The notes under the pieces: model-generated
Database searches by the model: none
What the model was told of the DNA's origin: nothing
What the model saw: only the letters and a program-made list of their open reading frames with translations
Assembly (NCBI GenBank): GCA_030704615.1
Contig: CM060731.1
Span: 5,456,001-5,520,000, forward strand
Direction of reading: 5' to 3'
Source: Takakia lepidozioides
Lineage: Eukaryota; Plantae; Bryophyta
Length of the DNA stretch: 64,000 nt
Program-made: the position numbers and the translations under genes
Shown here: one piece after another, positions 1 through 64,000 of the stretch
How the letters are laid out: each line of letters opens with the position of its first letter
Numbering within the stretch: the first letter of the stretch is position 1

Positions 1-2083
1 CTTGAATCTTCTGTTCAAAGTGACCATTTAAGGATTTTTCCTCCTCACTTCACCCATATTCAACAAGTACAATGTCTCTAGTCAATATCAGCATCCATCT
101 CCACTCATGGAGACACACATTCAACTTTGCAAGTATGATAACCAACAGGAGTGACTCTTGGGAGCATGGGCGGGTGTTGCAGCATGGGAGGGCTAGTTGT
201 GAAGCAAATTCTGCTGCAAGCAGGTCAAGATGAAAAGCGGGCCCATCTTGTGAATCAAACATCTGGCATTGTATGACTTCAGTTCTTATTTGTCTTTTGG
301 AGATAAGTTGGATGATACTTGCAGTCCCCTATTTGTAGAAGAGAGACTTCACACCCATTGCAATGCTATGGTACATAGGACATGTCTCGTGTTTACCATT
401 GTAAAAATAGGTATGGATCTGGTTGTTTGCTAGCCTTCTTTGGTTGCATGCTGGAGTGAGTGCAGGTACAAGAGGGTACTGGTGGGTCCCAGGCTGAAAT
501 GATTTGGACAAATGTTCAAGGCTAGTCTGCAAGCTGCAGGTCAGGTTTTAGTGTTTAATGTTTCTGAATCAATGTACTACCAGTGGTCTAAAGGTTCGAT
601 ATAACAGTGCATATGTTGTCTGCAATTTCCTTTTTTACAGGTATTTTATAGCTGCCCACATTTTGGAAGCAAGCTTGCAGACGTGCCTTGGGGCTTTGGC
701 TATGTACTGCGACCTGCCCCCACAGTCAGCTCTTTCCCTGAACCTCCCTTCCTCTCTTGCCCCTTCTCTTTGTCAGTTAAGCTCGCTTCTGGTGCAGCTG
801 ATGGATGACTATGCTCACAAATACACAAATGTGTGAAGGCCCACTTCACAAGAAAATCATTCTTCAAAGCATACATAGTGAGAAATGATTTTTGAAAACT
901 TTGTAGTCTCGGTGTGGTGCAGGTAGGGGAGTTAAGGAGTGGGTCCCCCATGCTGGAAGAGCTGAACCGCACTATTCGCCTGCTTCACAACAAAGGCCAC
1001 CTGGATGTTCTCAGCTTCAGTGAGGTTTGTGGACCTCAAACAATTTGGTTTAATACTAGCCACATCCAGGATTGATTGCACTTCCTGGGTGGGTAAGACA
1101 GGGCACAGGATGAGGGTTGGTCGCTGAAAGTTTATGCAGAGGGGGTTTGGCAATTAGTTCTGGCCCCAAATTATCTGGCAAATTTGCAGCCAGTGGAATC
1201 ATAGTTGCTGCAGTGCTTAGGAGAAGACCTGGGACCATAATTGGACCTATGTGGCATGTCAATTCTCCAAGTCTGACAATTGCTTTGTGATGACTGCAGA
1301 CAAAAGTAACTCCCGTAGTTGAGGGCTATGGCGGGTATGCATTACGAATGGAAGTGGTGCCCATTGAGTCTGCCTATCCAGGCTTTGGTGATCTTGTGGT
1401 AATTACCTCCTTTCCCTGCTTAGCATAATCATGGCATGGTTTGTTCCTAGCTCTGCCCGTAGCTATTGTCTTTGCAAATATGGGATTTATGCAAGGTAAG
1501 TGTGGGGAGCCTTGTAGATTGTAACTGTGCTAGTTGCTTTGCTGCCGTTGGTTTGATTTTCCCTGGATTCGCAAAGAAGATGAACACACCAGAAAAACAT
1601 GCAATTTTTCGAATGTAAATAAACCACTAGGATGTCCATGATTAGAATCATCATATAGGATCTATTGGCTGGATATACTAATCCTGATATGAGTGGGTAT
1701 GTGTTGACAGCTTCTGGATGGTACAGACCACATTAATTCATGTAAACCTTTAAACCGATCTGACCCCGCATACACAAAGACACTCGACTTTCTACAGAAA
1801 CGCGCTGAGCTGGCTGTTAAAACCAGACCTAAGGCACATCAGTGACTGCGTGCGTCACCAAGCTTGGCCACTCCTTCAGCGCCTGTTTACATTCAATGGG
1901 GTAGTTTCACATAGCATACATTTATTTGAGCAATTCCTCAGTGGATTGGCTGGCTGGAAAGACTTCTCCCTGCCCCAGGGCCGTGTGTCTATCTGGTAGG
2001 TGACTGGACTGATCTGATCTGACATCACATACACCAAGATGCTCAACAACTTTCTGACCCTGGCTTTGAAAACCAAGACTTAC

Positions 2084-2465
2084 TCCAGTGGCAGCACCAT
2101 CTACATTAATCAGAGGGGAGTCTCCCATAATTTACAGTGAAGCAATTTAACCGAACTGACAACTCCTGATAGCAATCCCTTGCCCATGTCATCTGTCCTC
2201 TCTACCTCTGGTAAGTGACTTGCTGAAGGAAACTTGGCTTCCTGCAAACATTCCCTAAAGAGTGTATGGTGCGGTGAATTGCTGAATTCCCACAAAATAT
2301 GGATGTTGGGGCAATGTGTATCTGCAGTCTTCTGAATTGAAATGTCTGAACCTTAAGAGTAGGTGCTAGACTATAAGGTCGATAGTCGATACCAGCAAAG
2401 CTTTCTCCCGTGATGTAGAAATCACGAGTCTGCGGAAGCGTTCCAACCAACCTCTCGAGAAGATC
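2084..2465 (-). pseudogene. Serine carboxypeptidase-like (S10/SCPL) gene remnant, two degenerate exons
   Basis: Minus strand reads GWLERF, frameshift, then PQTRDFYITGESFAG|gt (donor at 2392), matching the S10 nucleophile motif FYITGESYAG. A second piece, GDSPLINVDGAATG|gtaagt (ends 2084), resembles INLKGIAIG. Confidence 0.6.
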
Positions 2466-2964
2466 AGTACAAGTCTACTGCTACAGCCCCAGCCATCAAA
2501 ACAATACCAGATCTTACAGGATCTGATCTCACTAGTAAAGAATGCTCAATCCATGAATAGCAACTTAAACCAGCTGGAGAAGGATCCAGACTTAAGACGC
2601 CAACACTCGAATCTGAGTTATTAATTGATGGATTGAGGCCATATATATATGGAAATAGACATCAACGGAGATCAAAAGTAACTTTCTTCGGAGATTTCGC
2701 ATCCACCTCAGCAGGACAGTTTGGATATGAGCCTGGAACCTGGCTGAAGATCGTGGGTCCAAAAGCTTACTCGAGATCCCACACGAGATAGTTGCAGGGT
2801 GGCTAATTAAGTATCTTAATTATCTGTACGTCGTAGACAGCCTGTGCCTCTCATCCAAGGACTTACACAAAAGAGATACTGTAGTGGGAGGCAGAAATTA
2901 ATTCGAAAAAATGATATATATCATTGAAAATAATATTATCTTTTAAACAAAAAAACAAATTCGA

Positions 2965-3580
2965 AAAAAAAGTGCCTAATCAAAATTTTGTTTTTCAAGA
3001 GTGCCTAATTTAAAAGCATTACCTTCAAAGAGTGCCTAATTTCAAAAATTTCTCTAAAAGTGCCTATGGTGTAAAAGATTTAAAATCAGAAAAACAAATA
3101 TGAAATAGAAACAAATCTAAAAATGATATTAATTTAAAACGTCATCCATGGACCCAGTTTTCAGTTTTCATCCATGACAGCGGCTGAGTTTTCATTTAAA
3201 ACGCCATCCATGGACTCAGTTTTCAATTTTCATCCATGGCAGCGGCTGAGTTTTCATTTTAAACGCCATCCATGGACTCAGTTTTCAATTTTCATCCATG
3301 GCAGCGGCTGAGTTTTCATTTTAAACATCGTTCATGGTCTCAGTTTTCAGTCTTCATCCCCGGCAGCGTGGCTATATTTTTATATTTTTATCATTATTTT
3401 TAGTTTTAGTTTTTTTTTTTCCCTTGAACATGGGTCAAGGGCCCTGGATGGAAATTTAGTTGCCTAATTTGAAAAATTACACATCCAAGATGCCTAATTT
3501 TAAAAAAAATTCTAAAAAGTGCCTAACTGCCAAATGGCCCCAAAAATAATTATTAGGCAGGCAAGTGCCTAACCGGCCCC
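2965..3580. mobile_element. AT-rich probable non-autonomous DNA transposon remnant
   Basis: TGCCTA(A) motif clustered at both ends (about 2971, 3000, 3030, 3059 and 3460, 3490, 3518, 3564) around an internal tandem array. No TIR or TSD resolved. Confidence 0.45.
3137..3367. repeat. Tandem repeat, ~62-bp unit x ~3.7
   Basis: Unit AAACGCCATCCATGGACTCAGTTTTCAATTTTCATCCATGGCAGCGGCTGAGTTTTCATTTT, itself made of two related halves. Confidence 0.85.
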
Positions 3581-4657
3581 ACTCACAGAGGGAACTCCAA
3601 AAGTCTGTCCAGTTCTTGCTCCCGTGTGGACTATCACAGCAACAGCAAAGGAGCGACTTGATAACGGATTGATTGACACATGTGCAGGTCTCGCGATCCT
3701 CACTTGAAGATCGCACACACTTCAATTCCTCATATATATACTCGTCGGCCCCGACGGACTATTGAAGTAGAATATTCTGTCAGCACGTCACATGCTTCGG
3801 AGTGACGCAAAATTTCTAGGGTTGCACTATAGACTTGTAGATTATCGAAGAGCAGAGCAATCGTTGCACTGGTCGCCCGAAGGTGCTTCTTTGGTTTCGG
3901 ATTGTTTTGAGGGTGACATCATTTTATTATCACAATCACGTGTGTAAGACTTGAGACAATGCCAAGGTGATGTCCGGGAGGGTTGTTCGGCCCGTTGACT
4001 AGAGAGGTCCAGAATCGATAGCAGATCGGATGAGAGAGGTGGAGCAGATTTGAGAGCTTACCAGTATGGCGTTATGGAAGGTTTGCAGCTAAGGGAGCAC
4101 TTTGGAAGGTAAGAGCTGTAAAATGTGATCATCCTTTGCGCCTCGTGATGATGAAGTCATCGGCCGAAGCAGTCGGATTGCCACCTTGAATTCGCTTAGA
4201 ATTGTGATTGAATTGTGCCGGGTTACATGATCTTTCGGCTCTGCATCCATACCTGTTGTCTGAAAGCATCTGCCAGTGTTTGTACATATGAGAGAGACAA
4301 GGGAGGCGGGTTAAGGAGACGTGCTTATCGATCTGCTGTGTTGCTAGCTTTATCTTTTGCCTCTCAATTTCTAGGCTTCTTTTCTTCTAATTGGAGCTTG
4401 AGCGCGGGATGCTGACAAACATTAGATGGTTGGTTTCTATCATAAATTATTGATCCTTGACTGGGACTCCCCTCAGCTCCAACACAAGTAAAAACATTAT
4501 CAACTTGTACATTCCATGGAAACAGGGCAAATTTATTTGAGCTGCAAATTTTCAAACAAATGTGGTGATGCTTGGCGAGCTTTAGGATGCAGCTGCTAAG
4601 ACCTCATTCAGCCCAAACAAAATATATTTGTTGTTTCAGTGTTGCAATTTCTGGTGA

Positions 4658-7600
4658 ATGGGGTCGCTTGACGGTGGAGGGCTGGAGGGAGGTGACTATC
4701 TTGAAGCACAACTACTGACTGACCCAGTAGCCCAATCTGAAGACGAAGATGGAGGGGATTCTGGGAGAATTCTGTACAGGTTTGGTTTCACTTAGCTCCA
4801 AGGTCCATGTTTGACTAATCTGGATGCTAGCTGTTGATGGGATCATCAGCAGGACTTCAAACAATTTTCAGTTACAGTCTATTTCATGTTTACTTAGCAA
4901 GGAAAACATCATAAGTGCCTTTTCTATTGTTAACATAGAGGATATCTGGAAAACTCGGATCAATTGCATGTTTCAAGGTAAGTCATACTACCGGCGTCAG
5001 CCCCTGACAAAGGTAATTTCTGTCCCTTTGTGTTCCGCTCAAGCTGGACGCGGTGTCAATGGCCACCAGGCTATGGCAAACAACTTCTCTAGTGTTAACA
5101 TTGCACACCTCCTGGGGTATTTGAGCACTCTGACTACATCTTCCCTAAAGAGGGGGTGTATCCAATAGGGATAGGACCAGCGTAGATTTACAACTTCTCT
5201 CAATTATTTTAGAAGTGGAATTCGAATTGGCAGATTAAAGGAAGCATCCATGTACTATGGAGCCACCTCAGTCTGACTTGCCCACCTACCAGCTCAATCA
5301 GGGGACTGTATTTTCGAACCAACTCAGTAAATTGGTTGAGCTCTGTCCATAAACCTATACCCACTGTCGGGAGCTGATGAAGTCAGTGGGGAGGTGATGG
5401 TGGATTGTCACTAACACACATGTTGTTGCTCTACTTGGTCCATGGTTTGGTGAGGGACAGTCACCAAGTCTATAGTCTGTACTGCAATTCTCAGTTTACG
5501 GTGTCAAGATGAATTCATGTTCGTTGTTTTGTTTGTATCCGTGGCTATTTTGTCCTTGCTTCTTTTTCTTACTTTTTTCTTTTTTCTTTGTTTTCTTTCT
5601 TTGCTGTTTGTGTCTGGTTTTCTCTTCTGAAAATCCATCCAACCATAGACCAGATCTTCTCAGTACTTTTTTTGGCTAGCAAATTTGAGTATAGAGATAT
5701 CTTGATACTTATAAGGAAATATTTCAGCTGGTGAGTTGGTGATGCACATCTTGTCAGCATTCTTTTTCTTTATAAGGTTTCTTGAAACTGTCTGTCGACA
5801 GGGCATCATTTGAAGAACTGGAGCATGCACATGTGAACTACGACACAGTGCAGTGGATGCTGATAGCACTATTGTTGGTATTGGTATATGGGGTTGGGTT
5901 GTTGCTTCTTCTCTATGTCCCTATCCGAAGATACATTGTGCGCCAAGATATACGCAATCGGGAGCTCTATGTTACGACCCAAGCTGTTGTCTACAAGGTT
6001 CGTTTGTAGTCTTCTGACATTGTCTTGGTATAGGGTGTTCATAATGACCAAAATATCTAATCATATCTCGTGATTTGCTTTGCTACATGGACGGAGATTT
6101 TTGCTATCTGTGCTAGTTGATGCATTTTGAGCTGAGTATACCCTGGTGGATAGAAATCTTGGCAGTTGATTTCTCTTCGGATCGCATCTGGTAGATTCAT
6201 GTTCAAATGATAGTCAAAGGGGCTGGATAAAGTGTTATGAGTTTCCAAGTTTTCCTGCTGCAGGGGGATTGACTTAGAGTATCTATGCTAGTGTCATGGT
6301 CCTTTGAATGGCCTGAAGAGTATGGCTCCCAAAACATAGGGGTACCTTTATGCCTCGCCGGTTCCAAAGCCAAGCGGTTATGCCAGCATGTGGGCCCCGC
6401 CGGTTTCCTTGCACGGCAGGTTATTAAAGTTTCTTAGAACCTCTGGTGTAGTGGGTATATATCCGGAACCGGACCTGCCGGTTATTGGTCACGAATAGCT
6501 ATTCAGCTCAGTGCCCTGAAGACCATCATAGTAGTTACTCCAGAATGGCTAGTGTTGGGGTGGGATTGGACTTTCAGAGTTCCACTTTGTCTCTAAGAAG
6601 AGACAGGTCTAATTTATGATATAAACATGGCAAGTTGCGGCAAGAAGGTGATGAAGTTTTCAAAGGGCAGGCCTCTGTCAGAAATCGGCTGTTGATCAGG
6701 ATTAGTAAAGCCACAGACAAAATGTTGCTCCTCTGTATAGTAAGTGGAGCAACTGGGAAAAAGGGAAACCACAATCAACTCTCAGATGTGTCCCCCTCTC
6801 TTAATAGACAAGTTCCACGAACAGGTTGTCCCCTTCTACTTGCAAAGCCTGTGGCAGTTGTGAGCTTGAGTTGTCATCCTGCTCTGTCAAACTTAAAGTC
6901 GGGCTCTTGGTTTTATGTTCTGAATCTAGGCTGTCATAGGCACTGATAGCCAGCACTCACAGAGTACTCCCAATTTTTTCTTTGCCTCAATCCTTGTCAT
7001 ATGCTGTATGACATCAGGTGAGAAGACCGATATTTTTGCCCTGTTGTGGAGTATCTGTAAGGGAGAAGCATGTGCTCTTGAATCTGGTCACAGACATGAT
7101 CATTGAAGAAGGTTCGTACACCACCTTCCTCGTTGTTTCCTTCCTGTCTGGTGTCTTTCTTTGGCTGTCTCTGTGTCAATCCCCTGAAGTTTCTTCGTTC
7201 TCAAATTCTTTCTCTATGGAAGGATCTATGGAAGGATCAGGTATGGATCATATTCTTTCTCTATCTTAGAGGATTCTTTGATGATTAGTTGTTTTTGGTC
7301 TGCATGTTAAGGGCCCCACTTTCTTTCATATATCCTGTATTCTTTTGCCCAGAAGCTCTTTGAGCTTCTCATGAATGGTATAACATTCCATTCTTTCTTT
7401 TTGTCACATTATGTGAAGCATCTACTACACACAAGCAGAAGGAGATCATGTTAACACTGAAGGCACATATTCAGCAGCAAACGAAACATTTTCCTTGAGT
7501 TAGGATTGCTAGACCTGCAAATCCTGATGTACAGATGTATGAAACCCATGGTGGTCCCAGGGTGCCTACAGTCATGTTTTGGGATATCGACGATTCGTGT

Positions 7601-10158
7601 GGAGAATGCCAGACTAGGCTGGCCTGCACCTGGGCTTGAATTGCGCATGCAAGGCGTGGCCAACCCCCGGCTCTTCAAAAGGGTAAGCTTCTCTATTGCC
7701 GAAGTTGTGTGCATCGCATCAATGGCTTTTTTTTTCATTTTTCCAAAATTGCCACGGGGGCCACATGTGAATTCTACCCAGCGCTCATGTGGCGAGAATA
7801 TCAAGGTGGCAGGGTTAGAAAAGTGGCTATATAACAGGTGGCATGTTTTAAAGGGTCCACATAGGCAAAATCAGGCTCCTAATATTCAACTACTGGCGCT
7901 TTCTGGCAAATGTTTTGGTTTTCAGTTTTTACCCCCCCATAATTCCTTTGCACAAGTAGCTGACCATTCTCCAGGTCGAAATCTGGCGATTTTTCACTAG
8001 AAATAGAAACACTGGTGTGCATGGATGTTATAGACTGCAGTTATACACTCTCTTTTTCTGTGTTGGCTGTCCTGTACCTCAAGAAGATAGGCTAGGTCAG
8101 ATACCAATCGTTCTGGAGCCAGTTATTGCGTTTCAACCGACCTAGGTATGTGACTTACAGAAAGCTGTCAGGGTGTCATACACAGCCGACAACAAGCCTG
8201 TGACATTGATACTGGTTTAAGGGGTCGTGCCATTGTATTAGAGGGCATGATCCCCATGGTGCCTGTAATATTTACTGAATGGCTGTGGAAACAGAGATAT
8301 AATGAGTAAACTCATTAGGCAATCTAAGTTATGGATGTATCCTCGCAAGCTGTTTGGTTATAATACTCCAGTATTGTGGTATTGGATATCTTACAGATGC
8401 AAACAAAGACACATGTGGTCCAGGGTGGTGCTCAGTTAGTCATGTAGAAGCTTATGTAAATGAATTACCCGTTCTCCAAGGGACCTACACCTTAGTTTTT
8501 TGTTTGAAGGTTGCTAGAGCTTTGCCACAAGAACAATCACTTAGGAGGAGCCAGAGGTAGCATTTGCCAACCCTGGTGGATTCAGGATAATGAAAGATGC
8601 CAGTTACTACCTTTAATGCAGATGGTACTCATTGCAGCAGCAAACATACGTCAAAGGCAGATGGACAATGGGGATGAAGGTTCAAGGGCTTCATTGACTG
8701 AGAATGGTCTGATTGAAGAATTTCAGACTCCCCCTCAAGTGGCGGGAGCTCAACTGCCACCGCCCTGGTCTTGGCAGCAAGGAGTAACTCCTTGGCAAGT
8801 GGGTCCCATCATGTACCAACTGAAAGCTTTGAATCAGCAGTGTACAATCTTAGATTTGTGACTTGATTCGTTCTCCTGGATTGACTCTCTTTGGGACAAG
8901 ACAGCATTCTTTCTCTTTTAATCAGGTCCTCTTCCATGTGACCATCCTTGGTGTTTTGTCCTAGTACCTATGTTTTTCTCTGTGAAAGCTATTCTTTACT
9001 TGCCTCATTATATCTTCGGTCACCTCTCAAATATGAGTTCAGACTTCACTAGGCCCTCACATTGTTATTCTACTTTCTCAAAAAATACTGCACACTCTCA
9101 CGATTGGTGGGTTACACATGAGGATAAAAGTCTGAACCCAAACAACTGCTGCTTGAGTCTTTGAAATTTCTTTTGGTGATCAGAGATTGGACCCATGCAA
9201 TACTGAACATGAACTAGCCCAGCTGTTTTAGAAAGGTCATGACACAATTCAGTGCCTGATTAGAGAGTTGTCTCCTTCAATGTCTGGCCCCATGGCACTG
9301 CTGTATGGCCTGGTAAGAGCACATGAATTAGTAGGTTCTGAATATGACATAGGCTGGGGCAACAGATGACATATCCAAGCACACTGCAAAGAGATACATT
9401 GCCACCTGCTACGGGGGAGGCCATGATGCGTAAGCTGGAGGGATTGGAAGCATCTGTCAAGGTTAGTGTCACAATTTTCTGAGGTCCACCTGTATTGTTC
9501 CCATGTAGTGGCTTTTCTCGAGTGTCAATGGTAAAAGGTGTGCTCTGCTTCTCTTACTCTCCCTATATCGGCACAAAGTGTTCTCAGAGCATTTCCAAAA
9601 ATATTGGGCAAATGCCCAATCTGCTAGGAGCCAACCAGAGGGCAGGAAGAGGCGTGAATGAGTTTATGCAGATGCTAATTACTGATGTAGTTAGTGCAAC
9701 TGGGGTTATGGGAGCGGAGGTCAAGTTACCGAAGAGCACCATGTCTTTAGTGTTTTTAGAGAGTTATGCCGAACCTGCTCTATGTTGGCTAAAATGAAAG
9801 CCCGGCTTCTTGATCCCACCTCATTCCCAAGAGGTCCTACCAATTTGTTTTGGGCAGGTATTGGATCAGGTGAGTGTAAAGAGGCCTGCAGTGTGCAGAA
9901 TTGTAGGCTCTTCTGTTCAGTAGATGCCGAAAACCTCTGTACGCATTCAAATCCAATTCTTTCTCTCCCAACAATGCCACTGACAGTCCATGATTACCTG
10001 CACCCTTAGTGGTGATGTGGATTGTTCAGCTTGCTGACATATGCAGTGAAGTTGATAAACTTTTTTCCTTCTACTTGATGGGCATGTTTCTCTTCTTTTG
10101 GTTGCAGAGAATTGAGTTGCTGATAGAAGGACGCCATGAGGCCTCTTCAAGCAAATGA
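4658..10158 (+). CDS. Conserved plant membrane protein, DUF7642 / bacterial-PH (bPH_2, YdbS-like) family. Exons 4658-4779, 5802-5997, 7018-7111, 7561-7682, 8622-8798, 9366-9461, 10108-10158
   Basis: All junctions are GT-AG with compatible phases. Spliced protein: MGSLDGG..GRILYR/ASFEELE..YDTVQW (TM segments) ..RELYVTTQAVVYK/VRRPIFLP..EKHVLLNLVTDMIIEE/GCLQSCFGISTIRVEN..MQGVANPRLFKR/MVLIAA../..GEAMMRKLEGLEASVK/RIELLIEG..K*. The exon-5 donor (8799) is the least certain. A 5'UTR exon probably ends at 4108 (gtaag). Confidence 0.85.
4937..5092 (+). mobile_element. ~155-bp 3' end of a LINE (same family as 10693-11733), in intron 1
   Basis: Aligns by eye with ~11572-11725 (EDIWKTRIN..GKS..RQPLT..GVNGH.A.ANN). 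TSD TGTTAACAT at 4928-4936 and 5093-5101. Confidence 0.85.
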
Positions 10159-10692
10159 AGCAGTAAACTAGTCATAAGCTTTTTGATTCTTATATTCTTT
10201 TTCCTTTTTTTCCAATTTTTTTTTGGTTTTCCAAGGAAACCCAAGCCAGGCTGCCGGGCCTTGAGGGGGAAAGTAACCCCCTTTGTGAGCCATGAAGCAT
10301 GCAGGGGCAGAGCCCCAGCCCAAAGGCAGCATAGATTCTTTGTTTTTCTCAAAGGAGGGAAATGTAATTTATGATAACAGGTGGATACTTATCTGAGATA
10401 TAGGTTTGGCGACACTGCAACAGCCACTGGTGGCCCATTATGTAACAGTTTGTTGGGCTCTCGCAAAAGAAGTTTCCCCATGTAGTCTATGTAGTCTACG
10501 TTCAATGTCTATGTTATGTAGTCTATGTTTTGCTGAAATTGCAACTCATCTTGAAACGATTATCTCCATATCGTCCTTGGCAATGCTCAGGACAGGGAAT
10601 TAGTAGCTATTAAGTAGCAACGCATTTTCATGGTGTGATTTTTGCTTTGATTCCTTGGGCAATCCCTTTACGCCATTTCTGTAGGCAGGTAT

Positions 10693-11733
10693 TTCTGCAG
10701 AGGGGTCAACTCTGAGGTTAAGAAAACCATGCTTTGTCGCGTTATTAGACCTGCCTTGGAGTACGGATCTGCTATATGGGTTGATAACTCCAACCAGGCT
10801 AAGTCTCTAGAATCCATTCAAGTGGGGGTGCTTAAGGAGTGTATGTCAGCATGCTCCAAAACAGCCAATGTGGCTGTTCGGGGTGAGTTTGGCATTCCGT
10901 CCTTAAGCTCCCGACGAGATGAATTCAAGGTCAGATGGTGGGGTCAGCTGCAACATATGCCCAACACCAGATATCCTAAGTTAATCGACTCTATATCTTG
11001 GAAACAGGACCGCCCTGTCAAACAGGCTAAGTCCTGGCAGAAGAGAGTAGAAGAGATTCTCAAGGACCTGGACCTGGATCTGCAAGTCTTGACCCTGCTG
11101 GATAAATCTGACTTAGAGGCTGTAGTGTCCTCAGCCATGTCTGTTGCCATGAGATTGTGTGATGAAAATGAAGTTAGGCAGAAAGCTTCCCTGAACTTGT
11201 TTCCAGTCAGTGACAAGGGGGAGGACATCTTGGATGACCTCAAGGGTCTACCCACTCTCGGCACTAGACTGAAATTTAAACTCAGGGCAGGAAGCCTACC
11301 TTTGAACAGCAAACAGAAGCAGAGAGGAAAGGGAGAGTGCAATTGCCCGCTGTGTGGGCAATCTGAAGACAGTATTCACTTTCTGATACACTGTCCGGGG
11401 TTCTCTCACCAAAGAGACGCTCTCTTCAATTCTATCAAGGGAATTGTGCCTGTACCCCTGTTTAACAACTTTGAAAGTCATGAGGCTGAGCCAAAAGCCC
11501 AGGCCCTCCTGAGGCCTAGTTTTTGGGCAAATCACACACAGCAGATTGATGCTTGTGTGAAGGGATTTCTAGAGGATATCTGGAAAACCCGGATTAATTC
11601 TATATATGATGGTAAGTCACACTACCAACGTCAGCCCCTGACAGAGGTAGGTTCTGTCCCTTTTGTTCCCGCTCAAACTGGGCACGGGGTCAATGGCCAC
11701 AAGGCTACGGCAAACAACGTCTTATGAGCACAA
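10693..11733 (+). mobile_element. 5'-truncated non-LTR retrotransposon (RTE/RTEX-like), C-terminal ORF 10729-11727
   Basis: RT thumb IRPALEYGSAIW..AVRGEFG and zinc finger CPLC..EDSIHFLIHC. Perfect 15-bp TSD TCTGTAGGCAGGTAT at 10678-10692 and 11734-11748. No poly(A). Confidence 0.9.
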
Positions 11734-12317
11734 TCTGTAGGCAGGTATCAAAAGATGACCACAGCTGCACATGGAAATTACAACTTCATTAGTCAGTAAT
11801 GCGATATAATGCAGGCCAGGGGTGGGGGGTGGGGGGTGGTGGGAGAGGATATATCCTAGTTTTGCCTGGTGACAGCAACAGACTCTCTTTTCTCTCGTCT
11901 AAGAAGAGAGTTTCTTAGTCACGGGTACAACCAGTGAGTAGGTCTGCACAGTGCATCTGTTGATCTGCTCGCTCACTTGGGATCACTTTCCATTCTGAGA
12001 GCTCTCCTCTTCCTATGTGCTTGTCTATTTTTGTACTACATTAATCGTGCCACATACTGGTGTCTCTTCACAGATTTCTCATCCCTTGCAAAAGATCTTT
12101 AAGCTGAGGACAGGATGCGCTTTGCAGCTGCCTTTCAGGAGCAATGTTTGCATTTCATTTATTCTGTAGTTCTACCCTGTTGTATGAGTGACTCCCACAG
12201 ACCCTTGGGGCCTACCCCAGACCTAACAGATCACCTTTTTCCTTGCACGTTTCCCCCCGCGTAACAGTCTCAGTTGTAGTTTCGTAAACAAGGTGTTGCT
12301 CTCTTTTCCTGTACATA

Positions 12318-12500
12318 AGGTGTGAAGGGCTTTCTAGAGGATATCTGGCAAACCGGAAGTAATTGTCTCTATCAAGGTAAGTCACAAAACCGGAGACTCT
12401 CACAGTACCTGTTCCATTTTGCTTCGCCCAAACTGGGCACGAGTCTACTGCCACAACTTTACAGCAAACAATTTCTTAATAGTACATCCTATTAGTACAT
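12318..12500 (+). mobile_element. Older ~180-bp 3' end of the same LINE family
   Basis: GTGAAGGGCTTTCTAGAGGATATCTGG..CAAACTGGGCACG..GCAAACAA matches ~11556-11720. Candidate TSD TGTACATA at 12310-12317 and 12501-12508. Confidence 0.75.
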
Positions 12501-13745
12501 TGTACATATGCCAATCAAGCAGTCCCTCTAAGATTTCATGGAGCATTGATGCCTATGCAGTGAGCAGCAGAGCAGTCTTAGCACTTGCAACATGAGGCAA
12601 TCTTGTGTTGAGTAGGTAGCACATTCAGACTGGGGCATGAAGCATGGAGCTCTTACTGCGCAAGTAAGAATGACAGACAAGCCATCGTCATCAAGTTATA
12701 AAAGTGGTGGTGCAGTGACCTGCCAGGTTTACAGTCATATTTGGAGGTATCTGATGAATGACACTGAACATTCATGATAATCACAATTGGGGGATTTTCA
12801 ACTCCTTGCCATCCTGGTTGCACGATTAGTGATTACTGTAATTTTGATCTGTTGCATATTGGGGCCTAGCATCCTGTGAGAAAATCGATTGAACTGCCTC
12901 CAGCTCTGGAATTTAGCATAGCAAGGCAGCCAGATTGGGCTCGGACAGGATCTGAAATCAATGACAAGGTAGTGCTCTGCCAACAGTATTGTGCACCACA
13001 GTGCAAACTTTAATTAACACTGGACACAGTAAACTGAGTGGATCATGAGTAGATCATGCGCTCATTCAAAGTGATGCGTACATGAGCACAGAACTACGTC
13101 GACATCAAGTGGAAGTATGGAGCCACAGTAGAACAACTCGCACTGCTAGCAATTGAAGTAATCCCCCATGCCAATTCTTCCCACCCTGACATACTTGGCT
13201 GTCTTCCCCCTGTAGCATGGTTACAGTGAGCCAACAGACGTGAAGCAAGGACTTGCAGGCTGTGACCAGATCTGTTTACTAGAGAGTAGGTATAACCATC
13301 CAGTCAATTGGCTCTGAGACAACAAATTGGGAAATGTTGTTACTTAGATAGGCAGATTTAGAGATGTCTGTGTAAGGAGCAACTGTGTCCATAGCAGATG
13401 AGTCTGCAAGATCATGCTTGCCAGTAAATGGAGAGAAGGAAGGGCCATGAGGGACTAATTCAAGGCCAATGCATTTCACCAAAAGTCGATAGATTTTCCT
13501 GTGATTTGCAAAATCCCACAGAAACAGCGCCAAGCTCCTAAACTGAGCAGATTGGAACTGGGAAACTTCGATAGAGGTCATCAGCGTGTTGTGCAACCTG
13601 CACGGTGCACGTAATGTAGTGTGCATTGATGGTGTGCTGCTGTACAAAGTCATGGACACCCATATTCTTGATCCTGACATGTTTCGAGGCAGACCCATGG
13701 GCAGGTTTCCTGAGAGGGCGGCGAGTGTTGTTACAAAACCAATGA

Positions 13746-15026
13746 TCAATGTCTCAAATGCGGGTGTTGGATCCTCCTCACCTTCATCTCAAGCTCTTCC
13801 CGCTGGGCAACAGTTTCGGCGAGACGTACACTGATAAGGAAGAAACGGTCTTGTAAATCCTCCAGCTCAGTTTCCTGGGCCTTCGTTTGCTGCCGTAGCT
13901 GTAGGAGCTCGCTGATCACTTGGTCCACGTCCCCAAAATTTTGCAACGCTGCGGCTTGGACATTTTGTTGCTTGGCAAAAGAACTATGCAGCTGCAGTTT
14001 GTACATGTTGTTTACCTCCAAGGCCTCGGCTAATTCTGTTTCAAGAGCAGCAACCCTCTCCAGCATCTTTGTGCCCCCTGGTGCGGCCTCTTTAACTGTT
14101 GGCTTCCTGTCGTCTAGCAGCTGCTCGTTTACCTCCTGTAGATGCTCCACTTCTTTTTGGAGCATCTCCTGCGTGCTAACTTGGAATTGGAGCTCGCGCT
14201 CACGGAGAGCTAGCACCGAATTCTGCTTTTGAAGACGGGTCAACTCCATCTGTAGTTGAATGCCAGAATCGGTTCCTCCTTCTAAAAGCTGCTCGTTTGC
14301 TAGCTCCAGACACTCGATCTTATTCAGAAAGTCACTCTCTTTCTCGCGGAAAGTTTGCTTTAGCGACTCTATTGCAACCGATTTGGACTTCAATGCTTCC
14401 TCGAGGAAGCTGACCTTCTCTCGTAATTCGTAGAGCTCTTTCGCATCCCGTGAATCAGACCTAGGAGACATCGATCCCACAAAACTAGCAGACCTTGAAA
14501 GCGACCTTGTCAGGAGGATTGTGCCATTCCTATCTCTAGCACTCTTCTCTCTCTCGTCCTTGCCTCGTTCCTGTAATTTCTTCTCAGCTCCCTGAGAAAG
14601 CGACTTTTCGAGTCTGACTGCAGAAAGAGCATCCACTTTCTGTTTCAGCTCCACCTCAAGTACCTTCATCCTCTTTCTGAACTCTTCTTTCTCACCTTCG
14701 ACCTCAAACATCTTCTGCTTATATTCAATATTCTGCAATCCCGGGTGATTGGGCTCCGATTGCAGCCCATCTTCCGGGGACCGCGGTGCATCTAGTGCAT
14801 CCGGCTCCGCCTGCAACTGAGGCTTCTCCTCCCCGCCTACAGGCACATTCACAGACTCGACCGTCTTTTCCAACACCTCTGAGGCCAATTCCAAACCCAT
14901 CACTTCTTGCGGGTCCACGCGGTCGGAGTCTGTGTGTTTACCAACCTTTGGCAACTGTGGCCCATCCACTAGAGAATCCAGCCCTCCCTGCAGTCGAAGC
15001 AGTTCGTCCTCCACCACAGCCCCCAT
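13746..15026 (-). CDS. Coiled-coil protein with the C-terminus of plant myosin-heavy-chain-related (NT-C2 family) proteins, single coding exon, ~426 aa
   Basis: Intact E/K/L-rich ORF, first ATG at 15026. C-terminus LETELAEALEVNNMYKLQL..ETELEDLQDRFFLISVRLAETVAQREELEMKVR is typical of this family. An upstream coding exon cannot be excluded. Confidence 0.75.
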   Translation of the reverse strand: MGAVVEDELLRLQGGLDSLVDGPQLPKVGKHTDSDRVDPQEVMGLELASEVLEKTVESVNVPVGGEEKPQLQAEPDALDAPRSPEDGLQSEPNHPGLQNIEYKQKMFEVEGEKEEFRKRMKVLEVELKQKVDALSAVRLEKSLSQGAEKKLQERGKDEREKSARDRNGTILLTRSLSRSASFVGSMSPRSDSRDAKELYELREKVSFLEEALKSKSVAIESLKQTFREKESDFLNKIECLELANEQLLEGGTDSGIQLQMELTRLQKQNSVLALRERELQFQVSTQEMLQKEVEHLQEVNEQLLDDRKPTVKEAAPGGTKMLERVAALETELAEALEVNNMYKLQLHSSFAKQQNVQAAALQNFGDVDQVISELLQLRQQTKAQETELEDLQDRFFLISVRLAETVAQREELEMKVRRIQHPHLRH

Positions 15027-16058
15027 TTCAGACTTAATTCCCCCGATCTCCTGCGTAACGCCCTGCAGCTGCAGTCCCTCTATTTGCACATCGTTGCAAC
15101 TTCATCGCTGGGACCACAGGGATCCACCCGAACTACCTTCCCCACAACCTCTACAATGACATCTCACTCGGTCATTTCCCGCATTCTGGCTCCCTGATCC
15201 CGCAGACCCTTCTCTCTCCCTACAACTCCAGTGGCATGTGATACTTCACCTGTGCGTCTTCACATAATGCAACCTTCAACAGGACCTTCTTCGCGCTGTC
15301 TGCGCTGGAGAGGATAGCGAAAGCGCGAGGAGAGATAGGCGGGCACGCAGATGCAAGTGCAATGCGAGCGGCGCGGTTGCTGCACAGGCTTTCTTTAGTT
15401 ATCATGTCACCTTCTCAGATACCCATAACCCAAATTCTCGTATCCATGATCTGCGCTACCAGAAATAGTTTGAGACTTGCCCATCTCATCGGTAGCAAAA
15501 CATCATGGCAACCCTCATGGAAATGCGAAAAAATGCCATAAGAACGTGAGGGTGCAGGAGGTGAAGGGCTGTTTCAAAATTGTGAGGAGATGGGGGTGTA
15601 ATGAGATGCATTGAGTTGAAGTGGCGCTGCAGTTAGTGCTAATTGGGATTTGGCTTATCTGTTGAGGGGACTGTGGCCCATCACATTAATGGGTTTCGGA
15701 GATTGGGTGGCTGGAGCTGCATACATTGAAGGCCCTTCTTTATTACTTGCTACTTGAAGCGCCCACGAAGTGGATGTAGGTGGGTCCTACCCTTTTTTGA
15801 AAACATCTCAAGGGGGAAAATCCCTTGCTCTTGTCCCTTGCTTTTGTTGATAAAATGAAGAGCAGATTGCGAAATTTCTGAATTTGACTTGTAGTGCTGC
15901 ATCCCAACTTATGTGATTTCCATGGAATCCTCTATGGAATAAACCTTGGGCTGTTGGAATAGAATTTTGGTACTGGATTCTCTTTTAAGGAAGAAACAAA
16001 TTGGGATTTGTTTTTTTCTTTCAAGGATTATCTGAATGTTTTCGAACGGGTCCCAGCC

Positions 16059-18781
16059 TTTTTCTTTTTCTTTTTTTTTTTAAAAACAGGGGGATATGCC
16101 CTGGTTAACTTTATATAAAATGTTTTGGGGGCTAGCCCTAATACATTATTTAGGATTATTTGGGGAAAAAAATTAAAACCCCTAATTGCCATAAGGCACA
16201 CTCACCGTAATCAGTGGATGGAGAACTTAGCCGGAGAGCGACTCCTTTGAGCAAGTAGCAAGACAACTGTGGCGACCAACTGTCTCAAGCGATCAATCAG
16301 ACCATTAATAGTAGAATTGGGATATAATTAGGCTAATCCGATCAGGAAGTTTCCTAGGGATTAGCGACCAGCCAATACCACCGGCTAATTATTGTTCAAC
16401 GGTAGTTGAGCCTAGAAGTTGTCGCTGTGGATTTTATGTGTTTCCAGTTAACCTCCCGGTCGAATTCCGGGGAAGTTTGCGTTGGATGTCTGCACAAAGT
16501 TTAGCCCAGGCCTTACGGGATTCAATACCCAGATCATAGAAGATGAGTGCCATGAATGAGGATATTGAGGTAGTGTTTCCAGAGAAGGTTATGGCGCATC
16601 TGGCTTCCCATAGGTGCCATAGGACGGATCCTCTAAGAGCTTCGAATACAGGGCATGGGAGAGATTTCTATTTGGATTGAGGGTTGTAATTGAGGAGGAT
16701 GTCAGTAACTGATAGAGGCCTGGGGCTCCAGTGTCTATAAAAATCCTTTACAACTGGCCAGATGGTACGGGGGGCCAGGCATCCCAGAAACGCATGCTCT
16801 ATGGTTTCCAGTATACCCACGGGGCAGCATGCGCAGAGGAGCGAGGAATGGAATTGAAGCCACTCCCCCACTTTCAGTACCCTGTTAGCAATCTGCCAGA
16901 GGAGGGTCGCCACCTTGGCTGGGCGTGTCTTGATCCAAATAGATCCCCAGATAATAGACCATTTCTCATTAAGAAATCCGTGGTGGTGCCACCTTGTGTC
17001 CCACTTAGATTGTAATGGCTTAGCTTTCAATAGGGCTTTGTATCCCTGCTTTGTAGAGTAGGTGAAGAATGGGTGGGGACCACTGGGAAAGCTCCATGGC
17101 CATTCCCCCAAATCCAGGGGAAGCTCAGCCAGAGGTCTGCCTAGGATCCAAGAGAATGTATTAACCTGCAGCCATTCGGCGGTGGTTTCCAGGGGTGGCG
17201 GGATAGGGTTCATGTCCTTGGAAGGAAGACTCCATCCACAGATTCTGACCGGGGTTAGGGGGGTCCAGGGAATGTGAATGATTTGATCTGAGAGGAGCTG
17301 AAGCAGCATTGAGCCCTGATTGATGGAGAAGGGGAAGATGGCATGATGCGAGGCAGTGGATTCTTGTACAAAGAAGATCGAGAGGCTGCCTCAGAAGATA
17401 GCCAAAGCCCAGTGGTTGCGCTGAGGCAACGTCGGTCCCAACTACAGGGTGGTTTGCCATAGGGTAGAGATGGATCTCTTGATTTCATCCAGGCCTTTGA
17501 TAGCTCTCGCTTTCCCAACCATTATGGCGATGGTGTCCAGTGATTTCCAGTCCCCATTTGCCCATAAATGACCGATCTGTGAAATTCCAAGGTGATCCTA
17601 GGCTGACCATCGTTTTGCCTCCTTCTTTTGGATAGCCGTTGGAAAGTTAGAATTGAGAAAGAGGCTTTGGCGAATGGTTTCGTAGAATGATGTAGGGTCT
17701 GCCTTTTTCAGGAATTTCCTTAGCTTGTCCCAGGCTCTCCATATGGTTTGCCAGAGCGGGGACCCTACCACCTTGTGTTCAAACCCTTGTGTCGCCCATC
17801 TAAAGGAGGGGTTCCATCTGGCTTTTTTGAGGGCTGAAGCCTGCATCATGTATGGGGCCACAAGGAACTTCCACCACCCCCCTTCTGGGCCAAGAAAACG
17901 AGGAATCCATTTCCCCAGGAGAGCCATTATCTGGGTTTCAGGATCTAAAACCCCCAATCCACCTAGTTTTTTGGGCATACAGATTTGTTTCCAAGCTACT
18001 TGTGGCCTTTTCCCCTGCCCAGCTTTTTGTGCGCCCCATATGAAGTTCCTTAGAAGGCGGGTGATCTCCCTGATATGCTTGGTGTCCGGTCTCCAGGAAG
18101 ATGCAAAGTACCAGATTCTAGCCTCTAAGATTTGTTTGGCTATAAGAGCTCTTCCTGAGATGGACAGATGTTTAGAACCCCAATATGAGAACCCTAAACC
18201 CTAAACCCTAAACCCTACAACCACCCTGGGTCCAAGGGGGATTACAGGGAGAGCGTTGAGACAGTCTCACGTCTGGCGCTTAAAGATTGGCTAGGATTGG
18301 GGCAAATCTCTGATCGTCCGAAAGGCCAATGCCAAAGGTGTATCCCAGCAGTATTGTAGATTCACCTGGCTGAAGCCATTTGAGGCCATGTTGGGAGCCC
18401 CAGGTTGGTGGTGGGCCCAAGGTGGTAGCCGTGAGGTCACCCACCAAGAGAGCTGAAGTCTTGTTCCAGTTCACCTTGAACCCAGAGGCCGAGCAGAACG
18501 TGTTGAGTGTGTTTGCCGTAGAGTCCAGATTGGCCGTATCTGCCTGGAGCATGAGGAAGGTATCATCCACAAACATAGAATCTATTATGTAGGTTGCCTG
18601 GTGGGTGTAGAAATTAGTCACCAAGAGGCCCTTGATGGCTGGGTTGTTTTGTAGCATATAGCCAAGAGAGTCGGCCACTATCAGGAAGAGGAAGGGGGCC
18701 AAGGGGCATCCCTGCCTTACAGATCTATGGAGCTCAAAGGGTTTGGAGAGTGCCCCGTTTATAATAACTCTGCTTGTGGAT
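16059..18781 (-). mobile_element. L1-clade LINE, decayed ORF2 3' half with poly(A) tail
   Basis: RT motifs SVRQGCPLAPFLF and SMFVDDT (18280-18780). VAWKQICMPKKLGGLG and zf-RVT region (LLWQIANRVL..C..ETIEHAFLGC). T-run at 16059-16081 is the tail. Contains stops and frameshifts; 5' part cut off at 18781. Confidence 0.9.
18190..18275 (+). repeat. Interstitial telomeric repeat (AAACCCT) x ~4 plus ~58 bp of non-L1 sequence, inserted in L1 ORF2
   Basis: 18190-18217 is AACCCT(AAACCCT)3A. The L1 frame reads PILANL on one side and SYWGSKHLS on the other. Confidence 0.9.
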
Positions 18782-19179
18782 GGGGGGTTGCTATTCCATG
18801 AGCTCATGAGCCATGAGCGGGCATGGCTCACCCATGAGCCGCAAAGTAACACACTTCGAATTTTGGCAGATTTTTTTCGGGCCCAAAACTATAAAATAAT
18901 CGAAAGTAGTATAAGAAGAGAAGGTTTTCGAAGATTTCCGCGCTCATGCTGGAAGCACTCCGCTCATAAGTACCAGTGTCCGCTCATGACTTGGAGCCCA
19001 GGCTCATGGACCGCCAGGCCAGGTCATAGAAAAACTGAATTCTGGGCAATAACGGCACCGAAATTATCCCAGAGGAAGAGACGCAAGCGGAATTAGGATC
19101 CGGGTTTGCAGACTCCGAAAACGCAATGGCGACCTATAACCGTGGATAGTACTGTTGCAGAAGTGCAGGATGGTTGGGT

Positions 19180-19477
19180 ATAACGGCGCCGTAATTGGGC
19201 ACAGGAAAAGAAATAGCCGGCTGAAGGCTTGGGAGTGAAGCCAATAACGGTGCCGAAATTGGGCTCCGCCAACCAAATACCCGGCTGAAGCCTCCGGAGT
19301 GCAGCCAATAACGGCGCCGAAATTGGGCCCCGGAAACCAAATACTCGGCTGAAGCCACCGGAGTGCAGCCGATAACGGCGCCAAAATTGGGGCCCGGAAA
19401 CCAAATACCCGGCTGAAGGCTGGGGAGTGCAACCAATAACGGCGCCGAAATTGGGCTCCGGAGAGCAAATACCCGCC
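19180..19477. repeat. Tandem repeat, 64-bp unit x ~4.7
   Basis: Units start at ~19180, 19243, 19307, 19371, 19435: AATAACGGCGCCGAAATTGGGCCCCGGAAACCAAATACCCGGCTGAAGCC..GGAGTGCAGCC. Confidence 0.9.
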
Positions 19478-20169
19478 TTACGTTGAAGGAGTTTTGCAAA
19501 CTCTCCTGAAACTGGTGCGGATTTGTCTAATAAAAGCACACATGTCGGAGGAAATAGAAGTTCTGCCGCATACGACATTGACAGTGCAGCAATGATATAT
19601 CCCTCTTCCGCCGGCCTCACATGGGCATGTTTTTTTTATTTTGGTTATGTCTATAAATGGATCCGAGGAAAGCATACATTGTGTGGAGATACACGGGTAT
19701 TGTGGCCTATTTCAGCGTCGTTATTGGTCTGTATACTGCATAGTGCTTCCTTGTTACTGCTCTTCATTCAATTTGTGGTGATTTCGCAGCCCATCCTGGC
19801 GTTTTCGTCCACCTTTATGAGAAGACTCCAATTTGCTACCAATACATTGTCAGTGTTCTGCAAATGTGATGCTTTTACAAGATTGCTAGTTTTGTGTCCC
19901 AGTGGGAAGGGTCCTACTGCACATTCTAGCATTTGCATACTGCACCTTGTGCAAACAACAATCCATACGACAAAGGACACATCCCAGCATACTGGCAGTG
20001 AATTGCAAAAAACCTTAACAGAAGATTATCCAAGCATGTATATTGGCACAGGGAAGCTACTTGATTTCCGAATCAAAATGTATGTGCCATGAGTGTCGGC
20101 GAGTCGAAACATGTCTACTCTAGCATGCATGACCTATGGTCCCCTCGCCCAAGAAGAAGGAACTCGAAC

Positions 20170-22822
20170 TGGCCTCTCAAGGACCTTTGTGCAGCTCGTT
20201 GAAACTCAGTGTTGGAGCATGGATGAAGACGTCCACTGCGGATATGCAAATCATGCGCTTCAGAAAATGTAATAAAGGTATTTGCAGGGGACGTATGCTG
20301 CATTCTTCGATTCCATAACAAGGAAGTCCTCACAGTTGCAAGCTGGGTACTGAGAAACCGTGATTGCATACACGACACTGCGCGCAGCAGACCCGGCTGT
20401 TGACAACTGAAATATGCGCCCCATCCCGGGGTGAGGAACATCCCTGCAACCTTGCACTATGCAGGGCATTGCAAGAGCGTTGGCCATCCTGGTGTCGTTT
20501 GCCTTTGTTGGTGGCCGCCGTCTTTTCAATTTCCCCCACCGATGGGTGGGCCAAGCTGCGGGGTCACCCACTGGTATGCGGGGCGAAGAGCTTCTCGTGG
20601 GAGGAGGATGACGACTGGGAATTGGATTTCGTGGAACGTTTGTCCTCTCCACCAGTCGAAACCCTGCACTTCCTAGAGCGTCTGCCTCCTCCAGGGTAAG
20701 ATCTGTACCAGTTGCCACAGGCTAGACTGCTGGTGGTTCAGGCATGCCTTGTACACCATACTTGGGCTTGCCAAACACACACGACATGATGTCGTGCCTG
20801 TAGAACCAAAACTCCTTTAGTGTGGCCTCCACAAACTTTGCGCACACAAATCTCCCTGTGAAGCAAGGGATAGGCACACCGCCCTGCGGGCTCCTCCGAA
20901 TCATCTCATTGCATCTCTGGTTGGTGTCGACACGAACAGCACAACAAAACAGAACAATTGTCAAGTACAGAAATGTGTTACCTGTCTCATGTAGTCTCCA
21001 AACTGGCGGAATCTATAGTGTCACCAGGCAAGCCACGTTTGCAGTTCTGGCTGATCTTTCACATCCACTGCTCCTGAAGACACCCACCAGGCGCGTATGG
21101 TTGCAAACTCGGTCTCTGCCTCGTCGATGGAACTCACATTTTTCCACGCAAGGCACATACTGATATGATCCTGCCGGTGGCGTGACGCCACGAACCTTTT
21201 CGTGTTTTGCGTCAAACTTTGCATGAAGTGGAACCCGCAAGATCTCTCCTTACCTTCCATTGGAGTCTTTGGGTCGTCCCCATATACCCTCCTCACTACA
21301 GCCCAGTTCACCTGGGCATTGTCAGCCATGAAGCCCCTAAAATTGGGAGGGGGCAACTTCGCTCTCGCCATTTGCTCATTAATTCCGCGCCACATATGCA
21401 ACTCCGAATCTGTGTCTTCTCCTTTCATTTCGCAGATAGCAATGGTCATCAACTTTCTGCAATGTGGGTCGTATACATGTGCCCCCATTGTCACCCAATC
21501 GTGGTTGGTAATTTGCCTGATGTGGTCGAACATGACCCAGCAATTTGAGAGGTCTCCACTGGTCATCCGCTTCACCAAATCGACACCGCTCCCCGGTCCG
21601 CACATTGACATCTTAAATATGAAGCACCTGTCCGTCTCTGAGCCTTGACTAGGAAAGAAGTTGCCTTGGATGAAGTCGTAGCCGCATGTGCGCTTCACTT
21701 CCAAGATGGAGTGCATGTCTGATCCTCTTCCGATTCGTTTCTTGCACCCGACAATGTTGTTCCTGACATTGGGGCTGCACACATGGGAGACAGCTTCCAG
21801 CAGCTCCTTCATGTCCCCCTCGCCCAGCTTCTCTCTTGTGCTTCCGTCCTCCGACATTATTCTGCCAATTGCAATTCTATGTGCGGATGCGAGCTGTATC
21901 TGCTTTGGTTTTGCCCCGGCCTGAACCTCACCTCCTCCTTGATAATATTGTGGGCTTGTTGAAAAGCGACTCTGCAATTGCCTCTGGCGACGGGGTGGTC
22001 ATGCTTTCCGATGTGAATGCATGCTCTGGTGCACGCTGGGCCGACGGTCCCGACGTAGTACTGCTTGGCGTTGCACACTGCCATACACGTAGGGGCTGCG
22101 TTGCAATGGGCACACTTGAACGTCCCTGCAGGAACTCTACCTTGAGGCCAAAATGGGGTCGACGAATTGCCAATCCAGTCAGTCTCATTCCGGGTGCCTT
22201 TGCTCGTGTAATGGTAACATGTGCTCGAGAAACATTTAAGATGCCTAGCACACAATACATATCTCACTCGAACTCCATCACCCAGGTTGGACGATGAAGT
22301 TTTGGTGACACACCAAGGGTGGCCGTCATGTTTCTTGTTCATTCCTGCCAGCATGCCGTCTGGGTCTGCGCCTGCTGGCACTGGAGGGAACTCGTAAATA
22401 GCATTCTCATCCACAACTTCAGGCAAAGTTTCCATAGAATGGATTGGAGTTTTGTCGTAATCAAGCCTAAGAAGGTCACTGGAGCGGGAACCCGTTGTCT
22501 TTATCCTCCGCAATATGTCGATTACTGAGCGGACGGAAGTTGAGTCGGAGGGTGTGTGCTCATTGTTTGCCAACTTCTGAACATTCCTAGTGACGGACGA
22601 CTTCAAAACATATGATGGAAGGACCATACAGTCTTCATCGTCACTGGATAAGTCGTGGACGACTGTTTCCCTGTTTTCCTGGATTTCCCTTTTCACATGT
22701 TTGGGCTTCTCTGCTTGTGAAGAGGTGCCCACATCCTTCATGGCAGACTTCACATCTTGCACGCCAGACCCTCTTGTGGAAGGAGGATCAACCAAGTTCC
22801 AGCATGGGAACTCTTTAGGCAC
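20170..22822 (-). pseudogene. MULE-type transposase: GCM-like Zn domain, DDE core, SWIM finger; frameshifted
   Basis: HDGHPW..C..C..C..CAHC..C..HIGKHDHP (GCM/WRKY-like). Core WVMFDH..GAHVYD..FRGFMADNA..CGFHF. SWIM CNCEDF..PCKYLYYIF. Split over ORFs 21857-22822, 21021-21977, 20722-20964, 20260-20718. Confidence 0.75.
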
Positions 22823-22954
22823 GATTTCACCAATTGCACTGTACCGGATGGATTCAGAAGCTGGGAGTGAACTGGAAATTGGATTGTTGTGCCGAAATCT
22901 GGTTATTTTTGTATCATATTTTCATGTTATTCTTTTTTTTTTTCTCCATGGCAG

Positions 22955-25900
22955 GGTAACAGAGAGGGCCTTCGTGGAAACTCATCTGGCACATACGCTC
23001 TACAGAGTGCAAGAAGTGGGAACAGCACCGCTGACAGACTTCCAAAAATCCCTCGATCCCGAGCTGTACAGGAAGTCCCTTGCGAAAGCGGATCGCACCT
23101 GGTACCGACCAACATTGGACGCCATGGTGGAGATCCTCTATTCGGTGAGGTTCATCTCAAATTTCCCGATTTAATGCTATTTGTTGCAGGGATCAGTGGC
23201 CTGACTGTATCCGCTGGGTATGGGAATGCAGACAAACATCAAGGATGACTTGGCCTATGCCAAAAGGCAGTTCTTTGATAATGATGCCCCCAACAAGGCG
23301 GACGCGTCGATAGAGAGTCACATTGTGCAGGCAGGGAGACAATCACGGACCAAGTACAGGTCCAAACTTGTTAAGCAAGTTGCAATCGCTGACCCTGGGT
23401 CTTCATCACATCGCAGTGTCCTGTGTTGAGCCGGCGAAGAAGGTAAGCATGTGTTTGTTCTTGTTTTGTGTCTTCTCACGATTCTCATGATGAAGTTCTT
23501 ATGTCTGACCGATGTTAGGCCATGCAGACTAGGTGGCTACGAATCTGGAACGGCCATACAAACACGAAGCTACTATACCACTTTCCCATCGAGCCAACAG
23601 ACGACAAATGAACGACTGGCTCAATGTGATGACTTGGTGGCATCAGGTATAATTTCCTTCTCTTCTGTGTGTTGGACATCATCGCAATTTCAAATTCATG
23701 AATGTTTTGGAAACCTGCACTGCTGCAGGTACTGACCCACGCCCAGGAGCAATTGGATTGCAAAACCACCACTTTCAAGTTACAGATCGACTGGACGAAA
23801 CCGGAGACAATGGAGAACTACGTGCAGTCTTGGCAAGGGCGCTTCGCAAACCTCTTTTTCAGAGAAATTGCAAAGGCAAGACGCAGCGTATACATCGAAG
23901 AGCAGAAGGGTGCCGACAAAGCGGCAATGCATGTCCTGTTCAAGTAATCCGCTGCCAATGCATCCCCCTATTTGCAGTTTTGGTGATTTAGCTAAGCAGC
24001 GGTGGGTATTGCGGCGCCGAAATATACCTCTGCAAAATGTGAGTGCTGGGTAATTGGGGCACGGTCCACTGCGTATTTCGGTGCCGAAATACCTTGTGCA
24101 TTGAGAACTTCCTCTTGCATGATGCATCAGTAGAATGATTTTTGTTGAACTGCCTCGTGATTGCAGGTACATAAACTTTGCACTCATTCCGTCCGGAGCC
24201 ATTCAAAGAGTTCCACCATTCTTCCTGGCGTGGAGGACACCTGGAGGTCGTGGTACGATGTACATATAAGTAATGGCGAAGGAGTGGCATGCCGAGCATT
24301 TGGTAGACTGTCCCTAGTATGTGGATCTCCCAAGTGGGACCGTTGACCTCTCGGAGGTTAACTTGAAGAAGGAAGCGAATGCCAGGGCTATGAAGGCGCA
24401 ATCGGATCCCCAACCAGAGGACGTGGAAAGACTGAAAGCAGAGGAGGCAGCCAAGCAGAAAGCACTGAGAAAGTCAGCCAAGGCGGCAACGTTGGCGAAG
24501 GAGCAGATGGAGAAGCAGGCAACTGAGCAACCCAAGGACAGGAAGAAAAGAACGCGCAAACAGGGGCAAGAGACGAAGACCCCCACACCCAAGAAGAAGA
24601 AGCAGCAACATAGTCAGCCAGATGACGAGGATTCCTACGACGATTTCCAGCAGGATAACACCCAGGGGGCCACACCTCGTCCGAAAATTTACAAGGGCCA
24701 GCGCTCCGGGGGTTTGGCTGCGAAGAGATCACTATACGAGGATGCACCTGACAAACCCTACCGTGCGGTGCACATTACGGGCAGGGAAGTCCTCAAAACA
24801 TCCACAATTGTGGAGTGTGTTAATGAAAATTTCCTAACTGCTCTGACCAGAAGGCTGGAGAAAACGAGATTGAGGAAGGCGATCGAGGCCCACCAGGGGA
24901 AGGGGAAGAGGAAGGCCACTGGCAATGATATGGAGGACACTCCTGGCTACACAAAGATGATGGAGTATTTTGTGGCGATGAGCCACGGCAAAAAGAGCAC
25001 AGTTGGGGGCAGGGCGGTGAAAGCCTCCATCGACATGATCCTTGTGGATATCCCGGATGGGCAGGAGATACTGGGGCTGGGCTCACTACCCTGGTGGAAC
25101 AAGTACGATGAAAGATACTGGAGCCACACATTCGGGTTCGCAGCCAACATGTTGGACGACGACGGCTGTGTTGTTGTGCTAGCAGCCGATGGAGAAGTCA
25201 CTGAGAATGATATCAAAGTATGGACGGGGAGAAGTGCAGCACCCATCCTGAAAAAGATCTGGACTTGCATCAACACGCAGGGTCTTCTCAACGATGGTCA
25301 GAAGGTATGTTGCGGTTCTCCTCTGCTCTGCCAATTTCTGCGCCGAAATTGCCCATGTACGTGTAGGCCACCTCTCACGTTCTCATTTCCTTCTTTGCAG
25401 ACTCTTATCTTTTAGGCATTCTGCTTCGTGAAGGAACATTCGAAATTCAAATTACGTCAAGCAGGCAGACTTGTTGATTCCACAGTTGATCCACTGGAGT
25501 ATAACGCCCTGTTCAACCATGTGGGAGAGAAGGACATGCTTTGTGATTTGTCGGGCAAGCCTTGGAGGTATGGCAGGACCAGGAGTCATGCATTCATCCA
25601 GACGCTCATGGAAACGTGTACGGATGTTGAAGGCAGGGTCCTCGACGTCACTGCAAATACAGGTTAGAGCGTTAAGTGATTGCGGCACCGAAATTGACAC
25701 CGTTTCCGATTGTGTATGTTTGCTTGCGCGAGGAAGCGAGTCATTCTTGACTTTGGCTGTGGTTGTGTCGTATGAATTTGCAGGTGTCTGTATGTGGGCT
25801 GGAAGGATGTCCAACCGATTAGTGTTCTCATTTGAGGAGGATACGGCCTTATACGATTTCAATTTGGCGGGCCTATAGCGTCTGCCTCCGACTGAGAATT

Positions 25901-26167
25901 ATAATGAGGCGTGAGGCCAAACATGGAATTGTGAAAGGCAGAGTAGGCAAGTTCGTCATAGAATCCGCGTCCGAGAGCGAGGGGGATGATGAGGACAGTT
26001 CCGCACCCAGGTGGACAGTTCCAGCTAGTGAGGATGGTATTTTTGAGGGGAGGGCTTCTCAGAGTAACAGCGGTAGCGGCAATGCAGGTTCGGAGGCAGG
26101 TGGAAGGCAGCCATCCTTGCATGAGGCCGGGGATGCATCGGACAGTGATCGCGGATCCTCACCATAG
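22955..26167 (+). pseudogene. Spliced TE-borne gene with a C-terminal beta-class N4-cytosine/N6-adenine DNA methyltransferase-like domain (N6_N4_Mtase fold)
   Basis: Exons approx 22955-23144, 23190-23442, 23519-23646, 23729-23943, 24167-25304, 25401-25662, 25784-26167. Motif IV-like SIDMILVDIPDG (25021-25060), then FAANMLDDDGCVVV. Splicing gives FIQTLMETCTDVEGRVLDVTANTG/VCMWAGRMSNRLVFSFEED (motifs X-I-II). Premature stops at 25413 and 25876; start not seen. Confidence 0.7.
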
Positions 26168-26415
26168 CAAAGTCTCATTTGGATCCTTTTGTTGTACAGT
26201 TCTGAAACACTTAATGAAAATATTGACGATTTCAAAAATCATTGTGTTCAGACTGTATGTCCGATTCCCTACATTTCTTCCGCCAACCACAATGTAATAA
26301 TAAAAGCAGAAGAGACGCAAACTTAAGTAAAGAACCCTACAAGTAATTTTTGCACACCAGCGAACCGCGAACTTGAAGCCATGAAAACCCTACCATTTCT
26401 AACATTCCTATTGGG

Positions 26416-26700
26416 AATTTCGGCGCCGAAATAGCCCAGTGTGCGCCTTCATAATATGGGCCTTATAAAATTCCATGAAGGAATTACTGCACCAAAATAT
26501 CACGATGAAAGCCTTCAGCACAAGGCACTTCAGCACATTCCACTTGGGTATTTCGGCGCCGAAATAGCCCGCTTTGCGCCATAAAATACGGCACTATATC
26601 ACATTTCAAAAGGAAATTTCGGCGCCAAAATACCCCGGTGGATGTCTTCAAAACACCACTTTAGCACACTGCTCTTGGGAATTTCGGCGCCGAAATACCA
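26416..26700. repeat. Cluster of palindromic ATTTCGGCGCCGAAAT motifs
   Basis: Copies at ~26417, 26550, 26616, 26681 and a degenerate one at ~26485. Confidence 0.8.
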
Positions 26701-27169
26701 AGGTCGGTGGTTTTAGGACGGCGGTGGTTTTAGCACAATTTATTCCCGTAATGTCGTGGCACCTTCTCTGTCAAGCCCCTTCTAGCCCTAGTCATTTTCG
26801 ATCGCTTGTGTGGGTAGCCGTTGCTGGCCAATGGGGGCACGTATTGCCGTTGCCCCAGAGAAGATCACCTGAGAAGGTTTTCCGCATTGGGTTTTCAATG
26901 TTTGCATCTCCGTGTTGAAAAACAATAGTGATTACTTGTCCCTCTCCATTCCCGGTGGGCGCACACTTCCTCAATGCCGCCTTGTGTAAGTGCCTTCTGC
27001 ATTCGACGGAGCGGGATTCGAGGATCGCGATTGCGTGAGCCGGTGATGGGAGACATTATGGTGGAGTTGGACTTCAGTGAAGGTACACGCAGGGTGACGA
27101 GTTTCCGAGCACTTCTCCGTCTCACCATGCCACCGACCTCCAGTATCATCATGCTTGCTCGTGCATGGA

Positions 27170-28502
27170 TTACGACTCAATCCATCTGCATCCCGATTGA
27201 CAATACTGACTAGATGCACCACCTAAAAGTCGTATTCTTGAAGCATAAGTGTCCACCGTGCAAGCTTCCCTGTAAGCTTGTCTGACTCCATCAACCACTT
27301 CAATGGTTGGTGATCCGTGACAAGGGTGAAGAGATTGCCATAGAGGTAGCATCTGAAATGTGCCACTGCCCATACCACAGCTAGACACTCCCCTTCATAG
27401 GAACTATACTTCGCCTCGGCATCATTGTTTGAGTGGCTAGCATATGCCACTACGAACTCTCTTCCCTCATCATCCATCTGTGTGAGCACTGCTCCAATCC
27501 CCAGCATACTCCAATCCGTATGTAGCTGGAAAGGCCGCCCCCAAATAGGCCGCCTCAGAATACGTGCAGAAGTCAATCGAGCCTTGAGTTCCTCAAAGGC
27601 TTCCTCCTGCTCCTCCTCCCACTGCCACTCCTGACCTACCTTGGTCAACTTAGTAAGAGCCTTTGCAATGCTGCTAAATCCCTTGACAAACCGTCGATAG
27701 TAGTTTGCCAACCCCGTGAAAGCACGAACTCTACTAACATCTATGGGGCGTGGAATGCGTGCAATGGCCTCCACCTTCGTCTTTTGAATACCCAATCCTC
27801 CAGGGTATATCATGTGGCCCAGATACTCAATCTGGTTGTGGAAGAACTTGCACTTCCCAGGGTGCAATTTCAACCCATGCGCTCTCAAGCGCTCAAATAC
27901 CACCTAAAGGTATCTCTCATGCTCCTCAACCGTAGTACTAAAGACGATGATGTCATCAATGTAACACCGGGAAAAGTCTAGCCCCGCGAGAATCCTATCT
28001 ATAACCCTCTGAAAATCTGTAGGAGCATTCTTCAACCCAAACGGTAGGAAGCGCCATTGGTACAAGCAATCTTTCCCATGTTGGTCAATCCCCCAGAAGG
28101 TCGTCTTTTGCTTGTCAGCCTCTTTGATTGGCAACTAGTGGTAACCGGATCGCAAGTCCAATGTGCTAAACACCTTTGCATGCCCAATGACATCAAAGGT
28201 TTCCTCTGGAGTTGGCATGGCATATCTATCGGACTTAGTCTGACGGTTCACAGGACGATAGTCCCCACACATCCTTCTTTCTGTCCAATTGCCATAGATA
28301 TCCTTCTTAGCTGGCATCACCGTTGCCGAGGCATACTCCCCGCCTGACAACTCCACCAATCCAGCTTCGAACAACTCCATAGTCCGTGACTGGATCGATG
28401 ACCTCTCCATGTCACTATACCGGTAGGCCTTCGAAAGATTGGCGTGTCACTTGCCAAATCAATACGAATCTCCTGACCCTTCAAACTCCCCAAATTCTTC
28501 AA
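27170..28502 (-). pseudogene. Gypsy A reverse transcriptase and RNase H
   Basis: RMCGDYRPVN, TLDLRSGYH*, FLPFGLKNAP, CYIDDIIVFS, LHTDWS, YSSYEGECLAVVWAV, TDHQPL, DADGLSR. Several TAG stops. Confidence 0.95.
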
Positions 28503-29039
28503 ACCAAAGGCAAAGCAATTTCTATAAGCCCTTTGAAATCACTGGATCCTCCGTCTCTCTCTGCTCCGGTGACTGTAGGTCCAACATCTGGTTCCCAATT
28601 GTCCTCAATGACTGCAACCTTGGGTACATCAGGCTTGGAGATAGGAGACGAATCCTTTGGTTCCTAGATAGCAACCTCTTGGGCCTTGTCCGCCCAATCT
28701 GACTGTGGTGTAGCCTCCACTTGCTCTGCCATAACCACCTTGAGAACATTCATCTGGGGAAGAAACATTCTCAACCTCTTCAAAAACATTGGCCACCTTG
28801 GCCTCCAACTGATCCTCAGTGTATGGCTCTCCCCACTCCTCATACTGCTGCTTGAGAGATCCAAGGACTCTCTCTTTCCGCATCTCATCCCACATCTGCC
28901 ATGGGTGTTTGCACCCCATGGTCATGTGCTCGCCCCCACTCACTACCTCAACCGTCCCGGTTGGCAGAGGGGATACAATACCAAATGGGAGTGCAGAAGT
29001 AGCCACCACTGTCTGCAACCTCCGTTGCTCAGCCATGCA

Positions 29040-29990
29040 CAAGCCAATGACCCATGTCAAGCAATTTAGATCCATTGCTTGACCCAACACATGTCGGCGT
29101 GATGCCTCTGACAGAGCTGGCACAGCTGTAGTGCCCGTGGCAAATCCCATTGCCCGTTCTCGCTCATCTGCATTGGGCTCCACCAATTGTTGTAGCACAC
29201 TGTCCCAAATCAACCCAGGACCATTGTCTCAAAAAGCATGAGACGAGGGAAAGCTCATGAGCATAGGCAAGGCCGCACGTGGCTGCCCCACTCGATTTAC
29301 CACTGCTAGAGGTGGACGGTCATTATGTCGCACCCTCTGTGGTTTCCTCCCTTGGTCCAAAATGCCCTCAACTGTGAGATTGGGTGGCCGTTGAATGGAA
29401 TCGTATGCTCTCTTGAGCAGCTCTGGTGGTGTAAGATTGGTCCACCACAATCGAGGTCGATGCGCTCGTGATCCCACCGCTGCTGCATCCAATAGCACCA
29501 CCGATCCAATCCAAGACCGCACCTGATGCATACTGGCCATAACCCTAGCCCAAGAGTCCCCCATAAGAGGAACATTCTCCAAGATATAGGCTAGAGGTTG
29601 CACTTGCCTCGTCTACAAGTCACGCAACACTCTCAACATCTCATAAAACAAATGCGATCGTGCATCATGCAAGCCGTTCCCATGACATGCGGGAGAGTGT
29701 CATTGGCAAGGCCATCCAGCTATCACCAAATCAATGGCACCATGTTGGTCCAATTTATCCACCCCCAACAAGGTAATGTCTGCTGGCAAGGCCTTTTGAT
29801 ACCCTTGAATTGCTGAGAGAGACAACAACTCAGGATACCGGTGTGTGAGCAAAGCGATGTGGCGCATAGAAATACGCCGAGCTATCTCATCATTCTCTAC
29901 ATATAAGTACTTGCGTACTTTAATCCCAGCTTGCAACACTCCTGCAAGCCCAGTGCTCATGCCTCCAAACAGGTCTAGCAAACAAATCCC
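29040..29990 (-). pseudogene. C5 DNA cytosine methyltransferase domain (DNMT3-like) within the gypsy polyprotein
   Basis: Motif I LLDLFGG, II YVEND, III DI, IV DLVIAGWPCQ, VI ILENV, VIII AHRPRLWWTN, IX ERERAMGF, X RRHVLGQAMD. All in one frame with in-frame stops at 29700, 29613 and 29229. Confidence 0.93.
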
Positions 29991-30128
29991 TGAGTCAGGT
30001 GGTTGCCAGGTAATGGGCACTGTATCCAAAGGAGCTAACTGAGGAGGTCCAGGTGATGTCACTGAACTCCCCTCAATTACCAATGGATAGGCCTCCTGCC
30101 ATGCTTGGTGCACATACTCGTCTGCTAC

Positions 30129-31518
30129 TCAATGCAAATTCCTAACTGTACCCCACAGTGGAATATGAACAGACACATGAGGAAGCAAATCAGCCTTGTA
30201 TGCCAATTGTTTGTCCTCATCAGGTGGTGGCCTATCATCTGCATGGCTATTGCCTTCCAAGAGCTCACCACCCCAAGCCACCACCCCTGAGAATGCAGCC
30301 AATGTGGGCATCATGTTCATATGATCCACCGCTACATTCCCAATAAACCGCACTGGGAGCAGTGTACATCGACCATCCCCTGACTGCCATTCCGGCCTGT
30401 AGGATGCCATTTCCTCCCAAAAGTCCAAAGTAAAGCCCATCGGGTATAACACAGCCCTGCCAACAAGCACATCATAAGACATCGCATCCGTAACAATGGC
30501 TTTAGCTCTCATGATAGAGCCATCTGTAGGATGATCTGGCTGCAATCGAATGAAGAGCTCATGGCGTGTAATCCCTCGTGCCTTCTCTAAACCGCCCAAA
30601 GATGTTTGAATTTGGAAAGGACAAGGCTCCAAATCCGCCTCTGTAAGGCCCAAGCCTGCAATTGCTGCTCTCCCCAACATCAATGGCTGTGCTCTTGAGT
30701 CCAACAAGACCTGCAGTGGCCTATACCTCCTCCCGGCTGGGCCACCCAACTGAAACACTCCATCCTGATTGTCCACCAGGACTACCCCAGGAGTCACCAT
30801 ACTACGCTCAATGGTTGGTCTAGCTGGCAACTCCTGCAACCTTGCAGCTGCCGCTTGCCATGGCGCAGCTGTGGCTGTTTTCACCCTTGAATCCAAGGCA
30901 TCCATGCATTGCACCTGATCCGCTATCCCCGCAAATAGTGCCGATGCATCACCACTCTCACAGAGTGCAGCTGCCAGTCTAAACACTGCAGCTGGCCGCA
31001 TCTCCGACATTGCAATTGTCGTGGTAGAAAACAATGGAGCTTGGCAAATTGCCGTAGCCACCCCCAACAATGTACTGGCTGCACCTTGCTTTGCTGCACC
31101 ACCCAGTGGCATTTCCCAAGCCACACAAACTCTCCCCAATGACACTCGTGGCTCTACTTCTGACACACTTGGGCGAGCGGGTGCCATCGATGGCATAGTT
31201 GGCACTGTCTCAGCCAATGTGAAAGATTGTGGAAGCCTTGTCTGCCGACTTGCTTCCCCTCTTTGTGGATCAAAATCCACATCCACTCCTCTTTGGCTCA
31301 GGAGCACGCGTTGCTGCTCGAGTGACAGCAGCTGCAGAGTCCACATGCAATGGTCCTGCAAGTACGGCTCCACACATGAAGCCCATACCAATCTGGTCTT
31401 CCCTAGGCATAGGAGGTGGTGCAGGTGGGGCTTGAACCTCAAGCCTTGGAGCTGGAGCAACATGAGTAGTGGCCATGGTAGCAAGACGTTGCTCTAGCTG
31501 GGCAAGTCTATCCACCAT
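30129..31518 (-). pseudogene. Gypsy A Gag-Pol linker and aspartic protease
   Basis: VLLDSRAQPLMLG (DSGA-like active site) and SYDVLVGRAVL. In frame with the MTase across one TGA at 30129. Confidence 0.8.
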
Positions 31519-31545
31519 GCCTTGGTCATGACCTTGACCCTGACC

Positions 31546-32889
31546 CTATGCTCCTTGGTTTTGGTTACGACCTCCACCCCGACCTCTGCCTCCTCTACCT
31601 CTCTGGACTATATTGCCTTGTCCTCGGCCACCATTGTTCCCTTGGAACTGGCCTGGCCGTAGCTCAGGATGCAAGCCATAACAATGGGCCTCCTCATGCC
31701 CATACTTTCCACAATGCCCACACTGTAGTTGTATAGGCTGTGCCTGTGCCGGCCCTTTGCCTCTCTCCGGGCAATCCTTCTTGACATGGGATCCTCCACA
31801 ATCCCAACAAGTCACACCCGACTGTTGTTGGCCTGAGAATGAAGGAAGAGACCTCTGCATCTGAGATCCTCTCTGTCCTTCCCTCGGCTTCACCTGAGCC
31901 CCCTTGTTGCCTTGAGCATGTTGGGGTAGTGGTTGTTGTTGGCTAGGAGCCCCACTTCGTTGTGTCTCCTTACCAAATCCCACCATGACCACTCGCTCCT
32001 CCACCATATTGAGCTCTATCCGCTCTGCCAGCAAAAACACATTTGCTAAGGTGGGTTGGTCCACTTGTAGGAGAGTTGCATCCCGCACCCTTCTCCTCAA
32101 CTCCTTGTCCAATATCCCATACCAGAATTGGACTGCTTGAGCTTCCGTAACCCCTTGGGTTACATTTATCAGTCGCCTCATGCGTGTGTAAGCCTCCCTC
32201 AAACTCTCAGTAGGCTCGCGCTGGAACTCTTGCAAGCTCCGCAATTTCTCCGTCCTTATCCCCTGGTAGTTTCTCCTCAACTCCTCGAAGAACTCCACAA
32301 CTGGATTAAAGGCAGGCACGAGTGTTGGTGCTGCAGCAGGAGCTTGGGTGGACTTCCTAGCTCCTGTTCCACTTAACGTCCCACTGCTGCTTGCAGTAGC
32401 TGCCGGTGTCACCACTGCCCTTGTGCCTCTAGTGATGGAGACATAGTCAGGTGACCAATACACCCGCCATTCCTCAATCTCCACCTCATGTCCCTGCCTA
32501 AACTCATTGTAGTCATCCATGGGCGGCCCCTCAAGGTGCTGAAACAACCCCTTCCACGCCATAAAAGGCGTAAACAGTTGTGGATTGCGCATCTGCTGCA
32601 AATCACACCAACTATCAAACTTTTGTATGAAATCATCAAGCTCGATGGTGCCCACAGCTCCAGAGTACCGACGTGGCCCCATGGTAGCTCCATACATTTC
32701 CTCCATCGTATCCCACAACAATGGCACGGAAATGGCTTGCACCCATGGCGAGAATCCTCCTAACTCTGAGTCTGAACCTTCCTCAGAAGACACTAAAGGT
32801 GAAGGTGGCCTAAACTGCACACCTCGTCTTGTATACCCACTAGTATCGCTGGTGCTCGTACCGGCACTCTCCTTAGCAGCTGGTGGCAC
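31546..32889 (-). pseudogene. Gypsy A Gag
   Basis: LQEFQREPTESLREAYTRM (major homology region-like). Zinc knuckles CWDCGGSHVKKDC and CGHCGKYGHEEAHC. RG-rich tail; the TAG at 31546 is probably a mutated CAG. Confidence 0.85.
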
Positions 32890-33570
32890 CTCCGTGATGA
32901 AAACTCACAACCACACCTGTTGTAAACCTGTCTCTAATCCCCCTTTCCACAAGGTAACCGGGTAGAGAATCTGTTGCACCTTATGGCTTAGACTACTAGG
33001 TTTGTAACATAAACCTGCACTTGCATCCACCGCAAGCACTCATATGGTCTGCTAGTCATCAACCCAGCCTCACCATAAGAGAAACAATGATGGTCTGACT
33101 GGTCATCACCCCAGCCTCACAACCGACAGCATGCTCTAGGATTGGCCGGTGATCAAATCCGGACCAACCTCCTATGAAAACAAGCGCCCACACAAAATTG
33201 ACATGGCGCACAGTCAAGCATGCAGGTGTGGGGGGGATCCAAACACAAGAAAATCAAGACAGTAACTCCCCCACACACAAAAAAAACACTCCACAGTGTT
33301 GCTCCTGCAAGGACACCCCAGCCCAAACCCGGACTGACTCTTGCCTCCACCTACGGAAAGGTGGCCTACATAGAGGGTGGAAGACTACGAGGAAAAGAGA
33401 CTAAAGCAATTCCTAATCCCAGAATGCTCTCATCCCACTAGTCTCCCCCTATCTCTAAACGCTCTTGCTCATGACCAACAGACATAACTACCTTCCAGGG
33501 TCTCTCAAATAACTCTCCAAGAGCCCTCAAGATGTCTCTCAAACAATCTCACTAACGCCCCCAAAGCCTA

Positions 33571-33760
33571 CCAAATCTTGGCCCTCAAGGACCCCAAAAA
33601 GTCCTTCAGACAAGTTGCCAAAGACTCCTTAAGCTCGCCAAATATTAGCCTCCAAGGACCCCAAAATAGTCCTCCAAACAGCCCTCCAAAGGCTCCAAAT
33701 GTTTGCCAAATATTGGTCTTCAAGGACCCCCAATAGTCCTCCAAATAGTCCTCCAAACAC
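33571..33760. repeat. Degenerate ~68-bp tandem repeat x3 in the gypsy A leader
   Basis: CCAAATATTGG.C.TCAAGGACCCCAAAA.AGTCCTCCAAACA-like units at 33571, 33638, 33706. Confidence 0.7.
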
Positions 33761-35111
33761 CCCTTCAAGAGCTCTTCAAGTGTCTTACAAAAGCTCCTCA
33801 AAGGACCCCCCAAAGATCCTCCAAAGGCAATACTCCTCCAGATACACCCTAGATGGCATACACTTTTAATGAAAACGTATGGTAGGCAAAGTATCTCCAC
33901 TTGTATCCATACACTGTTCACAAAAGTGTATGGTGGGGCAGAGGGAGCCCATACACAGTTTCTTGAAGAGTATGGAGACTAGGGTTTGTAGAGTATAGTA
34001 AGAAACACCTTCTTCATGGTATCTTCCCCCCTAACATGCATGCAAGATTGCATTATCTTACTTTGCAATGCATTCATCCCAAATTGACAAGTTCCTCTTG
34101 ATCTCCTTTGGATCTCATAGCAAGCTAATGTGCCCAATGACAAGCGCCAAGCCTTGCTTGAATTTGAATTTTGTATGTCATCTTCATATGCTTTCCCTTG
34201 CATGGGCTAGTCACATACACTTCCACCTCTTGACCTAGGTGTTGTCTTCATTCATCATAATATTGTGTATCCACACCTCTATTCGAGAGCTCATCTTCTC
34301 AAACTTGAAGTCACAAGCCCCAAAAAGCATCACTAGAAGCATTCGTGTCTTTTCCGATTCGACTGCATGTCCGCGACCACTCCGGGAACCACTTGGTAGT
34401 AAACGGGACTACTGGAGAGTCGAAACAGACAATGTGGGCCCACGGGGGCATTTCAGACGGCGGACAGAAGTGGGGTCAACGACTCCGGAGTCGTAGCAGA
34501 ATTCCGGGCTATTTTACGAATTGCATAAATACATAAAATTTGAAAAAGCCAAAATTACAAGTGGTTGTAATTACTGCACATGCGACTACAAATTTTCTTT
34601 CCTAATTCGATTAATGGAATAAAGATAATTATTCATTAAAGTGAATATGTAGTCGACTCAACGACTCCATGAACCACTGCGCATTCATTGCACCCATGAC
34701 TCGGTAGCACATTTGCTGACGTGGCTTTCACAAAAAGAGGTAAACAAAATGTGGCCTTGGGGGAATAGATATTTTAATACGTGCTGCCTCCACCTGGCAG
34801 AGACAAGGATGCAAGTACTGCGTCGGACATGGCGGGACGTGGGAATGGAAATCCTGACACGGCAAGGCCTTCGTATACTGTGAGCGCGCGTAGTGGCTTC
34901 TCAGAACGGTGTGACATCGGGGTCTTGGTCATTCATCATTTACAGAATGTGCTGGATGGAGGCACGATGGAGCGCGCATACGGGCATGCCCTTCTGGCAT
35001 CAATTCCCAAGTATCCACGCAAGGTGAGGCTGCTGAATTGGGTTTTGCCCGTCTAGTTTTCTGACAGCATGCTCGAAACGTTCATAGTGCCATTGAGTGG
35101 CATCGCAATAA

Positions 35112-35812
35112 TTTGATGTGTAGCTGCTTTTTCATTTCACAAGTTATGCAGAAGGCGTCACAGAAGAAGATCGCAAAGACGTCAAGGCTGAAGAATATGC
35201 CCTTTGGTTGTGAACTACAATCATATCATGCCAAACCCCATTTTCCCCACGCAGATGAGGGAGACATTCTGCATTTGCGAGTGGGACTTAATTCCTCTAA
35301 ACCCAGCTTGAAGGCAGTTGTGACACCAGAGAAACTGGAAACTACCTCCAAGAAAGTTGAAACTCGCAAGATAGTCATGTATTCGTCTCATTATCTCCAA
35401 CTGGGATTCCGAGTTATCATCCGACCCTTTACATGTGCGCTGGAATGGAGTATAATTCTGGTTTAGGCAGTTATTGCCACCAGACGTTCGCTTCTCCAAT
35501 TTTTACATTTAAGGATGTGTCTGTGTTTATGGCACTCTTTCTCCCAAGGAGGCCTGAGTACCCCCCTGTACTTGCAAGAATTTGATGTGTAGCTGCTTTT
35601 CCCTTTCATAAATTATGAAGAAGCAGTCACAGAAGAAGATCGCAAAGAGGTCAAGGCTGAAAGCGTTCATTAAGGTTGTGAACTACAATCATATCATGCC
35701 AAACCAGCGGCGGCAGATGGTGTCATGAGACATTCTGCGATTTGCGCATAGGTGGACTTAATTTTGATGTTGACTTGAAGGCAGTTGTGACACCAGTGAA
35801 ACTGGAAACTAC
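35112..35812 (+). repeat. Diverged direct duplication of ~230 bp (35112-35345 and 35580-35812) inside the CACTA
   Basis: Shared TTTGATGTGTAGCTGCTTTT..CACAGAAGAAGATCGCAAAGA..GGTTGTGAACTACAATCATATCATGCCAAACC..GAAACTGGAAACTAC. Confidence 0.85.
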
Positions 35813-36643
35813 AGGTTAGATGATGGCGTGCTGCATCGCGACATAAACCTGCATTTGACATTCAGGCTTAGGATTCATGCAATTTGGTGCTAGTCAGGCC
35901 TGCACAGTTCCAGAGCACAAGTGGGAGCCCATCCGAGGGATGGGGACCTCGTAAGTGCTTCTTCATTTTGTACTCACCTTGTTTTTGCATCGCACTTGTG
36001 CTACAAGGGGCAGAGCCATTCATTTGGCTGGAGTTCAATTCCTCTACAAGTGAGCTATTCTCGTGTCACTACAATCAGTTAGATGTGTTTAGGTGGTGGT
36101 TGCTGGATTTGCGGCTCTGGGGTGTCTTGCCAAGTGCTTGCAGGGATCAACGTTAATGTGGACGTGGCAGTACATGTAGCAAAAAAGCTCATTCGCTGGT
36201 GAAGAGACCATGTTGCAACATATGTCATGCTATTGCTTCGAGAGTGCTGCTGTTGGGCAGGTGGGAGAATGCAACAACGGTGAGAAGGAAAGCAAGGGAA
36301 GCACAAAAAGGTGTCGTTCGGTCCTGCTCCTTTGGAGACACCCCCCATTCCACTGGTCTTTGTTCCTGGAAAGCATGCAGCTGGGCCAGAAAATGCATGC
36401 ACACATTCACGTCTACTTCCCGTACATGAAGACGATCCTCTCCTCACATGTCAGAAACAATATTGGCAGAACAAAAAAGGTTTGTTCACAAGACAGTACG
36501 GACCACATACCGGGACATTATCGATACTATTAACTGTCTCGCCCTTGCGCGCTTGCAGGACTGTACAAAATGGGTTCTAAGGACAGTAAGAGTCCTTAGC
36601 ATAGCTCTCGTCTATGAGCTGCTGGCTTAATGGACACTGAGAT

Positions 36644-39600
36644 TCAGCTGGGCTCACTATCTGTATCCAAATAATCTTCCCCTTCACTACCCACATCTGC
36701 AATTTGCCTTGCGGTAATTACCAACCCTGGAATGTCTTCCTCATTAAAGGTAACTGCTCCTTCCAAAGAGACTGGTTCGGCCGTATCTGGTAGATTTTGT
36801 GGTTCCCTCAGACCCTCGTGGTCGGCATTCTCCCCTAGGTCCAGATCATGGACGTCGGCCACGACTCGTTTGGCCCGGGGGTCCTTGTGAAGAACCACCT
36901 TCCATCCCGGCGCATGGGTGTCATCTGAAAAGAAAACTTGCTCAACTTGCGATGGGAAGATGAATGGCTCTTCATCTTGTGGTAGCATTTTTCTGAAATC
37001 AGCAAGGAGGAACCCGTACTCATCCCGTTTCATGGTGGCATTCTCTCCTACCATATTGGCTTTTACCCAAGAACAACGGAATAGAATTGGCTTCACAAGA
37101 CCATAGTCTAGTTTAAGGATCTCTTTGATCACTCCTACATATTGCACATGGCATGAAATTGGATTCCGATCTCGTGCACAGCTCCTACTCTCTTGTTCAA
37201 AAAATGATGCCACTCCGCTGTCATAAGTCACCAGGAGGCTGGTGTTGGCATCGTCCACTCTATAGTGATTGCCATATGCTTTCATTGACCGGTACGAAGT
37301 GGCAATCAGCCCTGGGGGAATGACAGACTCACCATGCCCTCATCTGGTCCTCGTTCTCTGATGCGTACACTGCAATTGCAGATCTGACCCACACTGTAAA
37401 GGGCTGCAGCTCCTCCATTGTTGTGGGGTACTCCACCGGGGATCTGCGCCTACGACCGCCCCTCCGCCATGCTTTTGCAAATGCACTCCGTTCCGTTTTC
37501 AGGCGGACCTTCTCCGCTGCGTACTTTCTGGCAGAAACCAAATAGAAGCTGCAACTCAGTCCCCCTGACCAACACCGTGCTGTACATGCATGCCACATGC
37601 AGAGTGTGTGTCCTTTCAAGCACACTGTAGTGATGCAGCCTACTTCATAATCACTTGCAAGCAACAACCAAGATCTACGAAACACCCTCTGTAGTCGTCT
37701 GAAGCACCCTGTTAGTACACGATCCCACTCCCATAGTGGCCGGAATGACTTGTGACAATATATATGTAATTCCAGCATACAAAGACCATTAAGAATAGCA
37801 CAGGAGGGATGTAAGTTGGCACCCACTGTCTCCATGGTGTCATGGTTGTTGTGTTGTTCAGCACATAATCATGTGCCACATCCCGAAGGCGCGGGCTCAT
37901 GGCACGCTTTGTTCCACCACCTTCTAGGACCTCGCCTACAACTCCTTCTTCCTCGTTCTCGTCCCACACCCGTCGTTGTATTGCATCAAATGAAGACATA
38001 TACTCTGTCATGAAGCCCAGGGCTTCGTCGCGGATGTAGCCCTCCGCCATACTCCCCTCTGGCCGTGCCATGTTGCGTACATACCCCTTCAGATCCTTCA
38101 TGTACCTCTCCATGGGTACATCCACCGGCTGGCTACGGGCCCACACACATGCAACTCCTCTACAAGATGCACTAGCAAGTGCGTCATGACGTCAAAGAAT
38201 GATGGAGGGAATTCTTTCTCCAGCAAACATAAGGTCATAGCCACATCCTCATGCAACGATGTAATGTCCCTCGGATCCCACACCTTCGCACAAATCTTCC
38301 TAAACACTCGACTTACACGCATTATGGCTGTTCGAGGACCTGGCGCCATCGTACCCCGAATGCACACTGGCAAAATCTGTTGCATCATCACGTGTAGATC
38401 ATGTGACTTCATCCCCGACCATTTCTTGTTTATGGCATGCTTTTGGAAAGCACCCGAGAATCCGGTTGGCACTTTCATGGCTCCCAATGTCTTCAAAAAA
38501 TCCTCTTGCTCTGATTTGGTCAGGACGTATGATGCTGCTGGCATGAGCACTTTGCCTGGTCTATTTGGATCAGGCCTTAGCCACAGATGTGACCGTATCC
38601 CTTCAATCTCCATGTCCTTTCGTACGTTTATCGTATCCTTCTCCCCAAAGATAGTCTTCAGAATGTTCTCGCAGAAGTTCTTCTCACAATGCATGGGGTC
38701 CAGGAGGTACCGCTGCAAGAGGTTCTGAAATGCCAAATGTCCTCCCATGACACCAAGTTCTATGGGCAAAAAAAGTAGAATATGTGGCAGAAGTTGTCCA
38801 TGTTACTACATTCTGCTTTCAACAACTCCACGATCCTCTCCACAGTGAGGTGTACGACTTCAACATCTACTGCATAGTAGTTACACTGACTTAGGAGTTG
38901 GTGGAAGGACTCCTGACAGTAAAGGTAATTCCAGGAAGCACAATGTGAAAGAAAGTGAGTGAATGAATGGGGGGGGGGGGATTCATGCACCTTCCAGTAT
39001 GGCAAATCCCAAAGGATTGTCCGGCGCTTCACCCCGTGCTCCATGGCTGGATCCGCACTACTTCCGTCTCTCCCTCCAATCTCCATGAACGCCTCTTTCT
39101 CCTTTGCAAATTGCAATGTCTCCTCCGGTGTCACAACATTTGGTGCCATTCTCTTTTCAACACATCCATTGAAGTGCCTTCTTGCTCGTCGGTAGGGGTG
39201 GTTTCTTGCAAGGTAACGTCGATGCCCCATGTATATTGTCTTCCCTAGTGGCTTTGAGTGCGTGAATCCACATAGGGCCCACAAATGGGGCACCCTTTGT
39301 AGCCCTTCGTCTTGCAACCCGCAACAAGGCCATATGCGGGGAAATCGTGGATTGACCACATGAGTATGGCACGGAGGGTGAAACTCCGTTGCCCTACTGG
39401 TTTCAAAATGTCGTAAGCTTCAACTCCAATCCATAGTTCCTGTAGCTCTTCAATCAATGGTTGCAAATACACATCTATGTTTGCATTTGTCACGGACTCC
39501 TTGCCTGGAATCAAGAGAGACAACATGACAAAGAATTTCTTTGTTGTCAACCATGGTGGCAGGTTGTATGCCACCAACTGCACGGGCCATGTGGACCATG

Positions 39601-40719
39601 TGCAACTCTTTGATCCGTATGGGTTTACTCCATCCGTAGATACAGCCAATCGCACATTGCGTGGGTCCTCGGCGAAATCGGGCCAAGTTGCATCTATATG
39701 CTTCCATGCAAGGGAATCTGGGACATGCCTTACCAAACCATCGTTTGAGGCATTCCTGGAATGCCAAGTCATGAGCTCACTAATGGTCTTGCATTTGTAC
39801 ATTCGTAATAGACGGGGGATAAGGGGAAAGTGCCTCAACACCTTGGCTGGCTGTTGTAACCTGCCCACATCATGGTATCGGGCTGCACCGCATTTGGGGC
39901 ACTCCATAGCATCCTTGTACTCTCTTCTGAAAAGTACATGTCCTTTTGGACATGCATGTATTTTCACGTAGTTGAGGCCGACTTCCCAATCATTTGGTTG
40001 GCCATGTGACAGCTTTTTGGCATTTCATTTGGTTGTGGAAGCAAGTTCAGCCGAAGCAAAGAGAACAACTCGTCCACAAAATGGTCTGAGACACCGTGGG
40101 TTGTGCACAGGTTCATCAACAGCATGGTGGTAGCAAGCTTTGTGGATTTGCATCCCTCGTACAGTGGCACACATGCTTCTTCTAGTGTCATGTGTGCAGA
40201 ATTCAATTCTCCATCTCCACCTCCTTCCACGCCTTCCCCCACGTGAATGCCTTCATTTCCTGCGTCATCACCATCCCCAGTTGTCGCAGCGCCGTCCCCC
40301 TCTTCAGCATCGTCCATGATGTGGAATGCTTCCTGCAACATTCGAGTAATCTCCACCCCTCCGTCCATGCCTGGTTCATGTCCTGCGCCCATGACATAGT
40401 CCTCGTCTGGCCTGTTTGTATGGCTCCCTCGGGGGTGTGCATTGTCCAATTGTGCCCACTCCTCATCGTCTTCGTCTGCAGGTCCATCTCCAATCCACAC
40501 CCGAAATGCTTCATGTCTTTTGTGGTGAAGGAGATGTGTGCGCACACCGTCCTCAGATCTACTTGTAGTGCCCAAACAACGTTCACATGGGCATGGCATC
40601 CTTGAAAGCCCAAGGGCTCGGGCACGTGCCACTTCTCTTTCCCACAACTTGTCATCTCGGGTGTTCTGTCTACAGGGGTGATTAATTGGAAGTCCTCCGC
40701 ATGGGCGAGGGGAACTCAT
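36644..40719 (-). pseudogene. CACTA transposase TnpD (Transposase_21, DUF4218, DUF4216), spliced and frameshifted
   Basis: MPCPCERC; IHACPKG..ECPKCG; PRNVRLAVSTDGVNPY; YNLPPW; IHDFPAYG; LDPMHCEKN; MKSHDLHVMMQ; FPPSFFDVMTHL..GPV..RWMYP; RPEGSMAEGY; EPFIFPSQVEQVFF. Confidence 0.95.
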
Positions 40720-42403
40720 TTTTGTTGGGGAGCCTCTTCAATGCTGTTTGTGCACGCCGTTGCAGGGGGCCGGATTCTCCTTTGCAGAGATTCCTCAATT
40801 TGGCTCTGCCACTCCCATTTCACTACCGTCAATTCCCTCCTCCTGCAATCTCAATTTGAAAGGTTCAGCCGCACATCCTTTGGCAGAGAAGACAGTTGAC
40901 ATTTTATACCAACCGGTAGATTCCACAACATGATGAAAAGTTACACTCACCAGCAAACCATTTAAAAGCCATCACGATGCTTCCCATCATAACTAGAATC
41001 TTTTCAACAAGACACTGAGAGAAATGACCAAAATCGACTCAAACAACGACATCCTGGAAAACCACCTGTCTCTACAGTTCGTGTGTGTGTGAGGAATCGG
41101 AGGACGTACGTGGAATTTCAATTTTCACGATTGAGGACGTTGTGATCTTGGGCATATGGTTGAATGTGTATGAACTGTGTGCATTGAAGTGTGAACAACC
41201 TGACTACAAGGCCAGAACCTGCGCCACTTGTCTTAGGCCATCTCCAAATCACGTTTCGGCGGACAATCCCGTTCCGTTGCCATGAAATTGCACCGTGGCG
41301 GGAAGGGAGTCCATTTGTGTGGCTCTATCACCATGGCGGGAGGGGAGCATGTTAAAAATAGAGCATTGCCCTGCCACTTCACTCATTTGTTGTTTGCACC
41401 TTCTTCCACCATCTTTCTTACTTAATTCTGATTCTTGCAATGCTGCCCTTGAGACGGCAACTGCAAGTGACCGGATCCTTTGATCGTCGCATTCAAAGAC
41501 ACTTACGTGTAGCAGATCGCAGACCCCCAAATGCCTGGAGAGAAAGCCAGACGGCAGTCAATGCATGCACGGTTGTTTTGCACTGGTTGGGATGGAGTGG
41601 GGTGCAGAGGAGGCGTGTTGTGCCCGAGTTTGCATGCCTAGCATCCTGCAGCCAGCGGCTTTTGCACGTTGGGCAGCAGTACCCTCTGCTGTATGATTAC
41701 CATTTGTGGTAAAGACTCACCGGCCTCCCCTGTCCACTTGGGTCTTGGGACAACGACTTATGGAGTATGTAGACAAAGTTGCATGTCGCGCAGGTACATC
41801 AAAATCTCCCATGTAACATAAACCCATTTCTCATTCATGCTGCATGTGATCCACGGGGTAATTTCCATGTTCTCCCAGCTGATGTGGGTTCGCAAATTCT
41901 CGGTGTGTAGGTGTGTGTGCGAGGACCTCAACCTGGCATGGTGCGATGGGTGTCGAATGGACCCCTCTACGATGGGAGAACCACTACTACTGAATCATTT
42001 GGCAGAGCAACCACTACAGTTGAGTTTGTTTTTGCTGAATCATTTGGCAGAGCACTGTGTTCACTTCTCACATCTCATGCGCATTTTCTCCAAGAATGCA
42101 TGTTAAAGCGGAGCCATACACGGGATCATGCAGTGTGTTTCCTTCGCCTCATTTGAACGAAAAAAAATTAAGGATCCATGTCAGTTGTGTGAATCACTAC
42201 ATCTAGTTGTCTGGAGATTGTAAGTGGTTTAGGGTTTTAACATCTCAAGTCGAAAGGCCATAGTGTCGGATGCACGACACGTGTTCATATTTGAGATCAA
42301 CAAACGGCCGGATCTTCACTACAGATTGGGGGGGTGTGTGATCACACTCCCCTCCTTGTCCTTCTTTCCTCCTTGCATGTCCTTGCGTCTTCCCGCGTCT
42401 TTG

Positions 42404-42494
42404 TCTTGGTCATGGTCTATGTCCTCGCTCGTCTTCATCTTGGTCATGGTCTATGTCATCGCTCGTCTTCATCTTTGTCATGGTCTATGTCCAC
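42404..42494. repeat. 34-bp tandem repeat x ~2.7
   Basis: Unit TCTTGGTCATGGTCTATGTCCTCGCTCGTCTTCA. Confidence 0.8.
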
Positions 42495-42897
42495 GCCTAG
42501 TAAGAAGCGCTTGACCGCCGAGGCAGCATCACCTCCTCCCACTTCTGCACATTCCAGCCCGCGGTGCAAAGGAGCCCCCGCCTGGCTCGACTGAATCGGT
42601 ACAGATGGCGTCGGTGCAGAGGGAAGGCCAGAGCGGTGGCAGTCTTCGAGTTTGGATTTTGACACAAGCGATATAGCATGGGCGACGACAATGAGGTGGA
42701 GACAGTTCGGCGGAAATTGCACCTCCATCTGCAGAGTCTCTCCAAAAGGTGCGCAAACGGCACAAAACCGCTGCGCATGAGGTGAGTTCTACCCCTACTG
42801 GGTTCATGTTTTCTGGGCGTTGAGTTCTCCTGAAACTGAAACTGGGATGCACATATCCACAAAGTTGTTCAAACAGATCTCGTAGTATACAGGGCAG

Positions 42898-43970
42898 TAG
42901 AAGAAGAAGTGTTCTTCAGTTTCAATTTCCGGGTTGCGCCCTATGCAAGCTGGACATAGGCAGTCCTCCCGTTACAAGTTTTCCCATCTGCCAGTCTCTA
43001 TCCATAGGTTGTGGGGAACCCACCCTGAACCGCCCCAATGCCCTCAGAGGGAAGGAGGTAGGGGCTGAAAGGTAATTTGGTCTGAAGATTCTTCATCGCG
43101 GAGCACCAAGAATGTCTCTCGATAGAAGTGGAGCTTTTTTGAGATGGGTAGCATCCAAGTTCTCTTGACATGTAATTCCATAAGCTCTCTCCGAATGATG
43201 TCTGTTGCGGTCATGCGGATGTGATGTCCACCTCATCTGGGTTCATTGGTAATAGGAAAGCAGTAGAAAGTCCGTTACGTTTCAATAAACTGTCCACTCG
43301 AGCATACCAGGAGTTCCCGAAACCTGCAGCTTTGAGCCTCATAGATGTTGTGAGGGCCCTTGCCAATAGCCCTTTGGGGGAAGGGCCTACAATCTATGGA
43401 GAAAAGATTGTAGCTGAACTGTGCCTCGGATTGCAATGGTACACATGGAACTCTGCACCTAGGATCTGAGATGGAGTTGTGCTCCTGGCGCCAAGCATTG
43501 CGTGAGAAAAAAGATGACTGTAATGGTTCCAAATTCTTTTCCCACCAGGAGACAGGGACACCAGGTGCCCAGAATCACAACCATTGATGGTAGCAAGGCT
43601 GACGACGGTGTCAAACAGCACTTTTTGGTCGGGGGATGCCACAGATGTATCTTGCTTGCATTTGGCGTGAAGGCGGACGGGAGCCGCCTTACCTTTAGTC
43701 AATCTGTCCAAGGCAGTGGCTGCAAAGTGAAACTTGGGGGAGTGGATAACCAGACCTAGGTACCGGTATGATTTGACAATCTCAATTTCCTGCTGGTTGA
43801 AGATGAATCTACGATCAGCCTGGCCATTGAAGACCATGATCTTGGTTTGCTAAGATTGACTTGCATCCCATAGTCTTTGCAGAACTGTTCCAAAATTTTG
43901 AGATGGCGTTGCAGAAAGACTGGGGATTGTGCCAAAAGGGCAACATCATCAGCGTAGAGGAGATCTGATT
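42898..43970 (-). mobile_element. 5'-truncated, decayed LINE (RTE/L2-like RT) nested in the CACTA
   Basis: LLYADDVALLAQSP..LQRHLKILEQFCKDYGMQVNLSKTKIMVFN..YRYLG. Short (AAG)n end; possible GGGCAG TSD. Confidence 0.75.
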
Positions 43971-44073
43971 GGGCAGAAAATGAAGTTAGGTTAGCAAAAC
44001 ATCCCTGAACATGTTTTCAATTTGTGACATGGGGGAGGACATCGTGGAAAAACCTTCAGGTCTACCACTGTGT

Positions 44074-44190
44074 GCAGAGAGGGACTAGTTTTAGGTCAAG
44101 GAAATGTTGCTTTGTCATGTCATTGCACCTGCGTTGGAGTACGCATTGCTATATGCGTTGATAACTCCAACGAGGCTAGGTCTGCAATAT
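44074..44190 (+). mobile_element. Small internal fragment of the 10693-11733 LINE family
   Basis: MLLCHVIAPALEY..GTTGATAACTCCAAC.AGGCTA matches ~10700-10810. Confidence 0.65.
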
Positions 44191-44655
44191 CCTTTCAATG
44201 AATTGTGTCTGCACCTGTGTTTACCAACATTGAGAGTCTTTAGGCCTTTTGGGCTCCGTTGCTGGGCTCCGCCATACAGCCATTTGCTGATTGTGTGAAT
44301 AGATGTCCACTGGATATGTGCAAAACCCGGATGGATGTTCTGTTTCCTGGTAAGTTTCATGTGGTACTGATGTGAACCCGCCCACATTCTGTTTCTTCAC
44401 CATGAATGGGCTTACATGTTATGAGGACATTCTGTCCCTCTCCTTTTCAGTTTTTGGCTCTTGCGTTGCAGGGGAGTGGGTTTGAGGTCAGCCAATCCAT
44501 AGTTGTGCTTGTGGGATGGTTTGTGCTCTGGTGACGTTGTGTTCAGTAGGACTACAGCTGATGCACCTTGTGTGTGGGATGTTTTTGGCAGTGGAAGGGA
44601 GTGAAGCTGCAGCAAAGCACTCACAGCCACCACACAATGCCAACCAACACCAACC

Positions 44656-47035
44656 TTGGCACCCACCCCCGCCAGATGGTCTCCACAACAGAGTGCACCA
44701 TGGGGAGCCCCCCCTGCTTTGGGGTCGTGGCGCTGGCTTTCTGATGTTGCCACGTCACAATGGGGGCCTCCCACATCTCCATACGGCCCTCCCCCCTCCG
44801 GCACACATCAGTCACCCCCCACAACGTATGACGGCGCTGCTCCAGAGCATGGGGGCAAGAAATGCACATCAGAGCTGAGGAAGGAACGACGCCATGCCAT
44901 GAAACAATGGGAAGGAGATGGAGAGGGAAGGGTGGCTGCAGGGCTAAAGCGCCACAAGGTGGAGGTGCATGGAAATGGAGTCATCAATGCTGGCTGCGAA
45001 GGTAAGGAACACTGGCAGCGTGATTTGCGTGGCCTGGCATTGCGTTACCGTGACTCAAGCGTACAAGACATTGACCAACAGTCCCAGAGTGCCATGTCAA
45101 CAGTAATAGAGGGCATAAATGGAATGTACGAGTACACACCTATCCCTGCCAATTGTGATTTTATAGTGAAGCAATGTGGGAAGATAATGAAAGGAGAAAG
45201 AGCAAAACTGAAAGATAAATGGGCGAAGACTGGTGTGAGGCCAATGAACACTGAACCCGCCTATTGGGATAAGCTTGTTGCCTACTGGGAGTCCCCTCGT
45301 GGACTTGCAAAGGCTGAAGGGATGAAGCAAGCGCATGCTTGTGTCACGAACCCCTCGCGTTGGGGCCGGGCAGGAGTTGCAGGCCAAGCAGCCCGTTTGG
45401 TAATCTCCCTCACCCTCTTCTCATTGCTCTTACTTTGTGGCATGTTCTGATGGAAGAGACACCCACGAGTGGGTTTTATTGCTTGTGCAGAATTAGTTGT
45501 TATGTGATATGCAGGGCAGTGCTTTGTCCATATGCTCCTGGCATTTTGTACTGACAGTGTGTGGATGGGCAAATACAGAAAAGACGCAAAGCGCGGAGCC
45601 CGTCACTGTCCGAGCTCGGGGCGGAGTGCAAGAACGCTGCGACTGGCACCCCATCAGAGTCTGTTTTGAGCCAGGTATGTTTTGAAGTCCGGTTTCCATT
45701 CATGAATCTGTTGTTGTACTAAGATTTGGTGGGTATGTGGGGCCCCCACGCATGGTACAGGAGGGGTGTTATGCCAAACCCAACCATCTCCGAATGCCTG
45801 AAATCCTGCACATTCGGCCTCTTCTTCTGGTTTTTAACAGTACGGGTGGGTGTTTGTATGCGTAGGGAGCGAGGAACTCAATGGCAGCCCGCATCGGGGC
45901 CCTAGAGAGGCTTGCGGCTCTCTCTGCGGAGCGGGAGAGGGGAATGGAAGCACAACTGAAGAAGATAGTGGAACTCATGATGGGGCAAAAAGGGGGTGTG
46001 ACGGGTGGCATTATGGAAGACCCCCCTGCTGCGACCATTGTACCTGACAAGGAGGAAGTAATTGTAGTGGGTAGGGATGTGACAGAGGTCTGGGCTGTTG
46101 TTGATGATATTCACAGTGGGGGGCAGGGTCCACTCGTTGAAGAGGGAGAGGTCCAGCAAGTTGGTGGGGATGACATGGAGGATGGGGGGGTCATTGCTCA
46201 TGATGGGGGAAAAGGGGAAGCTGTAGGGGGAGAGGGTGGTAGTTTGCTTGGTCCAGGCTGCAGGGGGACCAAAACTTTGCCCTCCGGGGTGACTGTTGTC
46301 TCCCAACCCACTGAGGTGAGACCCCGTGACACCCCTTCAAAAGCTCCTTTCATAGAAAAGTCGAAACTAATTGTTCTAGACCTGAACGGGATCCTGTGCC
46401 ACTCTATTCCTAACTTTCAGCCCAACCCGAGGTGTCATTGGCCATGGGTGTTGACCACCAACAAGTATGTTTTCCCAAGGCCCCAGGTCTGCGAGTTTTT
46501 AAACCTTCTCTTCCGGTATTTCTACGTTGGGATATGGTCCTGTGCTTCCAAGGGGAATGTTGCAGACATCTTCAAAGTGGTGATGCAGGGGGTCGAGAGT
46601 TTTCCCCTCTTTGTGTGGTCACAAGAGGAGTGTGACCCCTTGACAGAGCCACACCCCACAAAAGGGCCTGCCGTACAGAACTTACAGAAGAGACTGTCGA
46701 GGTTGTGGTCGGAATTTTTTGGATTTAACGAATCCAACACCCTCCTAGTGGATGATTCACCACACAAGGGGAGGGGGAACTCCCCTTTGAACATGGTCCA
46801 TCCATTGTCGTTTGATGTCACTGGCAATGTCAGTGAGGGGCCCAATTCAGACTATCTTTTAGAAACAGTCTGGCCCTACTGCCAAGATTTGTTTTGCTCC
46901 AAGGATGTGCGTGTCTTCACAAGCACGCGGAAGCTGACCCCGACTGGCAGCTTGAATGTGGGAGAGGATGGGGTCATTGGGGGAAGTACTTTTGCGCCCA
47001 TGCAAGTGAAACCAACCTTACTGTTTGCAACATGA
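44656..47035 (+). CDS. CACTA TnpA-like (Ptta/En/Spm, Transposase_24-like) protein fused to an FCP1/SCP (NIF) HAD phosphatase domain. Exons ..-45399, 45558-45674, 45866-47035
   Basis: ERAKLK..RPMNTEPAYWDKLVAYWES..SRWGRAG, then two phase-0 GT-AG introns, then KLIVLDLNGIL..RPQVCEFL..VGIWSCA..LFVWSQEEC..NTLLVDDSPHK. 5' start not defined. Confidence 0.75.
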
Positions 47036-47437
47036 CATCGAAGCCAAAGTCCATGTTTGTTTTGTTCCCCCCGGATGCCCTCTCACGCAAGGCTGGCACT
47101 ATATGTTTTGCAGGGACCACATGTACAAGGAGTGGCAGTGGGGTCGAATGTGAAGAAGGTGGGTCCTGCACCTAGGACCATAGTGCTACGGCGGCAACAT
47201 TCCGGATTCCCCCCCCGGCATGAGGAGGCAGCGCCCAAGGTATGGTTGTCCCAGCCCCTCTTCGCAAACTTACTTGGTTGGTTTCCTTTATGGATACACT
47301 TCCTGAAGCATTGCAATGTGTATTCATTGCAGGTGAGCAAGAGGAGTGGGCTGTCCTTCCAGTCGATCCCAGATTTTTGACTTTTACGACTCAAAATGAG
47401 TCGTTACCCCAGTGGTAAATGACACAAATGCTTCTAG

Positions 47438-48437
47438 CATGCTCCACATAAGCAGCACTTGCTTGATCAACCATCCACCACAAAACTTAGGCAAAAAAAG
47501 GAATGAATACATGAGCTTCACCTTCCCCTTCCTTGTCTTGTCACATGCTAATGTATGGTTGAAGTTGCTATGCATGCCGTGAGCCACAATCTCCTTTCTT
47601 CATGAAGACCACCTCCAATGATCTCCCACATGTGCTCCAAGCTCTTCAATACTCTAGGCTTGGTTTCACATCATCATGGATAGAATTCTCACCCACATGC
47701 TTCCCTTTGGAGTCATCTTGAGCTTCTTGATGCTCTCCAAGTGGTTGCTTTTGTTGTCTTCAAGCCCTAGCCTATGTAGCTCCCTGGCTTTTCTTCCACA
47801 ACATGCACCACCTCATACACAAGGAATGAACTTGCTCACTTCACCTTCTAGCTCTCCTCAAGCTTGAATTGGAAGCCACACTTGGAAAGCATGCTCCACA
47901 CATGCGCCACTTGCTTGGTCAATCACTTGCTTCACCAAGAGCAATCCAAGAACTCATAGAATTAGCAAAAGCACTCCCTTCTAGCGCCGCCTTCACTTGC
48001 TTGTTTGTCAACCAAATGAAACCCCACTTGGCTTCATTTCACCATGGATAGAACAACCACTTCTTAGCTTCTCTTGAGCTACTCAATGCTCCTCAAGCTA
48101 CCCTTGTTGTACTCCTTCTATGGTGTTTCCAACCCAAGCATGTGCCGCTCTTTGGCTTCTATTTCACACCATGAATAACTAGAGCTTGCTCTTGAGACCC
48201 TAGTGTCTATCTTCTCCACACACAAGACGCTTCTCTTGTGATGCAAGAGCTCTTTTCAAAAGTTCTCCACCTCTATAGAGCAAAGTAATGCTTCTCAAAC
48301 CCTAACATCCATGTTCTCCACGCCACAAGGATTTTCCTTTGCAACACCTGCAACACCTTGCAACACAAGAGCTCTCTACTAAGCTCTCTCCAACACACAA
48401 GTGCTAAACTAACCCTTACACTCTGCACTCACAAGCA
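47438..48437 (-). mobile_element. Distal 5' leader/LTR part of gypsy A, abutting the gypsy B integrase
   Basis: Joins 34330 across the CAT TSD; same CpG-poor composition. Ends where the gypsy B integrase frame breaks (TARFL). Confidence 0.55.
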
Positions 48438-50721
48438 TAAGGAACCTTGCTGTGGACTTGGCTGTGTTGTCCCTCAGAGCTTTAGCTTCCACCCACTTCG
48501 TAGTATAATCAGTGGCTGTAATTATATACTTGTTCTGTGTATTCTTGGCCGGTGGGTTAATTGGTCCAACAAAGTCTAGTCCCCATTTCTGAAATGGTTC
48601 AGTAGGCATCGTAGGATGCAAAGCCATCTTCCCAAATCTCTGCAAAGGTCCTAGCCTCTGACATTCCTCACAACTCTGACAATACTTGTGTACATCTTTG
48701 AACAAAGTAGGCCACCAGTAACCTGCAAGTAGTATCTTCCTACTGGTAGTCTCTTCTCCAAAATGACCTCCAGCCACTCCTTTATGAACTTCCTCCAAGA
48801 CTTTATTTACTTCATGGTGGTACAAACATCGTTTAAGTACTCCATCAGGTCCTAGCTTATACATTCTGCCCCCTACCATAATATAAGGTAAAGCCTTGAT
48901 AGCGATTCTCTTCCTCTGCTCCTTACCATAACTAGGTGGGCACTGACCATGAGTAAGGTAGTATCTGATTGGCCACTGCCAATCTAACCATTCATCTGCA
49001 CTTCCTTGCACCTCCATTGCAAGTAAACTCGCATCAGGTAATGGGTTGTCTACTCCTGTGGCGGGCTCTCCTGTTGTTAGGCGTGACAAATGATCTGCCA
49101 CAAGATGCAAACGACCAGGCTTGTAAACAACTTCGAACTCAAACTCGTGCAAGATTATTAACCACCTTGCTATCCTTCCACTTATCAAAGGTTTGTTCAC
49201 CAGATATATCAGAGCCTGGTGATCCACATAAGACATAAACTTTCTTCCCAATAGGTAATGCCTGAATTTCTTGACTGCATAAATCATTGCCAGTGCTTTC
49301 TCTTTCAGTTGTGCTATAGTTCCTTTCAGCACTGTTCATCAACCTGCTAGCATAGTACATAGGTGAATCTATATTTCCTGTAACATTTTGGGCTAACACC
49401 GCTCCCAACGCTTCTCCTGAGGCATCACAGTGAACATGAAATACTACATGTCAGTGAGGATTATCAGGTGTAGTTGTTACTGACAATGTAAGTTCCTCAA
49501 AAGCCTCTTGACATTTAGCTATCCATGCAAACACTGCATCTTTCTTTAGAAGCTTGCTCAATGGTGCTGCTATCTGTGCATACCTTTTAACAAATCTTCT
49601 GTAATAACAGGTTTGTCCAAAGAATCTCTTTAGACTCTTAACATTTACTGGTGGTGGAGAGGCTTTAATGGCTTTGTCTTCCTGGGATCCACAAGAAGTC
49701 CCCTCTTACACACTATGTGTCCCAAAAGCACCCCTGAGTTCACACAGAAAGTACATTTCTCTGGATTCAGGCCCCGACCTCTCATCCTACATTTGGCCAA
49801 ACATAACTCCAATTTATGCAAGTGCTCATTCTTAGAGCTGTACACACTGAAATCATCCAAGAACACCTGCATAAAATCATCCAGATACTCATGAAAAAAT
49901 TCACTTATCACTCTCTGAAAGGTTGCTGGTGCATTACAAAGTCCAAAAGGCATGACTTTGTGTGCATAAGCACCCCAATCTGTGATGAAAGTTGTCTTTC
50001 CCTGGTCTTCTTCTGCCACTTGCACTTGATTATAACCACTGAAGCCATCCATGAATGAGTACATCTCATGGCCTGCCACAGTGTCCAATACCGCTTCTGT
50101 GAATGGCAAAGGGAAATGATCTTTCTTCGTGCAAGCATTCAACTTCTTATAGTTCACACAAACTCTCAGTTTACCATTCTTCTTGGGAACTATCACAATG
50201 GGTGACAACCAAGTTGTATACTCTATCGGGTATATAAACTTAGCCTCAGCCAACTTCTTGATCTCTTCTCCAACCTTCTATGCATAGTTGGGATTCATTC
50301 TGTACCTTGCATGTTTGATTGGTACGGACCCTAGTTCCAGTTCAATCTTATGTTGACAGATCTCAAGTGGTATCCCTTTTAGATCCTCGTAGCTCCAAGC
50401 AAATACATCTCTGTATTTGATGAACAAACTCTTAGCTTCCTCAAAGAATTCTGGCTCCAAATCAGCCCCTACCTTCACCATCCTCGGTTCCTCTTCAATT
50501 CCCACATTCACTTCTCTCACCTGCTCATCAGCTGTGATTGTCCAACCAGTCACCACTTCATCCTGTAAACTCACAGTGGCTGGTTCCTCTAGGATTTCCA
50601 TTTCTCCTTCTCTTTCTTCATAGAAATGTGGTGGGTAACTGCTTGTTTCACCTTCAATTGGTGTTGCTGTCACCACACCACAACAGATACCTTTTAAACA
50701 ACTTAGGCCTTCCAGCTGCAT
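48438..50721 (-). pseudogene. Gypsy B pol: RT, RNase H, integrase N-terminus and start of core
   Basis: [91 protein letters not shown]. Stops and frameshifts. Confidence 0.95.
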
Positions 50722-50739
50722 CTCTGCAACCTGCTCCTA

Positions 50740-53725
50740 CTATGGGTGTGCAGCGAATATGGTAGCTTCCTGCTCCTCATCCAGTCCTCCCCTCCAGTCA
50801 TACTCCCTGACCCCTCGAGGTCTTCTCGTAGCAGGTAATCTACTAGATTTCTTAGTGGTAATTTGTATCTTGTGCATCCCATCATGCACAGTTAGTAACT
50901 GGGAATTCCAGTCATGGAATACCCTGGCCTGTTTCAACCACGGACGTCCCAACAATAAGGAGTAAGCTTCCATGACTTCATCCATTTTTAACACAATTAC
51001 TGTGATCATAAAGATCATCTTTTGAATCTGTATCTTAACTCCTCTTATCAATCCCAGTGGCTGAACACTTCTTTGATCTGCCATTGTTACTGTAAATGGG
51101 GCTGGCTTCATGTTACTAAGACCAAGCTTCTGCCTTAATTGGTCTGTCACGATGTTCACTCCAGAGCCTCCATCTATCAATACATCAGTTAGTTCTGTGC
51201 TTCCAATTCTCAATTGGATTACTTGGATAGAATCATCAAAGTCCATGATTGTTTCTCGCCCTTCCGGCTTCACATTATAACTGGTCACCTTGCTGTTCAG
51301 GTCTGTGTTCCCTGTCACATGGGCAATTTGATTGATTGCTTGATATAGCCTCTGTCTACAATAAGGTACCACAGCCAATAGCTGTCCAATGGTAATCTCC
51401 GCTTTGGACTGGCATATTACTTCAGCCAAAGTCCCTTCATTACTCTGCATGTCTGCAGCTTCTTTCTTCCCTTCATCCTCACTCACTTCTTCTTCTCCAT
51501 CAGAATCAGAGGAATCTGCCACAGGAATATTAGTACTCTTCTGCATTTCCCTTATGGTATCTGTCACTTCCTTGTGCAGTTCCTTCTCATCTCTCCAAGT
51601 CTCATCATCTTCAGGCACATCACTGCCATCTTCATTATTATCTTCTTCCTCATCTAGTGGAGGTATTAGTTTGGCTTTGCTTCTCGTTACTATCATTGTA
51701 CTTACTTCTGGTACAACACATGGCCTAACCATGTGAGCTGCCACCACTGACCCCTCATTCATAGGAGCTCTCATCTCATTCTGGTGTCTGATCCAGAATG
51801 GACAGGCTGCCTTGCGATGGCCTGCCTGATTACAACAGTAACACAATTCTTCCCCATTAGGTCCTCGCCCTTGGTCTGTTTTGGAATTGTTTCTGTAATC
51901 CTGATTCCCTGGCTGGTAATTCCCCCTTGGATTACCCTGATAGTTGCCTCTGGAATTTCCTTGGTAATTCCCTCTTGAATTACCTCTCCCTTCCATGCCA
52001 TTGTTATAACCACCAGGCCTACCATAGTGGTCCTGATCACTATTTCTTCTTGGCTGGGGCTGCACTTGATGCACCCTTACTTGCCTAGGTTCTCTAGCTG
52101 TTGTCCTTCTGTTGTAGTAACAATTCTCAGTAGAATGGTTATCCATTTTATAGATAGTACAGTGTTTCTCCTTCATGTGGCATTCAGTGGTGGTATGGCC
52201 TTCATTCTGGCACTTTGCACACCAAACACCCTTCCTCCAATGTGTTGCAGCCTCCATGGCATACTTCTTCAAGATTTCTTCTAATCTTTTCTCATAGTTA
52301 TCCCTCTTCAACTTCTCCTTTCTCTTACTCTTCCTTTTCAGCTCTTGCTCTTCTTCCTCATCTGACTCATCCTCAGAGTCCTCATCATCCCTTTTCTCTC
52401 TCCTGAGCATTCCCAATTGCTCAATTCTGTTCGCTGTTTCAAATGCCTCCTCCACTGTATTATGGGGTAACATATCCACTTTCTTTTGCAAGTCTGGTCT
52501 TAGTCCACTCACAAACCAAGTCTTCTGTAAACCTGGTGCTGGTATAGCAGCCAACTTTTTCATCATCAATTCCATTTTTTCCATATACTCCTCAACAGTT
52601 TCATGCTTCTTTTGCTTTAACTGTTGTAAACTTCCATACACTTCATCCTCAGTTTTACTTGTCCTGAACCTATTTCGGAATGTTGTATTCAAGCCATTCC
52701 AGGTTAGGAAATGATTATCACGGAATCTTGCATACCATTCACTTGCTTTCTTGATAAGTGAACAAGGAAACAATCTCATCTTGGCATCATCGCCATTCTC
52801 ATTGTTCACAATACACATGTGCTCAAATTGGCTAATGTGTACATCAGGATCCCCGAATATATTGGAAAAGGTGGTTTTGCCCGTGTTGGTTGTAACGCCA
52901 TCTGTGGCCCTACCTTTTGCCCACTGACAGATGCTGGCCCCCTTGCTGGTGCTGGTCCTTGAGGACCTGTTGTAGTTGTGGTGGATCTTCCACCCAGTGG
53001 TGGCCCCTGAGCACTCCCTGCTACTGGCCCCACGATATTCACAGTATTCCCAGCTCCAGTTGCACTTACTTCCCACACTCCCTGTCCCCCCAGAGCCAGA
53101 TCCAGGCTGCCCGCCTGATCCCCCTGAGCCGACACCTTCGTTGGCCTGTGATCCAAGTGCTCCACTTGATCCAGGTCCAACGGGTTGGGATGTCCTAGTT
53201 GTAGTCTCAACCTCAGGTGTTGGTTCTACTTCTTCATACTCTTCCTCTTCCAATTTCTTCTCTCTGTTTTCATCCTCCAAGTTCTGCCCTTGGGTTTCTT
53301 CTTCACTCATGTAACTCAACTGCAATGGTGTTGGAGAGTCTGAACTCTCCGTTGGCTCTGCCACATCCTCTCCTCCTTCCATTTCAGAAACTGGAGTTCT
53401 TGCTTTTGGTGTTCCATGCCAACTCTTATCAAAGATTTCTGTCAAATCTTTTATCCAGGGATGTACCTCAGATCTTTCACCTCGTGGTTGATCTTCTTCC
53501 CGTACCAATTCCCTTAATCTTTCTTGCAAAGAAAAAAGAAGGAGTGGCATCCAACTCTAGTTCTTCCGGTATGGGTGATGTACTCTCTGATCTTAATGGT
53601 GTGAGAGGTCCAGATGATTCCCCTATGTCTATTCCTCTCTCCCAAAGATATGGATAATTAGCTTTCAGATAACTTTCTCTTTTTGCTAAATATCTCTGGA
53701 GTCTAGCTTCTCTTTCATCACTCAT
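50740..53725 (-). pseudogene. Gypsy B Gag-protease (frameshifted N-terminus)
   Basis: DPDVHISQF..KMRLFPCSL..ASEWY; LKQKKHETVEEY; three CCHC-type knuckles; protease VLIDGGSGVNIV..LLLGRPWL. Confidence 0.9.
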
Positions 53726-53806
53726 GTCCCATGTCTTTCATTTCTTTAATGTGGCAATAACCAAAACTCTCTTCTGTAGTATCTCTCGTATATGCTTGGG
53801 TTTCTT

Positions 53807-54445
53807 TCAAGCTTCAATGCACCCTTGGCTATCTATACTAGAAGTCTTTGTTACCATATAACCATATGGCAAACAAGTCTGGAAAGTTGTTCTTGGTGTG
53901 AGTTTGATCCACAGAATATCCTTTGGAATCCAATTCTTTACCAGAACAAGCTCCTCATGCATATGAGTATAAACATTCACCTTCCTTTCCCCCCAGCCTT
54001 CAAACTCTACTCGCTTAATGGATAGCAATGCTATCACATAAACCAGTGTTGGTAACCAACGTGCTCTTCCTCTACAGGCCACCTGATAAATCTTTATCAC
54101 TCCTTTCTCCAGACCCCACTCAGGGTCAGCATCATGCACTCTCTTAAGAATGTTTTCTTTACAACCGTCTGGCAATTCCAAGAACCTCTGAAAGAATTGT
54201 TTGGACAATTTTTCCTTCTCAGTTTCACAGGGAATTTGATTCACATCAAATTCTTTAATTCTCCAACCACCATGATCCCACCAGATGCCTGTCACATCTG
54301 GCTGTTCATGACTCAGTTCCCCAATATGGTCGCCAAATGTCGAGCGGCTTTTACTCACCCATCCCTTCTCTATCCAAGGTGGAAACTCCAAGATAGAAGA
54401 ATTGGATATTTCTAAGCACTCAGCCCACTCAGTACAATCAGTCAT
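53807..54445 (-). CDS. Extra ORF 5' of gag, 212 aa, unknown function
   Basis: ATG-initiated, protein-like composition, sense to gag. In frame with the gag ATG at 53725 across two TGA codons (53807, 53738). Confidence 0.55.
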   Translation of the reverse strand: MTDCTEWAECLEISNSSILEFPPWIEKGWVSKSRSTFGDHIGELSHEQPDVTGIWWDHGGWRIKEFDVNQIPCETEKEKLSKQFFQRFLELPDGCKENILKRVHDADPEWGLEKGVIKIYQVACRGRARWLPTLVYVIALLSIKRVEFEGWGERKVNVYTHMHEELVLVKNWIPKDILWIKLTPRTTFQTCLPYGYMVTKTSSIDSQGCIEA

Positions 54446-54980
54446 GACCTACAGCTAGTGAATCATGGTTGTGCTTCCCATTTGTATTCCTTCTTGCCTT
54501 CATGTTATCAATTCACCTTATCTGATACTGAAGCTTCATATTGCTTCAGTATCTACTTAATTCCAATTAATCATGCATTCATTTCACAGCTTCACTTGTG
54601 TCTCTCTACACAGTGTGCTTGTATCGAATAAGTATCAGATTATGATTTATCAGGTATCAGGCCAATGCCATGGTGACTCTAATCTGCCCTACAGTTTCAC
54701 TACAACTTTGCATGTAACAAGCATCTACTGTTTATCTCTCCTCCTTCTCCATGCTCTCGTTCTTGCTCTCCACCTGATCTCCTCTCATACATGACCCAGA
54801 AGCGCTCCCCGTGAAGTGTGTCCCCTTCTTTCCGTTGCCCCTCTCCTTATCTGCCCGCAAGCTGTTCTAACCACCTAACTAATTAACCGTCATCCCTGAA
54901 GTAACACGTTCCTTCTGCAGATGTCGTTCCCTCACAGTCGTTCCCTGCCAATGATAACTATTCCTCATGTACTGTGACAT

Positions 54981-55104
54981 GCTGTGTCAAGCTGTGCCGA
55001 GCTGTGACTGGCTGTGTAAGGCTGTGTCGGCTGTGTCGGGCTGTGACTGGCTGTGTCAGGCTGTGACGGGCTGTGCGAAGCTGTGGCGGCTGTGTCGGGC
55101 TATG
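54981..55104. repeat. ~10-bp tandem repeat (GCTGTGTCGG) x ~12 in the candidate LTR
   Basis: Directly visible GCTGTGnnnn units. Confidence 0.9.
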
Positions 55105-55225
55105 TAACCCCCCTAAAGCTTGCTGCTGCCACCCCTAAGCCTCATGTTGGTCTCAGTCTGCGCAAAAATTAAGGGTACCCCACAGAACTCGTAAAAGCGT
55201 CTAAGTCCCAAGCAGCCCTCTAACA

Positions 55226-56410
55226 GTACTGCATTATCTTGGGTCGACCTTGGTAGGTGCCAGCATTGATGAGTGAGAACCATCTGGTTTTATTATGTCG
55301 CAGTAGGAGTTTATGTATATGTCATACTGCATGCAGGTTGTGTCTAGCGATACAGAGCACATGGATGATGGGGTGGGGGCATTCGTTAAGGAGATAGGGT
55401 CAAGTATCATGTGTCGCATGTATGTGGGAGCATAGAGGGTAGTGTGGCGATAGGTATATGGTTGGCAAGAAAGTGTGCTTACGCTGATGTCCCATGTACT
55501 GAGCGTATCTGAATTGAAGTGTTTGTCGGATTTGCACGTCAAATGCCTCTCTAGTGTGCCAGAAGTGATTAGATAGTTTGTGGTGGAGTACATCGGAAAG
55601 AGTCCATTTTTTGAATATGCAGTTTGGTGTGGCTGATGGAAGCAACGGCTTGTTTGTGGGCTTCTTTAGATAACGGAGTAATGAGGTTATGGATAGGCCG
55701 GCGTTCAGGGGGCCAGGAACCGGGGGGTTTGTTAATGGAGATAGCAAGGTTGATAATAGCGGTAATAAGACTGCGATCGGGGTGGTGGTGATGGGAGGAG
55801 GGACATGCAAGGTGGTTACGGAGTAGAAAAAGTGAAGTGAGACTATCCGTAAAAATGTAGTATGGTGGTGGGGAAAACAGAGTGAGTTGGGAAAGAACTT
55901 CAAAGATAGCCATGAGTTCGGCACGTAGTATGGTTGCAGGGCCGGGAAGTCGGTGGGCGGTCCCTTTGTTAGTGGCGGCGTGATAAACGCCGTATCCAGC
56001 TCGTGAGCTGGAGTGGGAGCCATCAGTATAGTGTGAATGAAATGGGGGGTATTTGGGGGCGATAGGGCCCAAATGTACCGGGGGGGGCATCCCGCGTGGA
56101 GGTTATATCGTGGACGGTCATAGGGCGGGGGGGGGCATAGCCCAATCTTTGTTCGGTTTTGGCCTGTAGGTTGATCTGGAGGGAGGACAATGCGGTGGTG
56201 AGGGTGGGTAGATAGTGAAGGACATGCCATGGGTACTGGATAAGAGACGATTGAGGCAAGTGGGGAAGTCTGTAGGTATGGAGGTGCATGGGGGTTTTTG
56301 GACAAGCAGTAGCAGGGTTAGAGTGAGTTCTTTGTTGCAGAGATATTTGGGGATGGGCAAGGTGCGCATGTAGCGGAGGTGGTTGGGTTCACTACACCGT
56401 TGGGGGGGTG
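55226..56410 (-). mobile_element. Dualen/RandI-like LINE fragment: RNase H plus decayed CCHC/RHN region
   Basis: YTDGS..AGYGVY..TILRAELMAI..IFTDSLTSL; LQFRYAQYMG; YPLC..DT..LNEC..IARHN. Frameshifted. Confidence 0.75.
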
Positions 56411-56411
56411 G

Positions 56412-57383
56412 GGGATGGCCAGACGCGTCGCTAATCGCGGATTTTCGGCCCGACGAAAAATGCAAATCTACGATGCTTTCAGGCGTCGCTACGGCGCCGA
56501 CGTCGCAGAATCCGCACTTAAGGCGACACTAGGAGGGTCGCAGATCCAACCCCCCTGAAAATCCCCACTAGTGACGCCATGGGGATCGTTGTTTGGGAGC
56601 GACAAATTTTTTAATTTTGAAAAATGGCGGGATCCACACGGTTCAAAAAATGGCGGGACACACACTTGCCACGTAGTGTCAAACCTAATCCATGAACATG
56701 TGTTTGTAAGTAGCTGACACATATCAAGTTCCTAATTCATTCAACGTGTTATTAGGCAAATTTGAACTCAAGACCTCTAGATTATACACATACTAAGACA
56801 CTTCACACTAACCAACATATCAATCACGAAATATTTTAATTGTATATAAGGTAGTTCATGTATACAAGCGTTGCTTGTCGCGACCTCAAAGTGACACTCC
56901 TCGTGTCGCTCAAATGTAAGCGACGTCTCTGGCGTCGCTTTTTCCTACACCATCTCTTGCAGAAACCAAATTATGATCAAGTCATTTTCAGGCGTCGCTA
57001 AAAATGACTTACCAAAAAAAAAAATCAAAAGCGACGCTCAGGGCGTCGCACAAAATTACTCATAAAAAGAAAAAACTCAAAAGCGACGCCCAGGGCGTCG
57101 CAATTAAAAAACGATTTATTTTTATTTTTATTTATTTTTCCCCGAGGTGCTTGAAGCGATGCCTTGGGCGTTGCAACCTCCCAACCGACGCTCTAGGCGT
57201 CACAACAGGGGCCAACCCCCAGTGCGTTTTTTTTTTAAATTTTACTCTAGGCGTCGCAATAAAGGACTTGGCCAAAATCCACGATTTTGTGGATTTTGGC
57301 AGTATGTCTGTGACGCCCAGAGCGTCGCAAGATGGGGACGCGGCGGGGGCGTCGCACGGGACCCAACCAGCCCTGACCATCCC
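56412..57383. mobile_element. Non-autonomous TIR element (hAT-like ends) with dense GCGACG/CGTCGC repeats
   Basis: GGGATGGCCAG at 56412 and CTGACCATCCC ending at 57383 form imperfect inverted ends. Many GCGACG..CGTCGC pairs inside. No TSD. Confidence 0.55.
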
Positions 57384-57384
57384 A

Positions 57385-58330
57385 AGGCCTTCATCATTGA
57401 GGCCATTCTTGGCATCAACACCTGAACCTCACTCGACGCATTTGGCGCTACTAATGTTGATACATATTACCTTTGTAAATGGGCAGGCTTTTCTACAGAA
57501 CACAACACGTGGCAAATCGAAGAAGACCTCTTTGGGACCCACGAAGACTGCGACCCCATCCATAACCGTGATCTTCTAATCAGATTCCACAAACGAACTA
57601 ACACCAAATATCTAGCACACACCCACCAACACCACTCTTCACAAACCCAATTGATAGACGTCCGTTACATCCGCACCTCCCTAGCTGCCCCAAATTTGCA
57701 TATACAAACCACCGAATGTAACCCAAACAAATACATTGTGCATGATTCCTCCATCATATGCCCTAGTCCTAGTTTGTCCAACATATACACACTCAGCAGC
57801 AATTTCGCCGGGTCAATTTCCAGCACCAGACTTGCCTGGCTCTGGTCTCAATACTCCACTTCCACCTCTCACACTACCCAATTACAACCGCCAAAGCAAG
57901 ACTTTGCCACAGAGGTCTGCTGGCTTATAGACCGGTACCTTCGCGACACACCCCCCCCACAAAACCCCGCACCCTCGATAAACTAGCCCTTGCATATACT
58001 CATAGCACCATCTCACCAAATATCCTCAAACTTCTCATCACCACATTTCAGCTTATACACTCATACTATTCTAGCCCACTCACGCGCCCCCTTGAGCTCT
58101 CCTCCTATGACAGCCCGCACCCCAGAGACTGTGTATTCGGAGCCCTTGGTTCCGCTACCCAACATACTTGGTCCGGAGGTGGCCTCGCGCACCCACCACC
58201 CGGACCCCTCACCCATGAGGCTCTACAATGGGCGCGCCTCGCCGCCTATTCTTCCCCCTTTGCCATCACTATCCTTATCCTCACTCAACAAAGCTTACCT
58301 AATCACGACCACCCCTTCTCCAACTCCCCT
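57385..58330 (+). mobile_element. Dualen-like LINE fragment: chromodomain plus adenine-MTase-like segment
   Basis: FIIEAILG..YYLCKWAGFSTEHNTWQIEEDL (57390-57530). YYSSPLT..YDSPHPRDCVFGALGSATQHTWSGGGLAHPP..EALQWARLAA..ITILIL (58064-58282). These domains are missed or cut short by the ORF track. Confidence 0.65.
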
Positions 58331-58419
58331 TTCTCCAACTCCCCCCTGAGGTGACGCCACTGGTGGCCATTGAACCACTACTACGTTTAGGGGGTTTAGT
58401 GACGCCTATCCCCCCGTGG

Positions 58420-60577
58420 TACCTGACAGAGTTGGAAGGCAAGAAGGCAGGCAAAGAAGGCATTGATGGAGATCAAGAGTTGCAAATGTTGGAGACACAT
58501 TTGCAGGAGTTACGAAAGCAAGGTGCCGCTTGGAGACCACACGATCGGAACTCACCCACTTGGGCGTTCTCCAAGATGAACAACAATCAGCCAGTTGATT
58601 GCAATGTAAGTGAGGTCATGCGATGTATAGTATGTCACAGTGAGACAGTGGTCCCAGAAATTTTGGCATTGCGAACCAGATGTTGAAAAGGCTTGATAAC
58701 TTATTTCAAGCAAAAATATGGAATAACTGCGATGAAGAAGCATGTAGAAGTGGAACGAAGAGTCACCGTAAAGGTCCATTAAAGTGTGAGTCAGCAAAGA
58801 ACCGACACTGCCATTTCAAGGTTTTTCTCCTTTGTTGATCCTTTCAAGAAAGACCATGCAACACAAAAGGGTTTTCTGGAAGATGTGATGTTGTAGTGAA
58901 GAACCTACTCTTAGTTCATGCTTGTCAGCAACTTGCACTTTTGATCTTTGGATGTCCAAAGGGGCTTATGACATATTTGTAGTTGTTGTGAAATTTCTTC
59001 AAGTGAGTGGGAACCGAAACATGTTGCAATAGGTCTCTTTGAAGCCAGGGAGACCACTGGGGCAGCCATGGAGCCCTGCAAAATTACAGGAGTTGCTTGA
59101 CAAATTTAAGCTTAAAAAAAAGATCATATGTTACGTAAAGGATGAGGGTGCCAATCTGGAAATATGTGCTACAACAATGAGTACAGTTGTTTCATGTGAT
59201 TCTTTGGGCATCTCCGAGCCATTCTCCGGGGCTTGCTTTGGACATGCCCTATCAAAGGTTTGTCAGTATGCAACTACTGATGACAAGGTTGCTGAAGGCT
59301 TTGACTATGCATCCATCAAAGCTGCACAAGCCGACATTCAGAAGTGTATCACATGGCCAAAAAAATCAGGGAAAGTGCGGAGAGAGTGGGACAAAGCTTG
59401 TATAGAATGTGGGATGAGGCCACGAAAATTGAATACACGGGTGAAAACCAGGTCTGATTTAGATTCCTTTCAAGCTTATATGTGACTTCTTTCATTTTTG
59501 TGAGTCTTCTTTGCCATGTTTTAGGTTCCTTGCCATAGCTCGAACTGATATGGTTTTTTCAATTTAGGTTTGCAAGTCGGGTATTCCTATTTCAGGATGT
59601 TCTTTTGTACCAAACAGCCATAGTTCTTTGTTATTCGCGCCAATCTTTGGCATTACAGGATAATGTTCCTCCTCCACGAACATGGGTTGTCTATGAAGTT
59701 GTGGTGAAAGTCTTGTCACCTATAGTAACCAATTGTGTATTGAATCAGAGCCAAGGACATTGGTTGTTGGGGGATGCTTTACAATTTGTGATATCAACAT
59801 GCCACGAATGTTAAGAAGAGCTTTCAATCAGGGCTATTCTAGATCCACGATCATCACTTTTTGATGATGAATTAGCAGAGCTCATTGTGAACATGAAACG
59901 ACAAATTGTTCAAACCCTCTTACCATTCATCTCTTTCCTGAAGTAAGTTTGAGAAGAGAAAAAACCACAACCTGCTAGCTTTGATGCTAGATCCTAGATT
60001 CAAGGGATTGGGAATGATCACCACATTCGTAGGTCGTGAAAATGCTTTCATCTTGGTTACCGAATATGACCAGAAGCTCTTATTGCCCTTACTAAAGCAA
60101 GGTTACAACATATTGGTGCCCACGTCATCGATTGAGCCTGAAGTACAGCCTTCAAGCTCTGTGGAGAATATTCACGACTTGTTCCAGACATGGAAACAAG
60201 TGCAGACACGCTGAAAGATATTGTGTCGAGAGAGCTATCGGGATTTTGTCATTACCTTGTTGAATGTGCTTTGTCTTGGTTGTGGAGCAATGAGCACAAG
60301 TTTCCAACAATTGGTATGTTAGCTAGACAAATTCTTGGCATTCCAGGAGTCAAATCGAGACGGAAAGAATATTTTCATTGCAGGTTTGTTGATTGCCCTT
60401 CGTAGATGTCGACTACAAACATATCACTTGGACCAAATGATCTTTATTGGCAAGAATTGGCCAAGCGACCCTCGTTCTGGATGTGAGAAGCCAAGTGACG
60501 TTGCAAGTATGTGCGAGGCTGAAGTAGATTTGACCGAGGAGCTTGACGCTGAATTCAGGAATGAAGTTGAACGTTAA
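58420..60577 (+). pseudogene. hAT transposase (BED finger, DDE core, dimerization domain), decayed
   Basis: SPTWAF..MRCIVCH..AMKKHV; FDLWMSKG; YVKDEGANL; CFGHALSK; MLDPRFK; EHKFPTIGMLARQILGIP..ETERIFS..RRCRL..KNWPSDPR. Intron ~59452-59568; many frameshifts. Confidence 0.9.
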
Positions 60578-61282
60578 GAGTACCTTGATGTCTTGACAAC
60601 TTCTTTTAATTGACATTGCTCATTGGTAATTTTTAGTAATCATTCTTATAAATATGAATAGGAAGTTAATTATTTCTATGACAAGCATGAACAGAGCAGG
60701 AATTTGAAATCAGCACCGGTCAAGTTTGAGCTCATATATAATGTGTATGTTTTTTGCAGGACCTTTGTCACAAGTCAAAAGCATGTGTTTTGCTGCTCAA
60801 GATGCATCTTTTACTACTTGATGTCAATATCGACTTAATTTGTGGTGGTTTTCAGCAGTTGATAGGAAGAACATGAAGGTGGCTGCTCTAAGTATATGCT
60901 TACATATTGTCGCATTCCAAAAAATCCGCGCTCTCGCTGTTGGGCGGTGCTCCACCCCTCTTGCCATATCTATGAGTGTCCTAGTTATGATTTTAGTTAT
61001 GGCTATCCTGTTAGGGTTCCGCCAATATTTTAGCTTTCCGGACTCTTCTTCCTCCGAGCTTAGCGGTGCCGCTATTCTTCCCAGGGCTAACTCACCGGCG
61101 GCGAGTCCTCACACCAATTGTGTCACCCGGCTGCTTTCTCCCACTGTGGTGCTTCTTATCTTCCTCCAGTGTACCCCGGCTCATCGCACAACAATCTACT
61201 GTGACAAGGCGCTTCTTTCAAACTCTACCTGGCAATTTTTGAGTGTTTCGCACCCCTTCCTGGCTACATCGACCTTGACCGC

Positions 61283-62761
61283 TTGCACATCTACATGTTA
61301 TTGGAAGGCTCCTCCATGCCCCCTTCTTTATTCACAAGCTCACAACAGCACGATACATCGCGACGAAGCATGTCTACAGCACCATTCAAGGAGTTTTCGG
61401 CTCAACTCATGTTCTTTTTTTCTATTCTAGACTACGGCCTTATACACACCATCGGGCTACAAGGCGCAGCCGCTCAAGGTGCTGGCACTCATACGGCTGC
61501 TTTCTTCTACTTGGACAACAACAAGCCCACATATCTGCCAGTCCCCACCCGCCACGCCAATCCCGGCCGAGACTGCAACATCCTGAATGTTCATGGGGCA
61601 TGGAAGCACATCTGCTGCACAAAGGGCGAGGTGTGGCTCCTTCAAAACCAGTCATGGCAGTCCCACAACACTCATGCTGCTCACGACCATGGCACCCTCC
61701 CTGATACCCCTGGTAACACCCCCCTCTCCACCCCCACTACTGTCTCAATTCATAAGGAGGAATCTGCTGATCAAAAATGCGATGTAGAGATTCTTGCCAG
61801 TCATGTTTACATTGAGACTAGTTCCTCAAATTCTCCAAAGAGGACCTTCGGGGTCATGGACTCCCATCCTGCCCCTCAACGGACCATTCTTTTGAGATAC
61901 GTCGACATGTTGCCCAGCGTACGGGACATCGAGCCCTGGCCAAAGAATGTGCAGTCTAACCATAGTGCTGCTGAGAGCTACGTTATCCCTCAGGATACTA
62001 TCCCCAACATATCCCCCTGGCTATCCCCTTCTCTCGAGCAACACAGGGAGCCGCGCCACCCTCATATTCATGACCTTCATAGCTACGGCATCGCCAACAG
62101 AAGCTCCGCAGGCCTGTTACCCCAACATCTATCACGGGCGCCGCCACCTCTCCTGGACAGCCAGCATCCCAACGAGCTTACGTCAAGACAGCATATGATA
62201 GCCCAATGGGCGGAATACTGTCAAATTCCCAGCACTCTCTGGATCCATAGATTGCTTCAACAAATTGGGCACCTCCTCCCAGGTGCCCTCTGGCCCATTG
62301 TCACGCATAAATGCGTCAACAAAGGCAACCCGTTGCAACATGCACCACTCGGGCTCTCTGTTGTCTACTCTTTTCTACAAGCCATCGAAGCCCTGACTAG
62401 AACTCCCATTGCTGTGATACGACACCAGACAAAATGGGAACCCGCCTATGCAAATCATCTATCACTCCGGGGCTATGCAGTCTCACCTGATTTGGAGCAG
62501 GCCTATCCCGGTACCAACACTTCTAACTCCCCTTCAACGAGATCTATTTGTTGGCTGACAACACCCGCAGTGGGGAGTAGCAACATCAGCATGAGGTGCG
62601 GTCTCAGGGGCAGAGCTGCTTTGCTCGGTGGCAAAGTTCTTAGTCAGCTCTCCAAAGCTCGTTGGTATGATGTTATCCCCTCTTCAGGTGCACCAAGCCA
62701 TGAACAGGTCATTGACAATATGTATTTTTCCGAGGGTGGAAGGCTTGGCACTTCTAGATGA
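61283..62761 (+). CDS. Long stop-free frame (492 aa) of unknown identity, probably TE-derived
   Basis: Length is unlikely by chance, but no domain was recognised with confidence. Confidence 0.35.
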   Translation: MHIYMLLEGSSMPPSLFTSSQQHDTSRRSMSTAPFKEFSAQLMFFFSILDYGLIHTIGLQGAAAQGAGTHTAAFFYLDNNKPTYLPVPTRHANPGRDCNILNVHGAWKHICCTKGEVWLLQNQSWQSHNTHAAHDHGTLPDTPGNTPLSTPTTVSIHKEESADQKCDVEILASHVYIETSSSNSPKRTFGVMDSHPAPQRTILLRYVDMLPSVRDIEPWPKNVQSNHSAAESYVIPQDTIPNISPWLSPSLEQHREPRHPHIHDLHSYGIANRSSAGLLPQHLSRAPPPLLDSQHPNELTSRQHMIAQWAEYCQIPSTLWIHRLLQQIGHLLPGALWPIVTHKCVNKGNPLQHAPLGLSVVYSFLQAIEALTRTPIAVIRHQTKWEPAYANHLSLRGYAVSPDLEQAYPGTNTSNSPSTRSICWLTTPAVGSSNISMRCGLRGRAALLGGKVLSQLSKARWYDVIPSSGAPSHEQVIDNMYFSEGGRLGTSR

Positions 62762-62819
62762 GTATGTATGCTGGCGTGCAGGGAATGCAGCTAAGAGCAT
62801 CGGGGAGGGGGATTGATTG

Positions 62820-63830
62820 GGTCCACATCCTATCCCAACATCCTCACATTACAACCTCCTTCTTCACCTCTAGCTGTCATCATATGGTCTATACTTCCCA
62901 TGGAATCTCCCACTACCTCTCCAATTCTACAGTCTGTTGGCAGATAACCACACCACCGCCACACAGTTCTCTCAAATTCGGGCTGTTGCAGCCCGCTGCC
63001 GTATACCATTCTCCTCCCCTCACAACGTAGCTGCTCCAGCCTTTTCTTTCCTGGCATGACACACCATCACAACTGCCTTAGTCCGTCGAACTCTACCAAA
63101 CTACCCTCACATTATGCAACGTTGCTCTCTTCCTCCTCCACATGTTAAAATCAACTACTTCACAATCCTCCTCTCCACTTTTACTCGACAGTCCCATTCA
63201 ATTATCTGACTGGGCACTAATCACAATCCCAAACAGTAGCCAACTCCCCATTCATCACCACTCTCTCACACATGCTAACCCCACAGGCTTAAACATCACC
63301 CTCATCAAACTAGAGCCGTTATTCAGCACCCTTGTTAATGCAGCTCTCCGCCACATTACATCTAAACCCAAAACCAGCATGCGTAGCCCCCACCACTCCA
63401 TCAGGTGTCATTACTTCCTCAAACCAGATTTACTAGCGCTATCCATTAACCAGCCAATCCACCTCCTCGTACAACTATCGTTGCCCCTGCCAAGCTCTGC
63501 TAACGGTGCCCGTCTCCCACCCTGCACATGGCGCAAGCCTCATAATCATCTTCCACCAGGCCAATCCATTACAACCGCCGCCAGGCAGTAATCTGCTAGC
63601 AGCCATACTTACTCTCCTCCACCGCTCAAGCTGGCCCTACAACAAAAGCCACCCTCCCAACACCACTAACTATCCACAAATGCTAATCGCCTGTCTACAT
63701 GACACCCACATCAACACTCATCCTATAAAATGCAATACGGACAGTCCCAAACACCTCTCTTCTGCTTGCACCGCTGCCATCACCCACTATATAGCTATTC
63801 TTTCCCCTCCCCCCCCTCTGTGGGCGTGGT
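62820..63830 (+). mobile_element. Highly decayed C-rich LINE-like sequence
   Basis: Same C/A strand bias as 57385-58330; HINTHPIKCN resembles LHIQTTECNP near 57700. Confidence 0.35.
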
Positions 63831-64000
63831 GACGCATGTCTTTGTCAAGTTCTAAGTCTAGTAGCATACAAAAAAGAGCAAGTTGCATCCGCAAACAGAG
63901 TCGATCCATAGAGAAGTCGTCGCTTAGCAAGAGGCCTGCTACCATCTCCCTCTTAGTTCAAAAACTTTCTGTCAACATGGATCACCACCAGGTTCGTGCG

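What the first reader, a model, noticed from the sequence alone, without database searches (positions are those of the whole stretch)
18190..18275. Possible telomerase footprint: telomere repeats joined to a probable reverse-transcribed piece of telomerase RNA at a break in an L1
Seen: an ~86-bp insert with no TSD splits L1 ORF2. Plus strand: AACCCT(AAACCCT)3A CAA CCACCCTGGGTCCAAGGGGG ATTACAGGGAGA GCGTTGAGACAG TCTCACGTCTG. Recalled from memory, not searched: land-plant telomerase RNAs have the template CUAAACCCU, then a short hairpin, then AUUAC.GGG and GCGUU(U)GAGA.AG-like blocks, in this order. Inference: on the G-rich strand the unique 58 nt come first and then run into TTTAGGG repeats. That is the product expected if telomerase primed a broken end ~60 nt 3' of its template, read through to the template and translocated about three times before end joining. 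Similar TERC-flanked interstitial telomeres are known in vertebrates; I know of no plant example. The insert could also reveal this species' TR gene.
Basis: partly seen in the sequence, partly recalled or inferred. Interest (0 to 1): 0.85.

Follow-up and report, generated by a model that had tools for sequence, protein, structure and literature searches.

The report
Telomere-repeat patch in a broken L1
A dead jumping gene in this plant was broken and mended with an 82-letter patch of telomere repeats joined to a piece of a repeated sequence; the piece may come from telomerase RNA, but I could not show that.

Summary
At 18191-18272 an 82-bp insert (26 nt of perfect CCCTAAA-type repeats plus 56 unique nt) splits the ORF2 of a 5'-truncated L1-like element on the minus strand. 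Three paralogous L1 copies in public runs lack it. There is no target-site duplication, 1 nt is lost, and each junction shows 1-3 nt of microhomology. That is the signature of end-joining repair with a templated filler.

The telomerase-RNA origin is not established. The unique piece belongs to a multi-copy family: at least 14 distinct contigs in the DNA run continue past the window's junction, in two diverged but homologous subfamilies. One copy lies in a 1.2-kb contig with no telomere template. Its 14 nt at that spot match two telomere units in purine/pyrimidine pattern only.

I fetched Arabidopsis TR for comparison. Similarity to it is suggestive at best. Rfam has no plant TR model. The species' own TR gene was out of reach.

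This scan has already noted, on other DNA of this genome, a candidate TR gene, short TR footprints, and telomere-primed retroelements whose units carry template-like sites. Those units are the main rival source.

My odds are roughly 0.45 for a multi-copy TR-like unit, 0.3 for genuine TR, and the rest for other explanations.

The parts
18273..18852 (-). L1-like ORF2, reverse-transcriptase part, upstream of the insert. The element is 5'-truncated near 18900.
   Evidence: Pfam RVT_1, E 4.5e-11. The translation shows the FVDD motif. A 1-nt extra A at 18282 creates a stop at 18280-18282 relative to the paralogs.
16671..18190 (-). The same ORF2 downstream of the insert, ending in the zinc-binding domain.
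   Evidence: The frame starting at 18188 stays open for about 195 codons. Pfam zf-RVT, E 5.8e-09, at 16671-17309.
18191..18216 (+). Telomeric C-strand tract, ACCCT followed by three AAACCCT units, with no mutation. The A at 18190 could belong to the tract or to the L1.
   Evidence: An unrelated contig in X5 and X21 carries the same 26-nt tract with the same start, followed by the same ACAAC.
18217..18272 (+). 56-nt unique piece (the 'module'), of the A-type subfamily.
   Evidence: It is unique in the window. In run X1, 3 contigs match through 18275 and then continue differently from the L1. Another 11 contigs match to 18265 and then continue with a sequence 63% identical to the A-type continuation. 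A 1215-nt X6 contig holds 18219-18265 with 5 mismatches.
18273..18275 (+). CTG shared by the source family and the L1: junction microhomology and a possible priming site.
   Evidence: The A-type contigs read through 18275 before diverging, and the L1 paralogs read (T/C)TGGCGCTT at this point.
18250..18274 (+). Predicted 10-bp hairpin inside the module. The right-hand junction falls in its 3' arm.
   Evidence: RNA fold. The whole 68 nt is not unusually stable (z = -0.81).

Best explanation
Shown: a double-strand break in a dead L1 was repaired by end joining, with an 82-bp templated filler.

Inferred: the template was a member of a multi-copy family in which a telomere-repeat-complementary site is followed directly by the 56-nt module.

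In the one copy seen with its upstream sequence (B-type), a short palindrome precedes that site. This is an architecture like telomerase RNA.

Proposed sequence of events:
1. The L1 end ...CAG-3' on the minus strand paired with CUG in the template.
2. A polymerase, most simply a reverse transcriptase on RNA, copied the module and then the telomere-like site up to its 5' boundary.
3. The new 3' end (...AGGGT) was ligated to the other L1 end.

I think the template was most likely one of the multi-copy TR-like units that this scan has noted in this genome's telomere-targeting retroelements, rather than the single cellular telomerase RNA.
For: - The empty site in three L1 paralogs, no TSD, 1 nt lost and microhomologies all point to end-joining repair.
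- At least 14 distinct contigs share the module and diverge after it into two homologous subfamilies (19 of 30 identical by my hand alignment of the two loose ends). One lies in a 1.2-kb contig of a low-coverage run.
- The B-type copy has, exactly where the tract sits here, 14 nt with 4 matches, 10 transitions and 0 transversions to two telomere units. That purine/pyrimidine pattern occurs at 3.9e-5 per position in the window.
- That 14-mer is preceded by an ACAAG-AG-CTTGT palindrome.
- A second, unrelated locus has the same 26-nt tract with the same end and the same ACAAC. This fits a source with a fixed boundary.
- Earlier scan notes, which I did not verify, describe units with a template-like site and a USE+TATA promoter in this genome.
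Against: - I never saw the A-type source upstream of the module. So I do not know whether it has about 1.5 or about 3.7 repeats.
- No hammerhead core (CUGANGA ... GAAA) is present on either strand of the 116 nt available.
- The retroelement identity rests on other agents' unverified notes.
- Only 3 A-type contigs were seen.
- RNA rather than DNA as the template is not shown.
- Contig depths over the module are very high but unreliable. A contig's mean depth can be inflated by telomere words.
Confidence: 0.45

Rival explanations
1. Telomerase primed the broken L1 end about 56-59 nt 3' of the template on its own RNA. It copied through to the template, translocated about three times, and the product was then end-joined. 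The A-type sequence is the species' telomerase RNA.
For: - One enzyme and one template explain the whole insert, and the orientation and register fit.
- CTG microhomology sits at the proposed priming site.
- The tract ends at ACCCT in two independent loci, as expected for dissociation at a template 5' boundary. That phase coincides with the start of the 14-nt template-equivalent in the B-type copy.
- The other locus carries only ACAAC after the tract, like a short footprint.
- Collinear 5-mers are shared with Arabidopsis TR downstream of its template, mostly in the A-specific part (k=5: 0.2% of real window segments score as high).
- Vertebrate TERC-ITS loci are a precedent (PMC8537989).
- Earlier notes s1-472841 and s1-472962 claim TR footprints in this genome.
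Against: - The family is multi-copy with a diverged 11-contig subfamily, which is unusual for TR.
- Smith-Waterman scores against Arabidopsis TR are no better than shuffles.
- The chain statistic was chosen after seeing the blocks and vanishes at k=4 and k=6.
- No pseudoknot of the kind described for bryophytes is evident in the 97 nt available.
- No promoter, terminator or RNA evidence was obtained.
- The identical tract length in two loci is not predicted.
Confidence: 0.3
2. DNA-templated filler. During end joining, the broken end invaded and copied about 82 nt from a genomic locus where telomere repeats already abut the module, such as a junction in a stack of telomere-associated elements or an older footprint. 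No reverse transcription took place at this site.
For: - Filler DNA copied from ectopic sites is common at plant break repair (established knowledge, not tested here).
- Microhomologies lie at both junctions.
- The module is multi-copy, and contigs joining the tract and the module appear to dominate the DNA run.
Against: It does not explain why two independent loci end the tract at the same base. No source locus was seen.
Confidence: 0.15
3. Chance juxtaposition, assembly error, or a tRNA-derived SINE fragment.
For: The module has GGGAGAGCG, and its A-type continuation has a B-box-like GTTCGAGACC.
Against: - ARAGORN finds nothing even with relaxed settings.
- The tract is perfect and 0 are expected by chance.
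- The run holds 59-71% of the stretch's sampled words.
Confidence: 0.05

Closest known systems
Vertebrate TERC-ITS loci (Nergadze 2007, PMC2246262; PMC8537989, 2021)
   Same: A short telomeric tract (6-205 bp there, 26 bp here) joined to a 25-98-bp fragment (56 bp here). It was inserted at a break with deletions and microhomologies, and some cases lie inside LINEs. The Xenopus locus likewise uses the region right next to the template.
   Different: In vertebrates the fragment was matched to the species' TERC gene. I found no plant case in the papers searched.
Land-plant telomerase RNA (Fajkus 2019 PMC6765143; Fajkus 2021 PMC8287931)
   Same: A CUAAACCCU-type template is followed by a structured region. 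For bryophytes a hairpin boundary element is described immediately 5' of the template, and the B-type copy has a palindrome there.
   Different: No significant alignment to Arabidopsis TR. Promoter, terminator, pseudoknot and expression were not shown. The family is multi-copy.
Telomere-associated endonuclease-deficient Penelope-like retroelements and their non-coding partners
   Same: Multi-copy, adjoined to telomere repeats, and carrying telomere-complementary sites.
   Different: No hammerhead core and no RT gene were seen in the sequence available. This copy is internal, inside an L1, not at a chromosome end.
Filler DNA at plant double-strand-break repair (own knowledge: Gorbunova and Levy 1997; Salomon and Puchta 1998)
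   Same: No TSD, small deletion, microhomology, and a templated patch.
   Different: The patch holds telomere repeats in register with a flank, which points to a special template.

Membership tests
TERC-ITS-type insertion | Short telomeric tract at an internal site, absent from an empty site, with end-joining marks and no TSD | tested here: met
   The empty sites are paralogous L1 copies.
TERC-ITS-type insertion | The flanking fragment matches the species' own telomerase RNA gene | not testable with these tools
The rest of the genome cannot be read here.
Land-plant telomerase RNA | Single or low-copy gene with about 1.5 template repeats | tested here: inconclusive
   At least 14 contig variants in two subfamilies. 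The region upstream of the A-type module was not seen.
Land-plant telomerase RNA | Sequence or structure homology to a validated TR | tested here: inconclusive
   Arabidopsis TR was fetched. Alignment is not above shuffles. The 5-mer chain gives p of 0.002 to 0.8 depending on k. Rfam cannot see even Arabidopsis TR.
Land-plant telomerase RNA | USE+TATA Pol III promoter, T-run terminator, expression | not testable with these tools
   The source locus is not available. There is no module contig in X5 or X21, but Pol III TRs are rare in such data.
Hammerhead-bearing telomere-primed retroelement unit | Hammerhead catalytic core | tested here: not met
   By eye, neither strand of the insert plus the 30-nt continuations has CUGANGA ... 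GAAA. There is no Rfam hit. Only 116 nt were available.
Hammerhead-bearing telomere-primed retroelement unit | Multi-copy, next to telomere repeats or a telomere-complementary site | tested here: met
tRNA-derived SINE | tRNA-like fold | tested here: not met
   ARAGORN finds none, even at relaxed thresholds.
Non-LTR (L1-like) retrotransposon (the host element) | RVT_1 followed by zf-RVT in one ORF2 | tested here: met

The most novel reading that the evidence does not exclude
This bryophyte has a family of telomerase-RNA-like RNAs built as boundary hairpin, then telomere template, then a conserved module.

Members with a canonical template are copied at chromosome breaks, leaving footprints such as this one. 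A larger subfamily has kept only the purine/pyrimidine pattern of the template, which could still wobble-pair at 12 of 14 positions with the telomeric G strand. That subfamily rides in a retroelement.

In other words, the telomere-targeting retroelement units would be derived from, or mimic, telomerase RNA.
Probability: 0.15. Interest if true: 0.85.

Novelty: new member of a known kind. Interest (0 to 1): 0.45.

Why it matters
If the piece is telomerase RNA, this would be a plant counterpart of vertebrate TERC-ITS loci. Its 56-nt read-through would show that plant telomerase can prime far outside its template at a break. It would also give part of the species' TR sequence.

If the piece comes from a TR-like retroelement unit, it shows that such RNAs are also used away from chromosome ends. 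Either way it is a datable scar of break repair. On present evidence it is one ordinary-sized filler insertion whose source is unresolved.

Tried and rejected
- Rfam scan of 17000-19500 gave nothing at the insert. This is uninformative, because Rfam also misses a genuine Arabidopsis TR.
- No second copy of the module, of either continuation, or of the L1 exists in the window.
- A metagenome scan for a 23-mer of the module found 0 hits. I used the second scan to fetch Arabidopsis TR.
- Species identification and L1 paralogs by protein search failed. The best hit had 57% identity, the second search gave none, and there was no exact gene on record.
- Bryophyte TR sequences are not held in the papers' texts or supplements.
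- RNA folding of the piece is unremarkable.
- tRNA or SINE origin was rejected by ARAGORN.
- A hammerhead reading of CUGAUAA ... GAGAC in the A-type continuation was rejected, because two invariant core positions are wrong and helix II is too weak.
- Copy number from contig depth was considered and dropped. The tool warns against it, and contig means inflated by telomere words can explain the figures.
- The search of earlier findings by sequence was blank.

Full report
WHAT IS THERE

It holds a perfect telomeric C-strand tract followed by a non-repetitive piece. No other tract of this kind exists in the 64-kb window, and shuffles expect none.

The surrounding DNA is one ORF2 of a non-LTR retrotransposon on the minus strand:
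- Pfam RVT_1 lies at 18283-18852.
- The frame resumes at 18188 and stays open for about 195 codons.
- zf-RVT lies at 16671-17309.

The element lacks the first RT motifs. Upstream it abuts a 64-bp tandem array, so it is 5'-truncated.

THE EMPTY SITE

No paralog of this L1 is in the window, so I laid contigs of four public runs of the same organism on 17800-18700.

A 740-nt contig of X5 and two contigs of X1 are other L1 copies, about 90-95% identical to this one. They pass from 18188/18190 straight to 18283, with 10-12 letters between that are simply the L1 sequence. The window also carries that sequence, at 18273-18282.

The pre-insertion sequence was therefore ATATGA(G/A)AG(T/C)TGGCGCTT. This gives:
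- an insert at 18191-18272 (82 bp);
- one L1 base lost;
- no target-site duplication;
- an A at 18190 that is ambiguous between the L1 and the tract.

In the paralogs the reading frame runs on across the site. This is the signature of end joining with a templated filler, not of transposition.

WHERE THE UNIQUE PIECE COMES FROM

The same call shows that the piece is not unique in the genome.
- A-type: in DNA run X1, 3 contigs match the window through 18275 and then continue differently from the L1.
- B-type: 11 contigs match to 18265 and then continue with another sequence.

Aligned by hand without gaps, the two 30-nt continuations share 19 of 30 bases, 12 of them in the last 14. They are diverged homologues. 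The window's insert is A-type.

Because A-type reads CTG at 18273-18275, as does the L1, the right junction has a 3-nt microhomology.

A 1215-nt contig of the small run X6 carries 18219-18265 with 5 mismatches and the B-type continuation. Upstream of the module it has no telomere repeat.

Contig depth over the module in X1 is hundreds of times that of the L1 flanks. I do not use this figure. The tool warns that depth is one mean per contig, and a contig holding a few pure telomere words would be inflated.

AN ODD FEATURE OF THE B-TYPE COPY

The 14 nt immediately before the module in X6 differ from the window's last two telomere units by 10 transitions and no transversion. The purine/pyrimidine pattern is identical. 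That pattern occurs at 3.9e-5 per position in the window.

Four bases further upstream lies a palindrome, ACAAG-AG-CTTGT. So the B-type copy has the layout hairpin, 14-nt template-equivalent, module.

The 14-mer could still pair with the telomeric G strand at 12 of 14 positions if wobble pairs are allowed. That is my inference. It could not template telomere repeats.

A SECOND LOCUS

Contigs of about 1.1 kb in X5 and X21 (runs guessed to be RNA) contain the same 26-nt tract. It starts at the same ACCCT and is followed by the same ACAAC, then by unrelated sequence.

Only matches of 31 nt or more seem to be listed, so selection inflates this coincidence. Even so, the same tract end in two unrelated loci suggests either a fixed boundary in the source or a preferred stopping point.

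TESTING THE TELOMERASE-RNA READING

Rfam finds nothing at the insert. But I fetched the Arabidopsis TR gene from two metagenome contigs through a published primer. It shows USE, a TATA-like box, the template and the C-rich end. Rfam does not detect it either, so that blank is meaningless.

In Arabidopsis TR:
- AUUACUGGG starts 30 nt after the template;
- GCGUUU follows 12 nt later;
- the recalled GAGA.AG block is absent.

In the insert the first two blocks occur in the same order with shorter spacing.

Statistical checks:
- Local and semi-global alignments score no better than dinucleotide shuffles.
- A chain of collinear exact 5-mers is unusual. For the insert alone, 15 of 2000 shuffles reach its score, as do 3.3% of real window segments.
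- For the insert plus its A-type continuation, 0.2% of real window segments reach its score.
- I chose this statistic after seeing the blocks. It falls to 7% at k=4 and to nothing at k=6.
- The blocks lie mainly in the A-specific part, and the B-type scores at chance.

I rate this as suggestive only.

The pseudoknot described for bryophyte TRs is a 5-bp GC-rich P2, a 7-12-bp P3 and a U-bearing loop. By eye I could not find it in the 97 nt available. The piece instead folds into a plain 10-bp hairpin, with no unusual stability overall.

RNA runs X5 and X21 hold no contig of the module. Pol III TRs are known to be rare in such data, so this says little.

THE RIVAL SOURCE

Earlier notes of this scan on other DNA of the same genome describe several related things:
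- a candidate TR gene (s1-472962);
- short TR footprints at healed ends (s1-472841);
- a recurrent CTCACAAG linker (s1-481617);
- large arrays of telomere-primed, endonuclease-less Penelope-like elements, whose units are said to carry a USE+TATA promoter, a hammerhead and a telomere-complementary site resembling a telomerase template (s1-446158, s1-476922, s1-476134 and others).

I could not read any of those loci. The reverse complement of the linker differs by one base from the CTTGTGTG just upstream of the template-equivalent in the X6 contig. This hints that the B-type copy belongs to that system.

A multi-copy family with this layout fits such units at least as well as it fits a single TR gene. 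Against the retroelement reading, I see no hammerhead core on either strand of the 116 nt available, and ARAGORN rejects a tRNA-like SINE.

MECHANISM

Shown: a break in the L1, and repair with an 82-bp patch whose two parts are contiguous and in register.

Inferred:
1. The minus-strand end ...CAG-3' paired with CUG of a template molecule.
2. It was extended through the module and the telomere-like site to a boundary at ACCCU.
3. It was then ligated to the other end.

If the source has only about 1.5-2 repeats, as the B-type layout suggests, the 26-nt tract needs reiterated copying and therefore a telomerase-type enzyme. If the source has a tract of about 26 nt, simple copying suffices, from RNA or from DNA.

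COMPARISON AND VERDICT

The closest known case is the vertebrate TERC-ITS. It has the same size range, the same end-joining marks, and some cases inside LINEs. The Xenopus locus also uses the region adjoining the template.

Membership requires a match to the species' TR gene, which I could not test. My odds:
- multi-copy TR-like unit as source: about 0.45;
- genuine TR: about 0.3;
- DNA-templated copy of a pre-existing junction: about 0.15;
- artefact or other: about 0.05;
- the remaining 0.05 is unassigned.

The finding is real and mildly interesting. Its most exciting reading is open and could be decided by one genome-wide BLAST.

PROCEDURAL NOTES

The single read-laying run used 901 letters. 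No sequence was altered or reconstructed.

Noticed in passing
window 19180-19478: A tandem array of 64-bp units, about 84-85% alike, lies next to the 5'-truncated end of the L1. It caused a spurious weak Rfam tsr1 match.
   Followed up: no
window 18280-18282: This L1 copy has one extra A relative to its paralogs, which creates a TAA stop on the minus strand just beside the insert.
   Followed up: partly
window 18548 and 18583-18585: Several X1 and X21 contigs of L1 paralogs leave the alignment at these places (5, 2 and 3 X1 contigs, plus one X21 contig). Other copies therefore carry different sequence or rearrangements there.
   Followed up: no
runs X5 and X21, contigs of 1156 and 1105 nt (matching window 18191-18221): What looks like a transcribed locus holds the same 26-nt telomeric tract plus ACAAC between unrelated flanks. 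The two contigs diverge 15 nt after the tract, which may be alternative splicing.
   Followed up: partly
L002 2960-3290 (minus strand) and L001: Two JGI metagenome contigs carry the Arabidopsis thaliana telomerase RNA gene with its USE (TCCCACATCG) and a TATA-like box. Rfam release 15 has no family that detects it.
   Followed up: yes
window 42225-42236: A telomere-like 12-mer with one mismatch, consistent with chance.
   Followed up: no

Follow-up and report, generated by a model that had tools for sequence, protein, structure and literature searches.

The window (the whole 64-kb stretch of DNA that was analysed) holds at 18782–26699 a repeated unit that is, judged by its sequence, a decayed copy of a MULE-like transposon, centrally deleted and truncated on the right. 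It contains the remains of a transposase gene and of an accessory gene for a methyltransferase-like (MTase-like) protein, and copies of a palindromic motif. The features are listed below, with the strand where one applies.

18782–26699: repeated MULE-like unit; the window copy is decayed, lacks central sequence and ends prematurely on the right (from contig depth and contig exits)
18782–19030, plus strand: left terminus, a G run followed by GAGC/GCTC repeats; a candidate transposase-bound end
19049–19064: motif copy (centre 19056, central pair CA)
19180–19475: left array 3' of the transposase gene, 4.6 units of 64 bp with five motif copies
19709–19724: weak extra motif copy (centre 19716, 13.9 bits; a two-mismatch match), absent from the preliminary description of this DNA
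20180–22867, minus strand: MULE-like transposase gene, broken and with its 5' end deleted; Cys/His-rich domain, DDE-like core and SWIM-like end
22867–22868: probable central deletion joint, by which the 5' ends of both genes were removed (from contig exits and an unmatched exon 1 of the related locus L021)
22883–22898: motif copy (centre 22890), left half broken, in an intron remnant ahead of the first retained exon
22955–26167, plus strand: accessory gene (MTase-like profile and fold), pseudogenised in the window copy, with seven retained exons in our model (22955–23144, 23190–23442, 23519–23646, 23730–23943, 24167–25304, 25401–25661 and 25784–26167)
24008–24090: two motif copies 67 bp apart (centres 24015 and 24082), in intron 23944–24166
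25334–25349: motif copy (centre 25341), in intron 25305–25400
25679–25694: motif copy (centre 25686), in intron 25662–25783
25894–25896: deletion joint at a place where other copies of the family have extra sequence (loose ends on both sides; X2, X5, X6, X7)
26386–26699: right array 3' of the accessory gene, five units of 65–67 bp with one motif copy each; the copy breaks just past the last motif

The limits of the unit are visible in contig depth, which rises from 1519 to 81116 at about 18784 (X1) and falls past about 26700; in X5 the depth is 5 before the unit, 89 within it and 9 after it. Contigs of the family diverge from the window at 26699 (X2, X5, X7) or 26696 (X9), while 22867 is the exit point of DNA contig X1-4 and of the contigs of X8 and X9, which may be RNA. 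None of the sequencing runs listed for the family is recorded as RNA, and X8 and X9 were left out of account as evidence of expression. The rest of the element was not found elsewhere in the 64-kb window, and the first exon of L021 has no match there. On the left, a LINE RT frame is interrupted at the terminus (18782–19030), in which GAGC/GCTC occurs 11 times in 249 nt, compared with a window average of 1.9; GAGC repeats are also present at the ends of the related loci L001 and L007, and a G run in L007. No TIR or TSD (9–11 bp in MULEs) was found at the element, which the truncation of the window copy, whose right end is missing, would explain.

Sixteen copies of the palindrome could be identified, every one in non-coding DNA of the unit, with the consensus ATWWCGG-NN-CCGWWAT. 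The preliminary description had reported a palindrome recurring in both arrays and in the introns, and this is confirmed: with at most two mismatches, CGGCGCCGAAAT has 27 strand-wise matches in the 64-kb window where 1.55 are expected, a number reached in none of 100 shuffles. The enrichment in the element that it had envisaged is likewise found, on the scale of the 64-kb window, as 26 of the 27 matches lie within 19053–26696, and no strong match occurs in 56 kb of flanking window. As to the motif sequence itself, the palindrome is real, but the perfect 14-mer TTTCGGCGCCGAAA occurs only three times in the window. The motif centres are at 19187, 19251, 19315, 19379 and 19443 in the left array (five 64-bp units) and at 26424, 26490 (degenerate), 26557, 26623 and 26688 in the right array. 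A symmetric matrix ranks the 16 sites as its top 16, which is partly circular as it was built on the same sites, followed by the weak site at 19716 and then by scores of at most 6.9 bits. Exons and the transposase span contain none of the top 40 matrix sites, in agreement with the earlier statement that the motif is confined to non-coding parts. Introns make up 12% of the accessory gene body (732 of 5988 bp in our intron model), and given this share four independent intronic motif events have p ~2e-4. Within the 64-kb window, the palindrome is restricted to the non-coding parts of a single repeated element.

Conservation among copies, also expected beforehand, is seen at 19383 and 26627, where other copies have a perfect motif and the window copy an imperfect one. 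For two introns that carry the motif, 17 differences between the family and the window copy are listed; the 12-bp cores are free of these, and a single one (25680) touches the edge of a left arm. The variable position of the palindrome is its central pair, which reads AT or TT in relatives and behaves in these sequences as a spacer; because of this, the resemblance to GGCGCC, from which a restriction-modification link had been suggested, appears incidental. The CpGs of the motif were said to be mostly kept, and 36 of 48 (16 sites) are indeed intact, deamination affecting the central CpG at 6 of 16 sites versus 3 of 32 outer CpGs (Fisher p=0.044). However, CpG retention is not special to the motif-bearing element and is weak evidence, since the observed/expected ratio of the element (0.72, or 0.68 with motifs masked) compares with 0.78 at 55–58 kb, among other window stretches (LINE 0.31, Ty3 0.46, a CACTA-like stretch 0.57).

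The accessory protein comprises a helical region, a charged linker and a beta-class amino-MTase-like domain with DIPDG and DVTANTG, in a permuted Rossmann order with motif IV before motif I. A profile of the accessory family matches M.CcrMI (E=1.2e-5). The fold was predicted on a Ceratodon homologue, not on the window's own protein; the model has a pLDDT of 84–95 in most blocks of the core, matches CcrM in Foldseek with E=2.3e-12, and has CcrM, M.BceJIV and rotifer N4CMT as its best structural matches. On this homologue, the predicted structure of the accessory protein is a beta-class amino-methyltransferase fold. Apparently uninterrupted accessory gene models are present in Ceratodon (KAG0605740 and KAG0624017). 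A search with exon 5 for longer homologues found none, an Atlas search with the MTase stretch gave no usable match, and viral contigs contained no transposase relative, no exon relative and neither motif pattern.

The catalytic position reads D-x-P-[ED]-[GN] instead of DPPY. None of the 22 readable strand-4 motifs (30 proteins examined) has the pattern [DNSH]PP[YFW], nor does any of 12 loci or the window copy, and the aromatic residue of the catalytic motif, which stacks on the target base (PMC4738411), is replaced in all 22, mostly by E or D. In addition, the SAM-binding motif I is degenerate, as D-x-T/S-A-x-T-G aligns to DPFxGxGT. With D-x-P-[ED]-G standing in place of DPPY, the accessory protein is unlikely to be a standard methylase, and the writing of 4mC or 6mA, considered in the preliminary description, is doubtful because none of the 22 readable motifs matches [DNSH]PP[YFW]. 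The conserved blocks of the altered domain, i.e. an invariant D and P-x-W-N and a nearly invariant WRG-x-x-E-x-D, point to selection. These blocks and the well-predicted fold with its enzyme matches could also be those of an active, unorthodox DNA-modifying enzyme; the palindrome would then be its recognition and modification site, at which 4mC or 6mA would keep out host 5mC. Such an enzyme would agree with the invariant A and T at half-site positions 7–8 (32 of 32 half-sites) and with the recognition of a motif within a tandem repeat by rotifer N4CMT (PMC8885841), but the replaced aromatic, at all 12 loci and in the window copy, and the degenerate motif I make it improbable.

The transposase is 37–43% identical to 21 unnamed proteins, and its gene is collinear with L011. 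Pfam gave nothing significant for either gene of the element: Transposase_mut was found with E=0.034 in one of the 21 transposase homologues, and SWIM weakly in L011 (E=2.9). Signatures that we take to be the DDE, CxxH and SWIM signatures of MULEs were seen by eye. The transposase has no match in the PDB, and Pfam and PDB gave no confirmation of the GCM label once given to its domain. No nuclease family was matched among the frames of the element.

Related spliced genes, with MTase-like domains 26–33% identical, adjoin tandem palindromes of their own (L001, L021) that have the core TCGG-NN-CCGA in common with the window element and differ from it in the arms. In L001 this core is repeated in a 139-bp array that lies 3' of the gene. 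L021, a locus retrieved after a search for the core, has it in a 107-bp array some 190 bp 5' of the ATG. The core occurs seven times in four of 13 related loci, versus 0.27 in shuffles, and is the only 4-2-4 palindrome of 256 found in at least three of eight locus groups plus the window element; presence in four loci is not rare per se (6 of 256 patterns), and L003 and L007 contribute just one weak hit each. Identity between L001 and L003 is 87% as far as the 3' flank, but blastn aligns no part of their arrays other than the core. The core is absent from nine of the 13 loci, most of them short and ending near the gene. L004 and L010 have intronic arrays without it, the array units of L007 have a half-site only, and it was not found in the introns of L001 and L021, intronic seeding being seen only in the window family.

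The motif could also be a neutral by-product: either slippage and ectopic repair dispersed an old tandem unit that is tolerated nowhere but outside coding sequence, or the palindrome is a hotspot of cruciform formation that no protein reads. This would agree with the breaks of the window copy right after one motif (26699) and near another (22867), with the array-like spacing of the intronic pair (67 bp), and with the palindromes of L021, which extend to about 90 bp. Against this, only a 16–26-bp core is common to the two arrays and the introns, the units being otherwise unlike; the core recurs with different arms in distant families, and the central CpG is deaminated more often than the outer ones, so that we give this explanation little chance. 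A site of a host transcription factor (e.g. an activator of the germ line or spore stage) that the element has taken over appears very unlikely: a conserved host factor could explain why the core persists across plant lineages, and the promoter-side array in L021 would fit as well, but the flanking sequence of the window has no strong match and the arms are family-specific.

We consider it quite possible, albeit short of probable, that the palindrome is a docking site for a homodimer of the element's own accessory protein, which would write no standard methyl mark and, in a VANC-like manner, keep the element open and transcribable. Beta-class MTases are known to act as dimers. One subunit would dock on each half-site, with the two central bases as the spacer between them, and specificity for the family would come from the arms outside TCGG/CCGA. 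Having the site in tandem and in introns would increase the protein's occupancy of the element, and the bound protein would hold it in an open state. Internal and promoter-side sites are unnecessary for end pairing, and the separate terminal GAGC repeat is an alternative candidate site for the transposase, both of which count in favour of accessory-protein docking. On the other hand, a core kept across families with such divergent MTase-like domains suits the better-conserved transposase (~40%) at least equally, and in AtMu1 the transposase by itself binds its own family and lowers the methylation there (10.64898/2026.08.24.746577).

The palindrome is likely bound by one of the element's own proteins, the accessory protein being the leading candidate and the transposase a less probable one. 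The Cys/His-rich DNA-binding domain of the transposase would bind the palindrome for end assembly and/or self-activation, the accessory gene being a neighbour with another job. Arrays in both outer non-coding regions of the element are consistent with this, as are the higher conservation of the transposase, which suits a conserved core, and the AtMu1 transposase, which binds its cognate ends and lowers their methylation (10.64898/2026.08.24.746577). It accounts less well for intronic copies 2.5–4 kb into the element and, in L021, for copies on the promoter side of the accessory gene, for the different terminal GAGC repeat common to the element, L001 and L007, and for the 4.1-kb transposase contig L011, which has no core, although this contig is itself truncated. 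We infer protein binding, its dimeric form, any anti-silencing effect and the identity of the binder alike. The best reading of the element is a putative self-targeting protein-plus-motif module, VANC-like in working and built from different parts, and in this sense the self-targeting interpretation of the preliminary description is partly supported.

In VANDAL elements, the short motif of VANC is amplified in tandem repeats, introns, and intergenic and terminal non-coding DNA, and binding and demethylation by VANC have been demonstrated (PMC5735166). The VANC-like layout proposed earlier holds in that a Mutator-type element with an accessory gene has its motif amplified in non-coding repeats and introns, and the divergence of the L001 and L003 arrays recalls the target turnover between related VANDAL families (PMC5735166). 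The distant relatives' arrays with the same TCGG-NN-CCGA core go beyond the preliminary description and strengthen its interpretation. VANC motifs, however, are described as non-palindromic 8–9-mers differing between families (PMC5735166), whereas here a palindrome has a conserved core and variable arms, and the accessory protein has an amino-MTase fold, the MTase-like domain being the only one recognised. The AtMu1 transposase and Spm TnpA are similar as element-encoded proteins that bind motifs of their own family and lower methylation, binding being a proposal in the present case; AtMu1 has no accessory gene and binds at TIRs, in contrast to the intronic sites and accessory gene found here (10.64898/2026.08.24.746577).

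The accessory protein resembles beta-class amino-methyltransferases (M.CcrMI, M.BceJIV, M1.HpyAVI, M.RsrI, PvuII) in fold and in having motif IV before motif I, and N4CMT (PMC8885841) and Marchantia DN4MT1 (10.1101/2021.02.12.428880) as a bacterial-type enzyme in a eukaryote. These are host genes or restriction-modification enzymes with a catalytic DPPY/SPPY-type motif (SPPY as shown for N4CMT), whereas the accessory gene is spliced, transposon-borne and has D-x-P-[ED]-[GN]. Bacterial restriction-modification differs further from the variable central pair, the spliced eukaryotic gene and the element frames without a nuclease match. Mobile elements with MTase domains include DIRS1, with a catalytically dead, inactive N6A-MTase (PMC4738411), and the retrotransposons of dinoflagellates and charophytes that carry DNMTs (PMC5890265), but these are retroelements with other MTase classes, and the available text of both sources describes no cognate motif array. 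A literature search found no description of an element such as the present one.

One complete relative, L021, has an extra 5' exon with a ParB/Srx-like WDGNHR signature, which is absent from the window copy. Its sole PHROG match is ParB-like and weak (E=0.25), and its language-model features lie near the DUF3723 and ParB_N clusters (Atlas 0.92–0.94), recalling the DUF3723 of fungal Starships. The exon has no Pfam or NCBIfam match; against ParB, 21 of 500 shuffles score as high and the hhalign probability is 2%, and its single-sequence model has a pLDDT of 35. A tblastn search against phages and plasmids gave nothing useful, and 300 other genomes gave one weak match, with stops. Clustered palindromic sites are also typical of bacterial ParB/parS, from which the window copy differs in lacking this exon. 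It is conceivable, but unlikely, that in seed-free land plants transposons acquired a fusion of ParB and methyltransferase from prokaryotes. A predicted ParB/Srx-like nucleotide-dependent module of this fusion would load at amplified parS-like palindromes, and the catalytically altered MTase domain would shield, read or modify the DNA against host silencing.

The well-studied cases of sequence-specific counter-silencing by DNA transposons (VANC, TnpA) come from flowering plants. The present family suggests that a comparable protein-plus-motif module, built on a bacterial methyltransferase fold, exists in mosses, ferns and relatives. The altered active site, if functional, would represent a new base-modifying or base-reading chemistry. 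Since natural motif variants with the same core and different arms are paired with protein variants, and Ceratodon is a tractable moss, both the recognition code and any effect on 5mC are testable.

The palindrome is real and, as the preliminary description had suggested, confined to the non-coding parts of the element, the repeated MULE-like unit at 18782–26699 with a transposase gene on the minus strand and an accessory gene on the plus strand. Its enrichment there holds at the scale of the 64-kb window: 27 matches to CGGCGCCGAAAT with at most two mismatches were found versus 1.55 expected, and 26 of these lie within 19053–26696. Alignment of 16 sites gave the consensus ATWWCGG-NN-CCGWWAT. 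None of these sites, distributed as follows, is located in the exons or the transposase span of the element.

Motif sites in the element (window positions)
19056: single site
Left array (64-bp units): five sites
22890: half-broken site
Introns: four sites, spread over three introns
Right array (65–67-bp units): five sites

Introns make up 12% of the gene body, and four independent intronic events have p ~2e-4 under our own intron model. Of the motif CpGs, which the preliminary description took to be mostly kept, 6 of 16 central ones are deaminated versus 3 of 32 outer ones (p=0.044), the central pair being the tolerant position. Since the CpG content of the element is not unique within the window, the argument from CpG retention is weak. 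Tandem arrays without the motif, with periods of 67 bp and 62/31 bp, are present at 33571–33757 and 3132–3368, and have lengths like those of the element arrays.

Family copies were compared through contigs of public sequencing runs. In two runs of different studies, contig depth (which is not equivalent to copy number) rises sharply at ~18784 and falls after ~26700 (7394 contigs in run X1). By this measure the transposase gene, the accessory gene, and the left and right arrays act as a single repeated unit, which sits between a LINE fragment, itself carrying an inserted plant telomere-type repeat (AACCCTA, 4.6 copies, 18190–18222), and a Ty3/gypsy element. The window copy is decayed, as A>G (73) and T>C (66) dominate the listed differences from the family, compared to 33 and 32 in the reverse direction. 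In other copies the motif is intact at 19383 and 26627, the test of conservation being limited to these listed differences. Family contigs depart from the window at 26699, 25894–25896 and 22867; hence the right end and an internal piece are absent from this copy, and presumably also the 5' ends of both genes. No TIR or TSD was found in the window copy, but without its right end these searches are uninformative. A terminal repeat of GAGC units is common to the left end in the window and the related loci L001 and L007, and follows a G run in L007 as well as in the window.

The accessory gene was compared across ten metagenome loci and two contigs of an assembled genome evidently holding plant contigs, and has introns in these loci. 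At L009, pieces of the same transposase type lie on the opposite strand, and at several loci tandem arrays adjoin the accessory gene or sit in its introns. The 139-bp units of L001 each carry a 26–28-bp palindrome centred on TCGGATCCGA; the 107-bp units upstream of the ATG of L021, a locus fetched only after the search for this core had been made, are centred on the same ten bases and are the sole matches to the 14-mer in that 4.8-Mb assembly. With one copy each in L003 and L007, the core TCGG-NN-CCGA has seven matches in four of 13 related loci, versus 0.27 in shuffles. It is absent from nine of the 13, from the arrays of L004 and L010, and from the introns of L001 and L021. As a look-elsewhere control, six of 256 4-2-4 palindromes were present in at least four loci; TCGG-NN-CCGA alone was shared by the window element and at least three of eight locus groups. 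Among 1792 spaced patterns, only this core and one A/T-rich pattern were repeated in the window element and two groups. Arrays of 126-bp, 64-bp and 31-bp units with other sequences occupy accessory-gene introns or flanks in L007 (1–440 and 3074–3467), L004 (1–341) and L010 (1–356), and the 3' array units of L007 carry a TCTCGGA half-site. Three related loci (L021, L011 and L012; contigs C58, C80 and C134) are intron-containing plant transposon contigs in the cyanobacterial assembly G001, suggesting that high-copy plant repeats have contaminated it.

The free spacer, conserved core, family-specific arms, amplification in arrays and placement in introns make the palindrome read as a putative dimer site. 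Judged from sequence, and summed over three readings, it very probably serves an element-encoded protein. That it is a neutral repeat appears improbable, and a site for a host factor more improbable still.

The accessory protein has 26 relatives at E-values up to 0.001, among them named ones from Ceratodon purpureus and Adiantum nelumboides; a seed-free land plant is the probable host. Its family profile matches M.CcrMI (E=1.2e-5), and the AlphaFold model of the Ceratodon homologue, confident only in the MTase-like domain, matches CcrM, M.BceJIV, M1.HpyAVI and the rotifer N4CMT. Between the window, L001 and L021, identity in the MTase-like domain is 26–33%. The protein fails the catalytic-motif test of beta-class MTases: [DNSH]PP[YFW], the amino-MTase motif given in Box 1 of PMC4738411, occurs in none of 22 readable cases among 30 proteins, in none of 12 loci and not in the window copy, the position mostly reading D-x-P-[ED]-[GN]. 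We consider an active, unorthodox enzyme unlikely. By analogy, we tentatively favour a non-catalytic accessory protein that would bind the palindrome in VANC fashion. The reasons are the internal and promoter-side position of the sites and the presence of a different motif at the termini.

The main rival is binding by the transposase, which is more conserved than the accessory protein; the AtMu1 result also speaks for this reading, which we regard as possible though rather doubtful. The transposase shows 37–43% identity to 21 unnamed proteins, and its gene is collinear with one on L011. Pfam support for the MULE and SWIM domains is weak, and the name MULE-like rests partly on signatures that we take to be typical. 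The GCM label proposed earlier found no confirmation in Pfam or PDB searches. Possible-RNA contigs from two studies (sets X8 and X9) match 22260–22867 and extend 5' by ~480–600 nt that the window lacks; they depart from it at 22260, next to a GT donor-like site, and continue into the same 29 foreign letters. This junction could represent an alternative splice product without the DDE core, or exonisation.

L021 has a first exon of 210 codons, with a WDGNHR motif, that is absent from the window copy, and three later frames that match window exons 1, 3 and 5–6. A ParB-like domain in this exon is a lead only: the sole PHROG match is a ParB-like family (E=0.25), and the Atlas places it (0.92–0.94) near clusters of DUF3723 (31–47% of members), described as Starship cargo of unknown function, and ParB_N (11%). 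No Pfam or NCBIfam match was found, 21 of 500 shuffles reached its score with a five-sequence ParB profile, hhalign gave a probability of 2%, and fold prediction failed.

Within the neighbouring Ty3/gypsy element (~26.75–33 kb), a broken minus-strand frame (29229–30128) between gag/protease and RT has C5-cytosine-methyltransferase motifs, with DNMT3C (E=0.014), DRM2 and DNMT3B as best PDB matches. It resembles the DNMT-bearing retrotransposons described for charophytes in PMC5890265, the host here being probably a land plant. CACTA/En-Spm-like transposase frames (36644–40737, minus strand) were recognised by eye, together with a 34-bp repeat (42396–42496) and a 468-bp duplication (35105–35812). 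A long coiled-coil-like frame among transposon fragments (13746–15101, minus strand) is probably a host gene exon.

In the open-access main texts covered by the literature search, no paper was found on a MULE-like element that carries a gene or motif of this kind, and the section concerned of the N6A-MTase survey lists no such land-plant clade (PMC4738411). The layout is like that of VANDAL/VANC as presented in PMC5735166, without assignment of the element as a member.

Follow-up and report, generated by a model that had tools for sequence, protein, structure and literature searches.

The window, a 64-kb stretch of DNA, carries on its minus strand a decayed, 3′-truncated Ty3/Gypsy-type retrotransposon with a DNMT3-like domain between protease (PR) and reverse transcriptase (RT) (Table 1). 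The likely 5′ repeat (A) is placed by contig depth, which is ~20-fold higher at 33204-33457 than at 33458-33711 among contigs of the host sequencing runs; no second copy of 32905..33480 was found within the 64-kb window, and blastn of the likely A repeat against the A repeats of relatives gave no match. In a Pfam profile search the Gag part matched Retrotrans_gag below the cut-off (E 2.5e-4), and it holds two zinc knuckles (31809-31681) and a single stop (31548-31546). The protease has no Pfam match in this copy, distant relatives match Asp_protease_2 below the cut-off, and the catalytic motif is changed to D-S-R at 30701-30693; among aligned relatives nine read D-S-G or D-T-G, and two gene models lack the protease-motif stretch. 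RVT_1 (E 5.8e-30) and RT_RNaseH (E 2.1e-36) matched the ORF2 remnant. The copy ends at ~27110, ahead of the integrase, with contig depth dropping ~85-fold below 27108, and no integrase, PHD finger or 3′ repeats occur within the 64-kb window; the order Gag-PR-RT-RNase H-integrase is seen in the window as far as RNase H, and integrase and PHD are seen in relatives.

Table 1. Parts of the element, in window coordinates
Feature	Position	Strand	Basis or remark
Likely 5′ repeat (A) and leader	32905..33480	-	Inferred; boundary approximate
Gag part of ORF1	31293..32904	-	Profile match below cut-off; 59% identity to Marchantia Gag
Aspartic protease domain	30342..30842	-	tblastn, 58% to Marchantia protease region; alignment
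DNMT3-like C5-cytosine methyltransferase domain	29028..29990	-	PF00145; PDB and fold matches
C-terminal tail of ORF1	28667..29027	-	Frame reading, alignment, comparison with other copies
Conserved ORF1 stop (TAG 28666-28664) and 3′ hexamer	28658..28666	-	Predicted type I readthrough signal
ORF2 remnant: linker, reverse transcriptase, RNase H	27110..28657	-	Profile matches; three stops

An initial sequence-only reading had traced one minus-strand frame from the protease through the C5-methyltransferase motifs, and this holds for the protease region and for motifs I, IV, VI, VIII, IX and X. That reading began the frame at 31484, but homology within it starts only near 31290; the window Gag lies in a different frame from the protease owing to a copy-specific indel near 31292. 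Exactly the four stops it listed are present (30131-30129, 29702-29700, 29615-29613 and 29231-29229), the first in the PR-DNMT linker, leaving three inside the DNMT. Three had been attributed to C>T decay and indeed fall at Arg or Gln columns of relatives, as C>T predicts, and the fourth, in motif IV, falls at a Gly column. Comparison with other copies places further indels near 28562 and 28425. CpG depletion was considered as a sign of self-methylation and rejected: a neighboring Ty3 element within the 64 kb that carries no DNMT is lower still (0.20 versus 0.44), so CpG decay provides no evidence for cDNA methylation.

Relatives, repeats and host

The element has 50 + 19 homologs, the ten closest 62-68% identical, and named close relatives come from Marchantia, Calypogeia and Sphagnum (up to 68%). 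No named Klebsormidium protein occurs among the homolog matches, and no relatives were found among viral contigs. Judged by these homologs, the family is abundant and occurs in mosses and liverworts, and the element is a member of a family under selection. A single 65-aa host exon has its closest counterparts in mosses and liverworts, matching Sphagnum at 86% and liverworts at 75-78%, in agreement with the land-plant host proposed from the flanking genes, and the host is likely a bryophyte.

Paired ordinary LTRs had been expected, and relatives instead show split A-B-A-B repeats: their 5′ end carries an A of 293-344 nt, B-A-B closes the 3′ end, and the two ends do not bear identical LTRs. The complete A-coding-B-A-B form is present in L055, L058, L063, L065, L071 and L078, and the B-A-B end in L009, L062, L075 and L080. 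Ends are TG...CA and target duplications agree with the 4-6 bp of Ty3/Gypsy elements: four of five distinct two-ended insertions have exact 4-bp target duplications and the fifth matches at 3/4 bases, and relatives carry an rve integrase, an H2C2 zinc finger and a PHD finger. Membership in DIRS/PAT was rejected on the integrase (rve, H2C2) of relatives, where DIRS/PAT have a tyrosine recombinase, and on their target duplications, and membership in Troyka, with CG...CG ends, 3-bp duplications and animal hosts (PMC12440569), on TG...CA ends, 4-bp duplications and plant hosts. The accessible portions of the REXdb Phygy/Selgy descriptions mention no PHD or methyltransferase.

Elements bearing the stop described below form one clade in FastTree phylogenies built without a host DNMT3 outgroup, both by DNMT (35 tips, support 0.977, leaving out 38 near-duplicate or spliced proteins) and by RT (5 tips, 1.0, with deep branches unresolved). 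The sister group (P0055, P0058-P0064) has a single PR-DNMT-RT layout.

The methyltransferase domain

Motifs I-X occur in canonical order in the window copy, including LDLFGG (motif I, 29978-29961), PC with the catalytic Cys retained at 29708-29706 (IV), ENV (VI, 29579-29571) and RPR (VIII, 29459-29451), and PF00145 matches above the cut-off (E 2.2e-10), upholding the original assignment as a C5-methyltransferase. The top PDB sequence matches are DNMT3A, and the predicted model (pLDDT 91.7) has DNMT3A as its best Foldseek match (E 3.7e-20, TM 0.72/0.82), in an alignment that leaves the recognition loop uncovered; by this model the domain is of the DNMT3 fold.

Across copies the catalytic Cys is conserved in 45/47 and the ENV Glu in 46/47, and each decay stop within the DNMT is common to at most 12 of the 47. 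dN/dS is 0.11-0.41 between lineages against 0.45-0.93 within them, with dS near saturation, and by these sequence comparisons the DNMT is under purifying selection in the element family. This selection, the same position of the domain in mosses and liverworts, and a DNMT depth about equal to protease depth in the host sequencing runs make it scarcely credible that a host DNMT3 was captured just once or that the domain is a nested insertion, the latter already dismissed in the sequence-only reading. Among the joints listed from the host runs, those that skip the DNMT have single-contig depth.

A conserved stop before the reverse transcriptase

The same reading had let a linker run on from the DNMT into RT, giving a single PR-DNMT-RT polyprotein. 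Comparison across the family revises this layout: the DNMT forms the C-terminus of a Gag-PR-DNMT protein whose frame closes at a conserved TAG (out of frame in the window copy because of an indel near 28750), and RT-RNase H-integrase-PHD lies downstream of the stop in the frame of the DNMT. We assessed copies in metagenome loci and contigs of sequencing runs; the loci were chosen by DNMT motifs, derive from few assemblies and in some cases represent repeats of one insertion. The junction stop is present in 66 of 68 related, partly redundant loci, a count that excludes the 12 of 80 that miss the junction (L033, L034, L040, L044, L046, L049, L050, L051, L052, L054, L059 and L068). The main family accounts for 56/58 (41 TAG, 15 TAA; 2/58 without a stop), and five other lineages for 10/10. 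DNMT and RT share a frame in 43/56 loci, and in one locus, L026, a single frame extends over 6.5 kb, interrupted by two stops: the conserved junction stop and one other. A one-polyprotein layout in which all stops reflect decay does exist in the sister group and is stated for Klebsormidium (PMC5890265), but for the stop-bearing clade it is very improbable given a stop at a single site in these loci and in other copies within the host's own genome, and given long Gag-PR-DNMT proteins that end there, among them five Marchantia gene models (1278-1281 aa) terminating 77 aa past the DNMT.

The sequence around the stop resembles UAG-CAR-YYA, the tobamovirus (tobacco-mosaic-type) readthrough consensus (PMC3542737). 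This context is exact in five of seven lineages (the host family, in other copies from four runs of four studies; L026; L056; L060; and L062/L077) and has one mismatch in two (L061 and the main family); the window copy is also one base off. Flanks share 5-15 of 30 bases (~33% identity) and the 9-mer shares 5-9 of 9. No conserved or strong RNA structure was found 3′ of the stop (z -0.05 to -2.2), as expected for type I readthrough. We conclude from this sequence context that the ORF1 stop is probably leaky, which would give low-frequency readthrough into RT-RNase H-integrase-PHD.

The same element and stop could instead express RT-integrase through a spliced transcript, a transcript started internally, or translational reinitiation. 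Reinitiation is conceivable in the largest family, where CAA-CCC, one base off the consensus, follows the stop and an ATG lies two codons on; several Marchantia and Sphagnum gene models also link DNMT to RT across the stop, apparently via predicted introns, and a similar-looking gag-pol stop in Tca2 failed to direct readthrough in reporters (PMC2194720). However, L026 and L007 have GTG after the stop and the window lacks a Met for tens of codons, and splicing or an internal promoter would need neither the register kept in 43/56 loci nor a CAR-YYA kept amid unrelated flanks. We therefore regard expression by such routes as decidedly unlikely and favor readthrough.

Discussion

Taken as a whole, the locus is best read as a dead copy of a Gypsy-DNMT3 element in which the DNMT ends ORF1 ahead of a likely leaky stop and would likely methylate new cDNA, an interpretation that we consider probable. 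The first reading frame would encode Gag, protease and a DNMT3-like methyltransferase, closing at the conserved stop, and occasional ribosomal readthrough would produce RT-RNase H-integrase-PHD. Readthrough would thus set the methyltransferase at the level of Gag, with a high DNMT:RT ratio, so that the enzyme could be packaged at capsid-like abundance and released by the protease. Each new copy may then arrive already methylated and be dampened or disguised, an idea already present in de Mendoza 2018 (PMC5890265). The integrase may act on the CA-NN-TG junction of B and A in circular or end-joined cDNA, which would yield the A-internal-B-A-B form.

For the DNMT to be catalytically active on cDNA inside the particle is an evenly balanced prospect. 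A DNMT held at Gag level through readthrough could alternatively target chromosomal DNA of its own or competing elements, or RNA, or serve a DNA-binding or protective role. Alternatives of this sort are listed in de Mendoza 2018, the Klebsormidium domain gave no methylation in yeast, a result that its authors call inconclusive (PMC5890265), and the PHD finger on the integrase already ties that enzyme to chromatin. Against these alternatives, which we consider rather unlikely, every catalytic motif is conserved under purifying selection, the fold is DNMT3A-like, de novo CG methylation is an activity of the related SymbioDIRS-Dnmt3 domains (PMC5890265), and fusion to Gag would put the DNMT at the site of cDNA synthesis.

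Among known systems the closest by description is KnitGypsy-Dnmt3 of Klebsormidium nitens, which shares the Gypsy domain set, an intronless unrearranged DNMT3, purifying selection and DIRS-like split repeats (A-coding-B-A-B) (PMC5890265). It is described from one alga with its DNMT in the ORF of RT and RNase H, whereas in the bryophyte element the DNMT closes Gag-PR and a stop in readthrough context precedes RT; this conserved stop makes the bryophyte element a variant rather than a plain member of Gypsy-DNMT3. SymbioDIRS-Dnmt3, which is active on CG (PMC5890265), and EpiLTRs (bioRxiv 10.64898/2026.05.21.726589) likewise carry cytosine methyltransferases on retrotransposons, but are tyrosine-recombinase elements or have DNMT4-related domains at the pol 3′ end, and occur in other host lineages. 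Tobamovirus type I readthrough shares the stop with its hexamer and the lack of conserved 3′ structure (PMC3542737), but operates in plant RNA viruses, whereas here it is predicted to control the ratio of Gag-PR-DNMT to RT-integrase. MuLV, Tj1, Tca2 and SIRE1 also use an in-frame stop to keep downstream enzymes scarce, at ~5% in MuLV (PMC2194720, PMC4600332); that stop follows gag in MuLV, Tj1 and Tca2 and pol in SIRE1, whereas in the bryophyte element it follows protease plus an enzyme.

PMC6317226 mentions groups of plant elements whose first ORF is GAG-PROT. The literature searched, outside subscription papers, Repbase, figures and bioRxiv supplements, yielded no report of land-plant copies or of the conserved stop, and the novelty claimed earlier for Gypsy-DNMT3 in land plants holds within that range. 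A leaky-type stop predicts an enzyme made with the capsid and well above RT and integrase, which would suit saturating methylation of a 9-kb cDNA. Gag and protease share a frame in avian retroviruses as well, and gag-pol recoding was reportedly treated by Gao et al. in 2003.

The question of what a methyltransferase does for its retrotransposon dates from 2018; hosts that were hard to handle and a Klebsormidium domain that showed no activity in yeast have been among the obstacles to answering it. Marchantia is a transformable land plant with catalogued methyltransferase genes, which makes the question testable. More tentatively, mosses and liverworts including Marchantia may host an old lineage that combines plant-virus-type readthrough, a capsid-level DNMT3 in the particle and methylation of the cDNA before its integration through an internal end-to-end junction, a possible unrecognized source of de novo cytosine methylation. 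Five methyltransferases are listed for Marchantia (PMC5784723), and by implication DNMT3-like genes go uncounted in the gene sets of bryophytes, where they carry the label of hypothetical proteins; in Marchantia, several Gag-PR-DNMT frames are unbroken.

A Gypsy element encoding a DNMT3-type methyltransferase

Translation of the window minus strand reveals a Gag region carrying a pair of zinc knuckles, together with a protease region, a complete C5-methyltransferase and RT–RNase H. Pfam searches matched RVT_1 (E 5.8e-30), RT_RNaseH (2.1e-36) and PF00145 (2.2e-10), the last bearing out the sequence-only reading of a complete C5-methyltransferase in an LTR element, and all four stops that it reported are present, three within DNMT and one ahead of it. 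By sequence, the closest solved structures are those of DNMT3A and next DNMT3B/C; DRM2 and bacterial enzymes match much less well. A model of the domain with X placed at stop positions has pLDDT 91.7 and DNMT3A as top Foldseek match (E 3.7e-20, TM 0.72/0.82), establishing the DNMT fold. The catalytic cysteine is retained in 45 of 47 DNMT copies, and dN/dS values of 0.11–0.41 between lineages (where computable) and 0.45–0.93 within lineages demonstrate selection on the domain. The window copy itself is dead, as its protease motif is altered, stops are present in Gag, DNMT and RT, the element is truncated near 27110, and indels near 31292, 28750, 28562 and 28425 are missing from other copies in public host runs. 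No integrase or 3′ repeats of the element were found within the 64-kb window.

Judged by a single DUF7642 exon (5803–5997), the source plant is probably a moss or a liverwort. A DNMT-region search returned 50 proteins comparable in length and 19 that are longer. The ten nearest relatives share 62–68% identity, and those with an organism name belong to Marchantia polymorpha, Calypogeia fissa and Sphagnum. A profile search gave 595 clusters at E<=1e-30. Among 146 newly listed matches DNMT occupies several positions, most commonly between RNase H and integrase. In many retroelements (proteins P0040, P0043, P0056, P0057, P0066 and others) a related DNMT is found between RNase H and integrase or nearer the C-terminus, so the domain has shifted position in the polyprotein. 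The whole element is very deeply covered in public host DNA runs. In one run (X1), protease and DNMT are covered alike, at ~95,000–186,000 summed depth (not equal to copy number) versus 60–90 per contig, and listed joints skipping DNMT each have single-contig depth. One-off capture, which the earlier reading had raised against itself, is excluded: the domain is shared by relatives, selected and covered as deeply as protease.

A conserved stop between DNMT and RT

Five Marchantia models (1278–1281 aa) have their C-terminus 77 residues beyond DNMT, and metagenome proteins of 1319–1451 aa likewise finish shortly past it. We surveyed this junction in 80 metagenome loci, picked by DNMT motifs and partly redundant, and found DNMT and RT in a shared frame in 43 of 56 scorable loci. 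In the largest group, or main family, 56/58 loci share the position of a stop (41 TAG, 15 TAA), with CAA-CCC following in 53/58, and the stop is present in all ten loci of five other lineages. Individual loci read TAG-CAA-CCA (L026, L056), TAG-CAG-TTA (L060) or TAA-CAA-TCA (L062, L063, L077; L063 and L065 represent a single insertion), with one-base variants in L061 and L075/L080. Locus L026 runs 6.5 kb in a single frame with two stops, one in the PR–DNMT linker and one at the junction, downstream of which the frame encodes RT, RNase H and integrase. No decay stop within DNMT is common to more than 12 of 47 loci.

The tobamovirus consensus for type I readthrough is UAG-CAR-YYA, and CARYYA functions after UAA too (PMC3542737). 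Simple base counting gives an expectation of 1/512 for a CAR-YYA hexamer after a given stop. Across seven lineages related by descent, the 30-base flanks match at only 5–15 positions and the 9-mer at 5–9. Both the stop and its context are conserved; no conserved RNA structure was found downstream. The window equivalent is TAG (28666–28664) then GAA-CCA. At 28663, 89,902/90,117 depth in X1 and nearly all depth across four runs from four studies carry the motif base; the other eight 9-mer positions have no difference listed in the four runs' contigs, and neighbouring positions are variable.

In the DNMT tree, stop-bearing elements and proteins ending after DNMT form a single clade (35 tips, support 0.977) nested in a 62-tip clade (0.995) that includes uninterrupted PR–DNMT–RT–integrase polyproteins. 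Stop-bearing elements are one clade in the RT tree too.

Split repeats at the element ends

In long loci the element opens with a 5′ A repeat (293–344 nt) and closes with B-A-B on its 3′ side, a layout matching the A-coding-B-A-B order stated for the Klebsormidium nitens element KnitGypsy-Dnmt3 (PMC5890265). It is bounded by TG...CA, and 4/5 insertions are flanked by exact 4-bp duplications. B is preceded by a purine-rich tract, and the B–A junction inside the element is CA-NN-TG, on which integrase would act in circular or end-joined cDNA. The element was also tested as a Troyka or a DIRS, and both identities were rejected. Copies stopping at the first B repeat (L007, which retains a 4-bp duplication, L010, L027, L031, L041, L043, L064) are consistent with B–B recombination yielding A-internal-B.

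Proposed expression strategy and decay

The Gypsy-DNMT3 element with a conserved stop is real. Klebsormidium is already known to carry Gypsy elements that combine DNMT3 with split repeats; there DNMT lies within the RT frame (PMC5890265), in contrast to the conserved stop described here. Later literature, in the portions consulted, calls such elements streptophyte and does not name land plants. We found no literature report of them in bryophytes, or of the junction stop, although one may exist in figures, supplements or repeat databases. The wider host range is a moderate advance; the new, testable part is the conserved leaky-type stop, which would set the enzyme at Gag level.

Most ribosomes would halt after DNMT, making Gag-PR-DNMT abundant, and a minority would read through into RT-RNaseH-integrase-PHD, a small share like those described for MuLV (~5%; PMC2194720) and Tj1 (PMC4600332). 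Protease would release DNMT inside the particle, and the many enzyme molecules there could methylate cDNA ahead of integration. Counting against this mechanism are the inactivity of the Klebsormidium domain in yeast, graded inconclusive (PMC5890265), Tca2, which shows that local signals do not necessarily bring about readthrough at a stop of this kind (PMC2194720), and the main-family stop context, one base off consensus with an ATG nearby.

The earlier proposal of decay by 5mC deamination agrees with C/G loss in the window copy relative to other copies in X1 (225 versus 102 transitions among 464 changed places). The decay does not point to the element's own enzyme, because the DNMT-less Ty3 at 48.4–53.6 kb, our CpG control, is more CpG-poor (o/e 0.20 versus 0.44); host methylation accounts for the decay.

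Other features of the window

Features of the window besides the Gypsy-DNMT3 copy
Feature	Position	Strand	Observation
DUF7642 gene	4600-9000	+	Host-type, with introns
DUF7642 exon	5803-5997	+	86% identity to Sphagnum, 75-78% to Marchantia, Riccia, Calypogeia; 10 matches, 5/5 with organism names bryophytes
LINE remnant	16668-18888	-	RVT_1, zf-RVT
Two diverging multi-exon transposon-like genes	20000-26750		SWIM-like Cys motif in one (by eye); no Pfam matches
Spaced palindromic repeats	26386-26709		Resemble DNA-transposon subterminal repeats; adjoin retroelement truncation point
CACTA/Tnp2 transposase	36644-40737	-	Decayed; Transposase_21, DUF4218, DUF4216
NIF phosphatase-like ORF	45866-47035	+	
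Second Ty3/Gypsy element	48409-53556	-	Gag, protease, RT, RNase H, integrase; without DNMT
Double TAG in second Ty3/Gypsy	50742-50737	-	After Gag-protease frame; context not CAR-YYA
Chromodomain frames	57426-58354, possibly resuming 61205-62761	+	Decayed; PF00385, E 2.7e-6

The chromodomain is followed by a weak PCIF1_WW match (E 0.008, below cut-off), a family with an N6-adenine methyltransferase fold. These frames may represent a retroelement with chromodomain and adenine methyltransferase, split by a transposase-like stretch near 58.4–60 kb.

Follow-up and report, generated by a model that had tools for sequence, protein, structure and literature searches.

The stretch of 64,000 nucleotides of Takakia lepidozioides DNA analysed here (the window) contains a CACTA element of 13.1 kb (34331-47437), flanked by a 3-bp CAT target-site duplication (34328-34330 and 47438-47440). 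The left TIR (34331-34349, plus strand) starts with CACTA and is complementary at 16 of 17 bases to the right TIR (47421-47437, minus strand), whose final two bases are absent in the window copy and present elsewhere, other contigs reading TG after 47437. Contigs of public runs, compared with 34000-48500 of the window, include the empty site (joint 34325->47436) in the DNA runs X2 and X3. Five subterminal CGACTC/GAGTCG hexamers, some of them arranged as inverted pairs, are located at 34417-34667 and represent candidate binding sites of a TnpA-like protein; a further inverted pair lies at 47386-47404, and the two ends hold 7 of the 9 copies in the element, for a motif that was picked post hoc. 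With CACTA termini, a 3-bp duplication, a TNP2/TnpD transposase and subterminal repeats, the element belongs to the CACTA/En-Spm superfamily. It resembles En/Spm in these features, in its PF02992/PF13960/PF13952/PF13963 transposase and in a second gene with PF03004-bearing homologs, and differs from it in that the two genes are arranged head to head and the second one includes a NIF domain.

The transposase gene TnpD/TNP2 (36644-40737, minus strand; PF13963, PF02992 at E 1.9e-59, PF13960 and PF13952) is distributed over several frames by introns and by at least one copy-specific frameshift. At the site of this shift, 39981, family contigs have one base more than the window copy, and most of the family's depth lacks the shift (31.5 of 45.8 in X2, 1663 of 1895 in X3). 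The TnpA-like gene lies on the plus strand, opposite to TnpD, an arrangement not mentioned in the original prediction. Between the divergent genes, 42387-42496 consists of three 34-nt tandem copies, and family contigs are shorter there (joint 42374->42422). Fragments of a captured ribosomal protein L27e gene (RPL27), decayed by stops and shifts and duplicated, occupy 34960-35812 (plus strand; PF01777 E 4e-9 on 35618-35695). There are two of these partly duplicated fragments, 34975-35646 is skipped in some copies, and the decay extends to family DNA, where a contig over 35307-35661 is identical to the window. A LINE remnant (42800-44400, minus strand; RVT_1 E 5.7e-8; repeat families D5, D14 and D18; raised contig depth) lies in the presumed first intron of the TnpA-like gene. 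The surroundings of the element are retrotransposon-like DNA, and a Gypsy-type retrotransposon with gag, protease, RT, RNase H and integrase (48409-53556, minus strand) adjoins its right end.

We read the element as a member of a multi-copy family, because the small contig set of run X1 (1.9 Mb in total) holds both a 1861-nt contig over 44991-46851, with 21 differences and zero gaps, and a second contig that stops one base beyond the right TIR, as many different flanks would produce; contig depth is not equated with copy number. At 47356, contigs of X1 and X2 show that other copies have at least 1-1.5 kb which the window copy lacks, and this segment may encode the remainder of the TnpA-like protein. 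Two further runs from two studies, X11 and X12, carry the label 'RNA?', which is a guess, and their transcripts come from a sister subfamily of about 87% identity rather than from the window copy. The runs listed as containing the sequence include none registered as RNA. The contigs with this label leave most of the length of TnpD uncovered, a pattern that is not interpretable.

All exons of the TnpA-like gene are on the plus strand. A probable first exon (42487-42781), broken in the window copy, is predicted from the sequence by its ATG at 42487 and a phase-0 donor GT at 42782; the RNA? contigs show no joint that supports it. Exon 1 (44592-45399) encodes a Pro-rich arm followed by the TnpA-like helical domain (44842-45399), and exon 2 (45558-45674) comprises 117 nt in phase 0/0. 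The 5' part of exon 3 (45866-46315), a short coiled-coil-like helix and a Gly/Glu-rich linker, ends at a strong alternative phase-0 donor, GAG|GTGAGA (GT 46316), immediately upstream of the 3' part (46316-47035), which encodes an intronless DLNG-type NIF/HAD domain (core about 46360-46920) with a weaker phase-0 donor at 47006, and the stop. The original prediction of three phase-0 exons in one frame holds: donors (GT at 45400 and 45675) and acceptors (AG at 45556-45557 and 45864-45865) are canonical, the segments 44605-45399, 45558-45674 and 45866-47035 are each open in phase 0, and stop codons interrupt all three frames of both introns. Likewise, the gene lies inside the TIRs, as had been claimed, between the CACTA at 34331 and the right end at 47437, within a CAT duplication whose empty site occurs in DNA contigs.

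The proposed ends of the gene have to be revised. An exon had been taken to begin at 44656, where the window reads TTG, no start codon, and the first in-frame ATG follows about 250 nt downstream. Since DNA contigs of X1 and X8 have an extra base at 44596 and another at 44665, where the window copy has single-base gaps, the TnpA-like gene is frameshifted at its 5' end in the window copy. The segment 45866-47035 is open and in phase as predicted but may not be the last exon: a candidate exon of 126 nt (47114-47239, open, phase 0/0) may follow, as may another of which the start is present (47333-47356), cut where other copies continue. Given the donors at 46316 and 47006 and these phase-0 candidates, the NIF domain may be terminal, internal or skipped, and an isoform that skips it via donor 46316 likely co-exists with the fusion. 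The window copy is damaged or dead, with both TnpD and the TnpA-like gene broken, and the breaks tested (39981, 44596 and 44665) are missing from family contigs, so that the contrast originally drawn between an intact fusion and a frameshifted TnpD falls.

The frame does end in a NIF domain, as predicted: PF03031 matches within 45866-47035 at E 1.2e-13 (51.5 bits, cut-off 21.8), with the motifs LDLNGIL, RP, WS, K and VDDS. The nucleophile Asp20, Ser73 of motif II, Lys123 of motif III and Asp144-Asp145 of motif IV are retained. Motif I reads DLNGI and departs from DxDx(T/V), as the second Asp, the general acid, is changed to Asn and the Thr to Ile; in Scp1 this second Asp, Asp98, assists catalysis, according to PMC7281111. 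The domain scores 13-16 bits against TIGR02251/02245, whose cut-offs are 139-192 (TIGR02251: 15.8 versus 139), and has no match to TIGR02250, and the proposed label 'FCP1/SCP-type' therefore does not apply. Its structural model (pLDDT 88.7) has Scp1 as the top Foldseek match (E 9.5e-10) and shares the fold of Scp1/2, CTDNEP1, Tim50 and UBLCP1 at TM 0.6-0.68. A sequence profile of the subfamily, compared with solved structures, comes closest to UBLCP1 (E 5.6e-11; Scp1 2e-7). Unlike FCP1, SCP1, UBLCP1 and Tim50, the transposon domain has DxNxI instead of DxDx(T/V), and Pfam finds no BRCT or UBL domain beside it.

These features bear on the idea that the NIF domain is an active FCP1/SCP-like phosphatase of the Pol II CTD that tunes the transcription of its own element, which we consider quite unlikely. 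Scp1 and Scp2 as top fold matches and the retention of 4 of 5 catalytic positions would fit such an enzyme, yet the altered motif I, the scores far under the TIGR cut-offs and the greater profile similarity to UBLCP1 argue against it. The suggested link to the CTD is unsupported, because DLNG defines a separate subfamily and the general acid is absent, and the CTD is one candidate substrate among others, and a doubtful one. DLNG had also been described as a variant of DxDxT. As DxNG is common to 30 of 30 NIF homologs retrieved (from plants, diatom-like and other sources, with a word-based search that favours such a result), it is better understood as a subfamily mark; judged by these homologs, DLNG denotes a NIF subfamily separate from FCP1/SCP and is not a peculiarity of the window copy.

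Plant and diatom proteins annotated with an 'FCP1 homology domain' belong to the same DLNG type and share the motifs LDLNG, RP, W[ST], FxWxQxxC, KxL and NTLLxDDSPxK with the transposon domain. The latter differs from them in being only 30-40% identical, in its long branch without supported placement, and in being intronless and located behind a transposon domain. Protein searches with the NIF domain retrieved only homologs of 23-40% identity, none of them with a TnpA-like Pfam domain, and in a tree of 49 rows, 7 of which are less than half filled, the transposon domain sits on a branch of 2.15 in no supported set. To our knowledge, no activity is established for any DLNG-type protein, and the literature searched contained no assay of the subfamily. 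We take two Arabidopsis genes to be of DLNG type, and the subfamily of PF03031 presumably includes S. pombe C1271.03c-like proteins. The same two Arabidopsis genes appear among the genes tested in yeast in PMC5485742.

Large-virus contigs of IMG/VR (L002-L024), which reach 204 kb and include two with the label GVMAG, also have DLNG-type NIF genes that stand alone and encode about 160-190 aa. These genes are 27-31% identical to the transposon domain and do not group with it; one of them, L006:7992-8519, matches PF03031 at E 1.3e-15, and DxNG is present in 21 of the 24 viral-contig loci fetched. Because the DLNG module occurs in large-virus contigs too, it may have been taken up by selfish elements on more than one occasion. 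The single metagenome match of the NIF protein (L001), AT-rich and without an open frame, was rejected as chance, and PHROGs yielded no match. A bacterial donor is unsupported, since the prokaryote genome scan gave a single match of 22 residues (E 4e-4), which was rejected.

The likeness of exon 1 to TnpA derives from its homologs. An exhaustive search recovered 112 of them, 51 with PF03004 at E<=0.01, of which 2 exceed the curated cut-off, and an Atlas row at 0.91 has PF03004 in 32% of its members. The window's exon 1 has no Pfam match at all, and PF03004 is absent at E<=0.1, so that of the two Pfam domains expected in the spliced product PF03031 was found and PF03004 was not. A word-based search for exon 1 among longer proteins gave no match, which is weak evidence, and the ORF at 24318-25412, considered as a relative of exon 1, is not related. 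Names are available for ten of the 18 homologs looked up: these are proteins of Riccia, Ceratodon, Calypogeia and Sphagnum, two of which bear the name DUF8039 domain-containing. Liverworts and mosses commonly have TnpA-like proteins (homologs P0031-P0142). Examined for the tandem tri-helical HTH DNA-binding domain of TnpA-like proteins, the predicted structure of exon 1 (pLDDT 93) is mostly helical, with two sets of three helices, and its fold matches are BEN/Myb-like at background level (Z 4-4.9); Foldseek with this model returned no match at E<=0.001. Differences between the subfamilies in exon 1 fall at third codon positions in 21 of 38 listed cases (p 0.004; 44863-45154, with no NIF rows listed), and in 19 of 33 after removal of the five differences common to DNA runs.

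None of the 112 exon-1 homologs carries a NIF domain, and most of them are unable to reveal a fusion, since only 13 extend at least 150 residues past the domain. Related TnpA proteins have another small C-terminal domain, of the DUF8039 type, at the position of NIF, and a profile of this domain from 4 homologs had no match within the window. The NIF-fold domain of Tim50 acts as a non-catalytic protein-protein adaptor, and the transposon's NIF domain could similarly serve transposition, by end pairing or TnpD binding, instead of or beside the DUF8039-type domain and without any transcriptional role. The change of the general acid to Asn, the different small domain in related proteins, its missing match in the window and the presence of Tim50 among the fold matches are all compatible with such an adaptor. 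We nevertheless regard it as rather improbable: the nucleophile, the Lys and the Asp pair of motif IV are all retained, which a scaffold would not require. Moreover, NIF need not have replaced the DUF8039-type domain, for other copies may still encode it in the segment deleted at 47356.

Splicing of the TnpA-like gene of this CACTA element towards NIF, in frame, is supported by an RNA? contig of X12, which covers 44950-45399, continues with 94 other letters and resumes at 45864-45918. Because it leaves at 45399 and rejoins at 45864, it confirms the outer splice sites and indicates a diverged middle exon of about 96 nt, in frame, in the sister subfamily. The RNA junction expected from the original prediction is thus present from exon 1 to exon 3 in that subfamily, but the spliced contig ends at 45918, and no RNA? 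contig of X11 or X12 joins exon 1 to NIF. Contigs of both runs also cover 45923-46077 and the start of NIF (46310-46481) at 84-87%, the level of exon 1, and one of those at the NIF start includes about 31 letters upstream of donor 46316; the linker and the introns do not align at 80% between the subfamilies. The cassette from exon 1 to NIF is a feature of the family, as it occurs in the DNA of several runs and in the 87% subfamily. Run X8, labelled as another organism, matches exon 1 with its flanks in three pieces (95-98%) and NIF in none.

The missing joint would be expected if NIF were passenger sequence inserted in frame into an intron downstream of donor 46316; functional TnpA would then be made without it, and read-through would yield the fusion as a minor product at most. 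The strong donor right before NIF and the phase-0 exon candidates at 47114 and 47333 would suit this explanation, as would the neutral capture of other DNA by the element (RPL27, LINE). We judge it improbable all the same, for NIF aligns across the subfamilies at exon 1's 87%, which true introns do not, and contigs of two studies extend over its start, in one case from upstream of the donor. In addition, the 240 codons of 46316-47032 are open, which none of 20,000 base shuffles reproduced, and NIF, with a mean identity of 31% to 10 homologs, retains 30 of the 33 columns that are conserved among them (and 26 of 28 columns), although these homologs were chosen by likeness to the query and host selection before capture is indistinguishable from later selection within the element. 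Three conserved columns are altered in the window copy (S74C, L95P and P154S).

The original prediction named as an alternative that one copy had recently acquired a host gene by neutral capture, an event to be recognised by missing junction reads, single-copy presence and near identity to a host gene. What we found was a junction contig, a cassette present in several copies and, in the two RNA?-labelled runs, no host transcript of at least 80% identity spanning NIF. CACTA elements do take up host DNA, as PMC13317346 describes, and the present one took up RPL27. Nevertheless, the occurrence of the cassette in the family DNA of more than one run and in the 87% subfamily, and a highest identity of only about 40% to any protein retrieved, make a single-copy neutral capture very unlikely. 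A recent capture of NIF is in itself unlikely, because none of the RNA? contigs extends over NIF at 80% identity or more in the manner of a host mRNA. Two runs contribute RNA? contigs, of 1248 and 624 nt, whose match is confined to motif IV (46732-46786, 55 nt) and which continue into other NIF-like sequence; they represent a more distant expressed NIF gene, of the host or of a transposon.

We therefore favour the explanation that a TnpA-type domain is spliced in frame to an intact DLNG-type NIF domain, which selection has kept as a tethered module that binds phosphoproteins or acts as a slow phosphatase (probability roughly 0.55). That a single polypeptide contains both the TnpA-like and the NIF domain is probable. 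It is likely that the family has kept NIF under selection, a view suggested by the retained motifs, by a divergence between subfamilies equal to that of exon 1 and by the decay of the RPL27 cargo: within the same element, the NIF motifs were retained while the RPL27 fragments decayed.

As to mechanism, we favour a DNA-tethered phosphoprotein trap or slow phosphatase, because the nucleophile and the metal site are kept and the general acid is missing. Of the two activities considered in the original prediction, a phospho-peptide trap would suit these residues better than a phosphatase. By analogy with angiosperm TnpA, which binds its own motifs, the helical exon-1 domain may bind the subterminal CGACTC repeats and would thereby bring the NIF module to the ends of the element. 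Tethered there, the module could hold, or slowly dephosphorylate, a host nuclear phosphoprotein, and this activity might help the family's own transcription or its escape from silencing. More tentatively, bryophyte CACTA TnpA proteins may possess their own phospho-signalling effector, a tethered DLNG HAD module that would act on a host phosphoprotein of transcription or chromatin and be switched by the alternative donor. If this were true, a TnpA-borne phospho-signalling effector would constitute a new kind of transposon counter-silencing.

Enzyme cargo known on accessory proteins of plant DNA transposons is mostly Ulp1 SUMO protease. The statement that CACTA accessory genes 'typically' carry Ulp1 was overstated, as Table S6 of PMC12973397 gives a figure of 77 for Peptidase_C48 beside 775 active CACTA clusters. 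Two supplements of the same survey, which encompasses 1007 genomes and 775 CACTA clusters, contain no occurrence of 'NIF' or 'PF03031'. In PMC13317346, the Ulp1 (Peptidase_C48) domains carried by CACTA and MULE elements, KAONASHI/VANC-Ulp1 among them, are described as long kept and of unknown function. The cassette described here resembles this cargo in that a host-type enzyme domain is fused to an accessory or anti-silencing protein of a transposon and maintained for long, and differs from it in that the cargo has a HAD phosphatase fold with a non-canonical catalytic motif, while Ulp1 is a SUMO protease. Transposon-related and phosphatase domains are also joined in the MAIL3-type PMD-PP7 and MAIN/MAIL1-PP7L systems, with a link to transposon silencing, according to PMC5418596 and PMC7156037; those are host genes with PPP-family phosphatases that act in silencing, whereas the present module is transposon-borne and of the HAD fold. 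We found no published report of NIF or phosphatase cargo on a CACTA TnpA, although subscription journals, Repbase and bioRxiv supplements, which were outside the scope of the search, could hold one.

According to a preprint (bioRxiv 10.64898/2026.08.24.746577), Arabidopsis TnpA recognises motifs clustered at the ends of elements, where its binding leads to local hypomethylation and to activation; some TnpA genes there stand apart from the transposase gene, with a start of their own. TnpA-like proteins appear limited to flowering plants in the reference set of that preprint, in contrast to the named exon-1 homologs of our study, which are bryophyte proteins. TnpA-type regulators would thus extend to bryophyte-like plants. 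If maintained, the phosphatase-fold module of TnpA would furthermore add phosphorylation to the host pathways tapped by transposons and give the element its own means of acting on phosphorylated host proteins. Such a module would also make the widespread DLNG subfamily accessible to testing.

Several other features of the window deserve mention. In a retrotransposon, downstream of gag (PF03732, 31546-32904), an open frame at 29700-30128 (minus strand) resembles motif I of DNA cytosine methyltransferases by eye and has no Pfam match. A chromodomain frame (PF00385) is located at 57426-57986, and a frame at 59033-59485 looks hAT-like by eye, with no Pfam match. Arrays of palindromic motifs of about 21-29 nt, spaced by 64-67 nt (families D1, D4, D8 and D9), occupy 24003-26704 and 19175-19499 and are possibly the ends of another DNA transposon.
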